Source of the DNA: Candidatus Limnocylindrales bacterium
GTDB lineage: Bacteria > Chloroflexota > Limnocylindria > Limnocylindrales > CSP1-4
Direction of reading: 5' to 3'
Length of the DNA stretch: 64,000 bases
Assembly (NCBI GenBank): GCA_035699445.1
Contig: DASSPX010000123.1
Location: forward strand, 35,777-99,776
How positions within the stretch are numbered: position 1 is the first letter of the stretch; the number at the start of each line of letters is the position of its first letter. The position numbers were made by a program, and so were the translations under genes. The notes beneath the pieces were generated by a model. The model was given only the letters and a program-made list of their open reading frames with translations, made no database searches and had not been told where the DNA came from. This document shows, in pieces, positions 1 through 64,000 of this stretch.

Positions 1-1
1 G

Positions 2-511
2 CTCGCCGCCTCGCGGCTCGCGTCATGGCTGGATCGGCGTGGCATCGAGGCGACGGCGATCCATTCCGACCGCTCGCAGTCGGACCGGCTGAAGGCGCTC
101 GAGGCGTTCAAGTCGGGCGAGGTCCGGGTCCTCGTCGCGACCGACGTCGCTGCGCGCGGCCTCGACATCGAGGAGCTGCCGCACGTCGTGAACTTCGAGC
201 TACCGTGGGATCCCGAGGACTACGTCCACCGGATCGGCCGGACCGGCCGGGCCGGGGCGAGCGGTGACGCGGTCAGCCTCGTCACCGTGGACGAGGCTGA
301 CCTGCTCCGCGGCGTCCAGCGCCTCCTGAAGCGGCAGATTCCGTGGAAGGTGGAGCGGGGCTTCGAGCCGACGCCGGGCGAGCGGGCCCGCCCGCTCCGC
401 GGACCGAGCGCCGGAGGCCCGTCGCGCGGGCATGCCGCCTACCGTGGCGGCGCGGCCCGCCGGCCGCGCCCCGAGGGCGGCGCCAGGGCCCGCCGGGCGA
501 AGGTCGCCTAG
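2..511 (+). CDS. DEAD-box ATP-dependent RNA helicase, C-terminal fragment (gene starts upstream of the window)
   Basis: The frame-2 translation from nt 2 gives ...[56 protein letters not shown]..., which covers helicase motifs V and VI ([10 protein letters not shown]) of DEAD-box proteins. The Arg/Gly-rich tail ends at TAG 509-511. Confidence 0.85.
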
Positions 512-1032
512 CTCGCCACGCCCCAGGCGCCGACGCCGGCCGCCTCGACGACCGACGCGCCCGGAAAGTAGAAGCCCAGCTCCAGGTCTGCGTCGACGCG
601 CTCGACCGCGTACCGGTGGACGAGCACCGCCTCGTGTTCGGCGACCGGCTGCCCGTCGGTCGCGCGGCTGATCCGGACGTTCCGGAGCTGGATGAACGAG
701 CCCGACGGGCGGGTGAGCGCGCGCCCCGGGTCGAACCCCGGCATCGTCCCGAGGTCGCCATCCACGATCCACGGGCCGACGAGCAGGCGGATCGTCCGCC
801 ACTGAGCGTGCGCATGGACGCCCTCGTCGCTGTCGAGCGCGATCAGGATGTCGTCCGGGTGGAGGTGCACGTCATCGTGCGATCGGGACTCGGTCGCGTG
901 ATCGAGGGGTGCGAACGTCGCCTCGCGGATCTCGATGACCGGCTGGCTCTCGAGGCGGTCACGGACAGTGCCGATCCCCGGCGCGCGACCTCGCACCAGG
1001 CCGGCGATCGTGTAGGCCGAGAACGGGATCAT
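508..1032 (-). CDS. hypothetical protein (possible metal-binding fold, family not recognised)
   Basis: The ORF 508..1347 has a compositionally junk N-terminus. The plausible start is the internal ATG at 1032 ([13 protein letters not shown]...). The region [24 protein letters not shown] is His-rich. I could not assign a family. Confidence 0.4.
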
Positions 1033-1186
1033 GGCGCCCTCCGGATGCGCGCGTGTCGGGCAGCCTGCGCCGTCGGCCGTAGGCCGACAAGCACCGTCGG
1101 TACCGGCGCCGGGCCGCGTTTCGTACCCCGGGCGATCTTCGCGGTGTGCCCCGGCACCGAGCCGCCGGTCAGCGATCGCCCCCGGC

Positions 1187-1963
1187 TCAGCTGCCGACCG
1201 GCCGGATCGCCGAGGGCCGAGGCGCGCGGGTGGGGTTGAGCCCGATCCGTCGGCAGGCGAGCGCGAAGGCGGCCGCGTCGCGCGGTGCGCACGCCCGCGG
1301 GTCGTTGTTGAAGTACACGAACGCCTCGGCATCGCTCCCCCATCCATCGTGGAGCCGGGTCGCCCAGGACGCCAGCGCGGCGCGGCCGTAGCACGGGGGC
1401 GGCGACGCGCGGCCCTCGTGGAAGCGGAGGAACGTCCAGTCGGCCGTTCGCCACACCGGCGAAGTCGGTCGTCCCCGGTCCGTGAGGCACAGCGCGGCGC
1501 CGTGCCGCCCGAGCAGGGCCCGGGTCCGGTCGGTCCACCAGCTGTCGTGCCGGAACTCGACTGCGACGCGCACCGACGGCGGCATGCGCTCCAGAACCGC
1601 CTCCAGCCGGTCGTGGTCGGCCGTCAGCGTCGGCGGCAGCTGGATCAGCACCGGCCCGAGCTTCGAGCCGAGTCCCGCGACGCGGCCGAGGAACCGATCC
1701 ACGGGCTCGGCGGGGGCGGAGAGCCGCCGGATGTGGGTCAGGTACCGGCTCATCTTCACGGCCATCACGAAGTCATCCGGGGTGCGGGCCGCCCACGCCT
1801 CGAACGTCGCACGCTCGGGCAGACGGTAGAACGCGTTGTTCGACTCGACCGTGGCGAAGCGGTCCGCGTACGACTCGAGCCAGCGGTTCTGGGACAGGCC
1901 TGCGTACACCCGCTCGCGCCAGTCGCGATACTGCCAGCCCGAGGTCCCGATCCAGACGGTCAT
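1187..1963 (-). CDS. DUF72 family protein (YecE-like)
   Basis: MTVWIGTSGWQYRDW... is the characteristic DUF72 N-terminus. ATG at 1963 (alternative upstream start at 1993). Confidence 0.8.
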   Translation of the reverse strand: MTVWIGTSGWQYRDWRERVYAGLSQNRWLESYADRFATVESNNAFYRLPERATFEAWAARTPDDFVMAVKMSRYLTHIRRLSAPAEPVDRFLGRVAGLGSKLGPVLIQLPPTLTADHDRLEAVLERMPPSVRVAVEFRHDSWWTDRTRALLGRHGAALCLTDRGRPTSPVWRTADWTFLRFHEGRASPPPCYGRAALASWATRLHDGWGSDAEAFVYFNNDPRACAPRDAAAFALACRRIGLNPTRAPRPSAIRPVGS

Positions 1964-2072
1964 CGCGCGACAGCGTGGCGCGTTCCCCGTCACGGGCGCG
2001 TCAACCGGACTTCCGGCCGGGCCGCGCGCGGCTCACGGGTGGCGGTGGCGGGTGGTGCACCGGGGCGAGCCC

Positions 2073-3422
2073 TCACTGCACCTCCGGGCAGCTCGGGCAG
2101 TCCGGGCGCGCCGGCAGGACGAGACGGAGGAGCGAGCGCGCGATCGGCGCCGGGTCGACCCCGTTCTCGTTCATCAGGATCGCGATCGAGATGCCCTCGT
2201 CCGGCAGGTAGCGAACGAACGACCGGAAGCCGAGGAGGCGCCCGGTGTGGCCGACCGCCTCGCGACCCAGGAGCTGCGCGACCTGGATCCCCAGCCCGTA
2301 CGGGACGCGCGCGCCGAGCGCCGCCGTGGCGAGCGCGTCCGCACGCATCGCCGCGCGCGTCGCGCGGCCGAGGACGTCCCGGCCCGCGAGCGCCTCGATC
2401 CATCGCGCCGCGTCGCGCGAGGTGCTCGCCATCGCACCGGCGCCGCCCGCGGCGGTGAGCACCGACCGGAAGGGCATCAGGCCGTCCGGGGCGCCGACGG
2501 CCCGGAACTGCGGGTCGCTGCGGCTGCCGCGCACCCGGTGCCCGCGCGCCGTCGGGACGACCGGCGGCTCGGCGACCTGGGTCCAGGTCTCGGCCAGGCC
2601 GAGCGGCTCGAGCAGCCGCTCGCGCACGACGGCCGCCAGCGACTGACCGGTGACGACCTCGATCAGCTCGCCGAGCAGCAGGTAGTTCGTGTTCGAGTAG
2701 TAGAACCGCGCCCCGGGCGCGCCGATCGGGTCGCGGACGTAGCGGAGCGCGCGCTGCAGGCTCCACGCCGCGTCCGGATCGCCCTGGAGGGCGGCGTCGA
2801 TCCTCGGGTCGAGGAAGTAGTCCGCCAGGCCGCTCGTATGGTCGAACAGCATCCGGATCGTGATCCGGCGATCCAGGTCCAGGTCCGGCAGCAGCGCCGC
2901 CACGGAGGCGTCGAGGTCGAGCTCACCGGACTCGACGAGCAGCAGCCCGACGGCAGCCGTGTACGTCTTCGACACCGAGCCGAGCGCGAACGCCGTGTCC
3001 CGCGTGACGGGCTCGCCCGTGGTCGCGTCCGCGATCCCGGTGGTGCCTGTCCACTCCTCGCCGTCCAGCCACCGGATCGTGACCGCCATCCCGGGGATGC
3101 CGCGGCGCGCCCGGATCGCGTCCAGTCGGCGCTGGAGCGCCGCCGACGGCACGGGGGGCCGCAGATGGCTCATCGGCGGCAGCGGGCGCCCGGTCGACGC
3201 GGTCCCGGGCGAGGCTGGCAGATCGGCCGATGGCGACGGATTCGCCGGCGTCGCCGGGGCGGATGACGTCGGGCTGCCGGCGCTGGGGGCCGCCCCCGAG
3301 CCGACGGGCCCGGCCGGCGGCGGCACCGCCGATCCGCAGCCCGTGATCGCAGTCGCCAGGACGGCCGTGAGCAGCGTCTCGAGCACGCGCCGACGGCGCC
3401 GTGCCGTCCGCTGGGCGATCAT
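2073..3422 (-). CDS. serine hydrolase, beta-lactamase/DD-peptidase family, lipoprotein
   Basis: SVSKTY (SxxK active-site motif) and YSNTNY are present. The N-terminus has a lipobox (LATAITGCGS) followed by a Pro/Ala/Ser-rich linker. ATG at 3422. The upstream part of the ORF (to 3740) is Arg-rich junk. Confidence 0.8.
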   Translation of the reverse strand: MIAQRTARRRRRVLETLLTAVLATAITGCGSAVPPPAGPVGSGAAPSAGSPTSSAPATPANPSPSADLPASPGTASTGRPLPPMSHLRPPVPSAALQRRLDAIRARRGIPGMAVTIRWLDGEEWTGTTGIADATTGEPVTRDTAFALGSVSKTYTAAVGLLLVESGELDLDASVAALLPDLDLDRRITIRMLFDHTSGLADYFLDPRIDAALQGDPDAAWSLQRALRYVRDPIGAPGARFYYSNTNYLLLGELIEVVTGQSLAAVVRERLLEPLGLAETWTQVAEPPVVPTARGHRVRGSRSDPQFRAVGAPDGLMPFRSVLTAAGGAGAMASTSRDAARWIEALAGRDVLGRATRAAMRADALATAALGARVPYGLGIQVAQLLGREAVGHTGRLLGFRSFVRYLPDEGISIAILMNENGVDPAPIARSLLRLVLPARPDCPSCPEVQ

Positions 3423-3595
3423 GCGCGGACGATACGTCGCGCCGCCCGTGCGTTCGGTCCAGCCACCAGCGAGGTGCCGCCATCTCCCCTCCCCCGGGCA
3501 CGTCACGCACCGCTCCCGCGCTCCTGCGCGCCGTCGGGCTCCTGCCGGACGGCCCGGCACGCTGGGGGCGCCCGCTCGCTGCGGCCGGGTCAGGC

Positions 3596-4714
3596 GTGTT
3601 CGTGATCGAGCTCGGGACGCCGCTCCCCACCGCGCCGCTCGACCTCGCACGGGTCGGGAAGTGGATCGAGCGGGTCCCGGACCTTCGGCTCGACGGCGAG
3701 CGGCCCAGCTCCCGCGCGCTGCTCGCCCGCCTCGCCGCATTCTGGCTGCCCGGTGAGCCGATCCTGTTCATCGGGAGCACGGCGGGCTCGGTCGGCGCGC
3801 GCGTCGGGTCGATCGCGCGGACCGCGCTCGGCGAGCGCCGCCCGTCGGCGTCGGCCCACTGGATCCACGCCCTGCGGACCACGGACGACCTCCGCGTCTG
3901 GTGGGCGAGGACGGATGCCCACGAGGAATACGAGGACGCCCTGCTGACCGCGTTCGGCGCCGGTCTGGGTCCGGCCGCCGTCGCCGCCCTGCCGGACACG
4001 CGCGTGATCCTCCCATGGGCGAACCTGCGCACGCCGACGGGCGAGCGGAAGGCCACGGGGATCACGAGCCCCGTCCTGCCCGGAACGCCCGAGCCCGCGC
4101 CACCGCCGGTCACGACGATCGTGGACCTGCCGGCGGGCGAGGCCGACGGCGCGCGGGACGAGGCGGCGCGCCGCGCGCGACCCGCACGCGGTCGGGGAAC
4201 CGGACGGGTCGCCTCGGCGGCCGCGTACGCCGCACAGGGCTCGCCGCGCGTCGCATCCGAACCCGTCTACCTCTCCCCGCAGGGACGGGAGCGCCTCGAG
4301 GCCGAGCTCGAGGAGCTCCGGACGGTCGTTCGCCCCCAGGTGATCGCCCGGATCGCCGCAGCGCGCGAGCTCGGCGACCTGCGCGAGAACAGCGAGTACC
4401 ACGCGGCGCGCGAGGAGCAGTCGTTCCTCGAGGGCCGGATCCGCTCGATCGAGATGCGGCTCCGGTCGGCGGTGGTGATCGACCCCGAGACGCGCGGCAC
4501 GGTCGCGGACCTCGGCTCCACGGTCCGCGTGGAGGTCGACGGCGAGGAGCGGCGCCTGACGATCGTCGGATCGGCCGAGGCGGACCTCGGGGCGGGCCGG
4601 ATCTCGAACGTCTCGCCGGTCGGGCGCGCCCTGCTCGGACGGCGCGCCGGCGACGTGGTGACGATCCGCACGCCCTCGGGCGAGATCCGGTACGCGGTGC
4701 TCGCGATCGAGTAG
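3596..4714 (+). CDS. greA: GreA/GreB-family transcription elongation factor with ~210-aa N-terminal extension
   Basis: The C-terminal ~155 aa (YLSPQGRERLEAELEELR...SPVGRALLGRRAGDVVTIRTPSGEIRYAVLAIE) is a full GreA coiled-coil + FKBP-like domain. There is no stop and no ATG/GTG between the extension and the GreA core, so they appear to be fused. The start is uncertain: the ORF opens at 3401 but overlaps the divergent gene, and GTG 3596 or 3602 is the first plausible start. Confidence 0.65.
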   Translation: MFVIELGTPLPTAPLDLARVGKWIERVPDLRLDGERPSSRALLARLAAFWLPGEPILFIGSTAGSVGARVGSIARTALGERRPSASAHWIHALRTTDDLRVWWARTDAHEEYEDALLTAFGAGLGPAAVAALPDTRVILPWANLRTPTGERKATGITSPVLPGTPEPAPPPVTTIVDLPAGEADGARDEAARRARPARGRGTGRVASAAAYAAQGSPRVASEPVYLSPQGRERLEAELEELRTVVRPQVIARIAAARELGDLRENSEYHAAREEQSFLEGRIRSIEMRLRSAVVIDPETRGTVADLGSTVRVEVDGEERRLTIVGSAEADLGAGRISNVSPVGRALLGRRAGDVVTIRTPSGEIRYAVLAIE

Positions 4715-4723
4715 CCCGGGCGG

Positions 4724-5431
4724 CTACCCGGAGGCGCTGTGGCGTCGCGGAACGAACGCCATCACGAGCACGACCACGCCGAGCACGACGAGCGCGGCCG
4801 GCAGGACCGTGTCGAGGTCCGCGATCCTGTTCCCCGAGAGCCCGATCACGGCCTCGAAGAAGAACGCGAAGCCGAGGAACAGGCCGATCGCGACGAGGAT
4901 CGTCCGCAGGCCGTTCGCGACGATGTCCCGGTAGCCGCGAAACAGGCCGAACAGGAACATCCCGACGCCCACGCCGCCCGGCGCCACGAGCGCCCATGCA
5001 TATGCCCACGTCGCATACAGATCCGTGGCCGACTGGACCCACAGGACGAGGCCGACCATCGTCACGATCCCCCCGGGAATGGCGAGGCCGACCCCGCCGC
5101 GGTCCGGGATGAACAGCGAGCCGATGAGCATCGCCACGCCCGGCACCACGATCCAGAGGGGCCACGTCTCGACGCCCAGCTCGATGGTCACGAAACGGCC
5201 GGCGAGGAAGGCGAGGCCGACCACGACGAGGACCACGCCGGCGACGAGCGGGCCCCGATCGAGCCGCTCGGCCGGCCGGACGGGCGGCGGCGGCGCCGTC
5301 GATTCGGGCGGGTCGGGGGCCGGCGGCTGCGCCGTCGATTCGGTCGCGTCGGGGGCCGGCGGCTGCGCCGGCGTGTCGGCGGGCCAGGGCTCGGTGGTGG
5401 ACGCGTCGGGACGGGTTGGGCGTTCGTCCAT
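4724..5431 (-). CDS. membrane protein with Pro-rich repetitive N-terminus and 5-6 TM helices
   Basis: MDERPTRPD... is followed by PAQPPAPDATESTAQPPAPDPPESTAPPPP and then hydrophobic helices. ATG at 5431 (GTG alternative at 5482). Confidence 0.6.
   Translation of the reverse strand: MDERPTRPDASTTEPWPADTPAQPPAPDATESTAQPPAPDPPESTAPPPPVRPAERLDRGPLVAGVVLVVVGLAFLAGRFVTIELGVETWPLWIVVPGVAMLIGSLFIPDRGGVGLAIPGGIVTMVGLVLWVQSATDLYATWAYAWALVAPGGVGVGMFLFGLFRGYRDIVANGLRTILVAIGLFLGFAFFFEAVIGLSGNRIADLDTVLPAALVVLGVVVLVMAFVPRRHSASG
5281..5400. repeat. tandem direct repeat (~42 bp x ~2.5) inside CDS 4724..5431
   Basis: ggcggctgcgccgtcgattcgg(g/t)cg(g/c)gtcgggggcc is repeated back-to-back. It encodes the PAPD...ST(A)QPP repeats of the N-terminal tail. 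Confidence 0.7.
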
Positions 5432-5514
5432 GGCTGGACTCCAGGCGGCGACGGGCACGTCGAGTCTAGGCCCGCACCCCACCGTCGGTGAGGCCGTGCG
5501 GTGTGGTCAGGGGA

Positions 5515-5688
5515 TCAGCGCGCGAGCGTGAGCCGCAGACCGGCAAGCCGGAGACCCGGGAGGCGGAGGGCGCGCGGGTTCGTGTCGCTCTCCGCGCGGA
5601 AGATCCGTGCCTCGCGTGCGGATCGAGATGCGGCGCGCAGATCGGCCTGGCGCTCCTGCGCGATCTGGAGCTCGATCGGGTGGCGCAT
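5515..5688 (-). CDS. small ORF (57 aa), hypothetical
   Basis: ATG at 5688 is preceded (minus strand) by AGGAGG with a 9-nt spacer (mRNA ...gacAGGAGGaaccccgcgAUG). It encodes MRHPIELQIAQERQADLRAASRSAREARIFRAESDTNPRALRLPGLRLAGLRLTLAR. It lies 158 nt downstream of the LuxR regulator, is not in the ORF track (<60 aa), and is Arg/Leu-rich so could be chance. Confidence 0.25.
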   Translation of the reverse strand: MRHPIELQIAQERQADLRAASRSAREARIFRAESDTNPRALRLPGLRLAGLRLTLAR

Positions 5689-5845
5689 CGCGGGGTTCCT
5701 CCTGTCCCTCGACCCTGGTCCGGGGCGAGTGCTGCGCGGAGGATCGCGCTCGTATCGCCGGTGGCCACCCGGCGCGAATGGGTGCCGCGGCTGGACGAAC
5801 GCCGCACGCGGCTGCGCGTCGAATGTCCTGCCTGGCGGGCGGGCC

Positions 5846-6541
5846 CTACGCCTTCGGCGGCTCCGCGAGCTTGTGCTCGACCGCCCACAGCGCCGCCTGC
5901 GTCCGCGACGCGAGCCCGAGCTTGCCCAGGATGTTCGAGACGTACGTGCGCGCCGTCCGCTCGGTGATGAACAGCTGCGCGCCGATCTCCTTGTTGCTCA
6001 TCCCCTGCCCGAGCAGGCGCATGACGTCCTTCTCGCGCTCCGTGAGCGGCTCGACCGGCTCGGGCTCCTTCTTCGCGCGCATCCGCTGCGCGAGCAGCCG
6101 GGCGACCTGCGGGTCGAGGTGCACCTCGCCGGCGAACGCCGCGCGGATCGCCTGCGCGACCTCCTCGGCCTCGGCGTCCTTGAGCACGTAGCCCGACGCG
6201 CCGGCCTCCAGCGCGGAGGTGACCTTCTCCTCCTCGATGAACGAGGTCATCGTCACGATCTCGGTCTCGGGGAGCTCAGCCTTGATCCGGCCGATCGCGG
6301 TGACGCCGTCCATGTTCGGCATGAGGAGGTCCATCAGGACGACGTCCGGCTTGAGGCGGCGCGCCATCGCCACGCCCTCGCTGCCGTCGGACGCCTCGCC
6401 CACGACTTCGATGTCGTCGACCAGGTCGAAGTACGCCTTGAGGCCCATCCGGACGACCGCGTGGTCGTCCACGAGCAGCACGCGGATGCGGGCGTCGGAT
6501 TCCACGGGGCGTGTCCTCGGAGTGTGGGGAGCGATCGACAT
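5846..6541 (-). CDS. two-component response regulator, NarL/FixJ (LuxR HTH) family
   Basis: Receiver domain (IRVLLVDDHAVVRMGL...DVVLMDLLMPNMDG) plus C-terminal LuxR HTH (LTEREKDVMRLLGQGMSNKEIGAQLFITERTARTYVSNILGKLG). Confidence 0.9.
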   Translation of the reverse strand: MSIAPHTPRTRPVESDARIRVLLVDDHAVVRMGLKAYFDLVDDIEVVGEASDGSEGVAMARRLKPDVVLMDLLMPNMDGVTAIGRIKAELPETEIVTMTSFIEEEKVTSALEAGASGYVLKDAEAEEVAQAIRAAFAGEVHLDPQVARLLAQRMRAKKEPEPVEPLTEREKDVMRLLGQGMSNKEIGAQLFITERTARTYVSNILGKLGLASRTQAALWAVEHKLAEPPKA

Positions 6542-6565
6542 GACGGGCGATGCGGTGGCCCGAGT

Positions 6566-7015
6566 CTAGCGGCCGGGGCTGCGCTCCGCCTCGGGGGGCA
6601 CGCTGCGGGCGCAGCGCGCGACCGCCTCGGCCAACTCCTGCGGTCGGAACGTCTTGCGCAGGAAGCCGTCGGCGCCTGCCGCCCGAACGTCCGGCTCGAG
6701 GCCGGGCGTCGAGGCCATCCCGAGGATGCGTCCACCAGCGCTCACGGCCCGGACCCTGCGGATGAACGCGAGCCCCTGCGCGAGGTCGGGCAGGCGCGGG
6801 TCGACGACGACGACGTCGGGCTGCTCGCGCCGGATGACCGTCAGCGCCTCGGCCGGCCGTCCGGCGCTGCCGACGACGCGACAGCGATCGTGGACCCCGA
6901 GCAGCCGGACGAGGCTTTCCCGCGTCCGGTCATCCGCATCCACGACCACGACGGTGGGCCCCCCGCTCGCGGCGGGCGACGCCTGAACCGGCGCGGGGGA
7001 TACGAGGTCCGTCAT
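6566..7015 (-). CDS. stand-alone response-regulator receiver domain protein
   Basis: The CheY-like fold is visible (TVVVVDADD...DVVVVDPRLPD...ADGFLRKTF). There is no output domain. It sits between the kinase and the LuxR regulator. Confidence 0.7.
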   Translation of the reverse strand: MTDLVSPAPVQASPAASGGPTVVVVDADDRTRESLVRLLGVHDRCRVVGSAGRPAEALTVIRREQPDVVVVDPRLPDLAQGLAFIRRVRAVSAGGRILGMASTPGLEPDVRAAGADGFLRKTFRPQELAEAVARCARSVPPEAERSPGR

Positions 7016-7111
7016 ACCCGGGAGTCTGGCCGGTGTTACATCACACCCGCCAGCGACCCTCGGCCGGTCGCATCTACGTCAAGTGTCGCGGGTCCGCCGA
7101 CGGAAGCCTGA

Positions 7112-10100
7112 TCAGCCGGCCTGGACGTCGCCCGGCGGGGCGCTCATGGCCGACGTGGGCACGACGCACTCGACGACCGTCCCGCGACCCGGCTCGGAGG
7201 TCACCGTGATCCGTCCGCCGAGCTTCTCGGCGCGGGCGCGCATCCCCGCCAGGCCGAGGTGGCCGGCAGGCACCCGCTCCGGATCGAAGCCCCGGCCGTC
7301 GTCGCGCACGACGAGCCGCACGGCATCGGGCTGCTGCTCGATCTCGATCCGGACCTCGCGCGCACCGGCGTGCTTCACGACGTTGTGGAGCGCCTCCTGG
7401 GCGATCCGGTACAGCGTGTCCTCGACCTCGAGCGACGGGCGCTCCGGCAGCTCGCCCTCGAGCACGACCGGCAGCCCGATCCGGCCGGACAGGCCGGCGA
7501 CATGCGTCCGCAGGGCGCCGATCAGGCCGTTCTCGGCCACGTTGCCCGGCCGGAGCTCAAAGATGAGCGCGCGCATCTCGGCCAGGGCGTCGCGCTGGAG
7601 GTCGCGCAGGGCCGCGAGCTTCGCCGGCACCTGCGCGGGATCCTTCGTGAGCAGCATCTCGATGCTCCGCGAAAGGAGGGTCATCGAGAACAGCGCCTGG
7701 GTCACCGAGTCGTGCAGCTCGCGGGCGAGATGGGAGCGCTCCTCGCTCGAGGCGAGCTCGGCGGCCTGGCGCCGCAGGTCGCGCTCGAGGCGGTCGCGCT
7801 CGCTCACGTCGCGCGCCGCACCGTGGGCGCCCGCGAAGCGCCCGTCGACGAGCATCGCGATCCCGGAGATCTCCATCGTCAGCTCACGCCCGTCGCGGGT
7901 CATCACGGGCAGCCGCGACCGGTGGGCCTCGTTCGGACGCCGCGCGAGGTAGCGGAACAGCGTCCGCGCGCGACGCCGGACGTGCGCCGGGGCGAGATCG
8001 TCGAACGTCCGCCCGACGAGCTCGTCCGGACTCCAGCCGAGGATCTGGGCGGTCGTGTCGGAGACGAACGTGAACCGCCCGTCGGCGTCCGTCACCCAGA
8101 CCATGTCGGGCGACGACTGGACGAGGAACCGGTAGCGGCCCTCGGATTCGCGCAGCTCCCGCTCGAGGCGCTCCCGCTCGGTCATGTCCCGGGCCGCGCC
8201 GTAGACGCCCGCGAACCGGCCGTCACGGACGAGGCCGCGCGCGCTCACCTCGAACGGGATCGGCTGCCCGTCCGCGTGGACGAGCAGGTAGCGGAAGACC
8301 ATCTCCTTCGACGGGTCCGCCGCCATCTCCGCGAAGCGCCGGCCGCGCTCCTCGCCGGGCACCCCCTCGGAGATCTCGGCAAAGGGCCGGCCCAGGAGCT
8401 GCTCCGGCCGGTAGCCGAGCGCGCGCTCGATCGTCTCGGACACGTACGTGAGCCGTCCCTGCTCGTCGGTCGAGAAGATGATGTCGGGCGAGTTCTCGAC
8501 GAGGAACCGGTAGCGCTCCTCGGACTCGCGCAGCTCGCGCTCGAGGCGCTCGCGATCGCTGATGTCGCGCAGCGTCCCCTGGGCGCCCGAGAACACGCCG
8601 TCCTCCCAGAACGCGACCGCGGAGACCTCGGCCGGGAACTCGCTCCCGTCGCGCCGGCGAAGCTGGATCCGGATCCGCCACGAGGCGTCGGGCGCGGCGC
8701 GGAGCTCCTCCCAGGCGGCGAGCGCCTGAGGCTGGTCGCGCTCGGCCACGACCAGCGCGTACGACTGGCCGATCAGCTCGTCCGCCCGCCAGCCGAACAG
8801 CTGCTCGGCGCTGTCGGCGATGAACGTGAACCGGCCCTCGGCGTCGTTCCGCCAGATGACGTCCGGCGACGCCTGGACGAGGCCGCGGAACTCCCGCTCC
8901 GATGCCTCGAGGCGCGTGTACAGGTCCGAGTTCGAGAGCGCGATCGCGGCATGGTCCGCGAGCGCCTGGAGGACCTCGAGGCGGTCGCCCGGGATGGGGC
9001 CCGGCGCCGCATAGTTGACGGCGAGCGTGCCGATGACCTCCCCGCCCGGCGCGCGCAGCGGCGCGGCGGCCATCGCGCCCAGCCGGAGCCGTTCGGCAAC
9101 CGCGAGATCGGACGGGTCGCGCGGGATCCGCGGGTCCATCGCGTAGTCCGGGGTCCAGACGACCCGGCCGAGCGAGGCCGCGAGCCCGTTGATGCCGCCG
9201 TCGACCGGGAACTCGAGGCCCTTGATCCAGATCGCGGTCTCGGGATCCTCGGCGCCCGCGACGACCACCGGCCGGAGCACCCGCTCGTCGTCGGCAAGCC
9301 GGGTGAGGTGCGCGCCATCGGAGCCGAGGACCCGCCGCGCCTCCTCGACGATCAGCTCCAGGATCCCCTGCGGGTCCCGGATCGCGGTGATCCGGGCCGC
9401 GATCTCGCGCAGCGTCCGCTCGGTCTCGGCGCGCCGGGCCGTCTCCTCGCGCGACTGCCCGAGGGCACGGATGAGCTCGGCATTCCGGATCGCGATCGCG
9501 GCCTGGTCGGCGAGCGCGCTCAGCTGCCGCTCGACCGTCTCGTCGAACCGGTCGGCATCGGTGGCGACCACGGACAGGACGCCGAGGACCATGCCCTCGG
9601 CGAGGAGCGGGGTGGCGATCGCCGCCTTGTGGCCCTTCGCCCGGGCAAGGGCGTCACCGGACGGCGAGTGGATGAACCGCTCGTCGGACAGGTAGTCGCG
9701 GGTGCGCACGGCCCGCCGCATCCGCACCGCGAGCCCGGAGATGCCCTCCTCGACGTCGCGGACATCGGTCGTGGCGTCGAGCATCGTCACGTCCTCGACC
9801 CCCTGGTCCGCGACCTCGAAGCGCAGCCGACCCGTCGCCGGATCGAGGAGGTGGAGGAACGACATGTCCGAGCCGGCCAGGCGCTTCGCCGCGTCGACGA
9901 TCCGCTGGAGCACCTCGCGCGGCTCGCCGATCGTGGTCAGCTCGGCGACGATCTCGCGGAGCGTGCGCTCCGCGTCGGCCGTCCGACGGAGCGCCTCGCG
10001 CGACGACGCGAGCTCCTCGATCAGCCGGGCGTTCGTGACCGCGATCGCCGCCTGGTCGGCCAGGGACTGGAGGACCGCGGCGTCCTCGGCGCCGAACGCG

Positions 10101-13100
10101 CCCTCGCGCGGGGACACGACCGCGAGCGTCCCGAGCACGCCACCGTCGCCGCCGAGCGGGACGACGAGCATCGACCGGATGCCGATCGAGGCGATGAACT
10201 CGGCGTGCGCGGCCGCGCCGAACCGCTCGTCGCGCGCGTAGTCGCCGGTGATCACGGGCTCCCGGCGCGCGATCGCGAGCTCGGATGCGGCGTCGGTCAG
10301 GCCGCGTCGGTACCACTCGTCGCGCTGCTCGCGGGTGATGCCCACGCCGTGGCCCCAGCGCAGCCGGCCCGCGCCATCGTCGACCAGGTCGATGACCGCC
10401 GATTCCGCCGACAGCAGCCGGGCCGCCTCGCGCGTCACGTCCGCGAGCAGCTCCTTCGGGTCGCGGATGACCGTCAGCCGCCCGGTGAGCTCGCGCAGCG
10501 CGCGCTCCACGTCGGCGGTCTTCGCGAGCGCCTCGCGCGACCTTGCGAGCTGCTCGACCAGCCGCGCATTGGTGACCGCGATCGCGGCCTGGTCGGCGAG
10601 CGACTGGAGGAGCGCGGCGTCGTCCTCGTCGAAGCGGCCGATCTCGCTGGACAGCACCGACAGGGTTCCGAGCGGCCCCTCGTCGCCGACCATCGGAACG
10701 ACGAGCAGGGAGCGCAGCCCGATCTCGTCGAGGAAGGCCGCGTGAGCCTCCGCGCCGAACCGGGGATCGGCGCGGTAGTCGCCGGTGATCACCGCCGAGC
10801 GGGTGTGCATGGCGAGCCGGGAGGCCGGGTCACCCAGGCCGGCCTCGTACCAGCGCGTCCGGAGCCCGCTGTCCACGCCGACGTCGAAGCCCCAGGCGAA
10901 CGTGTCGGTCTCGAGGTCAAGCAGGTCGATGAGCGCGGCGTTCGACCCCAGCAGTCGCGCAGCATCGCGGGTCACGTCGGCGAGCAGCTCCTTCGGATCG
11001 CGGATCGCGGTGAGCCGGCCGGCCATCTCGCGCAGCGAGCGCTCGGCCTCCGCGGTCCGGGCGAGCGCCTCGCGCGAGCGGGCGAGCTCCTCGATCAGGC
11101 GGGCGTTCGTGACCGCGATCGCGGCCTCATTGGCGAGCACCTCGATCCGCGCCGCATCCTCCGGGCCGAACGCATCCGACCGGCGGGACCCGACCTGGAG
11201 CATGCCGAGCAGCCCGCCGTCGCCGAACATCGGGGCGGCGATGACCGACGACATGCCGATCGACCGGGCGTAGGCGTCGGACGTCGGGTCGTGCCGGAAC
11301 GAGCGGTCGGCGAGGTAGTTCCCCGTGATCACGGCGCGGCGCTCCACGATCGCCCGGCTCGACAGCCCCCGGCGCGCCTGCTTCCCCGCGCGGACCGCCG
11401 CGATGCCGGCCGTCGAGCGCCCCGACTCGCCCTGGCCCGGCGGCCACGTCCACTGGGTCCGCCCACCGGTCGGCTCGACGATGTCGATGAGCGCCCAGTC
11501 GGCGGCGACCAGCCGGGGCGCCTCCGCGATGATGCTTTCGAGGACCTGGGCGGGCTCGTGGAGCACGGTGACCCGGGCGGCGATCTCGCGCAGCGCCCGC
11601 TCGGCGTCCGCCGTGCGCGCCAGTGCGGCCTGCGACTGCTCGAGACGGTCGATCAGGCGTGCGTTCATGATCGCGATCGCGGCGTGGGACGCGAGCGCCT
11701 CGACGAGCCGGACCTCATCGTCGCCGAACGCCGCGCGCCGCTGGTGGGCCGCCTGGAGCACGCCGAGCAGTCCGGATTCGCCGATGACCGGCACGACGAC
11801 GATCGACGTGAGGCCCAGCTCGCGCGCCTCGCGGTCGGCCTCGGGGTAGTGCTCGAACCGGTCGTCGTCGAGGTACGCCTCGCTCACGAGCGCCCGATGC
11901 TCGCGGATCGCGATCGCCGTGAGGCCCTTCGCCTTCGAGGGGTCGCCGAGCGGGATCGCCGCGCGGTCGTGGAGGACCATGTCGACCGGGTCGCTCCACA
12001 GGAGACGCCCGGTGACGGGCTCGGCGAGGTCGAGCCGGCAGCGCTCCGCGCCCAGGAGGCGGCGAACCTCGCCCACGATCCGCTGGAGCACCTCGGACGG
12101 GTCACGGATCTCGGACAGCCGGGCGGCGATCTCGCGCAGGGTGCGCTCCTCGTCCGCACGCCGGGCGAGCTCGTCGCGCGAGCGGTCGAGCTGCTCGATG
12201 AGCCGCGCGCGGCCGAGCGCCACGGCCGCCTGGCCGGCGATCGTCTCGAGGACACCCGCCTCGTCCGGCCCGAAGGCGTCCGGCTGCCGCGACCAGACGG
12301 TGAGCGCACCGAACGGACCGTGCTCCGCGACGAGCGGCGCCGCGATCGCGGACCGGATGCCCGTCGCGCGCGCGAACGTGTCCGGCCCCTTCGCGTGCTT
12401 GAACCGGGTGTCGTTCAGGTAGTCGCCGGTCCAGAACGTGACCCCTTCGGTGACGACCTTGCCCGACACGCCCTCGTCGAGGGTCTCGTCGGGGTCGTCC
12501 GGCCATTGCTCCGGGGTGGGCGGCTCCGCGCCGCCGGTGTACGAGCCGCGCAGGAGGTTGATCCGCGGGTCGACGAGGTCGATCCGGGCGCCCTCGCCGC
12601 CGATCAGTCGCAGCGCCTCGTCCACCGCGCGCTGGACGACCTCGGCCGGATCGCTCGCCGCGGAGATCCGGGCGCCGATCTCGCGCAGCGCCTTCTCCAG
12701 CTCCGCCCGCCGCGAGAGTGCCGTCCGGGAGCGGTCGAGCTCCTCGATGAGGCGTGCGTTCGCGATGGCCTGGGCGGCATGGTCGGCAAGGCTGCGGACG
12801 AGGGCGATCTGTGGGGCGGTGAACGCGTCGCGCTCGCGGGAGAACGTGCCGATCGCGCCGTAGACCTCGTCACCCGCGACCATCGGCGCCACGACGAGCG
12901 ACCGGATGCCCACCTCCCGCACGATCCGGTCGGGTCCCGGCGCGTGGACGAACGAGGTGTCGTCCGGGTAGTCGCCGGTGAGCATCACCCGCCGCTCCGC
13001 GACCGCCTTGCCGAACAGGCCCCGGCCGACCTCCACCTCCAGCCGGCGCACCCAGGGCAGCTCGGCCAGGTTCTGGATCCCGGCGTCATGGGTCAGCCGG

Positions 13101-13306
13101 AGGCGGTTCGTGCCCGGGACGAGCAGGTAGAGGAACGTGCCGTCCGCGCCCAGCAGCCGGGCCGCCTCCTCCGCCGCCTGCTCGAGGATCGCGCGGACGG
13201 CCGGCGATTCGATCGCGGACGCGGGAGGCGAGCCGCTCGCCGCGCCCTCGGCATCCGCGCGGCGCGAGCGGTGACGGACGTGACGGTCGAGGGACGGGGC
13301 GCTCAC
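7112..13306 (-). CDS. giant multi-sensor histidine kinase: 8 GAF + 3 PAS + HisKA_3 + HATPase_c (2064 aa)
   Basis: Eight tandem GAF-like modules are each introduced by NARLIEEL(A/D)RSRE(A/T)LARTA(D/E)AERALREIAARL. Three PAS modules follow (RELRESEERYRFLVENSPDIIFSTDEQGRLTYVS and two more). The C-terminus carries a HisKA_3 H-box (LARELHDSVTQALFSM) and HATPase (VRDDGRGFDP...GLAGMRARAEKLGGRITV). GTG start at 13306. Confidence 0.9.
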   Translation of the reverse strand: MSAPSLDRHVRHRSRRADAEGAASGSPPASAIESPAVRAILEQAAEEAARLLGADGTFLYLLVPGTNRLRLTHDAGIQNLAELPWVRRLEVEVGRGLFGKAVAERRVMLTGDYPDDTSFVHAPGPDRIVREVGIRSLVVAPMVAGDEVYGAIGTFSRERDAFTAPQIALVRSLADHAAQAIANARLIEELDRSRTALSRRAELEKALREIGARISAASDPAEVVQRAVDEALRLIGGEGARIDLVDPRINLLRGSYTGGAEPPTPEQWPDDPDETLDEGVSGKVVTEGVTFWTGDYLNDTRFKHAKGPDTFARATGIRSAIAAPLVAEHGPFGALTVWSRQPDAFGPDEAGVLETIAGQAAVALGRARLIEQLDRSRDELARRADEERTLREIAARLSEIRDPSEVLQRIVGEVRRLLGAERCRLDLAEPVTGRLLWSDPVDMVLHDRAAIPLGDPSKAKGLTAIAIREHRALVSEAYLDDDRFEHYPEADREARELGLTSIVVVPVIGESGLLGVLQAAHQRRAAFGDDEVRLVEALASHAAIAIMNARLIDRLEQSQAALARTADAERALREIAARVTVLHEPAQVLESIIAEAPRLVAADWALIDIVEPTGGRTQWTWPPGQGESGRSTAGIAAVRAGKQARRGLSSRAIVERRAVITGNYLADRSFRHDPTSDAYARSIGMSSVIAAPMFGDGGLLGMLQVGSRRSDAFGPEDAARIEVLANEAAIAVTNARLIEELARSREALARTAEAERSLREMAGRLTAIRDPKELLADVTRDAARLLGSNAALIDLLDLETDTFAWGFDVGVDSGLRTRWYEAGLGDPASRLAMHTRSAVITGDYRADPRFGAEAHAAFLDEIGLRSLLVVPMVGDEGPLGTLSVLSSEIGRFDEDDAALLQSLADQAAIAVTNARLVEQLARSREALAKTADVERALRELTGRLTVIRDPKELLADVTREAARLLSAESAVIDLVDDGAGRLRWGHGVGITREQRDEWYRRGLTDAASELAIARREPVITGDYARDERFGAAAHAEFIASIGIRSMLVVPLGGDGGVLGTLAVVSPREGAFGAEDAAVLQSLADQAAIAVTNARLIEELASSREALRRTADAERTLREIVAELTTIGEPREVLQRIVDAAKRLAGSDMSFLHLLDPATGRLRFEVADQGVEDVTMLDATTDVRDVEEGISGLAVRMRRAVRTRDYLSDERFIHSPSGDALARAKGHKAAIATPLLAEGMVLGVLSVVATDADRFDETVERQLSALADQAAIAIRNAELIRALGQSREETARRAETERTLREIAARITAIRDPQGILELIVEEARRVLGSDGAHLTRLADDERVLRPVVVAGAEDPETAIWIKGLEFPVDGGINGLAASLGRVVWTPDYAMDPRIPRDPSDLAVAERLRLGAMAAAPLRAPGGEVIGTLAVNYAAPGPIPGDRLEVLQALADHAAIALSNSDLYTRLEASEREFRGLVQASPDVIWRNDAEGRFTFIADSAEQLFGWRADELIGQSYALVVAERDQPQALAAWEELRAAPDASWRIRIQLRRRDGSEFPAEVSAVAFWEDGVFSGAQGTLRDISDRERLERELRESEERYRFLVENSPDIIFSTDEQGRLTYVSETIERALGYRPEQLLGRPFAEISEGVPGEERGRRFAEMAADPSKEMVFRYLLVHADGQPIPFEVSARGLVRDGRFAGVYGAARDMTERERLERELRESEGRYRFLVQSSPDMVWVTDADGRFTFVSDTTAQILGWSPDELVGRTFDDLAPAHVRRRARTLFRYLARRPNEAHRSRLPVMTRDGRELTMEISGIAMLVDGRFAGAHGAARDVSERDRLERDLRRQAAELASSEERSHLARELHDSVTQALFSMTLLSRSIEMLLTKDPAQVPAKLAALRDLQRDALAEMRALIFELRPGNVAENGLIGALRTHVAGLSGRIGLPVVLEGELPERPSLEVEDTLYRIAQEALHNVVKHAGAREVRIEIEQQPDAVRLVVRDDGRGFDPERVPAGHLGLAGMRARAEKLGGRITVTSEPGRGTVVECVVPTSAMSAPPGDVQAG

Positions 13307-13581
13307 GGCGGAGGGAGTCTACGCCCGGGCCCGATCGGGGACGTACGTCATCCGTCCAGCGCCCGGACGGCGGTCCGTCGAGGGCCGCCTGGACCGGTGT
13401 CGGGGGGCGCGTGGGGGCGATGGTCGCCGGCGGTCGACGACCGACGTCCGGCGTTGCCGCCGCCCCAGCCGCCTACGGTTCGACCCATCACCGCCGGCCG
13501 CGAGGGCCCAGACCCCACGACGGACCGGCACCGCGCTCCAGCCACCCATCTGCGCATTCGCCCCCTGGAGGTCGCACCCCG

Positions 13582-14013
13582 ATGGATCCCCGCACTGACG
13601 AGCCCAGGATCACCGTCGCCGGTCTCGTGCTTCGCTTCGCGATCGTGGCGCTCACGCTCGCGACGGCCTACATCCACAGCACCCTCGGCGGACTGCTGTT
13701 CACCCTGAATGCGACCGGCTACGTCGTCGCCGCCGCCGCGATGGTCGTCCCGCTCGGCATCGCGATCCGCTACCGCTGGTTCATCCGCGCCGGTCTCATC
13801 GGCTACGCGCTGACGACGATCATCGGCTGGGCGATCCAGGGCCCGTACTACTCCACCGCCTACCTGGCGAAGGGGATCGAGGCCGCCCTGATCCTGTTCG
13901 TGGTCGTCGACTTCCTGCGCGCCGACGGCAACCCGGTCACGGTGGTCAAGCGCGAGCTCGCGCAGATCGCCGCGGCCGTCCGGAGCCGCCGCACGGGCGC
14001 CGAGGCCGCCTGA
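13582..14013 (+). CDS. small integral membrane protein (4 TM), hypothetical
   Basis: ATG at 13582 is preceded by GGAGG at 13566-13570. MDPRTDEPRITVAGLVLRFAIVALTLATAYIHSTLGG... is hydrophobic throughout. The upstream part of ORF 13411.. is Arg/Pro junk. Confidence 0.55.
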   Translation: MDPRTDEPRITVAGLVLRFAIVALTLATAYIHSTLGGLLFTLNATGYVVAAAAMVVPLGIAIRYRWFIRAGLIGYALTTIIGWAIQGPYYSTAYLAKGIEAALILFVVVDFLRADGNPVTVVKRELAQIAAAVRSRRTGAEAA

Positions 14014-14112
14014 CCGGCCCCGGTCACAGCCACGAAGCGTCCCGCCCACGAACCGTCCCGCGCCGCCCGTCGGCGCGGGACGACCGCACGCACGTCCTGG
14101 GAGGTCACCCGC

Positions 14113-14514
14113 ATGCAGCGCCTCGCCGCGAGCCTCGCGCTCGCCGCCGCCACCCTCGTCCTCGCAGCCTGCTCCTCGTCCGCGCCCACGCCGGCCGACC
14201 CGACGACGGCGCCATCCACATCGGCCGGCAACGGCGACGCCCCGATCGTCATTGCCCGCGACCTGGCCTTCACCACGACCGAGCTCGAGGTGCCGGCGGG
14301 ACAGGAGTTCTCCCTCGTGTTCGACAACCAGGAGGGCCCGCCGCACAACGTCGCGATCTACACCGACGAGTCGGCGTCCCAGCAGGTGTTCGTGGGCGAG
14401 ATCTTCAGCGGGCCGGCGACCCGGACGTACAGCGTGCCGGCCCTCGCCCCCGGCAGCTACTTCTTCCGGTGCGACGTGCACCCGAGCATGCAGGGGACGG
14501 TGGTCGCGCAGTAG
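14113..14514 (+). CDS. cupredoxin (amicyanin/pseudoazurin-like blue copper) lipoprotein
   Basis: Signal peptide + lipobox (LVLAACSS). The copper site is PPHNVAIY ... YFFRCDVHPSMQGTVV (His...Cys-x2-His-x2-Met, as in amicyanin). GGGAGG lies 9 nt upstream of ATG 14113. Confidence 0.8.
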   Translation: MQRLAASLALAAATLVLAACSSSAPTPADPTTAPSTSAGNGDAPIVIARDLAFTTTELEVPAGQEFSLVFDNQEGPPHNVAIYTDESASQQVFVGEIFSGPATRTYSVPALAPGSYFFRCDVHPSMQGTVVAQ

Positions 14515-14620
14515 GCGACCTCCCTCGCGACCCACGTCCGGCCCCGGCCCGCCCAGCGCGGTCCGGGGCCGCCCCATGCCCGGCGTGCGAGACTCTCGGC
14601 CGCAAGCTCGAGGAGGGGTG

Positions 14621-15559
14621 ATGCTGGAGATCGTTGACCTCGTGAAGCGCTACGGCGACGTGGTGGCGCTCGACGGGGCGACCTTCACCGCCCGGCGGGG
14701 ACGGCTGGTCGGGTTCCTGGGTCCGAACGGCGCCGGCAAGACGACCACGATGCGCGCGATCTTCGACCTCATCCTCCCGGATCGGGGCGAGGTCCGCTGG
14801 GATGGCCGGGCGATCGACCTCGCGGCCCGCCTCCGGTTCGGCTACATGCCCGAGCAGCGCGGGCTCTACCCGCGGATGCGCGTCCACGAGCAGCTCGTGT
14901 ACTTCGCGCAGCACCATGGGCTCGACGGCCGCGCGGCCGCAGGGGCGGCGACGCGCTGGCTGGACCGGCTGGGTCTCGCGGACCGGGCGGCCTCGAAGCT
15001 CGAGGACCTCAGTCACGGCAACCAGCAGCGGGTTCAGCTCGCGACGGCGCTCGTGCACGACCCGGAGCTGCTCGTGCTCGACGAGCCGTTCAGCGGCCTC
15101 GACCCGATCGGGATCGCCACGATGACCGAGGTGCTCCGCGAGCGCGCCGCCGCGGGCGTGGGCGTGATCTTCTCGTCGCACCAGCTCGACCTCGTCGAGG
15201 ACGTGTGCGAGGACGTCGTGATCATCAGCCGCGGGCGCGTCGTCGCGGAGGGATCGATCGAGGAGCTCCGCGCCCGTGCCGGGCGCCGGCACCTCGAGGT
15301 CGAGGTCCGTGGTGGCAACGGGAGCTGGCTCCCGGATGGCGGCGAGCTGACGATCCTCGAGCGCAGCGGGAGCCGCGTGAAGCTGCTCGTGGACGAGCGG
15401 GTGGACCTCGAGGCGCTGCTCGCTCGCGCCCGGGCGACCGGCGAGGTCACGCGCTTCAGCTACGAGCCGCCGCGGCTGTCGGAGCTGTTCATGGAGGCGG
15501 TGACCCAGCCCCAGGCGGGGACGGCCGAGCAGGCCGCAGCAGCCGGAGCTGCCCGATGA
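14621..15559 (+). CDS. ABC transporter ATP-binding protein (ABC-2/DrrA-like exporter)
   Basis: Walker A GPNGAGKTT, signature LSHGNQQRV, Walker B LLVLDEPFSGLD. AGGAGG lies 5 nt upstream of ATG 14621. The stop overlaps the next start (ATGA). Confidence 0.9.
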   Translation: MLEIVDLVKRYGDVVALDGATFTARRGRLVGFLGPNGAGKTTTMRAIFDLILPDRGEVRWDGRAIDLAARLRFGYMPEQRGLYPRMRVHEQLVYFAQHHGLDGRAAAGAATRWLDRLGLADRAASKLEDLSHGNQQRVQLATALVHDPELLVLDEPFSGLDPIGIATMTEVLRERAAAGVGVIFSSHQLDLVEDVCEDVVIISRGRVVAEGSIEELRARAGRRHLEVEVRGGNGSWLPDGGELTILERSGSRVKLLVDERVDLEALLARARATGEVTRFSYEPPRLSELFMEAVTQPQAGTAEQAAAAGAAR

Positions 15560-16713
15560 GCCGGGCGCGATCGGTCTGGCTGGTGGCCCGGCGCGAGATC
15601 CTCGAGCGCGGCCGGAGCCGCGGCTACCTGCTGTCGCTCGTGCTCACGATCGTCCTCCTCGGGGCCGGGTTCGGCCTGCCCGTCCTGCTCGGTGGCGACG
15701 AGAAGACGCTCGAGATCGGCTTCATCGGCGACACGCCGGCAGCCCTGGAGCCCGCGATCCGCTCGGTCGCGACGGCGTTCGACGAGGACGCCTCGGTGGA
15801 GGTGACCCGCTACCCGGACCGGGCGAGCGCCGAGGCGGCCCTCGAGGCCGAGACGATCGAGGCGGCGGTCGCCGTCCCCGCAGACCTCTCGTCCCCGGGG
15901 GAGATCGTGGTTCGCGAGGCGCTCGACAACACGCCGCGCGCGATCCTGACCCAGGCGATCGTGGGCCTGCGGGCCGGGGCGGCGCTCGCGCCCCCCGAGG
16001 TCGTCGCGCTCGACCCGCGCTCCGACGAGGACGCGACCGCGTTCGTCTTCGCGAACGCCGGGATCATCCTCATGTTCATCGGGATCTTCTCGTACGGCTA
16101 CTGGGTGCTGGGCGGGGTCGTGGAGGAGAAGCAGAGCCGGGTCGTGGAGGTCGTGCTCGCCACCGTCCGGCCACGGGACCTGCTCATGGGCAAGGTCTTC
16201 GGGATCGGCATCCTCGGCCTGGGCCAGCTGGTGTTCCTCGTCGCCGCCGGGCTCCTCGTCAGCCAGCTCAGCGGGCGGCTTGCGCTCCCGCCCACGACCG
16301 CGGTGTCCGTCGTCACGCTCGTCGTGTGGTTCGTCCTCGGGTACGTCCTGTACTCGACGGCGCTCGGGTTCCTCGGTGCGCTCGCGTCGCGCATGGAGGA
16401 GGCCTCGAACGTGACCACGCCGGTGACGATGGTCGCGATGCTCAGCTACTTCGCGGCGATCCTGCTCGTGACCGACGACCCGGACGGGCTGCTGGCGCGC
16501 GTGCTCACGTTCATCCCGCCGTCGGCACCGATGGTCGTCCCGCTCCGCGCGGCCCTCGACGCGATCGAGGCCTGGGAGATCCTGCTGGCCGTCGCGGTGA
16601 TGCTCGCGGCGATCTACGGGCTGTTCGTCGTCGGCGGGCGCGTGTACTCGGGCGCCGTGCTCCAGGTGGGTGCGCGGATGAAGCTGCGCGACGCGTGGCG
16701 CGGGTCGCGGTAG
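15556..16713 (+). CDS. ABC-2 family transporter permease
   Basis: MSRARSVWLVARREILE... is followed by 6 TM helices typical of ABC-2 (NatB/YhaP-like) permeases. Start ATG 15556 overlaps the upstream TGA. Confidence 0.8.
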   Translation: MSRARSVWLVARREILERGRSRGYLLSLVLTIVLLGAGFGLPVLLGGDEKTLEIGFIGDTPAALEPAIRSVATAFDEDASVEVTRYPDRASAEAALEAETIEAAVAVPADLSSPGEIVVREALDNTPRAILTQAIVGLRAGAALAPPEVVALDPRSDEDATAFVFANAGIILMFIGIFSYGYWVLGGVVEEKQSRVVEVVLATVRPRDLLMGKVFGIGILGLGQLVFLVAAGLLVSQLSGRLALPPTTAVSVVTLVVWFVLGYVLYSTALGFLGALASRMEEASNVTTPVTMVAMLSYFAAILLVTDDPDGLLARVLTFIPPSAPMVVPLRAALDAIEAWEILLAVAVMLAAIYGLFVVGGRVYSGAVLQVGARMKLRDAWRGSR

Positions 16714-16726
16714 CCGGAGCCGGTCC

Positions 16727-17329
16727 TCATGGCCGCTGCACTTCCGCCCAGCGGAAGCAGTCGACCTGGTGATCGTTCACGAGGCCCGCGGACTGCATGA
16801 ACGCATAGCAGATCGTCGGGCCGACGAACCGGAAGCCGCGCCGCCGCAGCTCGCGGCTCATCGCGCGGGATTCGTCCGTCTCGGCCGGGATCTCGTGCAT
16901 GCCGGTCCAGCGGTTGATCCGGGGCTCGCCGCCCACGAACGACCATAGCAGCGCCGCGAACCCGGTTCCGCTCTCGCGCAGCGCGAGCACGGCCCGCGCG
17001 TTCTCGATCGCGGCGCGCACCTTGAGGCGGTTGCGGACGATCCCGGGGTCGGCGAGGAGTCGGGCCACGTCGGTCTCGTCGTAGCGCGCCACGCGGTCGG
17101 GATCCCAGCCCTCGAACGCTTCGCGATAGGTTTCGCGCTTGCGGAGGATCGTGATCCACGCGAGACCGGCCTGCGCCCCCTCGAGGCAGAGGAGCTCGTA
17201 CAGCGCCCGGTCGTCGCGGATCGGGACCCCCCAGTCCTCGTCATGGTAGGCGAGGTACAGCGGATCGGCCCAGGCGCCGCCCCAGTCGCACCGGATCCGG
17301 CCGTCGTCGGGCGGGGCTTCAGCCGGCAT
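16727..17329 (-). CDS. tag: DNA-3-methyladenine glycosylase I
   Basis: RCDWGGAWADPLYLAYHDEDWGVP...ICYAFMQSAGLVNDH is the conserved Tag sequence with its zinc-snap Cys/His. ATG at 17329. The ORF upstream of this is junk. Confidence 0.85.
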   Translation of the reverse strand: MPAEAPPDDGRIRCDWGGAWADPLYLAYHDEDWGVPIRDDRALYELLCLEGAQAGLAWITILRKRETYREAFEGWDPDRVARYDETDVARLLADPGIVRNRLKVRAAIENARAVLALRESGTGFAALLWSFVGGEPRINRWTGMHEIPAETDESRAMSRELRRRGFRFVGPTICYAFMQSAGLVNDHQVDCFRWAEVQRP

Positions 17330-18305
17330 CGGACAGCTCCTCGAAGATCCCCGGCGTCCCGCCGGCGTGCCAGAACACGACCCGCCGACCGGCAAGCTCG
17401 CCACCACGGGCGAGCGCGATGAGCCCGCCGAGCGCCTTCGCCGTGTACACCGGATCGACGAGCACGCCCTCCGTCCGCGCCAGCAGCGTCGCCGCCTCGC
17501 CGGCGGCCGTGGACGGGATGCCGTAGCCGGACCCGAGCGTCGATGGGTCGAGCTCGATCTCGCCCATCCCCGGCGACGCGACCTCCAGGAGCGCCGCCAC
17601 ACCACCCGCGAGGCGCTCGATCTCGGGCCGCAGCTTGTCGGGCGGCCGGGCCACGGCCATCCCGCGCACGCGGGCGTCCGCGGCACCGCCCGCGCGCAGC
17701 CCGACGAGGATCCCCGCCTGCGTCCCGCCGGTCGCGCTGGGCAGGATGACGTCATCCGGATCGCCGCCGAGCGGCCGGAGCTGTTCCAGCAGCTCGAGCG
17801 CCGCGAGGGCCTGGCCGAGCGCGCCCAGGGCACCCGAGCCGCCGACGCCGATCACGTACGGACGCCGGCCCCGCGCCCGCAGGTCGGCGGCGACGCGATC
17901 GACGGCCGCCTCCCGCTCCGCCCGCTCCGCGGTCGCCAGCTGGTGGACGGTCGCCCCGAGCAGCGCCTCGACCCGCGCGTTCGGCCCCGCCTCCGAGGCC
18001 GGCGGCCCCGAGAGCACGAGGTGGACCTCCAGGCCAGCGCGCGCACCGGCCGCGGCCGTCAGGCGCGCGTGGTTCGACCAGCGCCGCCCGGACGTGACGA
18101 GCGCGTCCGCACCCTCGGCGAGCGCGGCCCCGACGAGGAACTCCAGGTTGCGCAGCTTGTTGCCGCCGAAGGCGAGCGGCAGGAGATCCTCGCGCTTCAA
18201 CCACAGGTCGAAGCCGCCGCCGAGCGCGTCGACGAAGCGAGGCACCGGTGTCAGGGGGCTCGGGCCGTCGAGCAGACGGAACCGCGGCAGGTCCGGAACG
18301 CGCAT
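17319..18305 (-). CDS. PLP-dependent D-cysteine desulfhydrase / ACC deaminase family protein
   Basis: LWLKREDLLPLAFGGNKLRNLEFLVGAAL... carries the PLP-binding Lys region (FGGNKLR) of the ACC deaminase/DcyD family. Confidence 0.8.
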   Translation of the reverse strand: MRVPDLPRFRLLDGPSPLTPVPRFVDALGGGFDLWLKREDLLPLAFGGNKLRNLEFLVGAALAEGADALVTSGRRWSNHARLTAAAGARAGLEVHLVLSGPPASEAGPNARVEALLGATVHQLATAERAEREAAVDRVAADLRARGRRPYVIGVGGSGALGALGQALAALELLEQLRPLGGDPDDVILPSATGGTQAGILVGLRAGGAADARVRGMAVARPPDKLRPEIERLAGGVAALLEVASPGMGEIELDPSTLGSGYGIPSTAAGEAATLLARTEGVLVDPVYTAKALGGLIALARGGELAGRRVVFWHAGGTPGIFEELSDAG

Positions 18306-18347
18306 CGGCGCGATGGTATGGCGGGGCGCTGCCTATCATCGGCCGCC

Positions 18348-18764
18348 ATGGCCGTCCGCATCACCCCCTCGGAACGCTCCACCGGGCGGGGGCAGCACCG
18401 GGCGATGGAGCGCTCGATCGCGATCTCCGCCGAGACGGTGGGCTCGGTGCGGCTCTACTCGTCGGTCGTCCGGACCGCGCCGGGCGAGCGGACCCGCGTC
18501 CATCATCACGGCGAGTGCGAGACGAGCATCTACATCCTGTCGGGCAGGGCCGACTACACGTACGGCCCGACGGGCGTCGAGCACGCGTTCTCCGCGGAGG
18601 AGGGCGACTTCATCTACATCCCGGCCGGCGAGATCCACGTCGAGGCGAACGCCTCCGACACCGAGCCGCTCGTGGTCGTCATCACGCGGAACTGCCCCGG
18701 CAGCCACGTGGTGTACCTCGACGGCGGACCCGACGGGACGGACGACGTCCCGGCTCCGTGCTGA
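18348..18764 (+). CDS. cupin domain protein
   Basis: ATG 18348. HHHGECETSIYILSGRADYTYGP...GDFIYIPAGEIHVEAN contains the two cupin motifs. Confidence 0.75.
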   Translation: MAVRITPSERSTGRGQHRAMERSIAISAETVGSVRLYSSVVRTAPGERTRVHHHGECETSIYILSGRADYTYGPTGVEHAFSAEEGDFIYIPAGEIHVEANASDTEPLVVVITRNCPGSHVVYLDGGPDGTDDVPAPC

Positions 18765-19810
18765 GGCCCTGGGACCGCCGCAGCCTCACCGAGCTGCTCG
18801 AGCAGCACGACCTCGCAGGCGCGCCCGAGGAACCATTCCCGAACGACGGCTGGTCCGGCTCCGTCCTCACGCAGCTGCGGCGCGGCGACGAGCGGTTCAT
18901 CCTGAAGCGCACCTCGCGGGCCCACGACTGGATCGCGCGCCACACGCAGGACCGGTCGCTCCGGGAAGCGGTGCTCGCCGCGAGCGGAGTTGTGCCCCCG
19001 GCGCCGGTCGTCCTGCCGCACCTTGGTGCCGCGGCGGACGGCGATCAGGCGGCGGTCCTCATGCCCGACCTGTCCCGGGAGCTGATCGCGTGGGAGCGGC
19101 CGGCCGGCAACCCTGGGGTCGACCCCGACACGCTCGACCGGGTCCTGCGCGCCGTGGCCGCCCTGCATGCGGGGCCGTGGCACGGGCTGCCGGATGCAGT
19201 CGAAACGCCCTGGCCGTGGTGTCCGCTTCGGGAGCGCCTGACGCTCCTCACCCGGCCGACGGCGGAGGGCTACCGCGATCAGGGCCTGCCGGTCGGCGAG
19301 CGCTTCCTCACCGGGTGGGACGCCTTCGACCGGCGGGCTCCGGCGGGCGCGCGGCGGCTCATGGAGACCCTCGCTGCGGACCCTGCGCCGCTGCTGGCCG
19401 CGCTCGACCGCCTGCCGGCGGCCACCCTCCACGGCGACCTAAAGCTCGCGAACGTCGCGCTCCTCGACGACGGCCGGGTGGCGCTCATCGACTGGCAGAT
19501 GCTGTCGCTCGCGCCGGCCGCAGTCGAGCTCGGCTGGCTGCTCGTGTCGAACGTCGCACTGCTGCCCGAGCCGCCCGACCGGGTGCTCGAGCGCTACCGC
19601 GCGATGGCGCGCGGGGTGGGCGGCGGGCGGGTGCTGGGCGACTGGGCAACGCAGGTGGATCTCACGTGGATCGTCGGGCTGCTCCTCCGCGGCTGGCGCA
19701 AGGGCCTCGATGCGGAGGCAGGTGTGCGCTTCCCCTGGGGCGGCGACGGAGCAGCGGATCTCGCGTGGTGGTGCGATCGGGCGGTCTCGGCCGCCGACCG
19801 CCGGCTCTGA
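18758..19810 (+). CDS. phosphotransferase enzyme family protein (APH/choline-kinase-like kinase fold)
   Basis: LHGDLKLANVALLDDGRVALIDWQ is the HGDxxxxN catalytic loop + DxxQ of the APH/CHK fold. GTG 18758 overlaps the cupin stop (GTGCTGA). There is no in-frame Met until far downstream. Confidence 0.7.
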   Translation: MLRPWDRRSLTELLEQHDLAGAPEEPFPNDGWSGSVLTQLRRGDERFILKRTSRAHDWIARHTQDRSLREAVLAASGVVPPAPVVLPHLGAAADGDQAAVLMPDLSRELIAWERPAGNPGVDPDTLDRVLRAVAALHAGPWHGLPDAVETPWPWCPLRERLTLLTRPTAEGYRDQGLPVGERFLTGWDAFDRRAPAGARRLMETLAADPAPLLAALDRLPAATLHGDLKLANVALLDDGRVALIDWQMLSLAPAAVELGWLLVSNVALLPEPPDRVLERYRAMARGVGGGRVLGDWATQVDLTWIVGLLLRGWRKGLDAEAGVRFPWGGDGAADLAWWCDRAVSAADRRL

Positions 19811-19851
19811 AGCGCACCGGTTTCGGCCGGACCGAGTCGACCGCCGTGCCC

Positions 19852-20670
19852 TCAGGTCGGCGCGGCGAGGTCGCGGCGCGGGAACACGACGAGCGCGCAG
19901 GCGAGGGCAGCCGCGGTGACGGCCGCGAGGACGACGAACGACCATGGGTCCGCGTCGCCGGCGAGGACCTCCTGCGGGCGCAGGTAGTGGAACAGCGAGT
20001 ACGGCTGGAGGCCCGCGGCGTCCGGCCACAGCGAGCCCAGGATCTGGAGCACGTAGCCCGCGAGCACGACCGCGAGCGTGACCCCGAGCGCCGGCGTCAG
20101 CCGATCCGTTGACACCGAGGCGGCAAGCCCGATCCCACCCACCGCGAGGAACAGCAGCACGCCGTTCAGCCACAGCAGCGGGAATGTGGACAGATCCAGC
20201 TCGCCCGCGACCCCGGTCGCGATCGCCGATGCGACGGTCGCCAGGATGTGCGCACCGACGGTGAGCGCCACGAACCCCGCAAGCGCGACGAACAGCGTCA
20301 CGACGAGCTCGGTCCGGCTGATCGGCCGCGACAGCAGGACCTCCAGCGTCCCGCGCTGGCGCTCGCCGGCGACGGCCGCCGATGCGAACCCGACCGCGAA
20401 CACGCACTCCAGCGCGACCGCGATCGGGTGGACGAAGCCCAGCGCGACCGATCCGGCAAGCGTGAAGATGTCGCCGCCGCCGAGGCTCGAGGCCATGTCG
20501 AGGAAGGACTGCGGAACGATCCCGCTCTCCAGGATCCGCCGCATGTCCTGGCCGAACGAGGCATAGATCAGCGGCAGCAGCGCGGCCCACGCGGCGAGCG
20601 CCAGCGCGACCGCGGCGACCTTCGTCCGCTGGCTCCGCCACACGTGCCCGAGGAGGACCGGGTCGATCAC
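19852..20670 (-). CDS. ABC-2 family transporter permease
   Basis: VIDPVLLGHVWRSQRTKVAAVALALAAW... with 6 predicted TM helices. GTG 20670 overlaps the stop of the upstream ATPase (GTGA). Confidence 0.75.
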   Translation of the reverse strand: MIDPVLLGHVWRSQRTKVAAVALALAAWAALLPLIYASFGQDMRRILESGIVPQSFLDMASSLGGGDIFTLAGSVALGFVHPIAVALECVFAVGFASAAVAGERQRGTLEVLLSRPISRTELVVTLFVALAGFVALTVGAHILATVASAIATGVAGELDLSTFPLLWLNGVLLFLAVGGIGLAASVSTDRLTPALGVTLAVVLAGYVLQILGSLWPDAAGLQPYSLFHYLRPQEVLAGDADPWSFVVLAAVTAAALACALVVFPRRDLAAPT

Positions 20671-21593
20671 CCCTCCTCCTCCCCGTACAGCTCGAGGAAG
20701 GCGTCCTCGAGCCGCGCGGGCTCGATCGTGAGGTCGCGCACGGCCGCCCCCGCGATCGCGCCGAGGAACGGCCGCATGTCGCCCTCGAGCGCAAGCGTGA
20801 CCCGTCCGCCCGCGACGGCCAGGTCCGAGACACCCGGGAGGCCGTCGAGCGTCGGCGGTGCCCCGTCCACGACCATCTCCACCCGCCGCCGGCGGCGGGC
20901 AAGCAGCGTCGCCACCTCCTCGAGCGCGACCAGTCGCCCACGTCGGACGATCGCCACCCGGTCGCACACGCGCTCCACCTCGGACAGGATGTGCGAGCTG
21001 AAGAACACGGTCCGGCCGGCCGCCCGCAGGTCGCCGAGGATCCCGTAGAACGCCCGCTGCATCAGCGGATCCAGACCCTCGGTGGGCTCGTCGAGGATTG
21101 CCAGCTCCGGGTCGTGCTGGAGCGCCTGGACGATGCCGACCTTCTGGCGCATCCCGCGCGAGTAGTCCCGGACGAGACGGCCGAGCGTCGTCCGTCCGAG
21201 CTCGAGCCGGTCGCACAGCTCGGCGCGGCGGATCGCCGGCCGGCCGGCCAGCCGGCCGAGGTAGTCGAGCAGCTGCTCGCCGGTCAGCCCGTCGTAGAGC
21301 GCGATTCCGCCGGGCAGGTAGCCGGTCCGGGCCCGGATCGCCACGGAGCCGTGCTCGGTGTCGATCCCCAGCACCCGCGCACGGCCCGCCGTGGGATGGA
21401 GAAAGCCGAGCAGCAGCCGGATGAGCGTGGACTTGCCCGCGCCGTTCGGCCCGAGGAAGCCGAACACCTCTCCGGGCCGGACCTCCAGGTCGAGGCGATC
21501 GAGGGCGAGCACCGGGGCGGCCGCCGAACGTCGCGGCAGGTGGGCACCGCCGCCGTACCGCTTCGTGAGCCCCTCGGTGACGATCGCGGTCAT
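20667..21593 (-). CDS. ABC transporter ATP-binding protein
   Basis: MTAIVTEGLTKRYGG..., Walker A GPNGAGKST, signature YSRGMRQKV, Walker B LAILDEPTEGLD. ATG about 21593. Confidence 0.9.
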   Translation of the reverse strand: MTAIVTEGLTKRYGGGAHLPRRSAAAPVLALDRLDLEVRPGEVFGFLGPNGAGKSTLIRLLLGFLHPTAGRARVLGIDTEHGSVAIRARTGYLPGGIALYDGLTGEQLLDYLGRLAGRPAIRRAELCDRLELGRTTLGRLVRDYSRGMRQKVGIVQALQHDPELAILDEPTEGLDPLMQRAFYGILGDLRAAGRTVFFSSHILSEVERVCDRVAIVRRGRLVALEEVATLLARRRRRVEMVVDGAPPTLDGLPGVSDLAVAGGRVTLALEGDMRPFLGAIAGAAVRDLTIEPARLEDAFLELYGEEEG

Positions 21594-21648
21594 CGGGCGC
21601 ACCGTAGCGCGTCCGACGTGCCAGCATGACGTCCCGAAGGAGGCGCCC

Positions 21649-22035
21649 ATGCCCAAGCAGATCCATCGCGGATCGGACATCCACGATTCCGGGCTCCCGT
21701 TCAGCCAGGTCGTCGAGGCGAACGGCCTCGTGTTCATCGCCGGCCAGGTCGGCGACGCGCCCGGCACGCACGGCGCGGTGCCGGGCGGCATCGGGCCGCA
21801 GACGCGGGCGATGCTCGAGAACGTCGGCCGCCTGCTGCGCGCGGTCGGGCTGGACTACGGCGACGTCGTCCGCTCGACCGTGTACCTCGTCGACTTCGAC
21901 GCGTTCGCCGAGTACAACGCCGTGTACCGCGAGTTCTTCCCGGTCGATCCGCCGGCGCGTGCGACCGTGGGCGTCGCGCGGCTGGTCGGCGAGTACCTGA
22001 TCGAGATCGAGGTCACGGCCGCCCGCCGCGCGTGA
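21649..22035 (+). CDS. ridA: RidA/YjgF/TdcF family reactive-intermediate deaminase
   Basis: MPKQIHRGSD...GLVFIAGQVG...ARATVGVARLVGEYLIEIEVTAA is the RidA fold signature. GAAGGAGG lies upstream of ATG about 21649. Confidence 0.85.
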   Translation: MPKQIHRGSDIHDSGLPFSQVVEANGLVFIAGQVGDAPGTHGAVPGGIGPQTRAMLENVGRLLRAVGLDYGDVVRSTVYLVDFDAFAEYNAVYREFFPVDPPARATVGVARLVGEYLIEIEVTAARRA

Positions 22036-22044
22036 GGCGCGCGC

Positions 22045-22890
22045 CTAGGGGGTGATCCGGAAGGCGTCGATCGCGATGTACGGCCGCCCGCGCGTCCCGA
22101 GCACCTCGATCGTGAGCGTGTGCCGGCCGGCTGCCGGCAGGCTCGTCGACCACACCGTCTCGCGCGGCTGGAACGACCCGGCGTGGAGGTCGACGACTGC
22201 GACTTCGACCCCGTCGAGCAGGATGCGCGCCTCCCCACGCGTCGGACCGGTCGGTCCCAGCCAGGCGATGCGCGTCCCGGTGAACGTGATCGTGGCGGTC
22301 GCTCCGGGCTGTGTCGCGTAGCGGGCGGCGCCACCCTGGTAGCCGCCGTGCCGGGCCATCTCCCAGGTGCCAGTCCACGCGACCGCCTGCGAGGCCTCGG
22401 AGACCGTCCTGGCGGCCGGCTCCGCAGGCGTCGCTGCCGCGGCCGGGGCCCAGCGGGAGAAGCGGGTCATCACGCGCGTCACGTAGGTCCGGGCATAGCC
22501 CGACCAGGCCCGATCCCGACCGTCGCGGCCGGTGAGCCACCAGTAGGCGACGTGGCGCCAGGAGCGGAGCCAGCGGTGGAGCGAGAGGAACTTCGCCCGG
22601 GCGACCCGCTCCTGGTTGCGCGGCGTGGGCGGCGCGTACGCGTTGCCGAGGTAGAGGCGGGCCCACGTCCGCCAGTTCGAGGGCAGGATCTGGTACTTGC
22701 CGTAGGCGCCCGACGAGGGATTGCGGGCGTTGTAGCGGCCACCCGACTCGACCGACGCGATCGCACGCATGAACGTGTCCAGACCGCTCGGGTCCTGCGC
22801 GAGCGCGGGGGCCGGCGCGGCGACGCCGAGGAGCGCGGTCGAGAGGACCGCAGCGGGGATGACCCGGGATCGGGCCGCGAGAACGCGCAA
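22045..22890 (-). CDS. secreted lytic transglycosylase-like protein with C-terminal domain of unknown function
   Basis: TTG 22890 is preceded by GGAGGAAGGAG (6-nt spacer). Signal peptide MRVLAARSRVIPAAVLSTALLGVAAPAPALA. Lysozyme-like motif MRAIASVESGGRYNARNPSSGAYGKYQILPSNW. The ORF-track start at 23172 is probably upstream junk. Confidence 0.65.
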   Translation of the reverse strand: MRVLAARSRVIPAAVLSTALLGVAAPAPALAQDPSGLDTFMRAIASVESGGRYNARNPSSGAYGKYQILPSNWRTWARLYLGNAYAPPTPRNQERVARAKFLSLHRWLRSWRHVAYWWLTGRDGRDRAWSGYARTYVTRVMTRFSRWAPAAAATPAEPAARTVSEASQAVAWTGTWEMARHGGYQGGAARYATQPGATATITFTGTRIAWLGPTGPTRGEARILLDGVEVAVVDLHAGSFQPRETVWSTSLPAAGRHTLTIEVLGTRGRPYIAIDAFRITP

Positions 22891-23223
22891 TCGGTGCTCC
22901 TTCCTCCCAGGACCGCCGCGGCGAACGACGGAGCGGTGGGCGAAGCCGCGGCGACGGATCGGGGAAGGGCGGGGACGCGCGGGCGTCGGGTGGGCTGACC
23001 GGGCCGCGGCATTGGCGACCGCCGCACAGGGCGGGGGTCGGATGTGGGCGCCGCGCCTCCCTGGCGGCGTGAGCGCCGTGGGCGACGGCGCGGTGGCAGC
23101 CGGGCGATGGCCCGGGGCTGCATCGGTCGGCGAAGGGGCGAGAGGATACGCAACGATCCCGCCGCGGGGCAAGTGCGGTGCCCGGAAGCACCGGCGCCCG
23201 ACGGAGGCGACGAGCCGCCGCGC

Positions 23224-23742
23224 CTACTCCGGGCCGATGCGCTCCAGGAACTGGGCGACCCGGTCGAGGACGTTGTCGAGCACCGGTCGCAGCGTGTGAC
23301 CGAGCCGCGGGTACGTGACGAGCTCGACGGCACGCAGCCGGCCGACGTTCGCGCGCAGCAGCTCGATCCGTGCGAACGGGTCGGCCTCGCCGGACAGGAG
23401 GAGCACCGGACAGTCGATCTCGGGCCAGTGCGCGATGCGACCGGCGGTCCGGTGCGGCGCGCCCGGCGGGTGGAGCGGGTAGCTGAAGCACACGAGCCCG
23501 CCGTACGTGCGCCGTGCCGCCGACAGGCTGGCAACGCGCCCGCCGAAGCTGTGGCCACCCACGACCACGTCCGGTCCGGACGGCGCCTGCGCCTCGAGCG
23601 CGGGCACGGCGTCCTCGGCTCGCCGCTTCGGCAGATCGAGCGTGAACGCCTCGAATCCGCGGGCGCGAAGGCCGTCGACGAACGGCGCCATGCTCGCCGC
23701 GTTGCCCGACGCGCCGTGACCGAGGTAGACACGAAGGCCCAT
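23224..23742 (-). CDS. small alpha/beta hydrolase (dienelactone-hydrolase/esterase-like)
   Basis: Nucleophile elbow GGHSFGG. C-terminus ...LGHTLRP. ATG 23742 with AGGA 9 nt upstream (alternative ATG at 23784). Confidence 0.6.
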   Translation of the reverse strand: MGLRVYLGHGASGNAASMAPFVDGLRARGFEAFTLDLPKRRAEDAVPALEAQAPSGPDVVVGGHSFGGRVASLSAARRTYGGLVCFSYPLHPPGAPHRTAGRIAHWPEIDCPVLLLSGEADPFARIELLRANVGRLRAVELVTYPRLGHTLRPVLDNVLDRVAQFLERIGPE

Positions 23743-23836
23743 GTCGGGCCATCCTAGGACCCGTACCAGCGGAGGGAGCGCCATCGCCCGATCCGGCCAT
23801 GGCGGTGCCGGCACGCACCCGGCCAGACTGGTCCGC

Positions 23837-25297
23837 ATGCGGACCTCGCCTGCCCCCAGGCCCCCGGCGTTGCCGGTCGCGCTCGCCCTGGCCGCCCTCG
23901 CGCTCCTCGTCTCCGTTGCGCCCGTCGCCGCGACCGATCCCTCGGCCGCGCCCGATCCCTCGGCCGAGCCCGCGGCCACCCCCGTCCCCACGCTGCCGGC
24001 CGGCGACCCGGCCACGACTCCCCTCCCCGCGCCGTACACCGCGTTTGTCGATCCGGCGCTGCCAGGCGGTGCCGCGAGCGTGCCCGTCGGCCTGCCCGCG
24101 GCGATCACGTTCCACGGCCGCGGGTACGGCCACGGCGTCGGGATGTCGCAATACGGCGCCCGCGGACGGGCCCTCGCGGGTCAGGACACGCCGGAGATCC
24201 TCGCCCACTACTTCCCGGGCACTACGGTGGGCTTCATCGACCCCGCGACGATCGTGCGCGTCCAGGTGCTCAGCGCGTACCCGGCGACCGCGACCCGCCC
24301 GCTCCGCATCTACGCGCGCGGCGGCGCGTGGGCGATCGAGGGGGTCGCGGCGGTCTTTCCCGCGGATGCGCAGCTCCGCGTGTGGCGCGTCTCGGTCACG
24401 ACGCCCACCGGCACCCGGACGAGCGCCTGGCGGACCGACATCGTCGATGCTTCTGGCGCGCTGCTCCACAGCGGCACGATGACCCGGAGCTTCCGCGTCT
24501 CCCCCGTCGAGCCGACGACCACCCTCCAGCTGTGGTCGAAGCCGTCCACGTACGACCGGTACCGGGGCTCGCTGCTGATCGTTGCCCGTGCGAAGCCCGA
24601 CGTGATCAACGAAGTGGGGCTCGACGACTACCTCCGCGGGGTCGTGCCGGTGGAGATGCCGGCCTCGTGGCCCGCCGCGGCGCTGCGTGCCCAGGCGATC
24701 GCCGCCCGCTCGTATGCGGCCCGCCGGATCAGGCCGGCCGCGGCATTCGACCTGTACGACGACACGCGCTCCCAGGCATACCGGGGGGTCCTCGCCGAGC
24801 GCCCGACGACGGACGAGGCCGTCGCGCTCACCGCGGGCATGGTGCTCCAGTACGGCGGAGCGATCGCGGACACGTACTTCCACTCGAGCGCCGGGGGCGC
24901 GACCGAGGCGAACGACCTCGTCTGGGTCAGCTCGACGGGACGCGTGACGGGCGCGCCGGTCCCGTACCTTCGCGGCGGGCCCGACCGGGCACCGGACGGC
25001 ACCGCGTACGACGCCGCCGCCGGCCACTACGCGTGGCAGAGCGCGACGTACACGCCCGAGCAGCTTGGCGCGATCCTCGCGCGGGATCCCCGGACGGCCG
25101 TGGGCACCCTGCTCGCGATCGACCTGTCGCGCCGGGCGCCGTCCGGGCGGGTGATCGCGATCACGCTCGCCGGCACCGCCGGCACGCGCACGGTCTCCGC
25201 CGACGTGTTCCGCGTGGTGTTCAACCGCCACAAGCCGAGCGGGCACCCGGTCCTGAAGAGCACGCTGTTCGCGATCGGGACCTGGCCGACGCCCTGA
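23837..25297 (+). CDS. SpoIID/LytB domain protein (secreted)
   Basis: Signal peptide MRTSPAPRPPALPVALALAALALLVSVAPVAA. SpoIID signature GRGYGHGVGMSQYGA. ATG 23837. Confidence 0.85.
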   Translation: MRTSPAPRPPALPVALALAALALLVSVAPVAATDPSAAPDPSAEPAATPVPTLPAGDPATTPLPAPYTAFVDPALPGGAASVPVGLPAAITFHGRGYGHGVGMSQYGARGRALAGQDTPEILAHYFPGTTVGFIDPATIVRVQVLSAYPATATRPLRIYARGGAWAIEGVAAVFPADAQLRVWRVSVTTPTGTRTSAWRTDIVDASGALLHSGTMTRSFRVSPVEPTTTLQLWSKPSTYDRYRGSLLIVARAKPDVINEVGLDDYLRGVVPVEMPASWPAAALRAQAIAARSYAARRIRPAAAFDLYDDTRSQAYRGVLAERPTTDEAVALTAGMVLQYGGAIADTYFHSSAGGATEANDLVWVSSTGRVTGAPVPYLRGGPDRAPDGTAYDAAAGHYAWQSATYTPEQLGAILARDPRTAVGTLLAIDLSRRAPSGRVIAITLAGTAGTRTVSADVFRVVFNRHKPSGHPVLKSTLFAIGTWPTP

Positions 25298-25351
25298 TCG
25301 GCGCCCCCATCCGACCTCCGCGGTCGGGGGGCATGCAGCTGGCTGCGGGGT

Positions 25352-26221
25352 CTACAGCTGGCGGCGCCGGAACGCCGACGCCCCCGCGGCGAGCACGAGC
25401 ACGAGCCACGCGACCGCCCAGGCCGTGACCGCGATCGATGGCGGAGCGTCGGCGAAGAACGGGTTCGCCTGGCGGGCCTCGCCCGATCCCATGCCCCGTG
25501 CGAGGAGCACCGCGAGCGGCGGCTCGAGGCCGTAGACCACGCCGCGCCAGAGCGCGTCGGTCGGCATGAGCACCCGGAGCAGCTCGGTCGCCCGCACGAG
25601 TGCCGTCGCCTCGAACACCGCAGCGATCCCGCCGAGCACGCCGCCGAACCAGGCGAGGCCGAAGGCCACGACGCTCACCGCGCCCGCAGCCATGCCCGGC
25701 AGGCGCGTCCCGAGCGCGAGCGCCAGCGTCATGACCACGGTCGCCTCGAACGCGAGGAAGCTCACGGCGACGAACGGCAGCGGTGGGCCGTAGCCGGACA
25801 CGAGCCGGACGACACCGATGGCGAGCAGCCCCGATCCCACCGTGTAGCTCGTCACGACGGCGGTCAGACCGAGCCACCGCCCGAGCAGGAGGTCGGTGCG
25901 CGAGATCGGCCGGGCGAGCAGCGCGAGGGCGACGCCGCTCTCCACGTCGCCCGCGATCGCCGGGGCCGCGAGGAACGCCGCCGACATCGCGAGCACGAAG
26001 CTGAACATGAACGCGATCAGGATCAGGACCTGGGACACCCCGATCTGGAGCTGGACCTCCGAGACGCCGTCCTCGCGGGCCAGCGACACGAGCCGCTCGA
26101 CGCCGAACCCGACGAGCGCGACGCTGACCACCGCAAGCCCCGCGAGCACCCAGAGCACGCGCCGGCGGGCGACCTCGTGCACCGTGAGGACGGCGATCGT
26201 GGCCACGTGACGCGGGGTCAC
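25352..26221 (-). CDS. ABC-2 family transporter permease
   Basis: Six TM helices (VATIAVLTVHEVARRRVLWVLAGLAVVSVALVGFGV...). GTG 26221 overlaps the ATPase stop (GTGA). Confidence 0.7.
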   Translation of the reverse strand: MTPRHVATIAVLTVHEVARRRVLWVLAGLAVVSVALVGFGVERLVSLAREDGVSEVQLQIGVSQVLILIAFMFSFVLAMSAAFLAAPAIAGDVESGVALALLARPISRTDLLLGRWLGLTAVVTSYTVGSGLLAIGVVRLVSGYGPPLPFVAVSFLAFEATVVMTLALALGTRLPGMAAGAVSVVAFGLAWFGGVLGGIAAVFEATALVRATELLRVLMPTDALWRGVVYGLEPPLAVLLARGMGSGEARQANPFFADAPPSIAVTAWAVAWLVLVLAAGASAFRRRQL

Positions 26222-27135
26222 GGGACGGGCTCGACGGGCTCGCGAACGAGCTCGAGGAACAGGTCCTCGAGCGAGCGACGTGCCGGGTCGACCGCATGGA
26301 CCCGGCCACCGGCTGCGACGACGGCGGCGACGACGTCGGGCACCCGATCGGGGTCGAGCGGTTGCACGACCGTCCAGGGCCCGTCGGTGGCCACCCGGCC
26401 GAAGCCCGCGAGCAGGGTCCCGGGCGGCGTGGCGAGGTCCGTGATCCGGAGCCGCACGGCCGATTCGCCCAGCAGGTCGCCCAGCCGGCCGGACGCGACG
26501 ACACGGCCACGGTGGACGATCGCGACCCGATCGCACAGCCGCTCGACCTCGCCCAGCAGGTGCGAGTTCAGCAGCACCGCGCTGCCCCGATCACGAGCCT
26601 CGCGGATGATCGAGCGGACGTCGTCGCGGCCCACCGGGTCGAGCGCGGACGTAGGCTCGTCGAGGATCACGAGCCGCGGGTCGCCCAGGAGCGCGACGGC
26701 GATCCCGAGCCGCTGCTGCATGCCCTTCGAGAACCCGCCCACGCGGTCGCGGCCCCGGTCCGCCAGCCCGACGAGCGCGAGGACGCGATCGATCTCGCCC
26801 GGACGGCGAGCGCTCGGGAGCCCGATCAGCCGCGCGTGGAGGCCGAGCACCTCGCGCGCCGTGAGCCACTGCTGGTAGCGGAAGAGCTCCGGGAGGTAGC
26901 CGATCGCCCGGCGTGCCGCCCGGTCGCCGAGTGGCCGCCCGAGCACCTCGCCGCCGCCGGACGTCGGCGTGACGAGGCCAAGGAGCAGCTTGACCGCCGT
27001 GGTCTTGCCCGCACCGTTCGGCCCGAGGAAGCCGAGGATCTCGCCCGCCGCCACCTCGAGGTCGAGGCCGTCGAGCGCAACGGTCCGGGCGTACACCTTC
27101 CGGAGCGCGGTCGTCCGGATCGTCGTGGTCGTCAC
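26218..27135 (-). CDS. ABC transporter ATP-binding protein
   Basis: VTTTTIRTTALRKVYARTVALDGLDL..., Walker A GPNGAGKTT, signature FSKGMQQRL, Walker B LVILDEPTSALD. GTG 27135 (ORF-track start 27219 less likely). Confidence 0.85.
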   Translation of the reverse strand: MTTTTIRTTALRKVYARTVALDGLDLEVAAGEILGFLGPNGAGKTTAVKLLLGLVTPTSGGGEVLGRPLGDRAARRAIGYLPELFRYQQWLTAREVLGLHARLIGLPSARRPGEIDRVLALVGLADRGRDRVGGFSKGMQQRLGIAVALLGDPRLVILDEPTSALDPVGRDDVRSIIREARDRGSAVLLNSHLLGEVERLCDRVAIVHRGRVVASGRLGDLLGESAVRLRITDLATPPGTLLAGFGRVATDGPWTVVQPLDPDRVPDVVAAVVAAGGRVHAVDPARRSLEDLFLELVREPVEPVP

Positions 27136-27245
27136 TCGCGGATCGTCACACGGGCGGCGTTCGGGCGTGACAGGCAAGGTGTCACGACACCGACCCAGGA
27201 TCGGCGCAGCAGCAGGCACGTTCCCTGAATCGGGAGGCTTTCGCC

Positions 27246-27389
27246 ATGACGCATACCGAGTGCCCCGTCTGCGACGGGACGATCCGCCTGGAGGACGAGT
27301 TGGCCGCGACCCGCTGCGAGGCGTGCGGCACCACGCTGGAGCTCGCGGTGGACGAGGCGCCGACGCCGGTGCTCGCCCGCGCGGCCTGA
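27246..27389 (+). CDS. small zinc-ribbon protein (47 aa), LysW-like architecture
   Basis: GGGAGG 27230-35, 8-nt spacer, ATG 27246. Encodes MTHTECPVCDGTIRLEDELAATRCEACGTTLELAVDEAPTPVLARAA with two CxxC pairs. Not in the ORF track (<60 aa). Confidence 0.4.
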   Translation: MTHTECPVCDGTIRLEDELAATRCEACGTTLELAVDEAPTPVLARAA

Positions 27390-27393
27390 GCCG

Positions 27394-28665
27394 TCACCGG
27401 CCGGTGAGCGACGCCCGGCGCAGGTCGGCGACCGGGGCGAACGCCAGGCCGATCACGATCACCACGCCGCCGATGAGCACGAGTGCGGTGCCGGCACCGA
27501 CGGTGTCGATGAGCAGACCGCCAACGACGAGCCCCACCGGCTGGAGGCCGAGCGAGATCGTGCGCGCCGTGCTGCCGATCCGGCCCAGCAGCGCATCCGG
27601 CGAGGCGACGGTCCGGAGCGTGATGTACGTCACGAGGATGGTCGTCTGGCTCACGCCGCCCACGAACGCCGCGACGAGCAGCGGCGCCAGGTCCGGGAGC
27701 AGCCCGGACGCCATGACCGCGGCGCCGGTGCCCAGATTGCCGAGCAGGAGCGTAAGGCCCACGACGCGCCGCCGCAGCCGGGCCGCCAGCAGCGCGCCGG
27801 TCACGGTGCCCACCCCGAACGCCGTGAGCACGAGCCCAAGGGCGGCCTCGTCGAGGCCGAGCTCGCGGGTGACGTGGTACGTGAGCGCCGCGACGAGCGG
27901 CGCGAGGGTCACGCTCGTGAGCCCCCAGAAGGCGACGGCGGCGCGCAGGACGCGATGGCCGGCCAGGTAGGCAATTCCCTCCCGGATGTCGGCGCGGATG
28001 CTCGTCGTGGGGCGGTCCCCGGGCGCGCGCAGCGAGCGTCCGATGAGCAGGATCCCCAGCGCGGACACGAGAAAGGACACCGCATCCACGGCCAGCGTCA
28101 GGCCCGGGCCGATCGCGCTCGCGAGGAGGCCGGCGACCGCCGGGCCCAGGATGTAGCCGAAGCTGTACACGGCCTCGAAGACGGCGTTCGCGCTGCCCAC
28201 CTGCGACCGCCCGACGATCGCGGGCACCGATGCCGTGTAGCCGGCGAGGAACAGCGCACGGAGCATGCTCATGGGCGCGGCCACGACGAGGACCACGGCG
28301 AGCGTCGGGCCGCCCAGGAGCACCGAGATCGGGATGAGCGCGGTCAGGATGGCGCGCCCGAAGTCGGCGAGGAACATCATCCGTCGCCGATCGCTCCGGT
28401 CGGCGAGTGCGCCGGCCACCATGCCGAACACGAGGTCGGGGAGCGTCTGGAGCGCACCGACGATGCCCATCGCGAGGCCGGAGCCGGTCAGCGCGAGCAC
28501 GAGCAACGGCAGCGCGGTGAAGCTCACGGCGTCACCCAGCGCGGAGATCGCCTGGCTGCCCAGCAGCGCGCGGAAGTCGCGGTTCCCGCGCAACGGCAGC
28601 GGCCGCGACGCCTGGGCGGCGTCGTGGCCGGGGGGTCGAACCGGGCTGGCGGGTGCGGAGGTCAC
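27394..28665 (-). CDS. MFS transporter (EntS/MFS_3-like exporter)
   Basis: 12 TM helices. FRALLGSQAISALGDAVSFTALPLLVL... is typical of enterobactin-exporter-type MFS proteins. Confidence 0.85.
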   Translation of the reverse strand: MTSAPASPVRPPGHDAAQASRPLPLRGNRDFRALLGSQAISALGDAVSFTALPLLVLALTGSGLAMGIVGALQTLPDLVFGMVAGALADRSDRRRMMFLADFGRAILTALIPISVLLGGPTLAVVLVVAAPMSMLRALFLAGYTASVPAIVGRSQVGSANAVFEAVYSFGYILGPAVAGLLASAIGPGLTLAVDAVSFLVSALGILLIGRSLRAPGDRPTTSIRADIREGIAYLAGHRVLRAAVAFWGLTSVTLAPLVAALTYHVTRELGLDEAALGLVLTAFGVGTVTGALLAARLRRRVVGLTLLLGNLGTGAAVMASGLLPDLAPLLVAAFVGGVSQTTILVTYITLRTVASPDALLGRIGSTARTISLGLQPVGLVVGGLLIDTVGAGTALVLIGGVVIVIGLAFAPVADLRRASLTGR

Positions 28666-28777
28666 GGCAGCCGGAGGATCGCACCTGCAGCCGTCCGCGC
28701 GACGGCGTCCGGGCGCGCGATACTCCGCCGCGGACGTGGGGGTGCGGATCCGGGAGCTGCGATGAGGGAGGGTGTGG

Positions 28778-29437
28778 ATGGACGGACGGAAGGCGGTCGC
28801 CGAGCTGGTGGGGACGTTCCTGTTCCTCCTGGTCGGCTACCTCTCGGTAGTGGCGTTCGGGGCGGCGGAGGCGCCGGGCCTGCTCGTGGTCCCGTTCTCG
28901 TTCGGGCTCGGGCTCCTCGCGGCGATCTTCATGGTCGGCCACATCTCGGGCGCCCACTTCAACCCGGCGGTGACGCTCGCGATGGCGCTCGACCGGCGGA
29001 CCGCGCCCGCCGAGGCGCTCGCGTACGTCGTGGCGCAGATCGCCGGCGCGGTCGGGGCGGGGCTGGTGGTTCTCGGCCTGTACGGCCAGGAGGCCGTTCG
29101 CGCCGGGATCACGGCGCCCGGTGCGGGCACGGCGGACCTGGCGGCGCTCGTCATCGAGGTGCTGCTGACGGCCGCGTTCCTGCTCGTGATTCTGACCGCG
29201 ACGAAGCGGTCGCCCTCGCTCGCGCCGCTTGCGATCCCGCTCACGCTCGTGGCGATCCACTTCGCGGCGGCACCCCTGAGCGGCGCGTCCGTCAACCCCG
29301 CGCGCTCGATCGGGTCGGCGCTCGCGGGCGGCGACCTCGGCGCGCTGTGGATCTACCTCGTCGGACCGCTTGGCGGCGGGGCGCTCGGCTGGGCGCTGTT
29401 CCGGGTGCTCGACGGGTTCGCGCCGGACGCCGGATGA
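28778..29437 (+). CDS. aqpZ: aquaporin / MIP family channel
   Basis: Two NPA boxes (SGAHFNPAVT and ASVNPARS). GAGGGAGGG upstream of ATG 28778. Confidence 0.85.
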   Translation: MDGRKAVAELVGTFLFLLVGYLSVVAFGAAEAPGLLVVPFSFGLGLLAAIFMVGHISGAHFNPAVTLAMALDRRTAPAEALAYVVAQIAGAVGAGLVVLGLYGQEAVRAGITAPGAGTADLAALVIEVLLTAAFLLVILTATKRSPSLAPLAIPLTLVAIHFAAAPLSGASVNPARSIGSALAGGDLGALWIYLVGPLGGGALGWALFRVLDGFAPDAG

Positions 29438-29539
29438 CGCCCACCGGTGGGTTCCCCCCGCCGGTGGAATGAAGCCGCGAGCGCCAGATGGGGCGGGAAC
29501 GCCGCATCCGTCAGTCCGGGGCGTGCAGGCTGCCCCTCG

Positions 29540-29764
29540 ATGGACCCGACGATCGCTCCCATCCTGTTCATGGGCTTTCTCGTCGCCATCGGGCTCACCG
29601 GCTACGAGCTTCGCGCCGCCACCGAGCCCCCGGCCTGCCCGGAGTGCGGGCACTGCCGGCAGGTCGCGGAGGTGAGGCGACAGCGCGAGGCGGAGCTGCG
29701 CGAGTGGTACGCACGCCGCTCGGGCCTCGGTGAGCGCGAGGACGACGACCGGCGCGCCCGGTAG
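29540..29764 (+). CDS. small membrane-anchored Cys-rich protein (74 aa)
   Basis: MDPTIAPILFMGFLVAIGLTGYEL (one TM) then PPACPECGHCRQV and a charged tail. Weak RBS. Start uncertain (GTG 29447 alternative). Confidence 0.35.
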   Translation: MDPTIAPILFMGFLVAIGLTGYELRAATEPPACPECGHCRQVAEVRRQREAELREWYARRSGLGEREDDDRRAR

Positions 29765-29773
29765 CCCGGGGCG

Positions 29774-30844
29774 TCAGCCAGTCTGACCCGGAACCGCCTC
29801 TGTCACCGGGGTCGCTGCGCTCGACGCCGGTTCATTCGCCGCGCCCGGCTCGGCCAGCCAGCACGCCGCCGCCTGTCCGCCGCCGACGTCGAACAGCGGC
29901 GGCTCCTCGCGTGTGCAGCGCTCGAAGGCGAGCGGGCAGCGCGGATGGAACCGGCAGCCGTTCGGGACGTGCGCTGCATCCGGTGTCTCGCCGGCAAGGA
30001 TCGTGCGCCGGGCCCGCTCGCCGGGTGCCGGGGGCGTGGGCGAGGGTGACACGGACACCAGTGCCTGCGTGTACGGGTTGCGGGGCGAGCGGATGACCTG
30101 CTCCGCCGGCCCGATCTCCATCACCTTGCCCAGGTACATCACGGCGATCCGGTCGGCGATCACCCACGCGAGCGACAGGTCGTGGGTGATGAACAGGTAC
30201 GTCAACCCCCGCTCGCGGCGCAGGTCGAGCATCAGCCGCAGCAGCTCGGTCCGGATCGACACGTCGAGCATCGACACCGGCTCGTCCGCCACGACGAGCT
30301 GGGGATCCATCACGAGCGCCCCGGCGATCACCACCCGCTGGCGCTGGCCACCCGACAGCTCGTGCGGATAGCGGAAGGCGAAGTCCGCCGCGGGCCGGAG
30401 TCCGGCCGCGTCGAGCGCATCGAGCACCCGCTGCTCCCGCTCCTGCCGGTCCCGGCCGATCCGGTTCACCTCGAGCGGCTCGATGACGAAGTCGTGGACG
30501 GTCTGCTTCGGGTTCAGCGTCTCGTACGGGTCCTGGAAGATGAGCTGGACCCGCCGCCGGTAGTCGCGCAGCCGGCGCTGCCCCCACAGGCCGGACACGT
30601 CGCGTCCACCCACGACCACCCTGCCCTCGGTCTGGCGGGTGAGCTTCACGATCACCCGGCCGGTGGTCGTCTTCCCCGAACCGGATTCGCCCACGAGCGC
30701 GAGCACCTCGCCCTCCTGGATCGAGAGGTCGATGCCGTCGACCGCCCGGACGACGCCGTGGGACCGGCGCAGCACCGCGTCGAGGATCCCGAGGCGGATC
30801 GGGAAGTGGACCTTGAGCCCCTCGAGGCGGACGAGCTCGGTCAC
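29774..30844 (-). CDS. dppF: oligopeptide/dipeptide ABC transporter ATP-binding protein
   Basis: Walker A GESGSGKTT, signature LSGGQRQRV, Walker B LVVADEPVSMLD, Opp C-terminal domain. GTG 30844 overlaps the dppD stop (GTGA). Confidence 0.85.
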   Translation of the reverse strand: MTELVRLEGLKVHFPIRLGILDAVLRRSHGVVRAVDGIDLSIQEGEVLALVGESGSGKTTTGRVIVKLTRQTEGRVVVGGRDVSGLWGQRRLRDYRRRVQLIFQDPYETLNPKQTVHDFVIEPLEVNRIGRDRQEREQRVLDALDAAGLRPAADFAFRYPHELSGGQRQRVVIAGALVMDPQLVVADEPVSMLDVSIRTELLRLMLDLRRERGLTYLFITHDLSLAWVIADRIAVMYLGKVMEIGPAEQVIRSPRNPYTQALVSVSPSPTPPAPGERARRTILAGETPDAAHVPNGCRFHPRCPLAFERCTREEPPLFDVGGGQAAACWLAEPGAANEPASSAATPVTEAVPGQTG

Positions 30845-31986
30845 GCCTCCTGCACCTCGATCCCCACGACCGACTCGGTGACGTCGATCACGGGCGGCAC
30901 GGTGGCCGCGGCCTCGGGCGGGTACAGGTGGCAGGCGACGCGAACGCCGTCGGCAAACCGGACCTCCGGCGGCACGACCTCGGTGCACACCGGCATCGCC
31001 GCCGGACAGCGGGCGGCGAACCGGCAGCCGGGCGGCGGTTCGCGAAGGTCCGGCGGCTGGCCGGGGATGACGTCAAGCGTCCGACGATCGGTCCGGATGT
31101 TGGGGAACGAGGCGAGCAGCTTCTGGGTGTACGGGTGGCGGGGCGCGGTAAACACCCGGCCGACCGGACCTTCCTCGGCGACCCGGCCCGCGTACATCAC
31201 GAGCACCCGATCGCACGTCTCGGCGATCACCGACAGATCGTGCGTGATCAGGATGAGCGACAGCCCGAGGTCCGCCCGAAGCCGCTCGAACAGCTCGAGG
31301 ATCTGGGCCTGGACCATGACGTCGAGGGCCGTCGTCGGCTCGTCGCCGATGACGATCGCGGGATCGCAGGCGAGCGACATCGCGATCATCGCGCGCTGGC
31401 GCATGCCCCCCGAAAGCTCGTGCGGGTAGGCGGCTCCCCGCCGGCGCGGGATGCCCACGTACTCGAGGAGGTCGCCGGCCTTTCGGCGCGCGGCCGCCTC
31501 CGTTTCCCCCAGCCGGACGACGATCGGCTCGGCGATCTGGTCGCGGATGCGGCGGACCGGGTTGAGCGCGTTCATCGCTCCCTGGAACACGATGCTGATC
31601 TCGCGCCACCGGTACCGCGCCAGCGCCCGCTCCGACTTCGGCACGAGGTCGATCCCGTACAGCCGGACGCTGCCTCCCCGGATCCGACCGTTCGGCGGCA
31701 GGAGGCGCACGAGCGACAGCGCGGTCGTCGTCTTGCCGCATCCGGATTCCCCGGCGATGCCGAGCGCCTCGCCGTAGTCGAGCGCGAACGAGACGCCGTC
31801 GACGGCCTTGACCGAGCCGCCGGCCAGCCGGAAGCGGACCGACAGGTCGTCGACCGCAAGGAGCGGGGCCGCGGGATCCGCGAGCTTCGGCAGGTCGCGG
31901 GCCCGCCGGCCAGCCCGACCCGCCGCGACCCCCACCGCCGGCGGTCCACCGACGACCGGCGGTCCTCCGGTCCCGGGCGCGGTCAC
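30841..31986 (-). CDS. dppD: oligopeptide/dipeptide ABC transporter ATP-binding protein
   Basis: Walker A GESGCGKTT, signature LSGGMRQRA, Walker B IVIGDEPTTALD. GTG 31986 overlaps the dppC stop (GTGA). Confidence 0.85.
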   Translation of the reverse strand: MTAPGTGGPPVVGGPPAVGVAAGRAGRRARDLPKLADPAAPLLAVDDLSVRFRLAGGSVKAVDGVSFALDYGEALGIAGESGCGKTTTALSLVRLLPPNGRIRGGSVRLYGIDLVPKSERALARYRWREISIVFQGAMNALNPVRRIRDQIAEPIVVRLGETEAAARRKAGDLLEYVGIPRRRGAAYPHELSGGMRQRAMIAMSLACDPAIVIGDEPTTALDVMVQAQILELFERLRADLGLSLILITHDLSVIAETCDRVLVMYAGRVAEEGPVGRVFTAPRHPYTQKLLASFPNIRTDRRTLDVIPGQPPDLREPPPGCRFAARCPAAMPVCTEVVPPEVRFADGVRVACHLYPPEAAATVPPVIDVTESVVGIEVQEA

Positions 31987-32930
31987 CGCCGCCCTCGCAG
32001 CTTCGGGTTCAGGACGTCGTCCAGCGCGCCGCCCACGAGCGTGAACGCGAGGACGACGAGCACGATGCACGTCGCGGGCGGAATTACGAACCACCACGCC
32101 CCCAGCCCGGCCGCGCCGGCGGCCTGGGCGGAGTTGAGCAGCAATCCCCAGGACGGCTGGAACGGGTCGCCGAGGCCGATGAACGAGAGGGTCGTCTCCG
32201 TCAGCACGGCGCTCGCGAACACGAGCACGGCATTGGCGACGATGAGGTTCACGACGTTGGGCAGGATGTGGCGGCGCATGATCGCGGCGTTGCCCGCGCC
32301 CACGACCCGCGCACGGTCCACGAATGCCCGCTCACGGAGTGACAGGGTCTGGCTGCGGACGATCCGCGCCGTCGACGCCCAGGACGTGATCCCGATCACG
32401 ACGACGATCACGATCAGGGTCACGCGCATGCCCAGGATCTCGCTCTGCGCGCCGATGAGCTCGATGAGGATCGGCGCCAGGATGAGCGCGAGCACGAACG
32501 TGGGGAGCACGAGGAAGAAGTCGGCGAAGCGCATGAGGACCGCGTCGAGCACGCCGCCCACGAATCCCGACACGATCCCGATGAGCGACCCGATCGCGAC
32601 CGTGATCACGGTCGCGAGCAGCCCGATGAGCATCGACACGCGCGTGCCGTGCACGGTGAGGTTCAGCAGGTCCTTGCCCAGGTCATCGGTGCCAAGGATG
32701 TGTCGCGGCGTGGGAGCCGCGAGGCGATCGCCGGTGGCCGAGGTGGCGGTTTCCAAGGGGCCGACGAACAGCTCGGGGGCGATCGCGAGCACCGCGAACA
32801 CGACCAGGATGAGCGAGCCGACGAGACCGTCCGGACGCGACAGGAACCGCGCGGCAAACTCCCGCACCGCCCGCGCACGGAGCCGCAGCCGGGCGGTGCG
32901 GACGTCGACCGGCGCCGTGCCGGCACTCAC
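31983..32930 (-). CDS. dppC: oligopeptide/dipeptide ABC transporter permease
   Basis: BPD_transp_1 permease (HILGTDDLGKD...SVTAGS-like region, 6 TM). GTG 32930 overlaps the dppB stop (GTGA). Confidence 0.85.
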   Translation of the reverse strand: MSAGTAPVDVRTARLRLRARAVREFAARFLSRPDGLVGSLILVVFAVLAIAPELFVGPLETATSATGDRLAAPTPRHILGTDDLGKDLLNLTVHGTRVSMLIGLLATVITVAIGSLIGIVSGFVGGVLDAVLMRFADFFLVLPTFVLALILAPILIELIGAQSEILGMRVTLIVIVVVIGITSWASTARIVRSQTLSLRERAFVDRARVVGAGNAAIMRRHILPNVVNLIVANAVLVFASAVLTETTLSFIGLGDPFQPSWGLLLNSAQAAGAAGLGAWWFVIPPATCIVLVVLAFTLVGGALDDVLNPKLRGRR

Positions 32931-33901
32931 GTCCGGACCCTCGGGTCGAGCACGCCGTACAGGAGGTCGGCGAGCAGGTTCGCGACGACGACCGACACGG
33001 CGAGGAGCAGGAACACGCCCTGGAGCACCGGGTAGTCCCGCGCGCTGAGCGCGGTCACGGCGAGCGTCCCGAGCCCCGGCCAGTTGAAGACCACCTCGGC
33101 CGTGATCGCCCCGGCGATCACGTAGCCCAACTGGATCGCGACGACGGTCACGGCGGGCAGGATCGCGTTGGGCAGGGCGTGGTGGCGAAGGATCCGGCCT
33201 TCGCGCAGCCCCTTTGCCCGGGCCGTCTGGACGTAGTCCTCCGCGAGCGTCTCGATGATCGCGGAGCGCATGAGGATCGAGTACAGCCCGATGAGCCCGA
33301 GCGACACCGTGGCGAGCGGCAGGGCGAAGTGCGCCGCGAAGTCGAGCAGCTGGTCCGCCGGCCCTGCGTAGGACGCGCCGGAGGTGAGCATCCCGCTCGT
33401 CGGGAACCAGCCGAGGGTTCGTGAGAAGACCATGAGCAGGAGCATCCCGAGCACGAAGTACGGCATCGAGTACAGGACGAGCGACAGGCCGTTGCCGAGA
33501 TAGTCGATCGGCCCACCCCGGCGCCACCCGGCATACGCCCCGAGCGACAGGCCGACCACGATCGCGATCGCCTCGCCGGCGCCGAAGAGCAGGATCGTGG
33601 GCCAGATCCTGTCGCCGATCACCTCGGTAACAGGGGCCCCGCGGTACTTGAACGAATAGCCGAGGTCCCCTCGGGAGACGTCGCCGAGGTAGGCGACGAA
33701 CTGGTCAGGAAAGACGGGCTTGTCCAGTCCCCACCGAACGCGAAGCTCGGCCTTCGCCTCAGCGGTCAGGTTGGGGTTGCGCGTGATGCTGCGCTCCGGC
33801 GAGCCCGGCATGAGCCGGAACAGGAAGAAGTTGAGAACGAGGATCAGCAGGATCGTCAGCACCGCCTGGACGACACGGCGAACCAGGAAGCTGGACCCCA
33901 T
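32927..33901 (-). CDS. dppB: oligopeptide/dipeptide ABC transporter permease
   Basis: MGSSFLVRRVVQAVLTILLILVLNFFLFRLMPGSP... is the canonical DppB/OppB N-terminus. ATG 33901. Confidence 0.85.
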   Translation of the reverse strand: MGSSFLVRRVVQAVLTILLILVLNFFLFRLMPGSPERSITRNPNLTAEAKAELRVRWGLDKPVFPDQFVAYLGDVSRGDLGYSFKYRGAPVTEVIGDRIWPTILLFGAGEAIAIVVGLSLGAYAGWRRGGPIDYLGNGLSLVLYSMPYFVLGMLLLMVFSRTLGWFPTSGMLTSGASYAGPADQLLDFAAHFALPLATVSLGLIGLYSILMRSAIIETLAEDYVQTARAKGLREGRILRHHALPNAILPAVTVVAIQLGYVIAGAITAEVVFNWPGLGTLAVTALSARDYPVLQGVFLLLAVSVVVANLLADLLYGVLDPRVRT

Positions 33902-33998
33902 GTCGCTCGCTCAGCCGGGCGCTGCGGGCGAACACCGGAGGGCCATGACGAGGCAGCCCTCGGGATCCGCATGCATCACGAACGCGCGACCGTCGCCG

Positions 33999-35894
33999 TC
34001 ACTCCTCCTCGGTCGTCGGCCCGCGGCGGCGGAACAGGACGAGCCCGACCGCGAGGATCGCCACCACGGCGAGGACGCCCACGATCAGGAGCGTCGAGTC
34101 GCCGCCCGACGCGGTCGGCTCGGCGCCGGGGCTCGGCGCCGGGGTTGCCGCACCGGCCGACGGCGAACCAGCCGGCTGGCTCGGCTCGGGACTTGGCTCG
34201 GCCGCTGTGAGCAGCGTGTAGTCGAGGGGCCCGTAGACGAACAGGGGCACGCCGTTGCTCGGCTGGTTCTGCCAGCCTCCGAAGCGATCGGTGCGATAGG
34301 CGTCCAGCTGGGCGTCGTAGAACAGGATGTGGTATGGCGCGTCGTCGTAGATGATGGCCTGCATCTCGTCCATGTAGCGCTTGCGCTCGGCCGGGTCGCT
34401 CGTCGCGTTCTGGAGCGCGTACAGCTCGTCATACCGAGGGTTGCAGTACATGCTGTCGCTTGATGCGCCGATCTCGTCGCACTTGAAGATGCTGAGGAGG
34501 GAGTTCGGGTCGACGTCACCGCCCCACGACCAGATGAACAGGTCATAGTCGGCGGTGTACTCCTCGCCCGCCTCCGGCGGCAGCATCTTGTCGATCAGCG
34601 TGTCCTGGTCGTACTGCTGGCTGTTGACCACGATGCCGAGCTGGCCGAACCAGTCGGCCACGAACTCCGCTGCCTGGGCGAAGGTCTCCTCGGAGTCCGG
34701 GAATACGAGCTCGAGCACGATCGGGTTGCCGTCCTTGTCGAGGCGGGCACCTGCGTCGTTGAGCACGTACCCGGCCGCGTCGAGCTTCTGGCGAGCCAGC
34801 TCCATGTCGAACGTCCGCGGGGTTGCCGGGGGCGTATGCCAGGCCGTCTGGAATGGCGGGACCTGGGTCGTGCCCACCTCGCCATAGCCGCCGAGGATCC
34901 GTTCGACGAGCAGCTCCTTGTCGATCGCGTAGCCGAGCGCATCGCGGAAGGCGGCGTCGAGCAGGGCGGGCGTGGACGGCCCGCCGTTCGGGATGGTCTT
35001 GCCCGTCCCGGTCCCGTACGTGTTGAACCCGAGCTCGGTGAAGCCGTTCGTCGTCCCGGCCACGGTCACGATGTTCGGCTGCCCGGTCAGCTGGTTGAAT
35101 TGATCCGGCAGCACGGCGCGCGCGTAATCGAGCTCGCCGTTCTGGAGGGCCTGGACCATCGTGTCCACAGCGTTCGCGTAGAACTGGATGATGACCTCGT
35201 CGGCGGCGCCCTGACGGCCGGTGAAGTGCTCGTTGCGGACGAACCGGACCGACTGGCCGATCTGCCACTCGACGGCCTGGTACGGTCCCGAGCCGACGAC
35301 GGGGGGCTCGTTCTGGAAGTCGCCGATCGTGTCGAGCGTCTGGCCTTCCCAGATGTGCTTGGGCAGGATCGGGACGTAGTTGGGGATGAGCCGCGTCGTG
35401 GGCGCAGAGACCTCGACCACGAAGGTCTGCGAGTCCGGTGCCGAAACGGCCGTGACCCCGGCATCGCCGAGGTAGTAGTCGATGTAGCCCAGCCCGACCG
35501 ACGTCTCGGCCGCAAGGGCGTCGAGCACCAGCTGGTAGGTCCAGCGCGCGTCCTCCGCCGTGGCCGGCGTGCCGTCGGACCACTTCTTGTCGGGCGAGAT
35601 CGTGAACGTCCAGGTCAGCCCGTCTTCGGACTCCTCCCACGACTCGGCGAACGCGGGCATCGGGGCCAGGTTCTCGTCCCAGTACGCGATCGTCTCGTAG
35701 TTGAGCGTGTACGCCTCGAACCCGACGGTCAGCGCCGTCCCCCACGGGTTCATCGAGTCGAGGTCCTGCGTCGTGCCGACCCGCAGGACGAGGGGCTCCT
35801 GGGCAGCGACCGGAACGGCCGGCAGGAGCAGGGCGGCGAGGACGCCGAACGCGGCGAGCACGCGTCCGACCCGGCGGCGATGGGCCACGACCAT
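33999..35894 (-). CDS. dppA: peptide ABC transporter substrate-binding protein (family 5) with C-terminal Pro/Ala-rich linker and TM anchor
   Basis: ATG 35894 with GGAGGAG 8 nt upstream. Signal peptide. SBP_bac_5 body. C-terminus ...AEPSPEPSQPAGSPSAGAATPAPSPGAEPTASGGDSTLLIVGVLAVVAILAVGLVLFRRRGPTTEEE. Confidence 0.85.
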   Translation of the reverse strand: MVVAHRRRVGRVLAAFGVLAALLLPAVPVAAQEPLVLRVGTTQDLDSMNPWGTALTVGFEAYTLNYETIAYWDENLAPMPAFAESWEESEDGLTWTFTISPDKKWSDGTPATAEDARWTYQLVLDALAAETSVGLGYIDYYLGDAGVTAVSAPDSQTFVVEVSAPTTRLIPNYVPILPKHIWEGQTLDTIGDFQNEPPVVGSGPYQAVEWQIGQSVRFVRNEHFTGRQGAADEVIIQFYANAVDTMVQALQNGELDYARAVLPDQFNQLTGQPNIVTVAGTTNGFTELGFNTYGTGTGKTIPNGGPSTPALLDAAFRDALGYAIDKELLVERILGGYGEVGTTQVPPFQTAWHTPPATPRTFDMELARQKLDAAGYVLNDAGARLDKDGNPIVLELVFPDSEETFAQAAEFVADWFGQLGIVVNSQQYDQDTLIDKMLPPEAGEEYTADYDLFIWSWGGDVDPNSLLSIFKCDEIGASSDSMYCNPRYDELYALQNATSDPAERKRYMDEMQAIIYDDAPYHILFYDAQLDAYRTDRFGGWQNQPSNGVPLFVYGPLDYTLLTAAEPSPEPSQPAGSPSAGAATPAPSPGAEPTASGGDSTLLIVGVLAVVAILAVGLVLFRRRGPTTEEE

Positions 35895-36050
35895 GCGGCG
35901 AGCTCCTCCTCTTCCGTCCGCCGCCGGGCCTCCCACCCGTCGTGCGGTCAACGACCCGCTGCCCGAGCGTGTGCCCGGCAGGGTCGCACAGGCCCCGGGG
36001 GCGATGCAACGGGTGTCGCAGTTCGCGACGGCTCCTGGGAACCGGTGCCG

Positions 36051-37295
36051 CTAGATCACGAAGGTCGGCGCGCCGGACGGCTCGCGCAGCGCCGGCCGAT
36101 CGATGGCGAACCCGGACAGCTCGCTTGCCGACGGTGTGGTGCCGTCGAGGACGAGCTCGGCGAGGATCCGCCCGAGCACCGACGCAAACTTGTACGCGTG
36201 CGCCGAGCCGAGGCACAGGTACGTGCTCGGCAGACCGGGCACCCGATCGAGCACGAAGTCGCGATCCGGCGTGAGCGTGTACAGGCAGGTTCGCGACGTT
36301 GCGACCCGGCCGCCCCCGGCCGGACCGAGGTCGGGCAGCCGCGCGTCGAGGAAATCGGCCATGCGCTGCTCCGCAGCGGCGTCCGGCCGGAACGTGCGCG
36401 TGGCGTGGGTGACGACACGCCCGCCCACGTCCTGCCCCACCTTGGGGCCGGGCGCGGCATGCGTCGGGAAGCCGTAGAAGCTGGGCTCGTCCATCCAGAT
36501 CCAGACCGGGAACCGGTCCGGCCCGAACCGCTCCGGAGCCCGGGCGGGCAGGAACCAGCTCACGTGCTCCTCGGTGATCGTCAGCGGCAGCGTCTGCCCG
36601 AGCGGCTCCAGCAGCTCGTTGGTCCAGGAATCGGTGGCCAGGATCACGCTGCCCGACTCGAGGCGCTGGCCGTCCTCCAGGGCCAGGCGCAGGGCGGTCC
36701 CGTTCGCGATCGCATCGATCCGCTGGACCGCCGCCCCGAAGCGGAGGGTGGCACCGCCGGCCGACGCCAGGGAGCGATGCGCGGCATTGCCACGGGACGG
36801 GTCGGCGATGCCGGCATCAGCCTGGTAGAGGCCGACGGTGTCGTCGCCGATCCGCCAGACGGGCCAGCGCCGCCGGATCTCCGGTGCGTCGAGCCGCTCG
36901 AAGGAGATGCCTTCCGCGGCCAGGCTCGCAGCGTATTCGCGCAGGTCGATCGCCACGCCCGCCCGCGGCTCGGCCGGGCCGAGATCGAGTCCCCCCGTTC
37001 GCCGGACGATCTGCTCGTTCGCGTCCCGCTCGATCGCGGCCCAGCTGTCGTAGGCGCGTTGGGCGAGGCGGACGTACTCCCGCCGGTGGTAGGAGAGCCG
37101 GATGATCCGGCTCACGTCCTCGCTCGCCCCGTGGCGGTGGCCGGGCTCGTACCGGTCGAGGCCGAGGACCCGCAGTCCGGGCCGCGCAGCGCGGGCCAGC
37201 CAGCACGCGGCGGCCGACCCGATGCCGCCCAGACCGACGACGACCACGTCCCAGCGGGTGCCGTGGAGGCGGTCGCGGCGCGCGCTTCCGCTCAC
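36051..37295 (-). CDS. FAD-dependent oxidoreductase (monomeric sarcosine oxidase / N-methyltryptophan oxidase-like)
   Basis: N-terminal dinucleotide fold WDVVVVGLGGIGSAAACWLA. DAO-family length. GTG 37295 overlaps the upstream NUDIX stop (GTGA). Confidence 0.8.
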   Translation of the reverse strand: MSGSARRDRLHGTRWDVVVVGLGGIGSAAACWLARAARPGLRVLGLDRYEPGHRHGASEDVSRIIRLSYHRREYVRLAQRAYDSWAAIERDANEQIVRRTGGLDLGPAEPRAGVAIDLREYAASLAAEGISFERLDAPEIRRRWPVWRIGDDTVGLYQADAGIADPSRGNAAHRSLASAGGATLRFGAAVQRIDAIANGTALRLALEDGQRLESGSVILATDSWTNELLEPLGQTLPLTITEEHVSWFLPARAPERFGPDRFPVWIWMDEPSFYGFPTHAAPGPKVGQDVGGRVVTHATRTFRPDAAAEQRMADFLDARLPDLGPAGGGRVATSRTCLYTLTPDRDFVLDRVPGLPSTYLCLGSAHAYKFASVLGRILAELVLDGTTPSASELSGFAIDRPALREPSGAPTFVI

Positions 37296-37945
37296 CGCCC
37301 GTCCCCGCGCTGCCCCCGCGCGAGCTCGAGCGCGTAGTGCATGACGCCGGCGACCGTGATCACGTCGTGGATCTCGCCGGCCTCGATCCGCGCCACGACC
37401 TCGTCGAGCAGGACCCAGTCGAGGGCGAGCTCCTCGGACGCCTCCGGTTGGGCCGCGCCGGCGCGACGAAGACCCGTGGCGAGGAAGATCGCCCCGCGCT
37501 CGTCGGTGACCGAGTTGGAGACGGTGATCCGGCACAGCTGGCGCCAGGCGGCGGCCTCGTGGCCCGTCTCCTCGCGCAGCTCGCGGCGTGCCCCGTCGAG
37601 CAGCGATTCCCCGGGGTCCACGCCGCCCTCCGGGATCTCCCAGCTGTACTCGTCGAGCGTGTACCGGTGCTGCCCGACGAGGAGCAACCGGCCGTCGTCG
37701 CCGACCGCGACCACCCCCACCGCTCGCGTGCGGAAGTGGATCACCCCGTAGATCCCGTCGCTGCCGTCGGGCCGCACGACCTCGTCGTGGAACACCTCGA
37801 GCCAGGGGTTGCCATAGACCCGCTCACGACGCACGCGCCGCCACGGGCCGATCCGGGCGTGCCCGGTCGTGGGAGACTCAGCCGAGGGGTCCACGCGGGA
37901 ACGGTAACCGGGCGCGCCACCGACCGGGCCTAGGATCCGCGCCAT
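37292..37945 (-). CDS. NUDIX hydrolase
   Basis: Nudix box GGVDPGESLLDGARRELREETG. ATG 37945 (alternative upstream starts exist in the ORF). Confidence 0.75.
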   Translation of the reverse strand: MARILGPVGGAPGYRSRVDPSAESPTTGHARIGPWRRVRRERVYGNPWLEVFHDEVVRPDGSDGIYGVIHFRTRAVGVVAVGDDGRLLLVGQHRYTLDEYSWEIPEGGVDPGESLLDGARRELREETGHEAAAWRQLCRITVSNSVTDERGAIFLATGLRRAGAAQPEASEELALDWVLLDEVVARIEAGEIHDVITVAGVMHYALELARGQRGDGR

Positions 37946-39980
37946 GGCCCCGACGCGTGCCCGCGACGCCAGCCAGCCGACGTTCCCGGTGGCAGTCGCG
38001 TGGGATGTGCGCATCCCCGTCCGCGACGGGTTGGAGCTGTCTGCGAATGTCTGGCGCCCCGACTCGCCGGCGCGGGTGCCCGCGATCCTCGAGATGATCC
38101 CGTACGGCAAGGACAGCTGGCGGCGGAACGGCGACGTCGCGCGGGGGGAATGGCTGGCAGCACGCGGCTACGCGCTCGTCCGCCTCGACGTGCGCGGCAC
38201 CGGCTCGTCGCCCGGCGTGGCGCTCGACGAGTACACAGAGGCCGAGACCCGGGACGGCTACGACGCCGTCGAGTGGCTGGCCGCGCAACCCTGGTGCACC
38301 GGCCGGGTGGGGATGTGGGGCATCAGCTACGGCGGGTTCACGTCGATCCAGGTGGCGAAGCTCGGGCCGCCGCACCTCGCCGCGATCGCCCCGATGTACG
38401 CGACGGACGACCGCTACCTCGACGACGTCCACTACCGCGGCGGCTGCCGGACCGCGTCGGAGCTCAGCCAGTACGCGGTCAGTCAGCTCGGGATGAACGC
38501 GATGCCGCCCGATCCGGCGTTCCGCGGCGCCGCCTGGCGCGACGAGTGGCGGGCGCGGCTCGACGCCACCCCGCCGTGGCTGCTCGCGTGGTTCCGGGAG
38601 CAGACGGACGGACCGTACTGGCGCCGCGGCTCGCTCGCGCCGGAGTACGCGGCGATCCGGATCCCGATCCTCCACTTCGCCGGCTGGTCTGACTCGTACG
38701 TCGATGCGGCGTTCCGGATCCAGGAGCGGTGCGTCGGCTCGCCGGGGCGGCGGATCATCGTCGGCAACTGGGTCCATTCGTTCCCCGACGACGCGTACCC
38801 GGGCCCGAACATCGACTGGCTCCACGAGCTCGTCCGGTTCTTCGACCGGTACCTCAAGGGCGTGCCGAATGGCTGGGAGGACGAGCCGGCCGTCGTGTGG
38901 TTCGAGCGCGAGTACGCGCCGCCGGAGCCGTTTCCCGCAGTCTGGCCGGGCCGGTGGCGGGCGGCGGCGGGCTATCCGGTCACGGGAACGGAAGCGCTGG
39001 AGGTCGACCTCGGGCCAGGAGAGCTGGGCCTCGCCCGTGTCGAACACGCGACGGACACGCTCCGGCACCTCGCGACGGTCGGAACGGCCGGCCCGCTCTC
39101 GTGGGGCGCCGGATCACCGCCGAACGGGCTGGCGCGGGACCTCCGGCCCGACGAGGCCCGCGGCCTGACGTACACGTCCGCGGCGCTGAGCGGGGACCTC
39201 GCGATCCTCGGGGTTCCCGAGGTCGTGCTTCGAGTCGAGGCGACGATGCCCGTCGCCACCCTCGTCGCCCGCCTGAGCGACGTGGCGCCGGACGGCTCCT
39301 CGTTCCTCGTCTCGGCCGGCGTGCTCAATCTCACGCACCGGCGCTCGCACGCCGATCCCGAGCCGCTCGTGCCGGGGGTCGCCGACGAGGTGCGCATTCC
39401 CCTCCGCGCGGCGGGCTACCGCTGGAGCGCCGGCCACCGGATCCGTCTGACGCTCCTGTCCTCGTCGTGGCCCAACCTCTGGCCGTCGCCGCACCCGGGC
39501 GAGATCGTCGTGCATCGCGGATCGGCGACCTCGTCGTGCCTGCGGCTGCCGGTCCTGCCGGATGAAGCCCCCGCCCTGCCCGTTCCAGCCTTCCGCACCG
39601 AGCCCGCCGGCTTGCGCGCGGTGGGTGGCGGCACGGACGACGAGCCGGAGTGGCGGATCGCGGAGGACGTCCTGGCGGGCACGGTCACGGCGCGGATCTT
39701 CGAGGGCGGCTCCTCGCTGCTCGAGGACGGCCGTGAGCTGTACTCGAGCGAGCGGCTCGCGATGACCGCATCGGACTCCGACCCCGCACACACCCGCTTC
39801 GAGACCGACGTCGTCTACCGCTGGGACGCGGGGACGTTCCGGACCGACATCCGTGCGCGGGGCACGATCACCTCGGACGCCGAGGCGTTCGTCGTGGACG
39901 TGGACCTGGAGATCGATCTCGACGGCGAGCGCTTCTGGGCGCGGCGATGGGAGGAGCGGATCCCGCGCCGGCTCGTCTGA
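37944..39980 (+). CDS. CocE/NonD family hydrolase (S15 X-Pro dipeptidyl-peptidase-like)
   Basis: LDVRGTGSSPG...GMWGISYGGFTSIQVA (nucleophile GxSYG) and the C-terminal beta-sandwich typical of the CocE/NonD family. Confidence 0.8.
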   Translation: MAPTRARDASQPTFPVAVAWDVRIPVRDGLELSANVWRPDSPARVPAILEMIPYGKDSWRRNGDVARGEWLAARGYALVRLDVRGTGSSPGVALDEYTEAETRDGYDAVEWLAAQPWCTGRVGMWGISYGGFTSIQVAKLGPPHLAAIAPMYATDDRYLDDVHYRGGCRTASELSQYAVSQLGMNAMPPDPAFRGAAWRDEWRARLDATPPWLLAWFREQTDGPYWRRGSLAPEYAAIRIPILHFAGWSDSYVDAAFRIQERCVGSPGRRIIVGNWVHSFPDDAYPGPNIDWLHELVRFFDRYLKGVPNGWEDEPAVVWFEREYAPPEPFPAVWPGRWRAAAGYPVTGTEALEVDLGPGELGLARVEHATDTLRHLATVGTAGPLSWGAGSPPNGLARDLRPDEARGLTYTSAALSGDLAILGVPEVVLRVEATMPVATLVARLSDVAPDGSSFLVSAGVLNLTHRRSHADPEPLVPGVADEVRIPLRAAGYRWSAGHRIRLTLLSSSWPNLWPSPHPGEIVVHRGSATSSCLRLPVLPDEAPALPVPAFRTEPAGLRAVGGGTDDEPEWRIAEDVLAGTVTARIFEGGSSLLEDGRELYSSERLAMTASDSDPAHTRFETDVVYRWDAGTFRTDIRARGTITSDAEAFVVDVDLEIDLDGERFWARRWEERIPRRLV

Positions 39981-40220
39981 GCGCGGGACGCGCCTGCCGT
40001 CACACCCCCGGGCGATGCTGGTGGAGCATCAACTCGTGGCCGAGCGCGCCTGGGATCGACGCGAACCGTGACTGCGGTCGACCGATGCAGGCACGCTCCC
40101 GCTCCATGCGATGCCCGGCGAGCAATCGGCGTCCGCGGTTCGTGACAGACAAGGGCGGCCGGAGCGCTGCGAACGAGCCGGAACCCGGTGGGGTGGCCGC
40201 GCCCGGTGTCGGCAACGCCG

Positions 40221-40847
40221 TCAGGCGACCACGTCGAGCAGGATCGACCCCGCCAGGGCGAGCACGATGATCGCCCCGAGGACGCTCGTCCACGTCCGCA
40301 CCTCGGGCGGCAGCCGGCGATGCCCCACGGCGGCGAGCGCCGCAAGCATCATCTGCCACACGAACGACGCACCGAACGCGCCGATAGCGAACGCAAGCTG
40401 CTCGTCGAGTCCCTCGGGACGTGACGGCAGGCCGACGATGAGCGCGGCGAAGTACACGAGCGTGAGCGGGTTCACGCCGGTCAGCCCGACGAACGTCAGG
40501 TACAGCCGGATGAGCGAGGGCGGCCGTTCGTCGCCGGGGGTCGCGGGTCCGGCGACCACCCGGCGCCGGGCGTCAACGAGCAGTCGCAGGCCGATGAGCG
40601 CCAGCACCACGGACGACGCGATCCGCACCGTCGACTCCCAGGGCGCGATCGCGACCGCGAGCGCGCCGCCGAACAGCGCCGCGATCGTGGCGTACGCGCC
40701 GTCCACCGTCGCCGCACCCGCGCCTGCCGCCGCTCCCGCGCGGAAGCCGCGGCGAAGCCCCATCTCGATGATCAGGACCGCGATCGCGCCCACGGGGATG
40801 GCCACCCCGAGGCCCGCGACGATGCCCGAGAGGAGCGCAGCCGCCAC
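40221..40847 (-). CDS. LysE/RhtB family amino-acid exporter
   Basis: 208 aa, 6 TM. The N-terminus MAAALLSGIVAGLGVAIPVGAIAVLII and length match the LysE translocator family. GTG 40847. Confidence 0.8.
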   Translation of the reverse strand: MAAALLSGIVAGLGVAIPVGAIAVLIIEMGLRRGFRAGAAAGAGAATVDGAYATIAALFGGALAVAIAPWESTVRIASSVVLALIGLRLLVDARRRVVAGPATPGDERPPSLIRLYLTFVGLTGVNPLTLVYFAALIVGLPSRPEGLDEQLAFAIGAFGASFVWQMMLAALAAVGHRRLPPEVRTWTSVLGAIIVLALAGSILLDVVA

Positions 40848-40859
40848 GACGACGGAGCG

Positions 40860-41903
40860 CTACCGGAGCGTGTCGAGCGCGGCCGCCCCCAGCAGCCCGG
40901 TGGCGAGTGCGACGAGCACCGAGGCGAGCGTGCCCAGCAGGTAGTACTCGGCGAACCCACGGTCGTCGAGCTGCTTGAAGCGCGCCAGCGTCTTGGCCGC
41001 GATCACGAACCCGATCGCCGCCTCCATCCCGACGAGCACGAACGTCACGACGAGCAGGCGTTCGAGCACGCCGATCGTCGCCCCGATGCGGGCCGGCGAC
41101 CCGGGCGTGCTGGGGACCGCCGCGGACACGCCGCTCACCGGCCGGCCGTCGGGTGCGGCTGCTCCGCGGCTCTCCGGCGCCGTTCCCGGCTCGACCGTCG
41201 CAACGAGCGGCCCGACCCGAACGGTGTAACCCGAGGGCGGAGGCGGGGGCGCGGGCTGCGGGTCGGGCGGCTCCTCCGTGCCGAGCACGACCTCGCGCGG
41301 ATGGACGAGCGTCGCAATGAAGAAGTACGCGCCCTTCGTGTTCGCGATCACGAGCGAGGTCACGACGACCGCCCACAGGGTCAGGGCGTGGACCGAGGCG
41401 GGGTCCCACCCGCCCACGATCCCGTTCACGGCGTCAACCCAGCCCGGCTGGAGCGGCGCGTGCGCCAGCAGGAACGCCCAGCCGGCGACCGCGATCCCGA
41501 GGTGGACGAGCTGGTCGACGATGTACAGCAGTCCCGGGATCGGCGTCCACGCGGAGCCGAGGCCAGCGCCCGGGCCCGCGGCCGGCTCGCCGTCGTCTGC
41601 CCGCCGCCGTGCGCGCTCCCGGGCCAGCGCCTCGGCGCGTCGGGTCGCCCCCACCTTCCATCGGTCGACGCCGATGTGGGTGGCCGCGGCGAGCAGGAGG
41701 AACGCGAGGCCGGGGCCGCCGTAGGCGAGCGGAACCGGGACGAGGCAGAGCGCGACGAGCGCGGCATGCACGAGCACGCCGTTCCATCCGCGGCGGCCCG
41801 TGCTCGCCTTCGTGATCGCGATCCAGTCGTTCTGCAGCACGAAGTCCGCCACGAAGTGCGAGCAGAACAGCCACGCGAGGACGAGGACCGGGTCGGCGGT
41901 CAC
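40860..41903 (-). CDS. DUF3307-like membrane protein
   Basis: N-terminal WLFCSHFVADFVLQNDWIA matches the HxxADFxLQ hallmark of DUF3307. Multiple TM helices separated by a Pro-rich loop. GTG 41903 overlaps the upstream stop (GTGA). Confidence 0.6.
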   Translation of the reverse strand: MTADPVLVLAWLFCSHFVADFVLQNDWIAITKASTGRRGWNGVLVHAALVALCLVPVPLAYGGPGLAFLLLAAATHIGVDRWKVGATRRAEALARERARRRADDGEPAAGPGAGLGSAWTPIPGLLYIVDQLVHLGIAVAGWAFLLAHAPLQPGWVDAVNGIVGGWDPASVHALTLWAVVVTSLVIANTKGAYFFIATLVHPREVVLGTEEPPDPQPAPPPPPSGYTVRVGPLVATVEPGTAPESRGAAAPDGRPVSGVSAAVPSTPGSPARIGATIGVLERLLVVTFVLVGMEAAIGFVIAAKTLARFKQLDDRGFAEYYLLGTLASVLVALATGLLGAAALDTLR

Positions 41904-42571
41904 GCGCTCCTCCCCGGTGCCGGCTGACCCTGCGGGAGGTCGGCAGTGCCCGCGGCGAACAGCGTCGCCAGCGCACGCCAGAGCCCGGCGAGTTCCCGGA
42001 CGCGCGCCCGGTCAGCCATCACGGACACTGTCGCGCGGGAGATGCCGAGGCGCTCCGCGACCTCGGCGCGGTGGACGCCGTCGAGGAGGAGCGGCCGCGC
42101 CACCTCGCGCTGCCGGGCGGTGAGGTCGGCCAGCAGGCGCGGCAGCAGCGGGGCGATGTCGGCGAGCACGGGATCGACACCCGGATCACCCGTCTCGACC
42201 TGGAGCCCGTCGCGGGTCGGCTTCGAGCGCTGCATCAGCGACCGCGCGCGGAGGAAGGCGGCGCCCGTCCGCTCGGTCGCCGGGCCCCGCCCGGGGTCGA
42301 CCGCGCCCGCCACGACGACCCACCGCATCGGCCGCGCATCGGACCGCAGTCCCGCGCGCATGACGAGCGCGAGCGGATCCGCCCCGATCGCGAGCAGCGC
42401 CTGGAGCTCGTCGCCCTGGGTGATCCCGGGCGTCGCGAGCCGAAGCGCCTCCGGGTAGCACGCGTCCATCTCGGCGATCAGCCCGCGCAGGAACGCCGTC
42501 GATGCCGCGGCCGCCCGCCGCGAACCGACGACGTCGCCGAACACGACGACCCCCGGATGTCCCTCGGGCAC
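41900..42571 (-). CDS. SatD-like regulator with C-terminal HTH
   Basis: N-terminal VVVFGDVVGSRR resembles SatD-family proteins. The C-terminus LTARQREVARPLLLDGVHRAEVAERLGISRATVSVMADRA is a sigma-70 region-4/LuxR-like HTH. GTG 42571. Confidence 0.55.
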   Translation of the reverse strand: MPEGHPGVVVFGDVVGSRRAAAASTAFLRGLIAEMDACYPEALRLATPGITQGDELQALLAIGADPLALVMRAGLRSDARPMRWVVVAGAVDPGRGPATERTGAAFLRARSLMQRSKPTRDGLQVETGDPGVDPVLADIAPLLPRLLADLTARQREVARPLLLDGVHRAEVAERLGISRATVSVMADRARVRELAGLWRALATLFAAGTADLPQGQPAPGRSA

Positions 42572-42656
42572 GGCCGGAGGCTACTCGCCGACGAGTTAGT
42601 CGTCAACGACTACACGCCTGTCAATTCGCCGACAACGGCTAACTGGCCGTCCGCGC

Positions 42657-44186
42657 TCAAGCCGCGCCCCGATACGCTGGCAGCAGGCCGCCGAGGACCT
42701 CGGCGAGCTGCCGCTGGTGGTCCCGCGTCCCGAAGTCCAGCAGCGGGTTGCCGTCGAGCGCCCGCTCGTCGATCCGCCCGCCCGACCGGACGTAGACCAC
42801 GGGCTGGATCCCGCCGGCCCCATCGGACTCGACCGTCATCAGGACGGCGTCCGGTCCGTCCGCGTCGAGGACGTGGGCGAGCGGCTGGATGCCCGCGTCG
42901 ACGATCCCGGCGTCGGGGTCGAGCTCGACGACCCGCGCGAGATACGCCTTCTGGTGCCACAGCTCGGGTGCCACGGTCGCCTCCGCGAGCAGGTACCCGA
43001 GCAGCTCGGATTCGGCGATCGGCAGGCGCGGCGTGGTGATCCCGAAGCGGGTCTCGGCGATGTGCCGGGCGAGGATCCGGGCGTTGTAGCGATGGCCGTG
43101 GACGGCCCCCGAGTTCGCCGGCACGCCGTGCTTCTTCAGGCCTGCGGCGGCCTGGGTGATCGTGCCCGCGAAGAAGATCCCCGGGACCGTCGCGCTCTCC
43201 CAGAACGGCGTGACTGCCGGCAGCCGGCTCTGGCCGAACGTCGCGACGCCCACATCCGGCAGGTCGCGCAGCGGACAGGTGAAGCCCGTCGCCGCGATCG
43301 CCTCGTCGACCTCCACGGCGATCGGCATCCCGTTGTCGCTCCGGCGCAGCTCCACGCGGATGCCGCCGTCCGTCGGCACGACCTGCTCGAGGGACGCGTC
43401 GAGGATGGACACGCCGAAACCGAGGTAGTGGTCCTCGAACGGCTGGACGTACCGAGCGCGCACCCCGACGAGCGACCGCGTCATCACCGACAGCTTGGCC
43501 GGCGAGGGCGAGGCGATCACGATCCGCGACGCCCAGGCTGCGAGCCCGGACGCGAGCTCGAACCCGGAGTTCTGCTTGCCGAGGATGAACAGGCGCTTCC
43601 CGGCGTAGGAGGCCGCCTCGCGGGTGTCGGCGTAGTGCCGCACATGCTCCGCGCCGGGCGCCGGCGGGGTGAACGGCTCCGCCACGCCGACCGCGAGCAC
43701 GAGCACGCGCGCCCGGTACTCCCCGTCGGGGGTCTCGAGGATGAACACGGAGCCTTCGGCATCCTCCTCGCGCCGCGTCCGCTCCCAGCGGCAGTCGAAC
43801 CGGATCGCGAGCCGGGCACGCTCGGCGAACGTCGCCAGGTTCCGCTCCATCTCCGGTCGCGACGGGAAGTACGACGAGCCGTCCATGAACGTCGGCTGGA
43901 GCGCTCGCGCGTCGGGCTCGTCGGCGAGCAGGCTGTTCCAGTCGTAGCGCTCGTACTCGCGGGAGCCGCGCTCCGCCGGGGCGTACGGCTTCGTCCACGA
44001 CAGCAGGCGCTGGAAGAACGGCCAGCGACGGAACATCCCGCCGGGTGACGGATCGGCAGACAGGTGGGCGTACGGGACCCCGAGGCGGCGCAGCTCGTAC
44101 GCGACCTGGAGCCCGCCGGGGCCGCTGCCGACGACGATGCACGGGTACGCGCCCGGCGGATACGGACGCTCGTCCGCGCCGCTCAT
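42657..44186 (-). CDS. FAD/NAD(P)-binding oxidoreductase (flavin monooxygenase / pyridine-nucleotide disulfide oxidoreductase-like)
   Basis: Two dinucleotide-binding motifs (CIVVGSGPGGLQVAYEL and RLFILGKQNSGFELA) and the motif GIFFAGT. Confidence 0.7.
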   Translation of the reverse strand: MSGADERPYPPGAYPCIVVGSGPGGLQVAYELRRLGVPYAHLSADPSPGGMFRRWPFFQRLLSWTKPYAPAERGSREYERYDWNSLLADEPDARALQPTFMDGSSYFPSRPEMERNLATFAERARLAIRFDCRWERTRREEDAEGSVFILETPDGEYRARVLVLAVGVAEPFTPPAPGAEHVRHYADTREAASYAGKRLFILGKQNSGFELASGLAAWASRIVIASPSPAKLSVMTRSLVGVRARYVQPFEDHYLGFGVSILDASLEQVVPTDGGIRVELRRSDNGMPIAVEVDEAIAATGFTCPLRDLPDVGVATFGQSRLPAVTPFWESATVPGIFFAGTITQAAAGLKKHGVPANSGAVHGHRYNARILARHIAETRFGITTPRLPIAESELLGYLLAEATVAPELWHQKAYLARVVELDPDAGIVDAGIQPLAHVLDADGPDAVLMTVESDGAGGIQPVVYVRSGGRIDERALDGNPLLDFGTRDHQRQLAEVLGGLLPAYRGAA

Positions 44187-44608
44187 TGGTTCCGGTAGCG
44201 GTTCGCGTTCCGGAGCCGCCGGGCCTGGGCCTGGAGCATCCGGAACATCACCCTCGGGTGGGCGACGAGGAACGCCTCCACCCCCGAGCCGGCGAGCACG
44301 ATGCAGCGCAGCGGGCGGGTGGCGACCACGTCGGCCGACGGCGGCTCCCCGAGCAGGATCGACACCTCGCCGAAGAAGTCACCCTTGCTGAGGATCGCGC
44401 GATCCACCCCGTCGACGATCACCTTCGCCTCGCCGTCCAGGATGACGTAGAACCCGGAGCCGGTCAGGCCCTGGCGCAGGATCCGCTGGCCCTCCGGGAA
44501 GAACGCCTCCTCGAACGTGTGGGCGACCCCGAGGAGCTGCGGAGTGGTGAGGTCCGCGAACAGGGTGAAGCCGGCCAGCGTGTCGGCGATCTCGTCCCGG
44601 GTCGCCAT
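44183..44608 (-). CDS. cyclic-nucleotide-binding domain protein (CNB only, 141 aa)
   Basis: ATG 44608 with GGAGGG upstream. FFPEGQRILRQGLTGSGFYVILDGEAKV...GDFFGEVSILLGEPPSADVVA is a Crp/PKA-type CNB domain. No HTH or other effector domain. Confidence 0.75.
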   Translation of the reverse strand: MATRDEIADTLAGFTLFADLTTPQLLGVAHTFEEAFFPEGQRILRQGLTGSGFYVILDGEAKVIVDGVDRAILSKGDFFGEVSILLGEPPSADVVATRPLRCIVLAGSGVEAFLVAHPRVMFRMLQAQARRLRNANRYRNQ

Positions 44609-44735
44609 CGTCCCTCCGGTCGGCCGGCGCATCCCTGTGCGACGCGCGAGCAGTGCATGCGAGGCGGCGATCGTGCCACACCCGGACCCCGACCGGGAGC
44701 CCCGCGCGTTGACGCCGCCCGACGGGGACGGCACG

Positions 44736-45191
44736 ATGCGACCGACCGATGGCACGAGCACGATGACCCTCACCCACGACCGGCGCAGCGAGCTGCTCGC
44801 CGCCTGCCGCCTGTTCTCCGGTCTCGACGCGGCCAGCCTCGACGCCGTCGCCGAGGCCGCGATCGAGGTGGACTTTCCGGCCGACCGAGTCATCGCCCGC
44901 CAGGGCGACATCGGGACGGGGTTCTTCGTCGTCGTGGACGGCCGGGTGCGGGTCGTGCGCGACGGCGAGCGGGTGGCGACGCTCGGACCGGGCGAGTTCT
45001 TCGGCGAGCTGTCGGTGATCGACGGCGGGCCGCGGAACGCGCACGTCGTGGCCGAGGTGCCCACCCGCTGTCTCGCGATCGCATCGTGGGACTTCGAGCG
45101 CGTCCTGCTCGCCCACCCCGCGCTTGCGCTCACCGTGCTCCGGATCGTCGTCGCCCGCCTGCGCGCGTCGACGAGCGACCACCGGTACTGA
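44736..45191 (+). CDS. cyclic-nucleotide-binding domain protein (CNB only, ~150 aa)
   Basis: FSGLDAASLDAVAEAAIEVDFPADRVIARQGDIGTGFFVVVDGRVRV...GEFFGELSVIDGGPRNAHVVA. Start at ATG 44736 or 44763. Divergent from the other CNB gene. Confidence 0.7.
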   Translation: MRPTDGTSTMTLTHDRRSELLAACRLFSGLDAASLDAVAEAAIEVDFPADRVIARQGDIGTGFFVVVDGRVRVVRDGERVATLGPGEFFGELSVIDGGPRNAHVVAEVPTRCLAIASWDFERVLLAHPALALTVLRIVVARLRASTSDHRY

Positions 45192-45220
45192 CCCGGCCTC
45201 CGGACCAGCGGAGCGTCCGG

Positions 45221-47917
45221 ATGCCCGCCACGCTTCCCACCGGGCCGCTCGTGTTCTGCTTCACGGACATCGAGGGCTCGACCCGGCTCGTGCTCGATCT
45301 GGGCACCGATCGCTGGGAGCCCCTGCTCGCCCGTCATCGGGCGCTGCTGCGCGCCGCCATCGCGGGGCATGGCGGCCACGAGGTGCTGACGGAGGGGGAC
45401 GGGTTCTTCGTCGTGTTCACCGATCCGGTGGCGGCCGTGAGCGCTGCCGCCGACGTCCAGCGCGTCATGGCCGGCGAGGGGTGGCCGGCCGAGGCGCCGA
45501 TCCGGGTGCGGATCGGGCTCCACCTCGGTGACGGTCGGCTGGACGCGGACGGGACGTACGTCGGCGGCGACGTCCACCGTGCGGCGCGCATCGCCGCCGC
45601 GGGCCATGGCGGCCAGATCGTCTGCTCCGGGGAGCTCGCTGCCGCCGTTGCGGGTCGCCTTCCCGCCGGACTCGACCTCCGCTCGCAGGGCGAGCACCGG
45701 CTGAAGGACCTGCGCCCCGAACCGCTGTGGGACGTCGTCGTCGCCGGCCTGCCCTCGGACTTCCCGCCGATCCGCTCGCTCGATGCCCGGCCGAACAACC
45801 TGCCGGTCCAGCTCACGACGTTCGTCGGCCGGGAGCGGGAGCTGGCCGATGCGCTCGGGTTGCTCGATCGGAACCGGCTGGTGACGCTCACCGGGCCCGG
45901 CGGGACCGGCAAGACACGGCTGGCGCTCCACGTCGCGGCAAACGCGGCCGAGCGATTCGCGGACGGCGTGTGGTTCGTGCCCCTCGACACCGTCGTGGAC
46001 CCGACGCACGTCCTGCCCGCCGTCGCGACCGTGCTCCGCCTCCGCGAGCGCCCCGGCGTGGCCCACGCGTCGCTCATCGTCGAGGCGCTCGCCGGCCGAC
46101 GGGTGCTGCTCGTGCTCGACAACCTCGAGCAGGTGCTCGCCGCGGGGCCCTCGATCGCCGCGCTCCTCCGGGAGCTGCCGCTGCTCAAGGTGCTGGCCAC
46201 GAGCCGGGCCGTCCTCCGGGTCTCCGGCGAGCAGGAGCTGCCCGTGCCCGGCCTGCCGGTTCCGGAGCTGCCCGATCAGCGCACGGTCGCCCACGCCGGC
46301 GGCGGTCGACCCCGGACCGTGGACGAGCTCATGGCGTTCGACGCGGTCGGGCTGTTCGTGGCACGGGCGCAGGCCGCGCGGCCGGGGTTCGAGCTGTCGC
46401 CCGACAACGCGGTCGCGGTCGCCGCGATCTGCGCCCGGCTGTCGGGCATGCCGCTCGCGATCGAGCTCGCGGCGGCCCGGGTGCGGGTGCTCCCGCCGGC
46501 GACGATCCTCGAGCGGCTGTCACGAACGCTCGACCTGCTCACCGGCGGCGCGCGCGACCTCCCGGCGCGGCAGCAGAGCCTGCGCGGCGCGATCACGTGG
46601 AGCTACGAGGTGCTCGACGAGGCGTGCCGGCGCCTGCTCGAGCGGCTGGCCGTGTTCGCGGGCGGCGCGGCGCTCGAGGACGCAGAGGCGGTCTGCGGCC
46701 CGGCCGACGAGCTCGGCCAGGAGGTCATCGACGGGCTCGTCTCGCTTGCCGAGCAGAGCCTGATCCGGATCGACGCCGACACGCCCGGGTCGGCCACGGG
46801 CGGGCCACGCTACTCGCTCCTCGTGCCGATCCGCGAGTTCGCGCTCGAGCAGCTCGAGGCACGGGGCGAGGCCGCCGGGGTCCGGCGGCGCCATGCCACG
46901 AGGTTCCTCGAGCTCGTCGAGCTCGCCGCGCCGAACCTGACGGGACTCGATCGCGGCCGGTGGCTCGACCGGCTCGACGTGGAGCTCGAGAACCTGCGCG
47001 GGGCGCTCGACCACCTGATCGCGACGAGCGACGCAGCGGGCGCCTGGCGCTTCGTGGCCGCCGCATGGCGGTTCTGGCAGGTCCGCGGCCACATGGCCGA
47101 GGAGATCGCGCGCGTAAAGGCGGCGCTGGTGCTGCCTGCAGCGGAGGCGGACCTGGAGCTGCGCCTCCGCGCGGTCTCGGCGCTCGGCGGCCTGTGGTGG
47201 TGGATGGGCGATCACGACGCGTCGGCGGCGGCGTACCGGGAGGTGCTCGACGCCCGCCGCGCGCAGGGTGACGACGCGGCGATTGCCGCCGCGCTGTACG
47301 ACTACGGGTTCCCGCGCCAGTTCCGGAGCCCGGAGGAGGCGATGGCGGGGTTCGAGGAAGCGCGGGAGCGGTACGCCCGGCTCGGCGACGCCGACGGCGA
47401 GGCACGCGCGTGGTGGGGCATCGCGAACGCGGCATGGGTGCGCGGCGAGCAGGAGCAGTCCCGCGAGGCGGCGCGGCGGGCGGCCGGGCACTTCCGGGCC
47501 GCTGGCCTCCCGTTCGACCTCGCCTGGTCGCTGTTCACGCTGGGGACCGTCGCGATCAGCCTTCGGGAGTTCGAGGAGGCGCACGCCTCGCTCGTCGACG
47601 CGCTGTCCCTGTTCGCGGAGGTCGACGATCTCAGCGGCGCGGCGCTCACGCTCGACGCGCTGTCGCTGGCGGCGTGGCTCCAGGACGATCGAATGCGGGC
47701 CGCCCGGCTCGCCGGCGCGGTCGCACGTCTCGAGCGCTCGACGGGCTTCGGGCTCAACCCGGCGAACCGGGCCGTCCACGGCTACGACCCGGCGTCCCTT
47801 CGCGACGACCCGGCGACAGCGTCCGCGTGGGCCGAGGGCGACGCGATGGACCTCGCGCGCGTGATCGAGCTCGCCCGGGACGCAAGGCCGCTCGGGGCCG
47901 GGTCGGCCACGCCATGA
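45221..47917 (+). CDS. class III adenylate/guanylate-cyclase (CHD) – NB-ARC/STAND ATPase – TPR protein (898 aa)
   Basis: N-terminus VFCFTDIEGSTRL...GHEVLTEGDGFFVVF...YVGGDVHRAARIAAAGHGGQIVCS is the cyclase homology domain. It is followed by P-loop LTGPGGTGKTRLAL, Walker B LLVLDNLEQV, then helical/TPR-like repeats. There is no C-terminal HTH. ATG 45221. Confidence 0.9.
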   Translation: MPATLPTGPLVFCFTDIEGSTRLVLDLGTDRWEPLLARHRALLRAAIAGHGGHEVLTEGDGFFVVFTDPVAAVSAAADVQRVMAGEGWPAEAPIRVRIGLHLGDGRLDADGTYVGGDVHRAARIAAAGHGGQIVCSGELAAAVAGRLPAGLDLRSQGEHRLKDLRPEPLWDVVVAGLPSDFPPIRSLDARPNNLPVQLTTFVGRERELADALGLLDRNRLVTLTGPGGTGKTRLALHVAANAAERFADGVWFVPLDTVVDPTHVLPAVATVLRLRERPGVAHASLIVEALAGRRVLLVLDNLEQVLAAGPSIAALLRELPLLKVLATSRAVLRVSGEQELPVPGLPVPELPDQRTVAHAGGGRPRTVDELMAFDAVGLFVARAQAARPGFELSPDNAVAVAAICARLSGMPLAIELAAARVRVLPPATILERLSRTLDLLTGGARDLPARQQSLRGAITWSYEVLDEACRRLLERLAVFAGGAALEDAEAVCGPADELGQEVIDGLVSLAEQSLIRIDADTPGSATGGPRYSLLVPIREFALEQLEARGEAAGVRRRHATRFLELVELAAPNLTGLDRGRWLDRLDVELENLRGALDHLIATSDAAGAWRFVAAAWRFWQVRGHMAEEIARVKAALVLPAAEADLELRLRAVSALGGLWWWMGDHDASAAAYREVLDARRAQGDDAAIAAALYDYGFPRQFRSPEEAMAGFEEARERYARLGDADGEARAWWGIANAAWVRGEQEQSREAARRAAGHFRAAGLPFDLAWSLFTLGTVAISLREFEEAHASLVDALSLFAEVDDLSGAALTLDALSLAAWLQDDRMRAARLAGAVARLERSTGFGLNPANRAVHGYDPASLRDDPATASAWAEGDAMDLARVIELARDARPLGAGSATP

Positions 47918-50604
47918 CGCGGGGGCCCCTCCCGTCGGGCACCGTCACGTTCCTGTTCACCGACGTCGAGGGCTCGACGCGCCTGGTCGCCGACATCGGC
48001 GACGACGCGTACCGGGAGCTCCTCGACACGACCCGGCAACTGATCGCCGGCCCGGTGACGGCCGAGGGTGGCGTCGTGTTCGGTGCCGAGGGCGACGCGC
48101 AGTTCGCCGCGTTCGGGTCGGCCGTCGACGGCATCCGCGCCGCCGCCGCGGCGCAGCGGGCGATCGCGGGGTATCCGTGGCCCGGGACGCAGCTCCGCGT
48201 GCGGATGGGGGTCCACACCGGCGCCGCCCAGGTCGTGGGCGACGACTACGTGGGGCTCGAGGTCCATCGCGCGGCCCGCGTCGCCGCCGCGGCCCATGGC
48301 GGCCAGGTGCTCGTCTCTGGCTCGAGCCGCGCCCTCGCCTCGGAGGCGGCCCTCGATGGGCTGGGCTTCCGTGACCTGGGCGACCACCGCCTCAAGGACC
48401 TGGCCGTCCCGGAGCGGCTGTTCCAGCTCACCGGCGACGATCTCGAACCGACGTTTCCCCCGCCGCGCACGCTCGACGCCTCCCCGAACAACCTGCCTCC
48501 GCAGCTGACGCCGTTCGTCGGGCGCGCGGAGGTCGACACGATCGGGCGGGTGATCGACGAGGCACGTCTGGTGACGCTCACGGGACCGGGCGGCACGGGC
48601 AAGACGCGACTGTCCCTCGAGCTCGCCGGCGCGCGCCTCGGCCGGTACACCGGCGGCGTCTGGTTCGTGCCCCTCGCGTCGATCCGCGACCCCGAGCTGG
48701 TCGCCTCCGCGATCGCGACCGCCGTCGGACTCGTCGCCCCGGGCCGGCCGCCGCTCGAACGCCTGATCGAGCATTTCCGTGACCGCGATGCGCTTGTCGT
48801 GCTCGACAACTTCGAGCAGGTCGTCGACGCCGCGCCGACCGTTTCGGCGCTGCTGGCGGGCGTGCCGGGCCTGCGCGTCGTCGTCACCAGCCGCGGGCCA
48901 CTGCGGATCGCCGGGGAGCGGGAGCTGCCCGTCCCGCCGCTCGCCGTGCCCGCGGTGAGCGAGCTGGATCCGGACGCCCTCGTCCAGGTCGAATCCGTGC
49001 GGCTGTTCGTCGAGCGGGCGATGGCCGTCCGCCCCGACTTCGTGCTGACGCCGGACAACGCGGCCGCGATCACCGAGATCGTCCATCGGCTCGATGGCCT
49101 GCCCCTCGCGATCGAGCTCGCGGCTGCCCGCGTCCGCCTGCTGCCGCCGGTCGCGCTCGCCCAACGGCTCGGGAGCCGGCTCGACCTCCTCGTCGGCGGC
49201 GATCGGGACCGGTCCGACCGGCAGCGAACACTCCGCGGCGCGATCGAGTGGAGCCACGACCTGCTCGATGCGCCGGCTCGCCTGGCGTTCGCGCGGCTGG
49301 GGGTGATCCGGGGGAGCGCACCGCTCGACGTCGCCGTGGAGCTGGCGGGGCCCGCGGACGAACTGGGCGCCGATCCCCTGGCGACGCTCGAGGCACTCCT
49401 CGACCAGAGCCTGGTGCGTGCGCTCCCGGGCGAATCCGGCGAGTCGCGCATCTCGATGCTCGAAACGATCCGCGAGTACGCGCTCGAACGGCTCACCGAG
49501 CTGGGCGAGACGGAGCGGCTTCGGGACCGGCACGCCGCGATCTACGAGCGGCTCGCCGCGGAGCTCAGCCGGAGCCTCTACGGCCGGAACCGGCGCCAGG
49601 TGCTCGATCGATACGAGCTCGAGCATGACGACCTGCGCGCGGCGCTCGAGTGGCGGATCGCGCAGGACGACTGCGAGCGTGCGGCGGCACTCCTCGTGTC
49701 CACGTGGCGGTTCTGGCAGGCGCGGGGCCACATCGAGGAGGGGCGGCAGCGTGCGGACGAGGTGCTGGAGATCGTCGGCTGGCCGACGACGCCGCCCGGG
49801 GCGCGGATCCAGGCCCTCGAGGCGGCGGGTGGCCTCGCGTACTGGGCGGGCGACCTGCCGCTCGCCCACCGCCGATACGCGGAGCAGCTCGAGATCGCCC
49901 GGCGGATCGATGAGCCCGCGCTGATCGCGAACGCGCTCCTCAATCTCGCCGCGAGCCCCACGGACGATCGCGACCAGACGGCGTGGATGGCGTCGGTCGC
50001 GTCGTCGCTCACGATGGCCGAGGAAGCCCTGGCCCGGTTTCGTGCCCTGGGTGACGAGGACGGCGAGGCCAGGGCGTTCTGGCAGGTGGGGGAGTCCCGG
50101 TTCTACCGCGGCGAGATCGATGCCGCCGAGGAGGCGCAGACCGCGGCGCTCGGAATCTTCGAGCGGCGGGGCGAGGAGTTCTGGTCCGCGTGGGCGAGGT
50201 TCACCCGCGGGCTCTCCCGCTGGACGCGAGGCGACGTCGCCGGCCTGCTGACCGATGCGCGCGCGGCGCTCGAGCGCTTCGAGCGCGCTGGCGACCTGTC
50301 CGGTCTCGCGCTCCTCGGGATCCTCCTCGCCGCGGTGCTCCACGACCGGGGGCTCCAACGTGAGGCGCAGCGGCTGGCGGGCGCCGTCCAGGGCGTCATC
50401 GAGCGGTCCGGGGCGGGCCTCGGGCTGCTTGTCCCTGGCGGCGCGGATCGGCCGCTGCTCGACGCCCGCGCGGATCCCGCGCTGCGCGCCGAATGGGAGG
50501 CCGGGTTCGGGCTGGGACGGGATGAGGCGTTCGCGCTCGCGCTCGCCGCCACCGAGCCCGACGGCCTCGGCCCGGGTGTGGACCGCAGCCGGACGCCGGG
50601 GTAG
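47914..50604 (+). CDS. class III nucleotidyl-cyclase (CHD) – NB-ARC/STAND ATPase – TPR protein, paralog 2 (896 aa)
   Basis: Same architecture as the upstream gene (TFLFTDVEGSTRL...; LTGPGGTGKTRLSL; VVLDNFEQV; TPR-like C-terminus). The ATG overlaps the stop of paralog 1 (ATGA). Confidence 0.9.
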   Translation: MTRGPLPSGTVTFLFTDVEGSTRLVADIGDDAYRELLDTTRQLIAGPVTAEGGVVFGAEGDAQFAAFGSAVDGIRAAAAAQRAIAGYPWPGTQLRVRMGVHTGAAQVVGDDYVGLEVHRAARVAAAAHGGQVLVSGSSRALASEAALDGLGFRDLGDHRLKDLAVPERLFQLTGDDLEPTFPPPRTLDASPNNLPPQLTPFVGRAEVDTIGRVIDEARLVTLTGPGGTGKTRLSLELAGARLGRYTGGVWFVPLASIRDPELVASAIATAVGLVAPGRPPLERLIEHFRDRDALVVLDNFEQVVDAAPTVSALLAGVPGLRVVVTSRGPLRIAGERELPVPPLAVPAVSELDPDALVQVESVRLFVERAMAVRPDFVLTPDNAAAITEIVHRLDGLPLAIELAAARVRLLPPVALAQRLGSRLDLLVGGDRDRSDRQRTLRGAIEWSHDLLDAPARLAFARLGVIRGSAPLDVAVELAGPADELGADPLATLEALLDQSLVRALPGESGESRISMLETIREYALERLTELGETERLRDRHAAIYERLAAELSRSLYGRNRRQVLDRYELEHDDLRAALEWRIAQDDCERAAALLVSTWRFWQARGHIEEGRQRADEVLEIVGWPTTPPGARIQALEAAGGLAYWAGDLPLAHRRYAEQLEIARRIDEPALIANALLNLAASPTDDRDQTAWMASVASSLTMAEEALARFRALGDEDGEARAFWQVGESRFYRGEIDAAEEAQTAALGIFERRGEEFWSAWARFTRGLSRWTRGDVAGLLTDARAALERFERAGDLSGLALLGILLAAVLHDRGLQREAQRLAGAVQGVIERSGAGLGLLVPGGADRPLLDARADPALRAEWEAGFGLGRDEAFALALAATEPDGLGPGVDRSRTPG

Positions 50605-50613
50605 AGCCCCGGC
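50595..50613. terminator. GC-rich hairpin between convergent stop codons (possible bidirectional terminator)
   Basis: gccgggg-tagag-ccccggc: a 7-bp perfect stem with a 5-nt loop. It spans the TAG of cyclase paralog 2 and lies next to the punA stop. There is no U-tract, which is common in high-GC genomes. Confidence 0.3.
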
Positions 50614-51471
50614 TCAGCCGAGCGTCGCGATGAACCGCCGGAGGACGCGCGCCAGCCGCGGACCGGCCGCGGCGCCCGCTTCGAGCACCTCCTCGTGGCT
50701 GAGCGGCTCGCCCGTGTAACCCGCGCCGGCGTTCGTGATCAGCGACACGCCGCACACCCGCAGCCCGACCCAGCGCGCCGCGATCGCCTCGAGGACGGTC
50801 GACATCCCCACGGCGTCGGCGCCGAGCGTGCGGAGCATCCGGACCTCGGCCGGTGTCTCGTACGACGGACCGAGCAGCCCCACGTAGACGCCCTCCGCGA
50901 GCTCGACGCCCTCGGCATCCGCGGCGGCTCGCAGCCGCTCGCGGAGCGACGGGTCCCAGACCTCGGTGAGGTCGACGAACCGGGGCCCGAGCTCGTCGGC
51001 GTTCGGGCCGAGCAGCGGCGACCGGCCGGTGAGATTGAGGTGATCGCGGATGACCATCAGCGTGCCGGGTCCGAACGACGGATCGACGCCGCCCGAAGCG
51101 TTCGTGAGCACGACCGTCTCCGCGCCCAGGGCATGGAACAGGAGCACGGGCTGGACGACGAGCCCGGGCGCGTTGCCCTCGTACAGGTGGAAGCGGCCCT
51201 GGAGCATGACGACCGGCGTGCCGTCGATCCGCCCCAGCAGGAGCCGGCCGGTGTGGCCGGGCGCGGTGGCGGCCGGCCAGCCGGGCAGCTCATGGAACGG
51301 GATCGCGGCCGGGTCCTCGAGCTCGTCCGCGAGACCGCCCAGGCCGGAGCCGAGGATGACGCCCAGCCGCGGCACAAGATCGGTCCGGGCGCGCACGGCG
51401 GCCACGAGCGCGGCGACGCGCGCGGGCTGGTCGACCGGCGCAATCGGCGCGCCGGGATCGGGGACGGACAT
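50614..51471 (-). CDS. punA: purine nucleoside phosphorylase (trimeric PunA/MTAP family)
   Basis: VILGSGLGGLADELED...GRFHLYEGNAPG...VLTNASGGV...LGPSYETPAEVRMLRTLGADAVGMSTV are PNP family-2 signatures. Confidence 0.85.
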   Translation of the reverse strand: MSVPDPGAPIAPVDQPARVAALVAAVRARTDLVPRLGVILGSGLGGLADELEDPAAIPFHELPGWPAATAPGHTGRLLLGRIDGTPVVMLQGRFHLYEGNAPGLVVQPVLLFHALGAETVVLTNASGGVDPSFGPGTLMVIRDHLNLTGRSPLLGPNADELGPRFVDLTEVWDPSLRERLRAAADAEGVELAEGVYVGLLGPSYETPAEVRMLRTLGADAVGMSTVLEAIAARWVGLRVCGVSLITNAGAGYTGEPLSHEEVLEAGAAAGPRLARVLRRFIATLG

Positions 51472-51514
51472 GCGGGCCTCAGGATACGTCCAGGGGGTGA
51501 CGGCCGAGGCCCGC
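51472..51514 (-). promoter_or_regulatory. 5'-UTR hairpin that sequesters the punA ribosome-binding site
   Basis: GCGGGCCTC...(25 nt)...GAGGCCCGC immediately upstream of the punA AUG. The GAGG of the SD lies inside the 3' arm of the 9-bp stem. Confidence 0.35.
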
Positions 51515-51900
51515 AGGCTTCATGCGCCCGACGGGGTACCGACACCGGGATGCCGGTCAACACCCGCCGGGCGTCCCGCCGGCGGCCGGCCTGCGGTCGC
51601 AGCAGCGGGAACAGAAGCGCCCGAAGCGACCGGAGAGCGAAGGGCGTTGATGTGATCGCCGCCGCGTCGCCGGTGTGGCCTTGAGGTGATCTCAGCCTGC
51701 CGGGAGGAGCTCGCTTGATGCGATCGCTGCGGGCTCCGGTCCTCTATCGGCCCCTTCGGGCAGGGACAACAGTAGGCGGCCCGTGCCTCGCCGTCCAAGT
51801 GGGTTATCCACCGAGTGGCGGCCGGGGCCGGGCCGGGCATCCACCAGTTTTCCCCCGCTGTGGACGCGCTGTGGACGGCGCCGTGGAGAGACGGGCGGCG

Positions 51901-52959
51901 TCAGCCGCCGAGGGCGAACATCTCCACGCGGGGCAGGTCCGCGGTCGCCTCGGACCGGAGCTCCGAGTAGCGGTCGGTCCGGGGTGCCCAGATGCGCGAG
52001 ATGAGCGCCTCCAGCTCCGCGTCATCCGCACCGCCGCGCATCGGTCCGCGAAGGTCGTGGCCCTTCACCGCGAACAGGCACGTGTAGAGCATGCCGTCGG
52101 CGGCGAGCCTGGCACGAGTGCAGTCGGCGCAGAACGGGTGCGTCACCGACGCGATGATCCCCACCTCGCCGGAGCCGTCCCGGTAGCGGTACCGCCCGGC
52201 GACCTCGCCGCGGTAGTCGGGCTCCACCGGCTCGAGCGGGAACTCGGCGTCGATCCGTGCCACGAGCTCGTCCGCCGGAACGACGTCGTCCAGGCGCCAG
52301 CCGTTCGAATGGCCGACGTCCATGTACTCGATGAACCGGAGGACCAGCCCCTCCTCGCGCGCCCAGCGCACCATCGGCAGCACGCTGTCCTCGTTGAGGC
52401 CGCGCCGGACGACCATGTTCACCTTGATCGGCGCGAGGCCGGCGGCGCGCGCAGCGGCGATGCCGTCGAGCACCCGGGACACCGGGAAGTCGACCCCGTT
52501 CATCCGGCCGAACACCTCGTCGTCGAGCGAGTCGAGGCTGACGGTGATCCGCTGCAGGCCCGCCTCGGCGAGCGGTCCCGCGAGCGGGCGGAGCGCGGAC
52601 CCGTTCGTCGTCAGCGTGAGGTCGGTCGGCGTGCCGTCCGGCGCGGAGATCGCCGCGAGCTGGCGGACGAGGACGGGCAGGTCCCGGCGGACGAGCGGCT
52701 CACCCCCGGTGATCCGGAGCTTGTGCACCCCGAGTCCGACGAAGATCCGGGCGAGGCGGGTGATCTCCTCGAACTCCAGGACGAGCTCCCGCGGCAGGAA
52801 CGCGAAGTCGCGGCCGTACACCTCGGCGGGCATGCAGTAGCTGCAGCGGAAGTTGCACCGGTCGGTGACCGAGATCCGAAGGTCCCGCAGCGGGCGCGCG
52901 AACGCGTCGACGAGCGGCAGCGTGCGATCCGTCCTGGCGACCGTCGCGGGAGCGTCCAT
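51901..52959 (-). CDS. moaA: GTP 3',8-cyclase (molybdenum cofactor biosynthesis protein A)
   Basis: Radical-SAM cluster CNFRCSYC. The MoaA C-terminal Cys motif CADCTRARL. About 350 aa. Confidence 0.9.
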   Translation of the reverse strand: MDAPATVARTDRTLPLVDAFARPLRDLRISVTDRCNFRCSYCMPAEVYGRDFAFLPRELVLEFEEITRLARIFVGLGVHKLRITGGEPLVRRDLPVLVRQLAAISAPDGTPTDLTLTTNGSALRPLAGPLAEAGLQRITVSLDSLDDEVFGRMNGVDFPVSRVLDGIAAARAAGLAPIKVNMVVRRGLNEDSVLPMVRWAREEGLVLRFIEYMDVGHSNGWRLDDVVPADELVARIDAEFPLEPVEPDYRGEVAGRYRYRDGSGEVGIIASVTHPFCADCTRARLAADGMLYTCLFAVKGHDLRGPMRGGADDAELEALISRIWAPRTDRYSELRSEATADLPRVEMFALGG

Positions 52960-53234
52960 CGCGCGATGGTAGCCCTCCCGGCCCCGAAGGCTCGCGCGTC
53001 ACCCCGGCTGGGGCCGCACCGCACCGCATGCCGCGGCCGCGGTGCCGGCATGCACAGCCGGCGGTGCCCGGCGGCACGCGGCCCGAGACGCATGGCAGGC
53101 CGCCGGTACCATGGGGCGGCACAGGTGGTACCTCCTGTGGAGTCCACCACACCGGATCCCTCTCTATCGTCCTCATCGGACCCCGGTCACGCACCGGCCC
53201 GACTGTGCCCGACGTGGAGAGGACTCGATCCGAG

Positions 53235-54587
53235 ATGGCGACCACCGACGCGAAGACCGGCTTCCGGCTTCCCTGGACGGCCGAACGATCCGAGCACGCG
53301 GACGACGCTTCGTCCCACGGCGATCCCGCCGCGCCCGAGGCCTGGCCGGCTGCCGACGCAGCGCAGGTGACCGCCGACGCGCCAGCGCCGGATGCTGCCG
53401 TCACCGGCACCGCCCCCGGGGGCAACCCGCATCGTCGGCCCTCGAAGTTCCTCGCCGACCTCACGAAGGCGATGCAGGCCGCAGCCGAGCAGGCGCGCGA
53501 GCAGACGCTGACGCAGTTCCAGGCCGATGCGAAGGCCTTCGTCGAGCTCATCCACGAGACCTCGGCGGCCGACATCACCACGATCCGGTCTGCGGCCGAC
53601 GGCGACATCGCCGGCATCCGCGAATGGTCGAAGGCCGAGATCGCCCGAATCCGCGAGGAGACCGAGCAGCGGATCACGCAGCGCAAGAGCGAGCTCGAGC
53701 GGCAGCTCGAGGATCACGCAGCCTCGATCGAGGCGCGGATCGAGCGAGTCCACGGCACCGTCGCCGCGTTCGAATCCCGGATGGCCGCGTTCTTCGAACG
53801 GCTGCTCACCGAGGACGACCCCGGCGCGTTCGCATCGATGGCCGAGAACCTCCCGGAGCCGCCGCGGTTCGAGGACATCCTGCCCGAGGCCTTCAATGCC
53901 CCGGCTGCCGCCGCCCCCGCGGCCGTGGAGGCGCACGCCGCCCCCGAGGCTCCCGAGGCGGCCGTCGACGCGGCTGCCCCCGTCGATCATCAGCCCGAAG
54001 CCGAAGCCGAAGCGGAAGCGGAGCCCCCTGCCAACGCGGTTGCCGAAACCGTTGCCGAGGCGGAGCCCGTCGCCGAGGCGGACACGGCGTGGCCGGTCGC
54101 GGAGCAGGCGGAGGAAGCCGGGGACCAGGCGCCCTCCCCGGAGGTCGACGACACCACCAGCGCGATGGACCTTGACGCCGCCGAGGCCGAGGCCGCGCTC
54201 GCGTTTCGTGCCCAGGCGACCGCCGAATCCGCGGACGCGGAGGGTGGGCTCATGGATGCCTCGCTCATGCAGCGCCTTGCCGGCCTCGGGGTCTCGCTGG
54301 GCCCCGACCATGTGGGCGAGAACGTGTCCACCCAGGTCGTGGTCGTGGGTCTCGTGTCGGTCGCCTCGATCGCGTCGTTCAAGCGCCATCTGACCCGGGT
54401 CGACGGCATCGAGTCCGTGGGCGTCACGTCGGGTCCCGACGGCGAGTTCGTGTTCAATGTCGCCCACCGCGTCGACGTCGGCCTGGCCGAGGTCGTCACG
54501 ACCCTGCCGGGCTTCGGCGCCCGGGTCACCGACTCGGCGGACGGCGTCATCCACGTGACGGCGCACGATCCCGAGACGGACGCGTAG
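53235..54587 (+). CDS. coiled-coil / acidic low-complexity protein with conserved C-terminal ~90-aa domain (unknown function)
   Basis: GGAGAGGA upstream of ATG about 53235. Residues ~70-200 have heptad-like Ala/Glu/Arg/Gln-rich helices. A long E/A/P acidic linker (AEAEAEAEPPANAVAE...) follows. The C-terminal block is VSTQVVVVGLVSVASIASFKRHLTRVDGIESVGVTSGPDGEFVFNVAHRV. Confidence 0.6.
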   Translation: MATTDAKTGFRLPWTAERSEHADDASSHGDPAAPEAWPAADAAQVTADAPAPDAAVTGTAPGGNPHRRPSKFLADLTKAMQAAAEQAREQTLTQFQADAKAFVELIHETSAADITTIRSAADGDIAGIREWSKAEIARIREETEQRITQRKSELERQLEDHAASIEARIERVHGTVAAFESRMAAFFERLLTEDDPGAFASMAENLPEPPRFEDILPEAFNAPAAAAPAAVEAHAAPEAPEAAVDAAAPVDHQPEAEAEAEAEPPANAVAETVAEAEPVAEADTAWPVAEQAEEAGDQAPSPEVDDTTSAMDLDAAEAEAALAFRAQATAESADAEGGLMDASLMQRLAGLGVSLGPDHVGENVSTQVVVVGLVSVASIASFKRHLTRVDGIESVGVTSGPDGEFVFNVAHRVDVGLAEVVTTLPGFGARVTDSADGVIHVTAHDPETDA

Positions 54588-54589
54588 GC

Positions 54590-55822
54590 ATGGCACGACC
54601 CCTGGTCGTCCTCGCGCTTCCCCACGCGGAGCACGAGGCGGTCGCGACGGAGCTGCGTGCCGCGGGCTTCGAGACGGCCGACGTCCAGCGACCCGAGGAG
54701 CTCGAGGCCATCCTGGGCCGGCGGCGCGACGTCGGCGTCGCCATCCTCGACGCCGAGGCCAACCTCGACCTCGCGCTCGAGCTCTGGGCCGTCCTCCACG
54801 AGGACGGGCGCTCGGTCCCGGCGATGCTCATCGTCTCACCGAGCACGCTCGAGCGCCTCGAGATGGGCGCGACTGCTGCGGCGATCGACGACGAGTACGT
54901 CACCCGCCCCTACTCCACCGAGTCGATCCGCTGGCGGGTCGAGGCGATGTGCATCCGCAGCCAGGCGGTCGACGACGGCAGCGGGCCTGTCCTCCAGGGC
55001 GGCCCGATCGAGGTCGAGGGCTGGGCGCAGCGCGGCACGATCGTCGCGGTGTTCAACCCCAAGGGCGGCGTCGGCAAGACCACGGTGTCCACGAACCTCG
55101 CCTCGGCGCTCGTCGTCCGCAAGCAGCGCCAGGTCCTGCTCGTCGACGCAGACACGGTCACCGGCCATGTCGCCACGTCGCTCGCCCTCGAGGACACCTC
55201 CACGCTCGTGGACGCCCTCCGCGACGACCCGGGCGGCGCGCGCGTGGGGCTCGAGCAGGTCTCGTCCTCGCACCCGTCGGGCCTGCGCGTGGCCACGCTC
55301 GCATCGTCGCCGATCTACGCCGAGCTGCTCGATCCGGAGCAGGTGGGTCTCGCGCTCGAGGCGGCGCGGCGCGGCCAGGACTTCGTGATCGTCGACCTGC
55401 ACCCGTCGTACAGCCCGCTCAACCAGGTCGTGTTCGACCGCGCCGACCGGATCCTCGTGCCGGTGACCCCGGACGTGCCCGCGATCCGCGCCGCCGTGCA
55501 GCTGCGCGAGATCGCCTCCGAGCTCGGTATCCGCGACAAGCTCGCGATGGTCGTGAACCGCGCGAACAGCGGCGTGTCGGTGGCGGACATGGAGCGGACC
55601 GTCGGGATGGAGGCGCTCGCGCTCATCCGGTCGGGCGGCATGCTGTTCGTCCGGGCGGCGAACGAGGGCCGGACGGTGATCGACCTCTTCCCGCGGGAGC
55701 GGATCACCGAGGACTTCGATGCGCTCGCCGACCGGATCCTCGGCGCACCCCGCAGGCCCGAGCCGGAGAAGACGGGCTGGCGGCTGTTCGGCGGCCGCCT
55801 GCGGGTGCCCGCGCGCGTCTGA
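54590..55822 (+). CDS. receiver-like domain + ParA/MinD-family ATPase (CpaE/TadZ-like architecture)
   Basis: N-terminal REC-like fold (VVLALPHAEHEAVATELRAAGFE...VAILDAEAN...MLIVS). ParA/MinD domain with deviant Walker A VFNPKGGVGKTTVSTNLA and LLVDADTVTGH. The ATG lies 2 nt after the upstream stop. Confidence 0.8.
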   Translation: MARPLVVLALPHAEHEAVATELRAAGFETADVQRPEELEAILGRRRDVGVAILDAEANLDLALELWAVLHEDGRSVPAMLIVSPSTLERLEMGATAAAIDDEYVTRPYSTESIRWRVEAMCIRSQAVDDGSGPVLQGGPIEVEGWAQRGTIVAVFNPKGGVGKTTVSTNLASALVVRKQRQVLLVDADTVTGHVATSLALEDTSTLVDALRDDPGGARVGLEQVSSSHPSGLRVATLASSPIYAELLDPEQVGLALEAARRGQDFVIVDLHPSYSPLNQVVFDRADRILVPVTPDVPAIRAAVQLREIASELGIRDKLAMVVNRANSGVSVADMERTVGMEALALIRSGGMLFVRAANEGRTVIDLFPRERITEDFDALADRILGAPRRPEPEKTGWRLFGGRLRVPARV

Positions 55823-56014
55823 CGCGAGCCGCCTCACCGCTCGCGCGCGATGCGCGAGGCGCATCACTGACGACCGATCCGGCCTCCGAAGGGGCGTCAG
55901 CCGTCGCTTCGATGTGCAAGGCGCATCGACGTGCTGCGCGGCGGGCGTCCGCGGCCGTTGCGGTCGTCAACGATGACCCTGGCGCATCGCCAGGGTCAGC
56001 CGGCCCCGGCTCCC

Positions 56015-56674
56015 TCAGCGCGAGTTCCGGTCCGAGTACGACACCCCACCCAGCGGCGCACCGGGCAGCCGCTGGTGGCGCTCGCCCGTGCGCTTGTCGA
56101 CCTGCTCGACCGCGCGCAGGTAGAAGCGGTTGACGAGGACCGCGTCGACGTCCTCGTCCGTCACGACCTGATCGCCCAGGTACGCGATCGCGTCGACGAC
56201 CGGCGTGAACATCTCGGTCGCGCGCTCGAGGAGCCGGTCCGGCTCCGATCCGGGGTAGAGGTACACGGTGCCGATCACCCGGAACGGCGGCAGGTCCAGC
56301 TTCACGTCGTAGGCGATCTTGTGGACCTTGTGCGCGGCGCGCTCGGCCTCGCTGAGCGGCGGCAGCGAATCGCCGCCCGCCACGACGAGGATGAGGTCGT
56401 ATGGATCGACGCTCTTCAGCCCCGGCGCCGGCTCGAGCGGTCCCGAGCCGTCGATCGGGCCCCACTGGACGTCCCGGATCGGGATCGCCTCGCGGCGGTT
56501 GAGCACGTCCGACAGCCGGCCCTCGGTGTCCATCCGGCCGACCAGCCGCCACTCCTCGGTCAGCCCCTCGAACGCGATTCCGCCCGCCGGGCCGCGCCGG
56601 GACCCCGGGTGCGACGCATCCGCACGACCCCCCGGTGCCGCCTCCCGGCGGCGCTTCAGGAACCCGAAGGGCAC
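56015..56674 (-). CDS. hypothetical protein (219 aa) immediately downstream of acs
   Basis: GTG 56674 lies 2 nt after the acs stop. The composition is non-junk (MPFGFLKRRREAAPG...DPYDLILVVAGGDSLPPLSEAERAAHKVHKIAYDVKLDLPPFRVIGTVYLYPG...). No family recognised. Confidence 0.5.
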   Translation of the reverse strand: MPFGFLKRRREAAPGGRADASHPGSRRGPAGGIAFEGLTEEWRLVGRMDTEGRLSDVLNRREAIPIRDVQWGPIDGSGPLEPAPGLKSVDPYDLILVVAGGDSLPPLSEAERAAHKVHKIAYDVKLDLPPFRVIGTVYLYPGSEPDRLLERATEMFTPVVDAIAYLGDQVVTDEDVDAVLVNRFYLRAVEQVDKRTGERHQRLPGAPLGGVSYSDRNSR

Positions 56675-56676
56675 GG

Positions 56677-58647
56677 CTACTCCTCTTCCGCGGCGCCGGT
56701 CCGCTCGCGGATCGTGTCCACGACGCCCGCATCGGCGAGCGTCGTCGTGTCGCCCAGCTGGCGGCCCTCGGCGATGTCGCGCAGCAGCCGGCGCATGATC
56801 TTGCCGCTGCGGGTCTTCGGCAGGTCGGGGACGAACATCAGGTACTTCGGGCGGGCGATCGGCCCGATCACGTACGCGACGTGCTCGCGGAGCTGGACGC
56901 CGAGCGCATCGCTCGGCTCCTGGCCGGACTTGAGGATGACGAACGCGAAGATCGCCTCGCCGCTGATCTCGTCCTTCTTGCCCACGACCGCCGCCTCGGC
57001 CACGGACCGGTGGTCGACGAGGGCGCTCTCCACCTCCGTGGTGGAGATCCGGTGGCCGGCGACGTTCATCACGTCATCCACGCGGCCGAGCAGCCAGAAG
57101 TAGCCGTCCTCGTCGCGCTTCGCGCCATCGCCCGCGAAGTACATCCCCGGGAAGCGGCTCCAGTACGTCTGCCGGTAGCGCTCGTTGTCGCCGTAGATGC
57201 CCCGCAGCATCGCCGGCCACGGCCGCTTCAGGACGAGATAGCCGCCGCCACCGAACGGGACGGAGTTGCCGTCACCGTCGACGATGTCGGCCTCGATCCC
57301 CGGGAAGGGGAACGTGGCGCTGCCCGGCTTCGTCGTCGTGACCCCGGGCAGTGGCGTGATGAGGATCTGGCCGGTCTCGGTCTGCCACCACGTGTCGACG
57401 ACCGGTGTACGGCCACCGCCGATGTGCTCGCGGTACCACGTCCACGCCTCGGGGTTGATCGGCTCGCCGACCGAGCCGAGCACGCGCAGGGTGGACAGGT
57501 CGTGCTTCGCCGGGTACTCCGGGCCCTGCTTCATGAACGCGCGGATCGCCGTCGGCGCGGTGTAGAGGATCGTGACCCTGTAGTCCTCGACGATCTGCCA
57601 CCAGCGGTCCCAGTCGGGCGTGTCCGGCGCCCCCTCGTACAGGATGCCGGTCGTCGCGTTCGCGAGCGGCCCGTACACGATGTAGCTGTGCCCGGTGACC
57701 CAGCCGATGTCGGCCGCACACCAGTACACGTCGTCGGGCTTGATGTCGAAGATCGCCCAGTGGCTGTAGCTCGTGCCGAGCAGGTAGCCCGCGGACGTGT
57801 GGAGGATCCCCTTCGGCTTCGCGGTCGTGCCGCTCGTGTAGAGCAGGTAGAGCATGTGCTCGCTCTCGACCGGCACCGGCGGGCAGTCTGCGGGCTGGCG
57901 GTCCACGATATCGTGCCACCAGTGGTCGCGGCGCGGGACCATGTGGACGCCGTCCCCGAACCTGTCCACGACGATCACGCTCTCGATCGTCGGCGTGTCC
58001 GCGACCGCCTCGTCCGCGTGGTGCTTGAGGCCAACCTTCTTGCCCCGCCGCCAGCCGCCGTCGGCGGTGATGAGCACCTTCGCGCCGCAGTCGTTGATCC
58101 GGCCCGCGAGCGCCTCCGCCGAGAAGCCGCCGAACACGACCGTGTGGGGCGCGCCGATTCGCGCGCACGCGAGCATCGCGATCGGCAGCTCGGGGATCAT
58201 CGGCATGTAGATCGCGACCCGGTCGCCCTTGCGGACGCCCAGCTCCTTGAGCGCGTTTGCGGCCTTCTGGACCTCGCGATGGAGGTCGGCGTACGTGATC
58301 GTCCGCGTGTCGCCCGGCTCGCCGATCCAGTGGTACGCGACCTTGTCGCCCAGGCCGCCCTCGACATGCCGGTCGACGCAGTTGTAGGCGACGTTCAGCT
58401 CGCCGCCGGTGAACCACTTCGCGAACGGGAGGTCCCACTCGAGCGTGGTCTCGAACGGCTTCGACCAGCTGATTCGCTCGCGCGCCAGCCGCTCCCAGAA
58501 CGCGACCGGGTCGCGCTCGGCCTCCTCGTACAGGCCCGGCTGGGCGTTCGCCTGCGCGGCGAAGGCGGGGTCGGGCGGGAACGTCCGGCGCTCGGCGAGG
58601 AGATTCTCGATCTCGGGACCGCTGGCGGCCTGGGGTTCCACGCTCAC
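56677..58647 (-). CDS. acs: acetyl-coenzyme A synthetase
   Basis: Full-length Acs (656 aa). [14 protein letters not shown]-binding motif. WWQTETG. The C-terminal acetylation-site region ...[18 protein letters not shown] 58647 with GGAGGAG upstream. Confidence 0.95.
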
Positions 58648-58765
58648 TCCGCTCTCCTCCGTGGGTTCGGTCGGGGTCGCCGAGGGGTCGTCGGCGATTG
58701 TACGCGCCAGCCATCGGGCGACCGGTGCCCCGCCCCAAGGGCTGCGGTGGCTCGCTCAGCCCGCC

Positions 58766-58784
58766 TCGTCGCCCGGGGCGACGA
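58766..58784. terminator. hairpin downstream of the MscS gene (putative terminator before the acs promoter)
   Basis: tcgtcgcc-cgg-ggcgacga: an 8-bp stem about 50 nt after the MscS stop, flanked by an imperfect gcccgc...gcgggc outer pairing. Confidence 0.3.
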
Positions 58785-58834
58785 TCCGGTTGCGGGCCAT
58801 CAGGTAGACACCGAAGACACCAGCCCGATCGCGG

Positions 58835-59779
58835 TCAGTCCGTCCCCGCGGACAGCTCCTCGTCTGACGGCCCGCCGGGCGCGAACGGGTCCGGAACGGC
58901 CGCCCCCGGGTCTCGCGCCAAAACGACACGCTGCGGGCGCGGGATCTCGATCCCGTTCGCCGCGAACGCCTCGAGCAGCCGTTTGCGCAGCTCGCCACCC
59001 GCCGCCCACTGCTCCGACGCCCGGACGGTGCCCAGGATCTTCAGCGTCACGCCGTACTCGCCGAGTGCCTCGACGCGCTCGACCCGCGGCGGCTCGAGTA
59101 CCCGCCGCTTCCACACCGGGTCGTCGTGCATCGCCTGGCCCACCCCGTCGACGACGGAGATCGCCCGGTCGATGTCCGTCCCGTACGCGACCGTGACGTC
59201 CTGGTTGATCCGCGCCCACGTCCGCGTCCGGTTCGACGCGACCTTGATCTCGCCGTTGGGCACGGTGTGGACGACGCCGTCGAGGTCGCGCAGCGTGGTC
59301 CGACGGAGCGAGAAGTCCTCCACCACTCCGGTCACCCCGGCGATCGTCACCACGTCGCCCTTGCTGAACTGGTTCTCGACGAGGATGAGCGCGCCCGTGA
59401 AGTAGTCGCGCACGAGGCTCTGGGCGCCGAAGCCGACCGCGATCCCGACCACGCCCAGGCCCGCGATCGCCGGCCCGATGTCGAGGTGCAGCTCGCCGAG
59501 CACCATCACCCCGGCGATGAGCGCGATGAACACGCGGATGACGTTCGTCCCGAGCTCGCCAAGCGTGTCCATCCGCTTCTTGATCTCGACCGCGCTCAGC
59601 TCCTGGGCCGTGCCCTCCGTCGCCTCGCGATCCATGAGCGCCTTCACGATTCCCCGCACGAACGCGCCCGCCACGCGCGCGACGACGATCGCCACGATCG
59701 CGATGAGCACGATCGGCAGGATCGGATCGCGCAGGAGCGAGACCGCCTCGGCCCAGGGGGACTCCGTGAGGTCGGGCAT
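58835..59779 (-). CDS. mechanosensitive ion channel, MscS family
   Basis: Three N-terminal TM helices followed by the MscS beta-domain (SLVRDYFTGALILVENQFSKGDVVTIAGVTGVVEDFSLRRTTLRDLDGVVHTVPNGEI). Confidence 0.85.
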   Translation of the reverse strand: MPDLTESPWAEAVSLLRDPILPIVLIAIVAIVVARVAGAFVRGIVKALMDREATEGTAQELSAVEIKKRMDTLGELGTNVIRVFIALIAGVMVLGELHLDIGPAIAGLGVVGIAVGFGAQSLVRDYFTGALILVENQFSKGDVVTIAGVTGVVEDFSLRRTTLRDLDGVVHTVPNGEIKVASNRTRTWARINQDVTVAYGTDIDRAISVVDGVGQAMHDDPVWKRRVLEPPRVERVEALGEYGVTLKILGTVRASEQWAAGGELRKRLLEAFAANGIEIPRPQRVVLARDPGAAVPDPFAPGGPSDEELSAGTD

Positions 59780-59884
59780 GACGCCAAGAGCCTAGCCAAA
59801 GGCCGATGGCCCGGGCGGGCGATTCGAACCGGACGACGGCCGCCGCTCGTCAGCGTCGACGCCGCGGAGGACCCGGCGAACGGA

Positions 59885-60862
59885 TCACCGCGCAGGCGGG
59901 CCGATCCGCTCCCGTGCGAGACGGCCGGCCGACGGCGGGTTCGCCGGAACGTCGTCGCCACTGGCAATCGCGAGCCCCTCGCGCATGGATGGCACCTGCG
60001 GCGTCCACGCGGAGGCGTCCCGGAAGCGCCGATTCGACACCCGATGGCTGGACAGGAGGAACGAGGCACCGGATCCGGCCAGTGCGATCTCCACAGCCGG
60101 CGGTGGTCGCCGGAGGCTGCGCCGTCCCACGAGGCGGGCCAGCACCTCGTCGATTTCCCGCCGGCGCATCGGCTGGTCGTCCACGACGTCGTAGATCCCG
60201 GGAGGGACGCGCAGCGCGGCGACGAGCGCGGCGCCCGCGTCCTCGGTCCACAGGCTCGACTGATACCCATCCGTCGCCCCGACAATGCCCGAGAAGCCCC
60301 GCCTCGCTTCCTCGAGGAGTGTCGCGGCGACCGGCGTCCCTGGGCCGTACAGCATGCCGAGTCGCAGGACGATGCCTCCCGCTCGCGCGTCACCGAACGC
60401 GCGAACCATGCTCTCTGCCTCGAGTGAGCTCGCCGTGGTCCACGTCGGCGAGACGGCTGCGGTCGGCGCCTCGATCCAGCCGTCGCCGCCGTCGGCGTAG
60501 AGCAGCGTCACCGATGGGTACGCGATGGTCTTCACCCCTGCCGACGCCGCGGCCGCCACGATGAGCCGTGTCCCCTCGGTCCGGATGCGGTCGTTCTCTG
60601 CCCAGGCGTCCCTCGAGTCCATCCGAGAGCTCGGCGGGATCCGCGTGGCGAGGTGCAGGACCGCGGCGACACCGCCCATGCCGCGCTGCAGCGCGTCCGG
60701 ATCGAACAGACTGCCGACGACCGGCTCCACACCTGCGGCTCGCAGACGGGAGGCAGCCTCCTCGTCTCGGGCGAGCGCGCGGACGGCGTGGCCCGCGTTG
60801 AGCAGCCGCGGGGTGGCGGCTGACCCGAGCACGCCAGTGACGCCCGTGACGAACACATCCAT
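59885..60862 (-). CDS. NAD-dependent epimerase/dehydratase (extended SDR)
   Basis: ATG 60862 with AGGAG upstream. The Rossmann motif is VFVTGVTGVLGSA. The ORF-track N-terminal extension to 60955 is unlikely. Confidence 0.75.
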   Translation of the reverse strand: MDVFVTGVTGVLGSAATPRLLNAGHAVRALARDEEAASRLRAAGVEPVVGSLFDPDALQRGMGGVAAVLHLATRIPPSSRMDSRDAWAENDRIRTEGTRLIVAAAASAGVKTIAYPSVTLLYADGGDGWIEAPTAAVSPTWTTASSLEAESMVRAFGDARAGGIVLRLGMLYGPGTPVAATLLEEARRGFSGIVGATDGYQSSLWTEDAGAALVAALRVPPGIYDVVDDQPMRRREIDEVLARLVGRRSLRRPPPAVEIALAGSGASFLLSSHRVSNRRFRDASAWTPQVPSMREGLAIASGDDVPANPPSAGRLARERIGPPAR

Positions 60863-61001
60863 GAGGTAGCTCCTGATCGGCGACGCAACGTGCATCGCGT
60901 ATCCCTGCCGCGATACGCACGATTGATCAACGCGGGCGAGCGAGTGGGTATGCACGGACGTCCACGATGTGCACCGCCGAACGACGCAGGGCGACGGGCG
61001 A

Positions 61002-61736
61002 TCACGCCCTTCCGGTGCCGGTCACCTCCCGCTGCGAGAGAGCAGGGCGGACGCCCACGTGGAGGGTCACGATCCCGAACGTCATCGGGCTCCAGGTGAC
61101 GTCCACGAGGCCCGCCTCGCCCATGATCCGGGCGATCTCGTCAGGCCCCGGATAGTCGCGCGTGCTCGCGACGAGGTAGCGGTACGCGTCGCCCTGGCCC
61201 ATGAGCCGGCCGAGCACCGGGATCGCGCGGTCGAACCACGTCTGCGCGAGCTGACCCAGCCGGCTCGGCGGACGCGAGATCTCGAGGCACACGACGCGCC
61301 CACCCGGCCGCACCGCGCGCCGCATCTCCGCGAACCCGCGCCGGTAGTCGGCGAGGTTGCGCATCCCGAACGCGATCGTCGCCGCGTCGAACGTCGCGTC
61401 GGGGACCGGGAGGTCGAGCGCGTCGCCCCAGCGGAACTCGAGCCCCCGCCGGCCCAGGCGCTCGCGGGCGAGCGCGAGCATCCCCTCCGAGAAGTCGATC
61501 CCGACCACCTCGCCACCGGGCCGAACGTCCCGCCACAGCGCCTCGGCGACCTTGCCGGTGCCGGTCGCGACGTCGAGCGCGCGCATCCCCGGGCGCAGGC
61601 GCGCGGCGCGGACCGCCCGTCGGCGCCATCTCGGCTCCTGGAAGCCGCTGATCAGCGCGTTCATCGGGTCGTAGACGCCGCTGATCGTGTCGAACATCTC
61701 CCGAACGCGGTCGGGCTCGACGGGGTTGCCGCTCAC
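61002..61736 (-). CDS. menG: demethylmenaquinone / ubiquinone-menaquinone biosynthesis C-methyltransferase
   Basis: MFDTISGVYDPMNALISGF...ALDVATGTGKVA (SAM motif I)...RVVCLE. GTG 61736 with GGGGAG upstream. Confidence 0.85.
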   Translation of the reverse strand: MSGNPVEPDRVREMFDTISGVYDPMNALISGFQEPRWRRRAVRAARLRPGMRALDVATGTGKVAEALWRDVRPGGEVVGIDFSEGMLALARERLGRRGLEFRWGDALDLPVPDATFDAATIAFGMRNLADYRRGFAEMRRAVRPGGRVVCLEISRPPSRLGQLAQTWFDRAIPVLGRLMGQGDAYRYLVASTRDYPGPDEIARIMGEAGLVDVTWSPMTFGIVTLHVGVRPALSQREVTGTGRA

Positions 61737-61743
61737 GTGTCGC

Positions 61744-63909
61744 TCACTCCCCGGCTCCGATCCGGTCGGCGAACGCGAGCACCGCGGGCGCCACGATCTC
61801 CGGCCGCGCAGCGGGGCCGCCATGCGTGAGCGCGTCGAGCGTCAGCGCACTCGCCCCGGGGATGCGGGCGATCAGGCCGTGCGCGATCCGGGCGTAGAAC
61901 GGGTTGCTCCGGCCACCGGTGGCCACCTCGACCGGGGCGCTGATCCCCACGAGACCCTCGCGGTCGAGCCCGACGAGCGCCGCGTCGGCGACCGCCGAGC
62001 GACCCTCCGCCTCGATCGCCGCGCGCGACGCCGGCCGCAGCCGCGCGACCGCGTCCGCCCCGGCCACGGCGGCCAGGAACGCGATCCCGGCGGCCCCCGC
62101 ACCCTCGTCCATCGCGATCCGGGCGATCCGTTCGCCGAGCGGCCGGAACAGCCGCCGAACCGGGTCCGGGGCGACCGGGACGTACGGCGGCTCGAACACC
62201 CAGGCGCCCGCGAACCGGTCGGGGTGACGGGCCACGGCTTCGAGCGCCACGCACCCGCCGTACGAGTGCCCGACGAGGAGCGCGGGCCCCGGCAGCCCGG
62301 CGGCGTCGAGCACGGCGAGCAGGTCGGCCACGTGCACCGCGACGTCGATCGGGGCCGGATCCGTCCCCGGCGGCAGCGCGCTCGCGCCGGCGCTCCGCCG
62401 ATCGACCGCGAGCACGGTGAACCGCTCGGCGAGTCGTTCCGCGAGCCCGTCGAGCTCGGCAGCGGTCGAGAGCGTGGCGTGGCACAGGAGGAGCGGCGGG
62501 CCGGAGCCGCGGCGGCGGACGGCGAGGACCGCGCCGTCGGGACGACGGACGCGCTCGATCGTCGGACGGGTCTCGATGATGCGCGTGACCTCCTGCCTTC
62601 GAACCTTGCCGCCCGCCGTGCGGGGCAGCGCGTCGACGAACCCGTACCCGGCAGGCACCGCGTGCCTGGGCAGCCGCTCACGGGCGTACCGATCGAGGTC
62701 GGCGACGAGGCGGTCCGGCGGCACGCCACCGTCGTGCCCGGCCGGCACGACGACCGCGACCGGCACGCGACCCCAGCGCTCGTGTCGCCGTCCGGCGACC
62801 GCCACCTCGGCGACCAGCGGCGACGCGGCGAGCACGGCCTCGACCTGCGCGGGGTAGACGTTCTCGCCGCCCGAGACGAGCAGGTCCTCGCGACGATCGA
62901 GCACCGCAAGCCGTCCATCGGCATCGAGCCGGCCGATGTCACCCGTGCGCAGCCAGCCGTCCGCGTCGAGCACCCCCGCGGTCGCCGCCTCGTCACCGTC
63001 GTAGCCGGCGAAGACCATGGAGCCCCGGACGAGGATCTCCCCTTCCTCGCCCGACGGGGCGTCGATCCGCAGGTCGACGCCCGGCAGGGGCCGGCCGCTC
63101 GACCCGGGCGCGGACGGCGACTCCGAGGCCGGCAGCGCGGTGACGCCGGAGGTCGCCTCGGTGAGGCCATACGTCGGCACGACCGGCAGCCCGGCATCCA
63201 CCGCACGGCGCACGAGCCCCGGGGGGATCGGGGCGCCGCCGAGCAGGATCGCGCGCAGCGAGGGGGCCTCCGGTGGCCGGCCGTCCAGAATCGCCGCCAG
63301 CTGCGTGGGCACGAGCGGGACGAAGGCGACCCGCTCCTTCACGAGCGCGCGCCGGACCACCGCCGCGTCGAATGCCGGCAGGACGTGGATCGGCGCGCCC
63401 GCGAGCGCGGCGCGATGCACGATGCCCAGCCCCGCGACGTGGTGGAGCGGCAGGGTCGCCAGCCACGCGTCCCCCGCCGTTGCGCCCAGGAAGCCGTTCC
63501 AGGCCCCGGCGCTCGAGAGCAGGTTCGCGGCGGTCAGGATCGCGCCTTTCGGGGTCCCGGTCGTGCCCGACGTCGGGACGATGACCGCCGCCTCGCTCGC
63601 GGCACGCGGGGCAACCAGCGGCGGGCCGTCGAGCGAGGCCAGCTCGAGCGTGCGCGCGGCGCCGCCGACCCCGTCGATCGCCCCGGGGGTGGACCCGTCG
63701 TGCAGCACGAGCTCGACCCGGCTCCGGGCAAGCTGCTCCCGGAGCGCCGCGGCGGGATGCCGCGGATCGAGCGGCACGAGCACGCCGCCCGCGAGGCGCA
63801 CGGCGTGGATCGCCGCGACCGTCCGGGCACTCGGTGGCGCGAGCAGCCCGACCCGGTCCCCCGGCCCGATCCCGGCGCCCCGGATGCCGCCGGCCCAGCG
63901 TGTCGCCAC
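61744..63909 (-). CDS. menE: o-succinylbenzoate-CoA ligase (MenE) fused to alpha/beta-hydrolase (MenH-like) domain
   Basis: AMP-binding motifs (VPTSGTTGTPKG, YGLTEATSG, TGDIGRLDADGRL, LPRTAGGKVRRQ). A C-terminal ~270-aa alpha/beta hydrolase with GHSYGG. It sits next to menG. GTG 63909. Confidence 0.8.
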   Translation of the reverse strand: MATRWAGGIRGAGIGPGDRVGLLAPPSARTVAAIHAVRLAGGVLVPLDPRHPAAALREQLARSRVELVLHDGSTPGAIDGVGGAARTLELASLDGPPLVAPRAASEAAVIVPTSGTTGTPKGAILTAANLLSSAGAWNGFLGATAGDAWLATLPLHHVAGLGIVHRAALAGAPIHVLPAFDAAVVRRALVKERVAFVPLVPTQLAAILDGRPPEAPSLRAILLGGAPIPPGLVRRAVDAGLPVVPTYGLTEATSGVTALPASESPSAPGSSGRPLPGVDLRIDAPSGEEGEILVRGSMVFAGYDGDEAATAGVLDADGWLRTGDIGRLDADGRLAVLDRREDLLVSGGENVYPAQVEAVLAASPLVAEVAVAGRRHERWGRVPVAVVVPAGHDGGVPPDRLVADLDRYARERLPRHAVPAGYGFVDALPRTAGGKVRRQEVTRIIETRPTIERVRRPDGAVLAVRRRGSGPPLLLCHATLSTAAELDGLAERLAERFTVLAVDRRSAGASALPPGTDPAPIDVAVHVADLLAVLDAAGLPGPALLVGHSYGGCVALEAVARHPDRFAGAWVFEPPYVPVAPDPVRRLFRPLGERIARIAMDEGAGAAGIAFLAAVAGADAVARLRPASRAAIEAEGRSAVADAALVGLDREGLVGISAPVEVATGGRSNPFYARIAHGLIARIPGASALTLDALTHGGPAARPEIVAPAVLAFADRIGAGE

Positions 63910-64000
63910 GTCCGCGAGCGCGGCGTACGACCAGCGGACCTCGTCGTCCGCGACGGCGGGGGCCTCGCCGCCACGCTCCGCGCCTGCGAGCAGGATGTCC

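Follow-up and report, generated by a model that had tools for sequence, protein, structure and literature searches.

In the DevS (DosS)/DosT-DevR system of Mycobacterium tuberculosis, as in the kinase described here, GAF domains in tandem precede the HisKA_3 and HATPase_c domains, and the partner is a NarL/LuxR-type regulator. The helix between the GAF domains of DevS carries the AIAxxNARL motif that is also found in our kinase linker, the profile of our GAF modules aligned with the whole GAF-A domain of DevS (PDB 2w3d; hhalign probability 95%, E = 2e-8), and the ATPase domain of our kinase matched the DevS and DosT chains. However, DevS contains two GAF domains, whereas our kinase contains eight GAF and three PAS domains and is encoded beside an extra stand-alone receiver. 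The tandem GAF-A/GAF-B units of PDE2A, PDE5, PDE6 and CyaB2 were the best structural matches (Foldseek E = 6e-16 to 1e-12), and CyaB2 (1ykd) was the best sequence-profile match to the modules (2e-10). In these proteins, as in the kinase, a long unbroken helix connects the GAF domains, although the kinase differs in its histidine kinase output and in having eight units instead of two.

Multi-GAF cyanobacteriochromes likewise have GAF domains in series ahead of a kinase or chemotaxis output, and reviews describe members with several such domains in a row, as many as seven (PMC6696110, PMC5812497). The literature retrieved on multi-GAF arrays consisted of cyanobacteriochrome papers and general reviews, a Deinococcus report of 'consecutive GAF domains' being irrelevant, and a 2026 genomics paper on Limnocylindria makes no mention of GAF domains, histidine kinases or two-component systems. 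Giant multi-GAF kinases of the same kind exist in public data (P0172, 19 GAF + HisKA + HATPase; P0165, 11 GAF + HisKA + HATPase; P0215, 18 GAF), and the GAF domains of such unrelated proteins, 11 to 19 in number, were confirmed by Pfam. However, giants of the P0172/P0165 type carry HisKA and not HisKA_3 and are only distantly related to the kinase, and the Limnocylindria family is set apart from the giants by an invariant linker and a fixed G1-G2...G8 frame. A first-pass annotation of the locus had considered so long an array unusual; this does not hold, given that relatives within the family are encoded by at least 566 loci of species-representative genomes, that the 86 loci for which modules were counted contain 3–9 of them, and that 11–19 GAF domains occur elsewhere.

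The window analyzed here is the whole stretch of 64,000 nucleotides from a Candidatus Limnocylindrales bacterium, and the features of interest are listed in Table 1. The open reading frame and Pfam searches upheld the initial reading of the gene as a 2064-aa kinase with eight GAF modules, three PAS modules and a HisKA_3/HATPase core. Among the GAF families tested (PF01590/PF13185/PF13492), GAF_2 (4.9e-137), GAF (2.7e-123) and GAF_3 (2.7e-73) each matched eight stretches; PAS, PAS_4 and PAS_9 each matched three, and the PAS units were additionally backed by the direct repeats D4, D5 and D10, which have the same 378-bp period. The HisKA_3 domain (E = 8.9e-17) has an (E/D)LHD box with the phospho-acceptor His, and the HN, DDG-GF and G-GL-GM boxes of the HATPase_c domain (E = 6.5e-19) were invariant among orthologues. 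The kinase core was nearest to the ATPase chains of DesK (1e-19), VraS and DevS, and an NCBIfam search yielded no equivalog above the cut-off, the MadS, NarX and LiaS models matching the kinase core only. By its domain matches, the protein is classed as a HisKA_3-class sensor histidine kinase of the NarX/DesK/DevS type. The longest run of V, L, I, F, M, W or A residues is six, and the kinase, having no long hydrophobic run, is presumably cytoplasmic and soluble. NCBI contains the identical sequence, from a Limnocylindrales MAG, under the name 'GAF domain-containing protein [Candidatus Limnocylindrales bacterium]'; the protein is thus already deposited and annotated and, as a gene, is an ordinary multi-GAF/PAS cytoplasmic kinase.

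Table 1. Features of the kinase locus (positions in the window)
Feature	Position	Strand	Description
NarL/FixJ-type response regulator	5846..6541	-	REC + GerE HTH, 231 aa; Pfam
Stand-alone receiver	6566..7015	-	149 aa; Pfam Response_reg; D-x-D-D acidic pocket, acceptor Asp72, Lys121
Sensor histidine kinase	7112..13306	-	2064 aa; ORF and translation
HATPase_c catalytic domain	7154..7426	-	aa 1961-2051
HisKA_3 dimerisation and phospho-acceptor domain	7544..7741	-	aa 1856-1921; H-box ARELHDSVTQ
Three PAS modules	7769..8932	-	~aa 1459-1594, 1595-1720, 1721-1846; 378-bp period
GAF G8	8933..9484	-	aa 1275-1458; last GAF; separate subtype with high conservation across all orthologues
GAF G7	9485..10033	-	aa 1092-1274
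G6/G7 linker-coding homology	10008..10051	-	right breakpoint partner
GAF G6	10034..10570	-	aa 913-1091; 63% identity to G5; missing in closest relative
GAF G5	10571..11107	-	aa 734-912; missing in closest relative
G4/G5 linker-coding homology	11082..11125	-	codes AAIAVTNARLIEEL; left breakpoint partner
GAF G4	11108..11665	-	aa 548-733
GAF G3	11666..12211	-	aa 366-547
GAF G2	12212..12760	-	aa 183-365; linker + GAF; position-specific orthologue family-wide
GAF G1	12761..13306	-	aa 1-182; N-terminal tail instead of linker; position-specific orthologue family-wide
Cupredoxin gene	14113..14514	+	in neighbour operon with conserved synteny and divergent transcription

The helix noted earlier, NARLIEELxRSRExLARTAxAERxLREIAARL, opens seven of the eight modules (G2–G8). 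The linker is a helical segment of 38 residues with a heptad pattern and an invariant length (~680 linkers), and not a single insertion or deletion was found in it among 803 modules from 120 homologues; positions N1, L4, L8, S11, A19, E22, L25 and R26 were near-invariant. An AlphaFold2 model of G6-G7, a monomer with a mean pLDDT of 81.7 and a pTM of only 0.52, consisted of two GAF folds with uninterrupted helices (residues 161–211 and 344–397) connecting them, and a Foldseek search with this model returned the tandem GAF-A/B units of PDE2A, CyaB2 and PDE5A as top matches. The G6 and G7 units are thus predicted by the model to have the GAF fold, and the assignment of the repeated modules to GAF was upheld by both Pfam and fold. 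The last helix of each GAF domain would run unbroken into the 38-residue linker and then into the next GAF domain, and the dimer may form one long helical spine, along which a ligand-induced change in any module would be passed to the DHp/ATPase core. We infer such dimeric spine signalling, with a distinct ligand for each module, and the functional steps of the kinase model (ligand, dimer and phosphotransfer) are proposed by homology.

The linker resembles the S-helix (Anantharaman, Balaji, Aravind 2006, PMC1592074), a heptad-patterned helix of ~40 residues between signalling domains, and the two share an 'a'-position Asn as well as conserved polar residues at core positions. However, the S-helix is defined by an ERT signature, whose Arg occupies a 'd' position 10 residues past this Asn, and inter-GAF linkers have been treated as a class apart from it (PMC1592074). 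At that spacing from N1, our linker has R10-S11-R12 in place of ERT, and we therefore rejected its assignment to the S-helix.

A check of the GAF pockets for cGMP/cAMP or bilin binding had been proposed, and we found the sequence signatures of both to be absent. At the positions of LLNK/LVNK in CyaB2, the modules have S-R, S-S, Q-R, S-P, A-T or Y-A; the N-K pair of the NKFDE signature is thus replaced, in contrast to the PDE/CyaB2 GAF domains, and membership in this cyclic-nucleotide-binding subfamily was rejected. A covalently bound bilin is very unlikely because, unlike the cyanobacteriochromes, the modules have no conserved Cys (no module column exceeded 5% Cys, and the 2064 residues contain two Cys only) and no DxCF motif. 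LOV and FixL-type PAS domains were also rejected, since the LOV flavin motif NCRF(L) was absent from the kinase and PAS1, the stretch matching FixL chains, contains no His at all that could correspond to the proximal haem His of the FixL type. A His residue (H121 in G1, H304 in G2) is conserved in 73% of the modules and is invariant in the first modules. It aligns, in a gapped loop, two residues before the haem ligand His149 of DevS, and the distal Tyr171 of DevS is not conserved, the modules having S, A, Q or T at this position. The Y-x2-D-x2-F-x-H motif around this His is retained by most interior modules, and its longer form, Y-x2-D-x2-F-x-H-x4-D, may resemble the DevS haem site in position.

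We compared the modules with those of the closest relative, a kinase ~94% identical to ours in which the shared modules are 91–97% identical. The dN/dS values were 0.04–0.18 for every shared module at a dS of ~0.3, including the interior modules G3 (0.13), G4 (0.09) and G7 (0.05). Moreover, the segment most divergent between modules (22% identity) was 93% conserved between orthologous modules. By these values, each shared module is under strong purifying selection, and such module-specific selection is compatible with multi-ligand integration. The array is ancient, with every module selectively maintained and G1, G2 and G8 in fixed positions. A bolder version, which we consider unlikely but worth stating, is that this single-copy, syntenic Limnocylindria kinase is a 'plug-and-play' sensor rod, in which each GAF domain is a separate ligand or cofactor sensor that is swapped at the linker; its modules would possibly bind haem or metal via the conserved Y-x2-D-x2-F-x-H-x4-D motif. 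If this were true, one and the same regulatory circuit would sense different inputs in close strains.

The interior GAF domains could instead be ligand-free spacers that provide rod length or a dimerisation surface, sensing being confined to G1/G2 and/or G8 and to the PAS domains. Only G1, G2 and G8 have position-specific orthologues family-wide, the number of interior modules varies from protein to protein, close relatives tolerate the loss of one or two of them, and conservation is highest in the spine, made up of the linker and terminal helices, all of which would be expected of spacers. Spacers would not, however, be expected to show purifying selection as strong as that on the rest of the protein, or to conserve between orthologues the very interior segment that is most module-specific, or to keep the Y-x2-D-x2-F-x-H motif in most interior modules, and we regard this explanation as rather improbable.

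The modules had initially been described as 'near-identical' and 'recently duplicated', and neither description agrees with their divergence. In an all-pairs identity matrix of the eight modules, identity was 28–42% for protein and 50–59% for DNA, with G5/G6 as the sole exception (63% and 70%, respectively). Synonymous sites were saturated in all pairs, even in G5/G6, for which pS was 0.40 against a saturated baseline of 0.35–0.48 over all module pairs. The repeat is visible in the DNA, as originally reported, in the form of direct repeats with a 537–558-bp period (seven copies of 282 nt, 60–75% identity); these copies diverge too far for Tandem Repeats Finder, which reported no array of long period. 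These modules are thus old and divergent parts of an ancient array. The alternative of a recent tandem duplication of near-identical units, at a hypervariable locus with copy number shifting on short time scales, would explain the DNA-level periodicity and the different copy numbers of relatives that are ~94% and ~99% identical; it is nevertheless highly improbable in view of the low identities, the saturated synonymous sites, the lack of a Tandem Repeats Finder array and a longest in-register exact match at the junctions of 26 nt. In addition, the divergence of the window from its closest relative has already reached a dS of ~0.3, and module gain and loss events are therefore rare.

A further sign of periodicity had been seen in antisense open reading frames, and their listed starts on the + strand (9702, 10248, 10785, 11325, 11919 and 12438) were correct. 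However, this pattern is an artefact of stop codons in DNA of 74% G+C: six of the seven stops are TAG triplets that arise opposite Tyr codons of the sense strand, and three of these lie in the invariant GDY motif. An antisense ORF of 2149 aa (7259..13708, + strand) covers the whole kinase gene.

Syntenic orthologues hold 5, 6, 7, 8 or 9 GAF modules, and the counts ranged from 4 to 9 among 120 homologues and from 3 to 9 among 86 loci; Mb-scale contigs showed the same 3–9 range with an exact 540–570-nt pitch. The suggestion that the region 'expands and contracts' is thus borne out on an evolutionary scale, the number changing by whole modules with breakpoints in linker-coding DNA. The closest relative lacks exactly G5 and G6, an in-frame difference of 1074 nt, and the breakpoint lies inside a linker-coding homology of 44 nt with two mismatches, of which 23 nt (11100–11122) are exact. 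The exact in-register matches at the junctions were 10–26 nt long, 26 nt being the longest between any two, and with homologies this short, RecA-dependent and slippage/microhomology recombination are both possible. A second pair, P0055 and P0104, is 99% identical C-terminally and differs by a single internal module whose crossover maps to the linker, and three further close pairs gave offset alignments that fit internal whole-module indels with unmapped breakpoints.

A protein search with G5G6 for a donor or another carrier found nothing above 50% identity, two degenerate-codon scans for G5-G6 in JGI metagenome contigs gave no matches, and the G5-G6 pattern, which recovers G5 and G6 in the window, matched none of the 86 fetched loci. 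Since no other carrier of the pair was found, we infer the direction of the event, a loss in the relative and not a gain, from the synonymous saturation of G5/G6 and the presence of one G5/G6-type module in a distant orthologue. The interior would have been remodelled over evolutionary time by whole-module gain and loss through recombination between conserved linker-coding segments, and such linker-to-linker recombination would always preserve both the reading frame and the helical register. It is hard to credit that an assembly error expanded the eight-module gene or collapsed the repeat of the six-module one: although both alleles come from short-read metagenome assemblies and the eight-module allele from a single one, on one contig, repeats with exact matches of at most 26 nt are too dissimilar to mislead an assembler, two independent samples yielded the same six-module assembly, G5 and G6 agree in composition and are each structurally intact as modules, and the Mb-scale contigs show the same range and pitch.

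The kinase, receiver and NarL/LuxR regulator lie on the same strand, as noted from the outset, and this Pfam-backed trio was kept in every syntenic orthologue examined (the window was compared with orthologues containing 5, 6, 7 and 9 modules). On one side, the block comprises genes for an ABC-2 permease, an ABC ATPase, a cupredoxin and a small protein; on the other, the kinase, REC and REC-GerE genes are usually followed by a gene for an unannotated protein (LiaF-like in some) and, past it, by a long GreA-like gene and a beta-lactamase-fold gene. In the window, the neighbour operon encodes a small hypothetical protein, the cupredoxin, the ABC ATPase and the ABC-2 permease and extends to ~16713; it may be a regulatory target. 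Promoter and terminator scans of 5300–7300 and 13200–14200 found nothing, such scans being uninformative at 74% G+C. In an alignment of the receiver with five orthologues, the acceptor Asp and the Lys were kept in all six. The regulator (Response_reg, 2.9e-27; GerE, 6e-20) has the DD...D...T...K pattern, and its best NCBIfam match was NarL with 193 bits, below the 250-bit cut-off, so that it is a member of the NarL/FixJ family and not NarL itself. No Hpt family protein is encoded by the conserved-neighbourhood genes of the window and five orthologous loci, and a multistep His-Asp-His-Asp phosphorelay, one of the options first considered, is therefore unsupported. The kinase core would phosphorylate the adjacent NarL-type regulator, and the conserved stand-alone receiver may be a competing acceptor, acting as a phosphate sink or modulator because there is no Hpt protein for a relay.

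From the observed architecture, module divergence, linker invariance, synteny, variation in module count, breakpoints and purifying selection, we consider it probable that the locus encodes a soluble HisKA_3 kinase with an ancient, selected GAF/PAS chain, an interior recombined at its linkers, a NarL-type output and a receiver serving as sink. This design is typical in Limnocylindria (Chloroflexota), and its notable trait is that relatives gain and lose whole modules at the linker. The family provides a clean natural example of domain-array evolution, since the orthologues are syntenic and confined to a single locus and yet hold 5–9 sensor modules in the loci checked, and two close pairs, independent of each other, have in-frame indel breakpoints at the linker. 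If the modules are independent sensors, this family would be a model for the passage of signals through serial domains along a coiled-coil spine and for the way in which bacteria may change their sensory repertoire without rewiring the output.

The G+C content around the kinase site is 73–77%, so that long ORFs occur on both strands, and a plus-strand ORF spans the whole kinase gene. Its translation is rich in Arg, Asp and Gly, and no domain-like features were seen in it; this ORF is a G+C-rich artefact, which could be mis-called as a gene. As proposed in the first-pass annotation, the minus-strand product was found by Pfam to contain eight GAF stretches (GAF_2, E = 4.9e-137), three PAS domains, HisKA_3 and HATPase_c, and it is the only protein encoded at this site. 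The downstream receiver and REC+GerE regulator were likewise borne out by Pfam. The DNA-level repetition is real, with a period of 537–558 bp and a 282-nt segment present in seven copies (60–75% identity); the PAS units have a period of 378 bp. ORF calling placed the periodic plus-strand ORFs at the starts originally read for them. Six of their seven stops are TAG from sense-strand Tyr codons, three of these within the invariant TGDY motif, and the periodic antisense ORFs therefore follow from the module period in DNA of high G+C content.

Coordinates of the kinase, its modules and the neighbouring genes (nt, window positions unless a locus is named; aa, kinase residues)
Feature	Position	Strand	Basis or remark
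Kinase ORF, 2064 aa	7112..13306	-	ORF call, Pfam domains
Antisense ORF, 2149 aa, other frame	7259..13708	+	ORF call
GAF module G1	aa 1-182		
GAF module G2	aa 183-365		
GAF module G3	aa 366-547		
GAF module G4	aa 548-733		
GAF module G5	aa 734-912		
GAF module G6	aa 913-1091		
GAF module G7	aa 1092-1274		
GAF module G8	aa 1275-1458		
Y-x2-D-x2-F-x-H-x4-D motif	aa 113-126 (G1), 296-309 (G2)		
HisKA_3	aa 1856-1921		Pfam
HATPase_c	aa 1961-2051		Pfam
Stand-alone receiver	6566..7015	-	Pfam
REC+GerE regulator	5846..6541	-	Pfam
252-aa protein downstream of regulator	4724..5482	-	Weak LiaI-LiaF-like transmembrane match
GreA/GreB-like protein	3401..4714	+	
GreA/GreB-like counterparts in fetched loci	L003 14397-15566, L004 14377-15660, L005 15545-16795		
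Divergent operon	13411..16713	+	
Cupredoxin gene	14113..14514	+	

With module boundaries set at the linker Asn, pairwise identities were 28–42% for protein and 50–59% for DNA in all pairs except G5/G6 (63% and 70%). Synonymous differences were at the same saturated level in all pairs (pS 0.35–0.48), including G5/G6 (0.40), and the array was not reported by Tandem Repeats Finder. The modules had been described as near-identical and recently duplicated; the identity matrix contradicts the former and the saturation the latter, and none of the duplications in the kinase gene is recent.

An identical protein is present in NCBI nr ('GAF domain-containing protein [Candidatus Limnocylindrales bacterium]', from a 107-kb MAG contig). 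GAF and PAS families were found in 120/120 of the best homologues (best 120 of 564 strong ones; 1333–2522 aa), HisKA_3 and HATPase_c in all of these but two partial entries, and those named came mostly from Limnocylindrales or Chloroflexota MAGs. Counted by HMM, these 120 proteins carry four (6 proteins), five (17), six (24), seven (46), eight (15) or nine (12) modules at a pitch of ~182 aa, and 86 fetched loci, including contigs of 1–3.7 Mb, carry three to nine at 540–570 nt. When each GTDB species was scanned through one genome, at least 566 loci were found to encode relatives of the part from G8 to the kinase core, and the best 80 of these were all in Chloroflexota-type MAGs. Limnocylindria have a large family of such HisKA_3 kinases, and the window's kinase is typical of it. 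Outside this family, a module-profile search of 1.84 billion representatives (E ≤ 1e-3) matched 114,109 proteins, and the number of stretches matched per protein reached 21 among those listed; Pfam confirmed 19, 18 and 11 GAFs in three of the listed proteins, two of which have HisKA and HATPase. Since larger arrays of 11–19 GAFs exist elsewhere, eight GAFs are unremarkable, and the earlier view of an unusually long array was abandoned.

Several side observations concern these sets. The giant multi-GAF proteins in public data (P0172, 3952 aa; P0215, 3792 aa; P0161, 3673 aa; P0165, 2234 aa) contain 11–19 Pfam-confirmed GAFs, some with a HisKA/HATPase_c core. One subfamily has interleaved PAS domains in 930-nt steps: in the paralogous loci L053, L055, L057, L058, L064, L065, L069, L070, L073, L079 and L086, some GAFs are separated by steps of 915–933 nt, the size of a GAF + PAS unit, which indicates that these arrays interleave PAS domains. 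MAG records for L009, L020, L060 and L076 and for P0059, P0077 and P0089 say Verrucomicrobiia, Saccharimonadales, Egibacteraceae or Clostridia; a Limnocylindria-type locus under such labels probably reflects binning or taxonomy errors. The kinase is split across two or three frames in L007, L015, L017, L034, L040, L043, L050, L064, L072 and L084, most of them from MFD-series MAGs and all with the module pitch intact, and these breaks may be assembly indel errors rather than pseudogenes.

G1, G2 and G8 are position-specific orthologues family-wide, with large score margins, and the interior modules differ in number and type; the nearest relatives have the order G1-G2-G3-c7-G8, c7 being a module cluster to which none of the modules in the window's protein belongs. 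The closest relative is P0002, for which two samples (SRR28401802 and SRR28285651) gave identical assemblies; it matches G1–G4, G7 and G8 at 91–97% identity and the C-terminal part at 92%, and is without exactly G5 and G6 (358 aa, 1074 nt, in frame). Its DNA tracks the G4 copy as far as approximately nt 2170 of the gene and then, from approximately nt 2180 on, the G6/G7 copy. The two junctions concerned, at 11082–11125 and 10008–10051 in the window, have 44 nt in common with two mismatches (23 nt exact), and both code for AAIAVTNARLIEEL. In a second pair, P0055 (eight modules) and P0104 (seven), the C-terminal parts are 99% identical and the proteins are one internal 180-aa module apart, the crossover likewise lying in the linker. 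The close pairs P0038/P0058, P0043/P0072 and P0003/P0018, also one module apart, show the same offset-alignment pattern at the level of alignments rather than of mapped breakpoints. Synonymous divergence is saturated between G5 and G6 and is ~0.26 (pS) between the window and P0002, and one G5/G6-type module is present in a more distant orthologue. The simplest reading of these comparisons is a deletion of G5 and G6 in the P0002 lineage, a direction that we infer rather than observe because a second carrier of the G5–G6 pair was searched for and not found.

The 120 best homologues supplied 803 modules, in which we analyzed the linker, defined as the first 38 columns of the module HMM, and found no insertions or deletions across all linker-bearing modules. 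N1, L4, L8, S11, A19, E22, L25 and R26 are near-invariant, and the 3–4 spacing of conserved positions (N1, L4, L8, S11, L15, R18, E22, L25, A29 and I32) reads as a heptad pattern with polar residues in core positions. In an AlphaFold2 model of G6–G7 and the next linker (mean pLDDT 81.7, pTM 0.52), two GAF folds are predicted, the last helix of each being continuous with the linker (residues 161–211 and 344–397), with a short helix break at an R-D-P motif ahead of the next GAF. The top structural matches were the tandem GAF-A/B of PDE2A, CyaB2 and PDE5A, and also phytochrome GAF-PHY pairs. Tandem-GAF regulators are the nearest to the kinase in structure, as modelled, and the Mycobacterium tuberculosis DevS/DosT-DevR system is the nearest in design. 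Identification of the linker as a signalling helix (S-helix) was rejected on signature, as R-S-R stands at the spacing where the S-helix carries E-R-T; inter-GAF linkers are set apart from the S-helix by the S-helix paper itself (PMC1592074).

Between the window and P0002, the shared modules, the PAS domains and the kinase core, taken one by one, all had dN/dS of 0.04–0.18 (dS ~0.3). Profile columns 62–104, which begin at the end of the first strand and take in the two short helices, are least alike between modules (22% identity), yet 93% conserved between orthologous modules, a pattern that fits module-specific function better than featureless spacers. Regarding ligands, the modules lack the N-K of the NKFDE signature for cyclic nucleotides; the GAF modules have no conserved Cys and the whole protein only two, so that bilin or Fe-S is unlikely; no LOV motif was found in the kinase, and FixL-type haem is excluded at PAS1, which has no His. 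The conserved GAF motif Y114-x2-D117-x2-F120-x-H122-x4-D127 (profile columns 114–127) retains its His in 120/120 first, 110/120 second, 274/443 middle and 82/120 last modules. In a profile alignment with GAF-A of DevS (probability 95%, E = 2e-8), whose sequence was confirmed to be that of PDB 2w3d, the module His precedes the haem ligand His149 by two residues, within a gapped loop, and the distal Tyr171 of DevS is not conserved in the modules; the proximity to His149 may be taken as a lead and no more.

On the output side, the H-box (ARELHDSVTQ) and the ATPase boxes are intact and do not vary among orthologues. In all six orthologues the receiver retains its acidic pocket, its acceptor Asp72 and Lys121, with a variable Thr/Ser position, and the regulator is a standard NarL/FixJ-family protein (NarL model score of 193 bits against a cut-off of 250). 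No Hpt protein was found in any neighbourhood examined, and thus a phosphorelay, one of two roles suggested earlier for the receiver, is unsupported; a role as competing acceptor, whether sink or modulator, is by inference more likely.

Upstream, divergently transcribed genes encode a ~142-aa small hypothetical protein (weak DUF7475 match), a cupredoxin, a DrrA-type ABC ATPase and an ABC-2 permease. The kinase gene and, behind it, those for the stand-alone REC and REC-GerE occupy the opposite side; beyond them there is usually a gene for an unannotated protein (LiaF-like in some), then a long GreA-like gene and one coding for a beta-lactamase fold. This order was seen in the window and in the orthologues P0004 (five modules), P0056 (seven), P0015 and P0023 (nine each); for P0002 (six), the contig stops just upstream of the kinase and only the downstream half is visible. 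The syntenic kinases are true orthologues despite unequal module numbers. The divergent operon, syntenic in 4/4 orthologous loci whose contig reaches upstream of the kinase, may be a target of the regulator; a 409-aa ORF overlapping it (13348..14577, minus strand) is probably spurious and had no match in Pfam. In the GreA/GreB-like protein, GreA domains are confined to residues 289–437 and the ~290-aa N-terminal extension has no Pfam match; every orthologous neighbourhood has such a long form (372–427 aa) next to the kinase locus. The LiaI-LiaF-like protein is present in several, not all, orthologous loci.

The result of value here is an evolutionary one: an ancient array, in which an invariant linker preserves register, has been remodelled through insertions and deletions of whole modules, with breakpoints that map to linker-coding homology.

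Follow-up and report, generated by a model that had tools for sequence, protein, structure and literature searches.

We lean towards reading the genes listed below, from a window of 64 kb (the whole stretch of DNA that was analysed), as a chromosomal, vertically inherited cassette that writes and reads a cyclic mononucleotide (cNMP), in which synthesis would be gated by a STAND module and a flavoenzyme is the likely output. The cassette is built of two back-to-back operons, CNB2-CycSTAND-A(-B) and CNB1-flavoprotein(-HTH-DUF3307-LysE), with a common compact promoter region. Proteins of this family are known already; the cassette itself seems not to have been described.

40221..40847, minus strand: LysE exporter, downstream in the CNB1 operon
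40860..41903, minus strand: DUF3307 protein, downstream in the CNB1 operon
41900..42571, minus strand: 223-aa protein with a sigma70-r4/KorA/LuxR-like HTH, downstream in the CNB1 operon
42657..44186, minus strand: PyrRedox, 509 aa, Pyr_redox_3, a two-dinucleotide-binding flavoprotein
44183..44608, minus strand: CNB1, stand-alone CNB-fold protein, 141 aa
44670..44678, minus strand: conserved element ATCGTGCCA (TGGCACGAT on the CNB1 strand)
44709..44737, plus strand: conserved sigma-70-like promoter element TTGACG-N17-CACGAT, upstream of CNB2
44763..45191, plus strand: CNB2 (from its most likely start), stand-alone cyclic-nucleotide-binding protein, 142 aa, conserved MTLTH start, heading the CNB2-CycA-CycB operon
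45221..47917, plus strand: CycSTAND-A, 898 aa
CycSTAND-A, aa 1-175: class-III cyclase domain
CycSTAND-A, aa ~176-205: conserved linker with a PNNLP motif
CycSTAND-A, aa ~206-560: AP-ATPase/NB-ARC-type NOD (Walker A GPGGTGKT, Walker B VLLVLDN, GMPLAIELAA motif)
CycSTAND-A, aa ~561-886: TPR sensor arm
47914..50604, plus strand: CycSTAND-B, 896 aa, same domain layout

Cyclases fused to a STAND switch

The four ORFs proposed by a first-pass annotation (CycSTAND-A and -B, CNB1 and CNB2) are present at the coordinates given, with a third-position GC of 0.92-0.96 that is a coding signature in this window of 74% GC. It had described the two large genes as ATGA-coupled paralogs of ~900 aa, and indeed the CycSTAND-A stop and the CycSTAND-B start share a 4-nt ATGA overlap and the proteins are 44% identical across 788 aa. 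The proposed cyclase–STAND–TPR architecture is borne out by profiles and structure alike: Pfam Guanylate_cyc scores 25.9 and 22.7 bits in the two proteins (gathering threshold 21.9), AAA_16, NB-ARC, NACHT and nSTAND1/3 all match residues 200-330 slightly below threshold, TPR_12 matches the C-terminal part, and NCBIfam returns weak matches to AfsR and to HaaT/FxSxx TPR-STANDs. The AlphaFold2 model of CycSTAND-A (pLDDT 90.2) passes from a cyclase domain to a NOD and then to all-helical repeats up to residue ~886; in Foldseek, its best whole-chain fold match is the TPR-STAND 6MFV (E 2e-11), the cyclase domains of Ma1120 and Rv1900c match with TM ~0.9, and Apaf-1 and CED-4 are also found. As claimed, there is no LuxR HTH: a C-terminal HTH was found neither by Pfam in the two proteins nor in the model of CycSTAND-A.

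The mycobacterial AC-ATPase-(TPR)-LuxR multidomain cyclases Rv0386, Rv1358 and Rv2488c likewise carry an N-terminal class-III cyclase followed by a STAND-type ATPase (PMC3938503), but the CycSTANDs lack the C-terminal LuxR HTH and occur in Chloroflexota. They also share a conserved cassette with a flavoprotein and a pair of CNB-only proteins, a setting that has not been described for the genes of mycobacteria. With MalT-type TPR STAND switches (archaeal PH0952, PDB 6MFV; AfsR) they share the NOD and TPR sensor arm, ligand- and ATP-driven oligomerisation being the expected mechanism, whereas their output is a nucleotidyl cyclase and not a DNA-binding domain.

The cyclase domain belongs to the same mycobacterial subtype as Ma1120 (M. 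avium; E 1e-19 to 1e-22) and Rv1900c/LipJ (M. tuberculosis), its best matches in sequence (about 32% identity) and structure; neither of these proteins has a STAND-TPR module. Both metal-binding Asps and the transition-state Arg, shared with Ma1120 and Rv1900c, are invariant in 94 diverged cyclase domains of the family. At the Asn position this set has either N or H, and both CycSTANDs have His, as does Rv1900c. The adenine-specifying Lys/Asp pair, which Ma1120 has, is Leu/Thr in CycSTAND-A and Gly/Asp in CycSTAND-B, and is mostly absent and variable among the 94; in Rv0386, too, the canonical substrate-specifying residues are reportedly replaced. Class III cyclase homology domains produce cyclic mononucleotides, so that of the "cyclic (di)nucleotide" predicted earlier only the mononucleotide stands. 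The product would be a 3',5'-cNMP, most probably cAMP, given that the closest matches of the domain, Ma1120 and Rv1900c, are adenylyl cyclases; with the Lys/Asp pair absent and variable, this assignment is a guess from homology, and the enzymes could have low activity.

The CNB pair and its flavoprotein neighbour

CNB1 and CNB2, 40% identical, each contain a single Pfam cNMP_binding domain (8e-15 and 6e-21, respectively), consistent with their description as divergent, CNB-only proteins. The phosphate-binding cassette of CNB2 (FGELSVIDGGPRNAHVVA) retains its Glu and Arg, that is, the full Gly-Glu...Arg cassette, and the Arg is kept in 39/39 orthologs. In CNB1 (FGEVSILLGEPPSADVVA) Pro replaces the phosphate-clamping Arg, as it does in 46/46 orthologs, a loss that had been overlooked. 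Of eight genes compared in syntenic loci, only the flanking PNP is more conserved than CNB1. CNB1 is not an isolated gene but heads an operon with PyrRedox, the two genes overlapping by 4 nt, and this translational coupling was missed as well.

PyrRedox has an FNR fold resembling FMO, YpdA and TrxR and an additional C-terminal domain of ~120 aa; a conserved CxxC is absent from the protein. It is highly conserved and comes after CNB1 in nearly every locus examined, while the HTH, DUF3307 and LysE genes (40221..42571) are lineage-specific and occur in a minority of cassettes.

Conservation of the cassette

The core arrangement, PyrRedox–CNB1 divergent from CNB2–CycSTAND, was found again dozens of times, in genomes as well as metagenome contigs. 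Among 64 family loci from species-representative genomes with sufficient upstream flank, 37 have CNB1 and PyrRedox and 31 have CNB2 as well; about 25 are solo paralogs without partners, and CNB2 is absent from about 9 cluster-positive loci. When metagenomes were entered from CNB1, PyrRedox adjoined it in 56/57 loci, a divergent CNB2 was present in 51/59 and a CycSTAND in 36/42; with PyrRedox as the starting point, 2/3 long contigs held the full core. CNB2 has the same orientation as the cyclase, at a gap of 1-70 nt. Variants exist: one genome (L086) keeps CNB2, CNB1 and PyrRedox without an adjacent cyclase, locus L037 has CNB2 and the cyclase without CNB1 and PyrRedox, and tandem B-type orthologs are found only in L001-3, L005, L012 and L022. 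In five rearranged loci (L028, L034, L041, L055, L076) the cyclase is still beside CNB1-PyrRedox, and several cyclase sublineages adjoin this pair. A search for true CNB-PyrRedox or CNB-cyclase fusions found none. The idea that cyclase and CNB-only genes form a linked writer/reader unit therefore holds up in independent genome and metagenome samples, various sublineages and gene orders; its loci are mostly from Chloroflexota (Limnocylindria) and not from Actinobacteria. The cassette belongs to Chloroflexota-type soil bacteria, and the source of the window is itself more likely a Limnocylindria-type Chloroflexota than an actinobacterium. Much of this conservation is seen within a single bacterial class in which synteny is extensive, and some of the linkage could reflect inheritance and not selection.

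CNB1, without its canonical Arg, is yet the most persistent cyclase-linked partner after PyrRedox.

The cassette is flanked by syntenic housekeeping genes (PNP, MoaA, NUDIX, peptidase S15, N-methyl-Trp oxidase-like), a position that is constant in relatives with just 45-55% identity. In syntenic loci the median identity to the window's copy is 47.5% for CycA versus 54-61% for neighbouring enzymes. The cyclase-STAND diverges only moderately faster than these housekeeping neighbours; its fastest-evolving part is the TPR arm (37-49% identity).

A model and its alternatives

By analogy with STAND biology, we hypothesize that CycSTAND works as a MalT/Apaf-type switch: ligand on the TPR arm and ATP in the NOD would drive oligomerisation, bringing the N-terminal class-III domains together as a dimer to form the active site. 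The active dimer would make a 3',5'-cNMP, most probably cAMP, although its non-canonical base-specifying residues could allow another base, and CNB2, with its intact cassette, would be the reader. CNB1 would most likely be an adaptor or regulatory subunit, possibly paired with CNB2, through which the signal reaches the NAD(P)H-dependent flavoenzyme. In that case the response would be enzymatic or redox, as opposed to a fused DNA-binding domain. Several observations weigh against this model: the variable Lys/Asp pair, the Arg-less CNB1, the loci that lack CNB2, L086 with no cyclase alongside, the restriction of much of the conservation to one class, the fast-evolving TPR arm and the preprint prediction given below.

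Phylogenetic inertia is a possible but rather doubtful account of the same data: the two CycSTANDs, LuxR-less but otherwise ordinary representatives of the large AC-ATPase-TPR family, would feed a global cAMP pool, next to an unrelated CNB/flavoprotein operon. The outer flanks (DAO, NUDIX, PepS15, PNP) are conserved too, hence general synteny is strong, and the solo paralogs, the two incomplete loci and the lack of fusions point the same way. Yet the four-gene core stays while its immediate flanks change (Thy1, MFS, AHSA1, cupin, MIP, LysE, DUF3307), it outlasts inversions and re-orderings (L028, L034, L055, L076) in several cyclase sublineages, and both the close, co-oriented placement of CNB2 and the common divergent promoter region are conserved. 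It is very improbable that in vivo the cyclase-like domains serve as something other than cyclases, as nucleotide-binding or dimerisation modules or very weak enzymes, with CNB proteins whose ligand is not a cyclic nucleotide. Guanylate_cyc scores that barely exceed threshold, the missing Lys/Asp residues, the Asn-to-His change in both paralogs and the Arg-less CNB1 would fit this; the fully conserved metal Asps and transition-state Arg, the intact CNB2 cassette and Rv1900c, a solved adenylyl cyclase that likewise aligns with a His and with a residue other than Lys at these sites, speak against it.

An anti-phage or conflict system, as in the Avs-like or Pycsar-like role suggested by the first-pass annotation, seems unlikely. 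The STAND module would be a pattern-recognition receptor, the cyclase a signal-generating effector and the CNB proteins readers, combining Avs-like sensing with Pycsar/Pucsar-like signalling, and the flavoprotein might be a cNMP-triggered NAD(P)H-consuming effector. STAND-TPR proteins are often immune sensors, defence and non-defence STAND clades being interspersed (PMC13581612), and a preprint of 2026 predicts an immune role for cNMP cyclases with a STAND fusion as a whole (NACHT/AP-ATPase; its "immune clade 1"); CycSTAND has the same tripartite plan as these and Avs, with N-terminal enzymatic domain, STAND NTPase and TPR sensor. As in Pycsar/Pucsar, a class-III-fold cyclase gene adjoins a CNB-domain reader; the TPR arm outpaces the rest of CycSTAND, itself the most diverged gene of the neighbourhood, and the non-canonical base-specifying residues allow an unusual nucleotide. 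Pycsar, however, needs a TIR or TM effector on its CNB reader (PMC11224242), in CNBD-TIR fusions or TM effectors, whereas these readers are CNB-only and the cassette encodes no effector of the TIR, TM, nuclease or protease type. Its cyclase is STAND-gated and far nearer physiological mycobacterial adenylyl cyclases than PycC, which is matched marginally and by CycSTAND-B only (E 1.5e-3); CNB1 and CNB2 match solely the CNB(D) portion of PycTIR, and no PADLOC Avs model matches a cassette protein. Evolutionary rate is only moderate, and the chromosomal setting is one of housekeeping genes, not a defence island: no defence gene was matched among ten neighbours, and the 64 kb hold no integrase, transposase or defence gene. 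Viral contigs contain almost nothing of the family (one marginal match), and no full-length plasmid homolog was found. The cassette looks like ordinary cell signalling.

The divergent promoter region

Ahead of CNB2, the pattern TTGACR-N16-18-CAssAT recurs in 28/34 orthologous intergenic regions (shuffle mean 0.004); a generic promoter scanner made no call on the TTGACG-N17-CACGAT of the window. The ATG at 44736, earlier given as the CNB2 start, falls within the conserved -10-like hexamer, and the sequence makes ATG 44763 the most likely start. The ATCGTGCCA element is found in 26/34 of the intergenic regions (shuffle mean 0.2). Many relatives have it 6-7 nt ahead of the start codon of CNB1, as against 61 nt here, and it is the probable -10 region of the promoter from which CNB1-PyrRedox is transcribed.

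Tandem cyclase-STAND-TPR proteins in a divergent gene cassette

Long spurious ORFs are abundant in the window because its G+C content is 74%; the third-position GC of the four ORFs claimed by the first-pass annotation nevertheless lies at 0.92-0.96, the signature expected of coding sequence. The genes form two operons that diverge from a region with conserved promoter elements, and translational coupling occurs within each.

Features of the cassette and of the extended CNB1 operon (window coordinates, strand, description)
40860..41903, -, DUF3307 protein
41900..42571, -, 223-aa HTH protein with a C-terminal sigma70-region-4/KorA/LuxR-like HTH
42657..44186, -, PyrRedox, a flavoprotein
44183..44608, -, CNB1, single cNMP_binding domain, 141 aa, 55 bits
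44670-44678, ATCGTGCCA (TGGCACGAT on the CNB1 strand), second conserved element, before CNB1
44709-44714 (TTGACG), 17-nt spacer, 44732-44737 (CACGAT), +, promoter-like element before CNB2
44763, likely ATG start, +, CNB2, single cNMP_binding domain, 142 aa, 74.6 bits
45221..47917, +, CycSTAND-A (A), 898 aa
47914..50604, +, CycSTAND-B (B), 896 aa, ATGA overlap with A

The first-pass annotation described A and B as tandem, ATGA-coupled cyclase-STAND-TPR paralogs without a DNA-binding domain, and the ORFs, Pfam, AlphaFold2 and Foldseek all agree with that description. The two proteins share 44% identity over 788 residues; database homologs are about 50% identical to A and thus nearer to it than B, so the duplication is old. 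In Pfam, an N-terminal Guanylate_cyc domain is matched at 25.9 bits in A and 22.7 bits in B (gathering score 21.9), the P-loop/STAND models AAA_16, NB-ARC, NACHT and nSTAND match residues 200-330 slightly below threshold (NB-ARC scores 21.9 bits in A against a gathering score of 23.5, and has no match in B at E<=0.01), and TPR_12 matches the C-terminal third. No C-terminal LuxR/GerE HTH or other DNA-binding domain is detected by Pfam in either protein; HTH_77, an internal winged helix, is present in the source's precomputed annotation. The AlphaFold2 model of A (75 homologs, pLDDT 90.2, pTM 0.74) ends in TPR-like helices. Its best whole-chain fold match in Foldseek is the archaeal TPR-STAND protein 6MFV, the adenylyl-cyclase domains of Ma1120 and Rv1900c superpose on it with a TM of ~0.9, and its AP-ATPase/NB-ARC-type part (NOD) matches Apaf-1 and CED-4. 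Walker A (GPGGTGKT), Walker B (VLDN(L/F)EQ, pattern hhhhDN.E) and ARC1 (G(M/L)PLAIELAA) show little or no variation in the family. By these motifs, the winged helix and the predicted Apaf-1/CED-4-like fold, the CycSTANDs can be assigned to the AP-ATPase/NB-ARC clade of STAND NTPases.

The architecture itself is not strange and the protein family is known: it is already annotated ("predicted ATPase/class 3 adenylate cyclase") and gave at least 8000 matches in the homolog search. Its described relatives are the mycobacterial AC-ATPase-LuxR proteins (Rv0386 type); that group is defined by its C-terminal HTH, whereas A and B have none. Rv0386 itself reportedly matters for M. tuberculosis virulence. 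We know of no established inputs or cognate readers for cyclase-STAND-TPR proteins.

The divergent promoter region and the start of CNB2

CNB2 had been given a start at 44736, which we revise. CNB2 orthologs start at a conserved MTLTHDRR, and a TTGACR-N16-18-CAssAT element occurs in 28 of the 34 orthologous CNB1/CNB2 intergenic regions (shuffle mean 0.004), its -10-like hexamer ending 21-67 nt upstream of the conserved Met. In the window, the ATG at 44736 falls inside this -10, so that CNB2 more likely starts at ATG 44763. The second element, ATCGTGCCA, is found in 26/34 intergenic regions. Many relatives carry it 6-7 nt upstream of the CNB1 start codon, a spacing that suggests leaderless CNB1 transcripts there. 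A generic consensus promoter/terminator scan of 44100-51000 called neither element and found nothing; the promoter assignment draws instead on conservation across loci. The divergent promoter region as a whole (44609..44762) is compact and conserved, also in the orthologous intergenic regions of L002-L088 (loci of relatives).

The cyclase active site

By their Guanylate_cyc scores and the predicted CHD fold, A and B belong to the class III nucleotidyl cyclases. Their cyclase domains were aligned with those of Ma1120 and Rv1900c, and family statistics were taken over 94 sequences.

Active-site positions (A numbering; role; residue in A; residue in B; family)
16 and 60; metal-binding Asp; Asp; Asp; kept in all 94, one sequence gapped
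123; transition-state Arg; Arg; Arg; invariant in 94
119; transition-state Asn; His; His; N in 37, H in 57
56; purine-specifying Lys; Leu; Gly; mostly Gly
112; purine-specifying Asp; Thr; Asp; D/S/T/G

Loss of catalytic residues would have undermined the idea of an active cyclase, but the metal-binding Asps and the transition-state Arg are intact in A and B and family-wide. Their conservation in the 94 sequences indicates that the catalytic machinery is under purifying selection, and a non-catalytic cyclase domain is very improbable. His119 is the same residue as in Rv1900c. Neither A nor B combines the canonical Asn with a purine-specifying pair, be it Lys/Asp (adenylyl cyclases) or Glu/Cys (guanylyl cyclases). 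These residues are non-canonical and variable, and base specificity cannot be read from the sequence. cAMP would be the default product by homology alone. A complementary loss of active-site halves between A and B, implying heterodimers, was considered and rejected because neither protein has lost a metal Asp or the Arg.

The two CNB proteins, canonical and degenerate

Both upstream proteins are CNB-only, as first annotated, each being a single cNMP_binding domain in Pfam. They are 40% identical to each other and their nearest CNB domains are of the PKG/PKA type. PMC11224242 describes the Gly-Glu and the Arg of the phosphate-binding cassette as contacts to the cyclic phosphodiester and to the 2'-OH of the ribose. 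The CNB2 cassette (FGE...PRNA) contains the Gly-Glu and an Arg that aligns with the "PRSA" of PKG/PKA and is kept in 39/39 orthologs; by domain score and cassette, CNB2 would qualify as a canonical PF00027 receptor. CNB1 retains the FGE, but its Arg position is a Pro in all 46 orthologs ("EPPSAD" aligned to the PKG "EPRSAT"), making it a degenerate CNB protein and a candidate pseudo-receptor without the phosphate-clamping Arg.

A conserved flavoprotein partner

The exact sequence of A is also encoded on a farmland-soil metagenome contig, and the gene calls there describe the neighbourhood: CNB1 overlaps a 509-aa Pyr_redox_2/3 protein (PyrRedox) by 4 nt, a small HTH protein, DUF3307 and LysE lie downstream of PyrRedox, and a purine-nucleoside phosphorylase (PNP) lies beyond B. 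PyrRedox is a two-dinucleotide-binding flavoprotein with an unassigned C-terminal domain, its best folds being YpdA/Bdr, bacterial FMO and a TrxR-like FNR (TM 0.73-0.76); the family alignment contains no conserved CxxC.

PyrRedox is highly conserved, and its best 120 homologs (66-94% identity, ~508 aa) include no CNB fusion in a Rosetta-stone test. An exhaustive search of representatives did return PyrRedox matches whose N-terminus is extended by ~140 aa, and cNMP_binding is matched in three of these. These apparent CNB-PyrRedox fusions (P0365, P0257, P0287, P0259) were rejected as frameshift artefacts joining two overlapping genes in high-GC assemblies, because true segments alternate with Arg/Pro-rich out-of-frame stretches. 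They confirm adjacency only, and they caution that domain-fusion inference from metagenome protein catalogues can be misled by frameshifted gene calls.

DUF3307 follows the 223-aa HTH protein wherever the order of both genes was inspected and the HTH protein is present. The latter has a conserved N-terminal domain (FGDVxxSRR ... FTQGDExQGLL ... GPATERTG) with a weak Pfam SatD match (E 0.044), and a PDB profile search found its HTH alone. A CHD-like (cyclase homology) N-terminal domain was also considered for this protein and is unsupported, hhalign against the CycSTAND family giving a probability below 1%.

Distribution of the cassette

Relatives with 59-91% identical cyclases show the same divergent arrangement, one of them with a single cyclase. 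Scanning species-representative genomes with the family alignment gave 80 loci, all <=53% identical, at which neighbour genes were sought in six-frame ORFs using the window's proteins. Most are from Chloroflexota (Candidatus Limnocylindria and MAGs labelled "Chloroflexia"), with some from Acidimicrobiia, Actinomycetota and Dormibacterota. Among the 64 loci whose upstream flank spans 2.5 kb or more, 37 have CNB1 and PyrRedox, and 31 of these have CNB2 too; 25/64 are solo paralogs without CNB1, CNB2 or PyrRedox, as is every actinobacterial locus. The pairing of cyclase-STAND and CNB-only genes is thus recurrent, but mainly in Chloroflexota and not across Actinobacteria. Starting instead from CNB1 in metagenome contigs, PyrRedox lies directly downstream at 56 of the 57 loci whose flank is long enough, CNB2 is found in divergent orientation in 51/59 and a cyclase-STAND gene in 36/42; starting from PyrRedox in long contigs, the full core (PyrRedox-CNB1 divergent from CNB2-CycSTAND) is found in 2/3. 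On the remaining one, of 3.6 Mb (L086, 6454..10530), CNB2 is divergent from CNB1-PyrRedox-HTH-DUF3307 and an MFS transporter occupies the cyclase-STAND slot.

In a neighbour-joining tree, cyclases beside CNB1-PyrRedox form one main clade (40/44 tips) and occupy no fewer than three further positions among clades of solo paralogs; only a few lineages have the tandem B copy. Many cassette-positive loci share DAO (N-methyl-Trp oxidase-like), NUDIX and PepS15 (peptidase S15) genes upstream and PNP downstream, and the position of the cassette within a syntenic stretch of the chromosome is therefore fixed. By this distribution and synteny, the window itself is probably Limnocylindria-like and not actinobacterial. 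Compared with their counterparts at syntenic loci, the window's proteins have a median identity of 47.5% for CycA, 54.5% for DAO, 57% for NUDIX and for CNB2, 61% for PepS15, 63% for PyrRedox, 72% for CNB1 and 77% for PNP, CNB1 being second in conservation among these eight genes. Within the CycSTAND family alignment, mean pairwise identity is 63% for the cyclase domain, 61% for the NOD and 40-49% for the TPR arm.

Defence or physiology

An Avs-like or Pycsar-like role had been proposed for the cassette. Pycsar/Pucsar systems consist of a PycC cyclase and an effector, which is either a CNBD fused to TIR or a 3TM/TM effector (PMC11224242). CNB1 and CNB2, in contrast, are single-domain proteins of 141-142 aa without an effector domain, and in PADLOC they match the CNBD portion of PycTIR only. 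PycC models have no match in A and marginal ones in B (E 1.5e-3 and 8.9e-3), the CycSTAND cyclase domain being far closer to Ma1120/Rv1900c than to PycC. The cassette proteins match no Avs family model in PADLOC, and no Avs structure is among the top 50 Foldseek matches of the A model.

In a published survey, neighbourhood or effector decides whether a STAND clade counts as defence-associated, and such clades are intermingled with non-defence ones (Nature 2026, PMC13581612). From conflict-type neighbours and long branches, a 2026 preprint predicts that one clade of NACHT/AP-ATPase-fused cNMP cyclases is immune (bioRxiv 10.64898/2026.08.12.744502). Here, the neighbours are housekeeping genes and not a defence island: the 64-kb window contains no integrase, transposase or recognisable defence gene, its remainder has housekeeping, transport and signalling functions (GreA, MoaA, acetyl-CoA synthetase, an Opp-type ABC transporter, MscS and UbiE among them), and PADLOC run on ten neighbours returned fold-level matches only. 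The TPR sensor arm is the fastest-evolving part, yet it can be aligned over its full length. Viral contigs are virtually devoid of the family, with one marginal match, and plasmids carry distant, partial homologs only, none covering >=80% of the query. Given this neighbourhood, the identity values and the near-absence from viruses and plasmids, the defence reading is not supported, and we regard an immune module as improbable. It is rather unlikely, too, that the cyclases and the CNB/PyrRedox genes are linked by synteny only: the core persists while its immediate flanks vary, rearranged cassettes exist (L028 and L034, which are colinear, L055 and L076), and cassette-linked cyclases are not confined to the main clade of the tree.

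We consider it reasonably probable that the cassette encodes a physiological signalling circuit, in which a STAND-gated cyclase acts through CNB2 and CNB1 on the flavoenzyme. Class III cyclases are active as dimers only, their active sites lying at the interface, and STAND NTPases pass from a closed monomer to an oligomer upon binding of ligand and ATP. A ligand at the TPR arm would thus oligomerise CycSTAND, the cyclase domains would dimerise and make a cNMP, CNB2 would bind it, and CNB1, perhaps paired with CNB2, would relay the state to the flavoenzyme. The CNB1-PyrRedox operon is extended, in the window's lineage, by the small HTH protein, DUF3307 and the LysE exporter. A bolder version is possible, albeit unlikely: a second-messenger circuit of a kind so far undescribed, in which a STAND-gated cyclase makes a cNMP (possibly not cAMP, because the base-specifying residues are variable) that is read by a canonical and a pseudo-receptor CNB protein, and these directly control an FMO/TrxR-like flavoenzyme, or else an immune module, fixed in the chromosome, that would act through a flavoprotein consuming NAD(P)H in response to the cNMP.

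The searchable literature yielded no paper combining STAND, adenylate cyclase, TPR and CNB, and none on a neighbourhood of CNB, thioredoxin reductase and cyclase. The cassette with two CNB-only proteins (one a candidate pseudo-receptor) and an FMO/TrxR-like flavoprotein, and its distribution in Limnocylindria, thus appear to be undescribed. The conserved pairing of a cyclase-STAND protein with candidate readers (CNB2, CNB1) and a candidate enzymatic output opens the way to simple binding and activity assays, and draws attention to CNB1, a conserved CNB-fold protein that lacks the canonical Arg. The cassette is also a well-documented counter-example that tempers the increasingly common view of STAND-fused cyclases as immune.

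Other observations in the window

No RNA genes turned up in the window, which was scanned in full against Rfam and for tRNAs. A 2064-aa sensor histidine kinase (7112..13306, -) carries eight GAF domains, at least three PAS domains and HisKA_3/HATPase_c; its gene is followed by those of a REC-only response regulator (6566..6949, -) and a REC-LuxR response regulator (5846..6505, -). In a 372-aa ORF (3596..4714, +) whose start codon is uncertain, GreA/GreB domains cover the C-terminal ~150 residues only, the N-terminal ~220 being unassigned; L088 has a GreA-like gene call of similar length (433 aa). The stretch 59780..61000 (1.2 kb) is without a GC3-based gene call and contains a 356-aa ORF (59885..60955, -). 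Finally, G+C is locally lower (~0.69) at 32000..36000, where the Opp-type ABC transporter genes lie (SBP_bac_5 at 33999..35861), than elsewhere (~0.74).

Follow-up and report, generated by a model that had tools for sequence, protein, structure and literature searches.

Gene content and boundaries of the locus

We analysed a 64-kb window, meaning the whole stretch of DNA under study, from a Candidatus Limnocylindrales MAG, in which about 55 genes were found. Two genes on the same strand, hereafter gene 1 and gene 2, lie next to each other in this window together with the neighboring features listed below.

53235..54587, forward strand: gene 1, a putative partner protein of 450 aa, with GC3 frame support
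53235..53288, forward strand: conserved N-terminal peptide of gene 1, MATTDAKTGFRLPWTAER, consensus M-x5-6-[KR]-x-G-F-[RK]-L-P-W
53445..53870, forward strand: helical block of gene 1 (residues 71-212), predicted long helix with hendecad periodicity
53871..54173, forward strand: acidic Ala/Glu/Pro-rich linker of gene 1 (residues 213-313), predicted disordered from composition and pLDDT <50
54321..54560, forward strand: C-terminal ferredoxin-like domain of gene 1 (residues 363-442), from the AF2 model
54590..55822, forward strand: gene 2, 410 aa, receiver-like domain and ParA/MinD ATPase with a C-terminal tail
54590..54964, forward strand: receiver-like domain of gene 2 (residues 1-125), from hhalign against canonical receivers
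55028..55753, forward strand: ParA/MinD ATPase domain of gene 2 (residues 147-388), with an intact deviant Walker A motif
55754..55819, forward strand: C-terminal tail of gene 2, RPEPEKTGWRLFGGRLRVPARV, candidate MinD-type membrane-targeting sequence by pattern and position
56015..56674, reverse strand: gene 3, 219 aa, no Pfam match, convergent with gene 2
58835..59779, reverse strand: MscS-family channel gene, with Pfam MS_channel domains

Both open reading frames were supported by the frame plot and the GC3-based gene call, with GC3 of 0.90 for gene 1 and 0.96 for gene 2, and the start of gene 1 at 53235 (MATTDAK...) agreed with the N-terminus in all of its homologues. The TAG stop codon of gene 1 occupies 54585-54587 and is followed by 'GC' and then by the ATG of gene 2 at 54590, so the 2-nt spacing is correct, and both genes and their coordinates stand as originally predicted from the sequence. 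Strict translational coupling, as proposed, is not conserved, as the gaps between the two genes in relatives, always on the same strand, range from -4 to ~60 nt, with a 4-nt overlap at one locus (L086).

A sigma-70 and terminator scan of positions 52800-56200 detected no promoter-like site and one terminator-like site, which is inside gene 1 and at chance level. Rfam returned no match anywhere in the window, and no riboswitch was found in the intergenic region between moaA and gene 1. Among the PADLOC anti-phage defence models, genes 1 and 3 had no matches, and gene 2 was rejected as a defence protein, its sole match being to the P-loop (E = 8e-4 over 40 residues).

Gene 2 encodes a ParA/MinD-type ATPase with a candidate membrane-targeting tail

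The translation of gene 2 carries VFNPKGGVGKTT, and its Pfam matches to AAA_31, CbiA and ParA all exceeded their cut-offs. Homologues across the class are 408-412 aa long with 62-67% identity. In the FNPKGGVGKTT segment, residues K158, G159, G160, G162, K163, T164 and T165 were invariant among 30 homologues, as were the Walker A'/Walker B aspartates D186, D188 and D269; the signature lysine and the Walker A' and B aspartates of the ParA/MinD superfamily are thus all present. The ATPase domain aligned with E. coli MinD at an hhalign probability of 97%, and its best PDB relatives were a ParA-family ATPase (3ea0), MinD, Soj and FleN.

Directly past the last ATPase helix, gene 2 has a short aromatic and basic tail, placed as is the tail of E. 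coli MinD (...EEEKKGFLKRLFGG). The pattern of the gene 2 tail is kept across lineages, for example as KxxFRLFGR, GSLLKNLFGRK and RSLLGGLFRGK. The position and pattern of this candidate targeting sequence would point to attachment of the protein to the membrane. A hydrophobic-moment test of the terminal peptides was uninformative, as it failed to single out even the genuine MinD and MinE sequences of E. coli.

Despite the likeness to MinD, gene 2 is not a standard member of the family: every NCBIfam match was under its cut-off, including minD_bact (TIGR01968) at 59.2 bits against 212.9, the protein has an additional receiver-like domain at its N-terminus, and neither the window genes nor the regions flanking related loci contained a MinC or MinE domain. 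FlhG/FleN resembles gene 2 in that FleN structures are among its best PDB relatives, and FlhG likewise uses a C-terminal amphipathic helix; the differences are the additional receiver-like domain of gene 2 and the lack of an activating DQAxxLR-type N-terminus, and the window contained no flagellar genes or FlhF.

Gene 1 represents a previously undescribed family with the layout of an ATPase partner

A hypothetical protein encoded by a Candidatus Limnocylindrales MAG matched the gene 1 product at 100% identity, and gene 1 had more than 2,500 homologues, while searches against Pfam, NCBIfam and the PDB yielded no Pfam family, no significant NCBIfam family and no sequence relative of known structure. 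The predicted layout of a coiled-coil region, an acidic low-complexity linker and a compact C-terminal domain was borne out and refined by AF2 and composition analysis as follows. Residues 1-66 are predicted to be disordered and open with the conserved 18-residue peptide, in which [KR]xGF[RK]LPW was near-invariant in two alignments of gene 1 homologues. GFRLPW was present in 119 of the 123 gene 1 open reading frames possessing an N-terminus, with its glycine always 7-8 residues past the methionine, and a six-frame reading of 1.84 Mb of related DNA found the peptide confined to gene 1-type N-termini. Its net charge is modest (+1 over residues 1-18). We also considered that the peptide (KTGFRLPW) might mimic the tail of gene 2 (KTGWRLFG), a likeness seen in some lineages only; mimicry is ruled out, as the tail is GSLLKNLFGRK elsewhere while GFRLPW remains fixed.

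In the AF2 model, residues 71-192 formed a single long helix of ~120 residues with pLDDT above 95. The hydrophobic periodicity of the helix was 3.67-3.7, above the 99th percentile of shuffled sequences, with hydrophobic residues at positions 3, 7 and 11 of an 11-residue register. The helix is therefore likely to be a non-heptad (hendecad) coiled coil; the coiled coil originally predicted is not heptad-based, given the negligible power at 3.5. The following linker consists of 34% Ala, 18% Glu and 13% Pro with a net charge of -26, and it varies in length and sequence such that homologues cannot be aligned there. Among the globular parts of the protein, conservation is highest in the C-terminal domain, modelled with a beta-alpha-beta-beta-alpha-beta-beta topology (pLDDT 88.7, pTM 0.78; residues 363-442 also reached a pLDDT of ~95 in an AF2 prediction). 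A Foldseek search of this domain against the PDB returned generic ferredoxin-like folds only (S6, HMA, ACT and Lrp/RAM), the best with E = 0.012 and none reaching 1e-3.

Known ParA/MinD partners follow a common rule, in which oligomerisation domains are joined to a disordered segment whose N-terminal peptide is conserved and basic (PMC7993993, PMC10241942). By its layout and its adjacency to gene 2, gene 1 appears to belong to this class, which is a functional class and not a homology family. A partner with a putatively functional N-terminal peptide is a further likeness to the Min system, but the sequence and fold of gene 1 are unrelated to those of MinC and MinE. Among the closest analogies are PomX-PomZ of Myxococcus and McdB-McdA of carboxysomes, in which a ParA/MinD ATPase likewise works with a non-conserved partner; this partner has a coiled-coil scaffold and disordered, low-complexity regions, together with a short N-terminal peptide that is conserved and activates the ATPase (PMC7993993, PMC10241942).

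The analogy with McdAB and PomXYZ had been drawn at the outset, and the partner-type layout of gene 1 supports it; its nucleoid matrix probably does not carry over, as the tail of gene 2 suggests the membrane instead. The pairs share no sequence homology, and PomZ and McdA have no receiver domain. If positioning were nevertheless nucleoid-based, one would expect non-specific DNA binding by gene 2, with gene 1 as an adaptor that forms a condensate or scaffold and marks a cytoplasmic cargo or the division site over the nucleoid. The disordered N-region with its peptide, the coiled coil and the low-complexity linker all recall McdB and PomX (PMC7993993), and ParA_partition (NF041546) was nominally the top-scoring NCBIfam model for gene 2 with 79.6 bits. 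That score is far under the cut-off of 180, however, no ParB-type domain accompanies gene 2, its tail resembles that of MinD and stands at the MinD-equivalent position, and cargo genes, whether for carboxysomes, chemotaxis, ParB or others, were absent from the window. Gene 1 matched no DNA-binding domain in the Pfam search and is unlikely to bind DNA itself because it is strongly acidic. We consider this explanation unlikely.

Genes 1 and 2 are strictly linked, co-diverge and recur at a second locus

The neighborhoods of related loci supported the original prediction that the two genes form a conserved unit, by adjacency, by co-divergence and by the presence of a second, more distant pair elsewhere. 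The C-terminal domain of gene 1 was encoded directly upstream of gene 2 in all of the 149 loci whose sequence extended far enough, and 127/127 loci contained the helix block. The pair is kept throughout the Limnocylindria, a lineage of uncultured soil and freshwater Chloroflexota, and persists in a divergent lineage (43-48% identity for gene 2) where the downstream neighbor gene 3 is missing.

Since synteny across the class extends to the entire block pnp-moaA-g1-g2-(gene 3)-acs-mscS, with moaA, pnp, acs and mscS as constant as gene 1, the adjacency in this module alone is not independent evidence. The two genes might accordingly be neighbors through a frozen region in a slowly rearranging clade and serve unrelated processes. 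Their divergence was nevertheless mutually coupled and uncoupled from that of the flanks: by a statistic that ignores phylogenetic non-independence, Spearman's rho of gene 2 was 0.78 (n=130) with the helix block of gene 1 and 0.61 with its C-terminal domain, compared with -0.15 for moaA, -0.35 for acs, 0.36 for pnp and 0.32 for mscS.

Both families were also found in a second conserved and unrelated neighborhood with the gene order tig-clpPX-mscS-g1'-valS-p243-g2'-fhaAB-rodA-pbp, where g2' is 34% identical to gene 2 and g1' matches the helix block with E ~1e-29 and the C-terminal domain with E ~1e-17. The N-terminal peptide of gene 1 is retained in g1' as well as in the divergent lineage mentioned above. 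While g1' and g2' are not adjacent, being ~4 kb apart with valS and a 243-aa gene (p243) in between, as inherited synteny would allow, the joint recurrence argues against that explanation, as do the same-strand arrangement with short gaps in the first module and the partner-type peptide of gene 1. We give it little credence.

The receiver-like domain of gene 2 is probably a pseudo-receiver

The N-terminal domain of gene 2 aligned with canonical receivers by hhalign with a probability of 83% and E = 9e-6, while Pfam Response_reg (PF00072) was undetected at E <= 1. In the alignment to CheY, Asp54, Ser83 and Arg106 of gene 2 correspond to Asp57, Thr87 and Lys109. The phospho-acceptor aspartate, the retention of which had been raised as a check, is present and invariant, and Ser83 stands at the Thr position; of the other PF00072 residues, the acidic pair after beta-1 is absent, with ALPxxE in its place, and Lys is replaced by Arg106. 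These replacements, by Ala/Leu/Pro and by Arg, respectively, were seen in 30/30 aligned members. Because the Mg2+-binding acidic pair is lost and Lys has become Arg, the domain is judged from its residues to be probably a pseudo-receiver, which does not bear out the earlier suggestion that the ATPase is gated by a receiver domain.

The receiver of the paralogous ATPase g2' is near-canonical, with Glu/Asp-Asp after beta-1, the Asp and the Lys, and the domain therefore probably descends from a true receiver. It could be imagined from this, and from the invariant Asp54 with Ser83 and Arg106 at the Thr and Lys positions, that an unlinked histidine kinase phosphorylates Asp54 and switches dimerisation of the ATPase and hence its localisation. 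Besides the residue losses and the Pfam result, no kinase gene is linked to the pair and the sole histidine kinase of the window is 40 kb away with two regulators of its own, leaving phospho-regulation of gene 2 with only a slim chance.

The module is not a TadZ/CpaE pilus gene

Gene 2 had been predicted to have the CpaE/TadZ architecture. The placement of an atypical receiver ahead of a ParA/MinD ATPase is indeed shared with TadZ/CpaE and with the actinobacterial Ssd, but the resemblance goes no further: the NCBIfam Ssd/CpaE model (TIGR03815) scored 73.7 bits against a cut-off of 154.45 with the ATPase part alone aligning, and TadZ was not among the best 60 PDB matches of the gene 2 family profile. 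Gene 2 also differs from TadZ in its canonical KGGVGKTT P-loop and its MinD-like tail. As predicted, pilus genes were absent, with no flp, tad, cpaF, T2SSE or T2SSF domain among the ~55 window genes, and membership in a tad locus was equally excluded for ~160 related loci, whose 8-10 kb flanks on contigs of up to 3 Mb had no tad, flp or cpaF. That gene 2 might localise a Tad/Flp pilus machine encoded elsewhere, with gene 1 as a polar landmark, is very improbable in spite of the shared domain order and of the label 'pilus assembly protein CpaE' given to many homologues by JGI, as TadZ is described in the literature as unique to Tad systems and the constantly linked partner is gene 1 and no pilus gene. 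This annotation is probably wrong for thousands of gene 2-type proteins.

A membrane-associated ATPase-partner pair as the preferred explanation

We thus favor the explanation, with a probability of roughly 0.6, that genes 1 and 2 form a two-gene operon of a ParA/MinD-type ATPase and its cognate partner acting at the membrane. Gene 2, with all of its motifs intact, would form an ATP-sandwich dimer, which in its ATP-bound state would be held at the cytoplasmic membrane by the MinD-like tail, while the degenerate receiver would more probably be a protein-protein or dimerisation module than a phospho-switch. From its disordered tether, the basic and aromatic [KR]xGF[RK]LPW peptide of gene 1 would dock on the ATPase and, in the manner of ParB, MinE, PomX and McdB, probably stimulate hydrolysis of ATP. 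The ferredoxin-like domain and the hendecad coiled coil may oligomerise into a scaffold or link the ATPase to a cargo, with the acidic linker as a spacer. The domain anatomy, the conservation, the strict linkage, the co-divergence and the recurrence of a homologous pair are observed here, and we infer the physical interaction, the ATPase stimulation, the membrane binding and the process served. Spatial control of division or cell-envelope growth is our tentative candidate for that process, on which we would not wager at even odds; a literature search for work on cell division or pili in Limnocylindria yielded nothing pertinent.

Much of the organisation of the bacterial cell depends on ParA/MinD ATPases, many of which remain 'orphans' because their partners are so diverse. 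Here, an orphan 'CpaE-like' ATPase that is widespread in an abundant uncultured soil and freshwater class is assigned to a specific, undescribed partner family, and the six-residue N-terminal motif GFRLPW is defined, which is directly testable. Should the module control division or wall growth, it would be the first point of entry into Limnocylindria cell biology and add a receiver-fused, membrane-type variant to the known positioning systems.

Possible accessory genes

Gene 3 begins with a conserved peptide, (M/V)PF(D/G)FLKRKK, followed by a variable linker. The peptide (PFGFLKRRR in gene 3) resembles the N-terminus of E. coli MinE (MALLDFFLSRKK) as well as that of p243 (MSFLRRKK), which is encoded just upstream of g2'. 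BLASTP detected no homology between gene 3 and p243. On the strength of this peptide, gene 3 is a possible, weakly supported accessory partner of the pair. The MscS gene is syntenic in nearly all loci, and its counterpart in the second module, 60% identical and divergently oriented, adjoins g1'; the channel is linked to the module only by this recurrence.

A more speculative picture, which we regard as rather improbable, would combine these genes into a duplicated three-part membrane module, consisting of an MscS channel, a gene-1-type hendecad coiled-coil scaffold bearing the GFRLPW peptide and a receiver-MinD ATPase, possibly with a MinE-like 'FLKRKK' partner. Such a module would tie the state of the membrane to the placement of division or of RodA/PBP wall synthesis, as a lineage-specific alternative to MinCDE/DivIVA in which one copy is phospho-regulated and the other locked by its pseudo-receiver. 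Gene 3 itself starts 2 nt past the stop codon of the acetyl-CoA synthetase gene and, because of this spacing, is probably co-transcribed with it.

Gene pair and genomic context

Because the window has a G+C content of 73–74%, raw ORF lists were full of spurious frames, and the genes of interest and their neighbours were delimited by a third-position GC frame plot and a GC3-based gene call. Two genuine genes were obtained:

53235–54587 (+), gene 1, the 450-aa candidate partner protein
54590–55822 (+), gene 2, the 410-aa protein with a receiver-like domain and a ParA/MinD ATPase

The TAG stop of gene 1 (54585–54587) is separated by 2 nt from the ATG of gene 2 (54590), as in the original prediction, and the gene 1 start at 53235 was confirmed by its homologues, all of which start with MATTDAK or MASTDAK. 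Gene 1 was 100% identical to a hypothetical protein from a metagenome-assembled genome (MAG) labelled 'Candidatus Limnocylindrales bacterium', which places the source organism in Limnocylindria, an uncultured class of Chloroflexota, and not among the actinobacteria. A Pfam scan of all other window genes identified upstream a cNMP-binding protein, two adenylate-cyclase/STAND proteins, a PNP-family phosphorylase and MoaA (divergent from gene 1), and downstream, on the opposite strand, an unknown 219-aa protein (gene 3), an acetyl-CoA synthetase, an MscS channel, an epimerase and UbiE. Across the whole 64-kb window, Pfam detected no Flp, Tad, CpaF, T2SS-E or T2SS-F domain, in line with the predicted absence of pilus genes nearby, and PADLOC gave no defence-system match. 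The cNMP-binding gene and the two tandem genes after it, which encode proteins of ~900 aa with adenylate/guanylate cyclase, STAND/AAA NTPase and TPR repeats, occupy 44517–50604 (+) and are syntenic upstream of the module in the related MAGs L001 and L002.

Architecture of gene 1

Gene 1 matched no family in Pfam, none significantly in NCBIfam and no PDB entry by sequence, and its protein family is without any database model. Alignments of 19 and 73 homologues and an AlphaFold2 model divided it into five parts:

Residues 1–18, N-terminal peptide MATTDAKxGFRLPWSSDR, nearly invariant
Residues 71–192, single helix, pLDDT above 95
Residues 213–313, linker of 34% Ala, 18% Glu and 13% Pro with a net charge of −26
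Two short helices with the motifs DFxAAEAEA and LAARLAGL
Residues 363–442, C-terminal domain, beta-alpha-beta-beta-alpha-beta-beta

The remainder of the N-terminal 66 residues is disordered and variable, and short helices follow the long helix up to the conserved motif MAENLPEPPxF. The linker, which varies in length and cannot be aligned among homologues, is the acidic Glu/Ala/Pro stretch originally described, and structure prediction likewise recovered the compact C-terminal domain, with a pLDDT of 88.7 and a pTM of 0.78 when modelled alone. Foldseek matched this domain in the PDB to generic ferredoxin-like folds only (S6, HMA, ACT and Lrp/RAM; best E 0.012), and since it contains no Cys, it lacks an HMA-type metal site.

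The hydrophobic periodicity of the long helix was 3.67–3.7, above the 99th percentile of shuffle maxima, with next to no power at 3.5, and when the helix was written in rows of 11 the hydrophobic residues fell at positions 3, 7 and 11. The periodicity and 11-residue register therefore point to a coiled coil of the hendecad rather than the heptad type, or to a similar amphipathic rod, with which weak ATP-synthase-b and apolipoprotein-like matches are consistent. The coiled coil first proposed thus stands as a long helix with hydrophobic periodicity, but not as a heptad coil.

The GFRLPW peptide was present in 119 of the 123 gene 1 ORFs with an available N-terminus, with the variants GFKLPW, GFRFPW and GFRVPW; its Gly always lies 7–8 residues past the initiator Met, and Lys or Arg stands two residues ahead of it. 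Six-frame translations of 1.84 Mb of related DNA gave 127 occurrences of GF[RK]LPW, one in each locus and all at gene 1 N-termini. Gene 1 thereby matches the description of partner proteins of such ATPases (a conserved basic N-terminal peptide, a disordered stretch and an oligomerisation domain; PMC7993993, PMC10241942), by which analogy it is most probably the cognate partner of gene 2 and possibly its ATPase activator.

Linkage and co-divergence of the pair

When one genome of each GTDB species was scanned, gene 1 relatives were found in 360 species, from which 80 loci were kept, all in Chloroflexota/Limnocylindria MAGs except two probable mis-bins. A metagenome scan gave 80 further loci, including a divergent lineage with gene 2 at 43–48% identity, in which the peptide is kept as MSSQQKRGFRLPW. 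According to profile HMMs, gene 2 is immediately preceded on the same strand by the gene 1 C-terminal domain in 149 of 149 loci with at least 350 nt upstream of the gene 2 homologue, and the helix block was present in every one of the 127 loci offering 1.7 kb or more, so that the proposed pairing proved conserved; the two genes are spaced from a 4-nt overlap (locus L086) to about 60 nt.

Adjacency by itself could be inherited, since the whole block pnp-moaA-gene 1-gene 2-gene 3-acs-mscS is syntenic across related loci. In the divergent lineage, gene 3 is lost and the pair is kept. Gene 2 divergence across loci correlated with that of gene 1 (Spearman's rho 0.78 for the helix block and 0.61 for the C-terminal domain) about as strongly as the two gene 1 parts correlated with each other (0.65), whereas the values for the flanking genes were −0.15 (moaA), −0.35 (acs), 0.36 (pnp) and 0.32 (mscS); the statistic is crude, being based on identity to one reference in phylogenetically non-independent loci.

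A second module in Limnocylindria

An exhaustive search of representatives with gene 2 recovered relatives of the same architecture at 27–43% identity. One family, P0286 (34% identity), is also from Limnocylindria and has a neighbourhood unlike that of gene 2 yet equally conserved, tig-clpP-ogt-clpX-mscS'(−)-X-valS-p243-g2'-Zn-ribbon-...-fhaA-fhaB-rodA-pbp-moxR, where g2' is the ATPase and p243 a 243-aa protein. The unannotated protein X was a gene 1 homologue (helix block, E about 1e-29; C-terminal domain, E about 1e-17, 37% identity), in which the N-terminal peptide is kept as MTANQRRPGFRLPW and the rest is mostly beyond BLASTP alignment. The two families are thus found together a second time, within about 4 kb and in an unrelated context, between mscS and fhaA-fhaB-rodA-pbp:

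L163:4540–5862, gene-1-like protein X
L163:10001–11218, ATPase g2'

The same arrangement was found in L164, L168 and L169. An MscS-family channel gene adjoins both modules, and the two channels (window, 58835–59779 (−); L168:2849–3760 (−)) share 60% identity across 259 residues, a similarity that points to an old segmental duplication of an mscS/gene 1/gene 2 cluster. Persistence, co-divergence and the second module together argue for gene 1 and gene 2 forming a functional unit.

ATPase, receiver-like domain and tail of gene 2

The gene 2 translation includes VFNPKGGVGKTT, and its homologues are uniform (408–412 aa, 62–67% identity). K158, G159, G160, G162, K163, T164, T165, D186, D188 and D269 are invariant in the alignment, which indicates a catalytically competent deviant-Walker-A ATPase. 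Pfam matched the ATPase part only (AAA_31, CbiA and ParA). NCBIfam scores were all below the cut-offs (ParA_partition, 79.6 against 180 bits; Ssd/CpaE homologue, 73.7 against 154.45; bacterial MinD, 59.2 against 212.9), and gene 2 therefore falls outside every curated subfamily. The nearest solved structures by sequence were a ParA-family ATPase (3ea0), MinD, Soj and FleN, with TadZ absent from the 60 best PDB matches. Membership of the CpaE/TadZ family was accordingly not upheld beyond the shared order of domains, and the widespread 'CpaE' annotation of gene 2 relatives is probably wrong.

The predicted receiver-like domain was supported by profile–profile comparison with canonical receivers (E. 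coli CheY and PhoB and two response regulators of the window; 83% probability, E = 9e-6), while Pfam Response_reg had no match at E ≤ 1. Asp54 pairs with the CheY phospho-acceptor Asp57, Ser83 with Thr87 and Arg106 with Lys109, and after beta-1 every family member has Ala-Leu-Pro where the Mg-binding acidic pair would be. It is thus a domain derived from a receiver, and probably a pseudo-receiver, retaining the phospho-acceptor Asp of the proposed gating domain but having lost two of the five signature positions. The second-module receiver is nearly canonical (Glu/Asp-Asp, Asp and Lys), and the ancestor of both ATPases was therefore probably phospho-regulated.

An hhalign alignment to E. coli MinD (97% probability) ended at gene 2 residue 388 and MinD residue 251, leaving a short tail in both proteins (...EEEKKGFLKRLFGG in MinD and ...PEPEKTGWRLFGGRLRVPARV in gene 2); other lineages carry KxxFRLFGRQK, GSLLKNLFGRKAI or RSLLGGLFRGKEA. 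Its position and pattern make the tail of gene 2 a candidate membrane-targeting sequence of the MinD type; a hydrophobic-moment test did not confirm it, and the E. coli controls failed likewise. We found no description of a receiver-like domain combined with such a tail.

Possible mode of action

By curated or contextual criteria, gene 2 falls outside the MinD, ParA-partition, Ssd and TadZ families, and the module may work as a pair in the manner of MinD/MinE and PomZ/PomX. The C-terminal tails would attach ATP-bound gene 2 dimers to the membrane, and the hendecad rod and ferredoxin-like domain would oligomerise gene 1, which would display multiple GFRLPW peptides on flexible tethers of acidic composition; by binding the ATPase dimer, the peptides would induce hydrolysis and release. 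In this scheme, the degenerate receiver domain would serve dimerisation or docking rather than phospho-control. Given the class-wide conservation, a tail of the membrane type and the location of the second module next to fhaAB-rodA-pbp, our leading guess, a tentative one, is that the module controls where division or growth of the envelope takes place. In this uncultured lineage, the partner assignment and the N-terminal peptide are concrete and testable.

Other genes near the modules and in the window

Gene 3 (56015–56674 (−), 219 aa, no Pfam match) is convergent to gene 2 and starts 2 nt past the acetyl-CoA synthetase stop. Across about 80 loci the protein opens with a conserved peptide, (M/V)PFDFLKRKK, MPSFRLFGR or MPFNLFRRG, which resembles the start of E. 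coli MinE (MALLDFFLSRKK); a variable linker leads from it to a conserved domain of ~170 aa. In the second module, the ATPase is immediately preceded by a protein (242–251 aa, no Pfam match, C-terminal zinc ribbon) that had no homology to gene 3 by BLASTP and begins with the same kind of peptide, a conserved MSFLRRKK:

L163:9142–9873
L164:9142–9897
L168:8145–8876
L169:8135–8863

Elsewhere in the window, a giant 2064-aa sensor histidine kinase (7112–13306 (−)) with about eight GAF domains, several PAS domains and HisKA_3/HATPase_c is followed by a single-domain receiver (6566–7015 (−)) and a NarL/LuxR-type response regulator (5846–6541 (−)). Cell-wall-related genes at 22045–25297 encode a protein with a transglycosylase-like (Rpf/resuscitation-type) domain and a SpoIID-domain protein, with ABC-2 transporters on either side.
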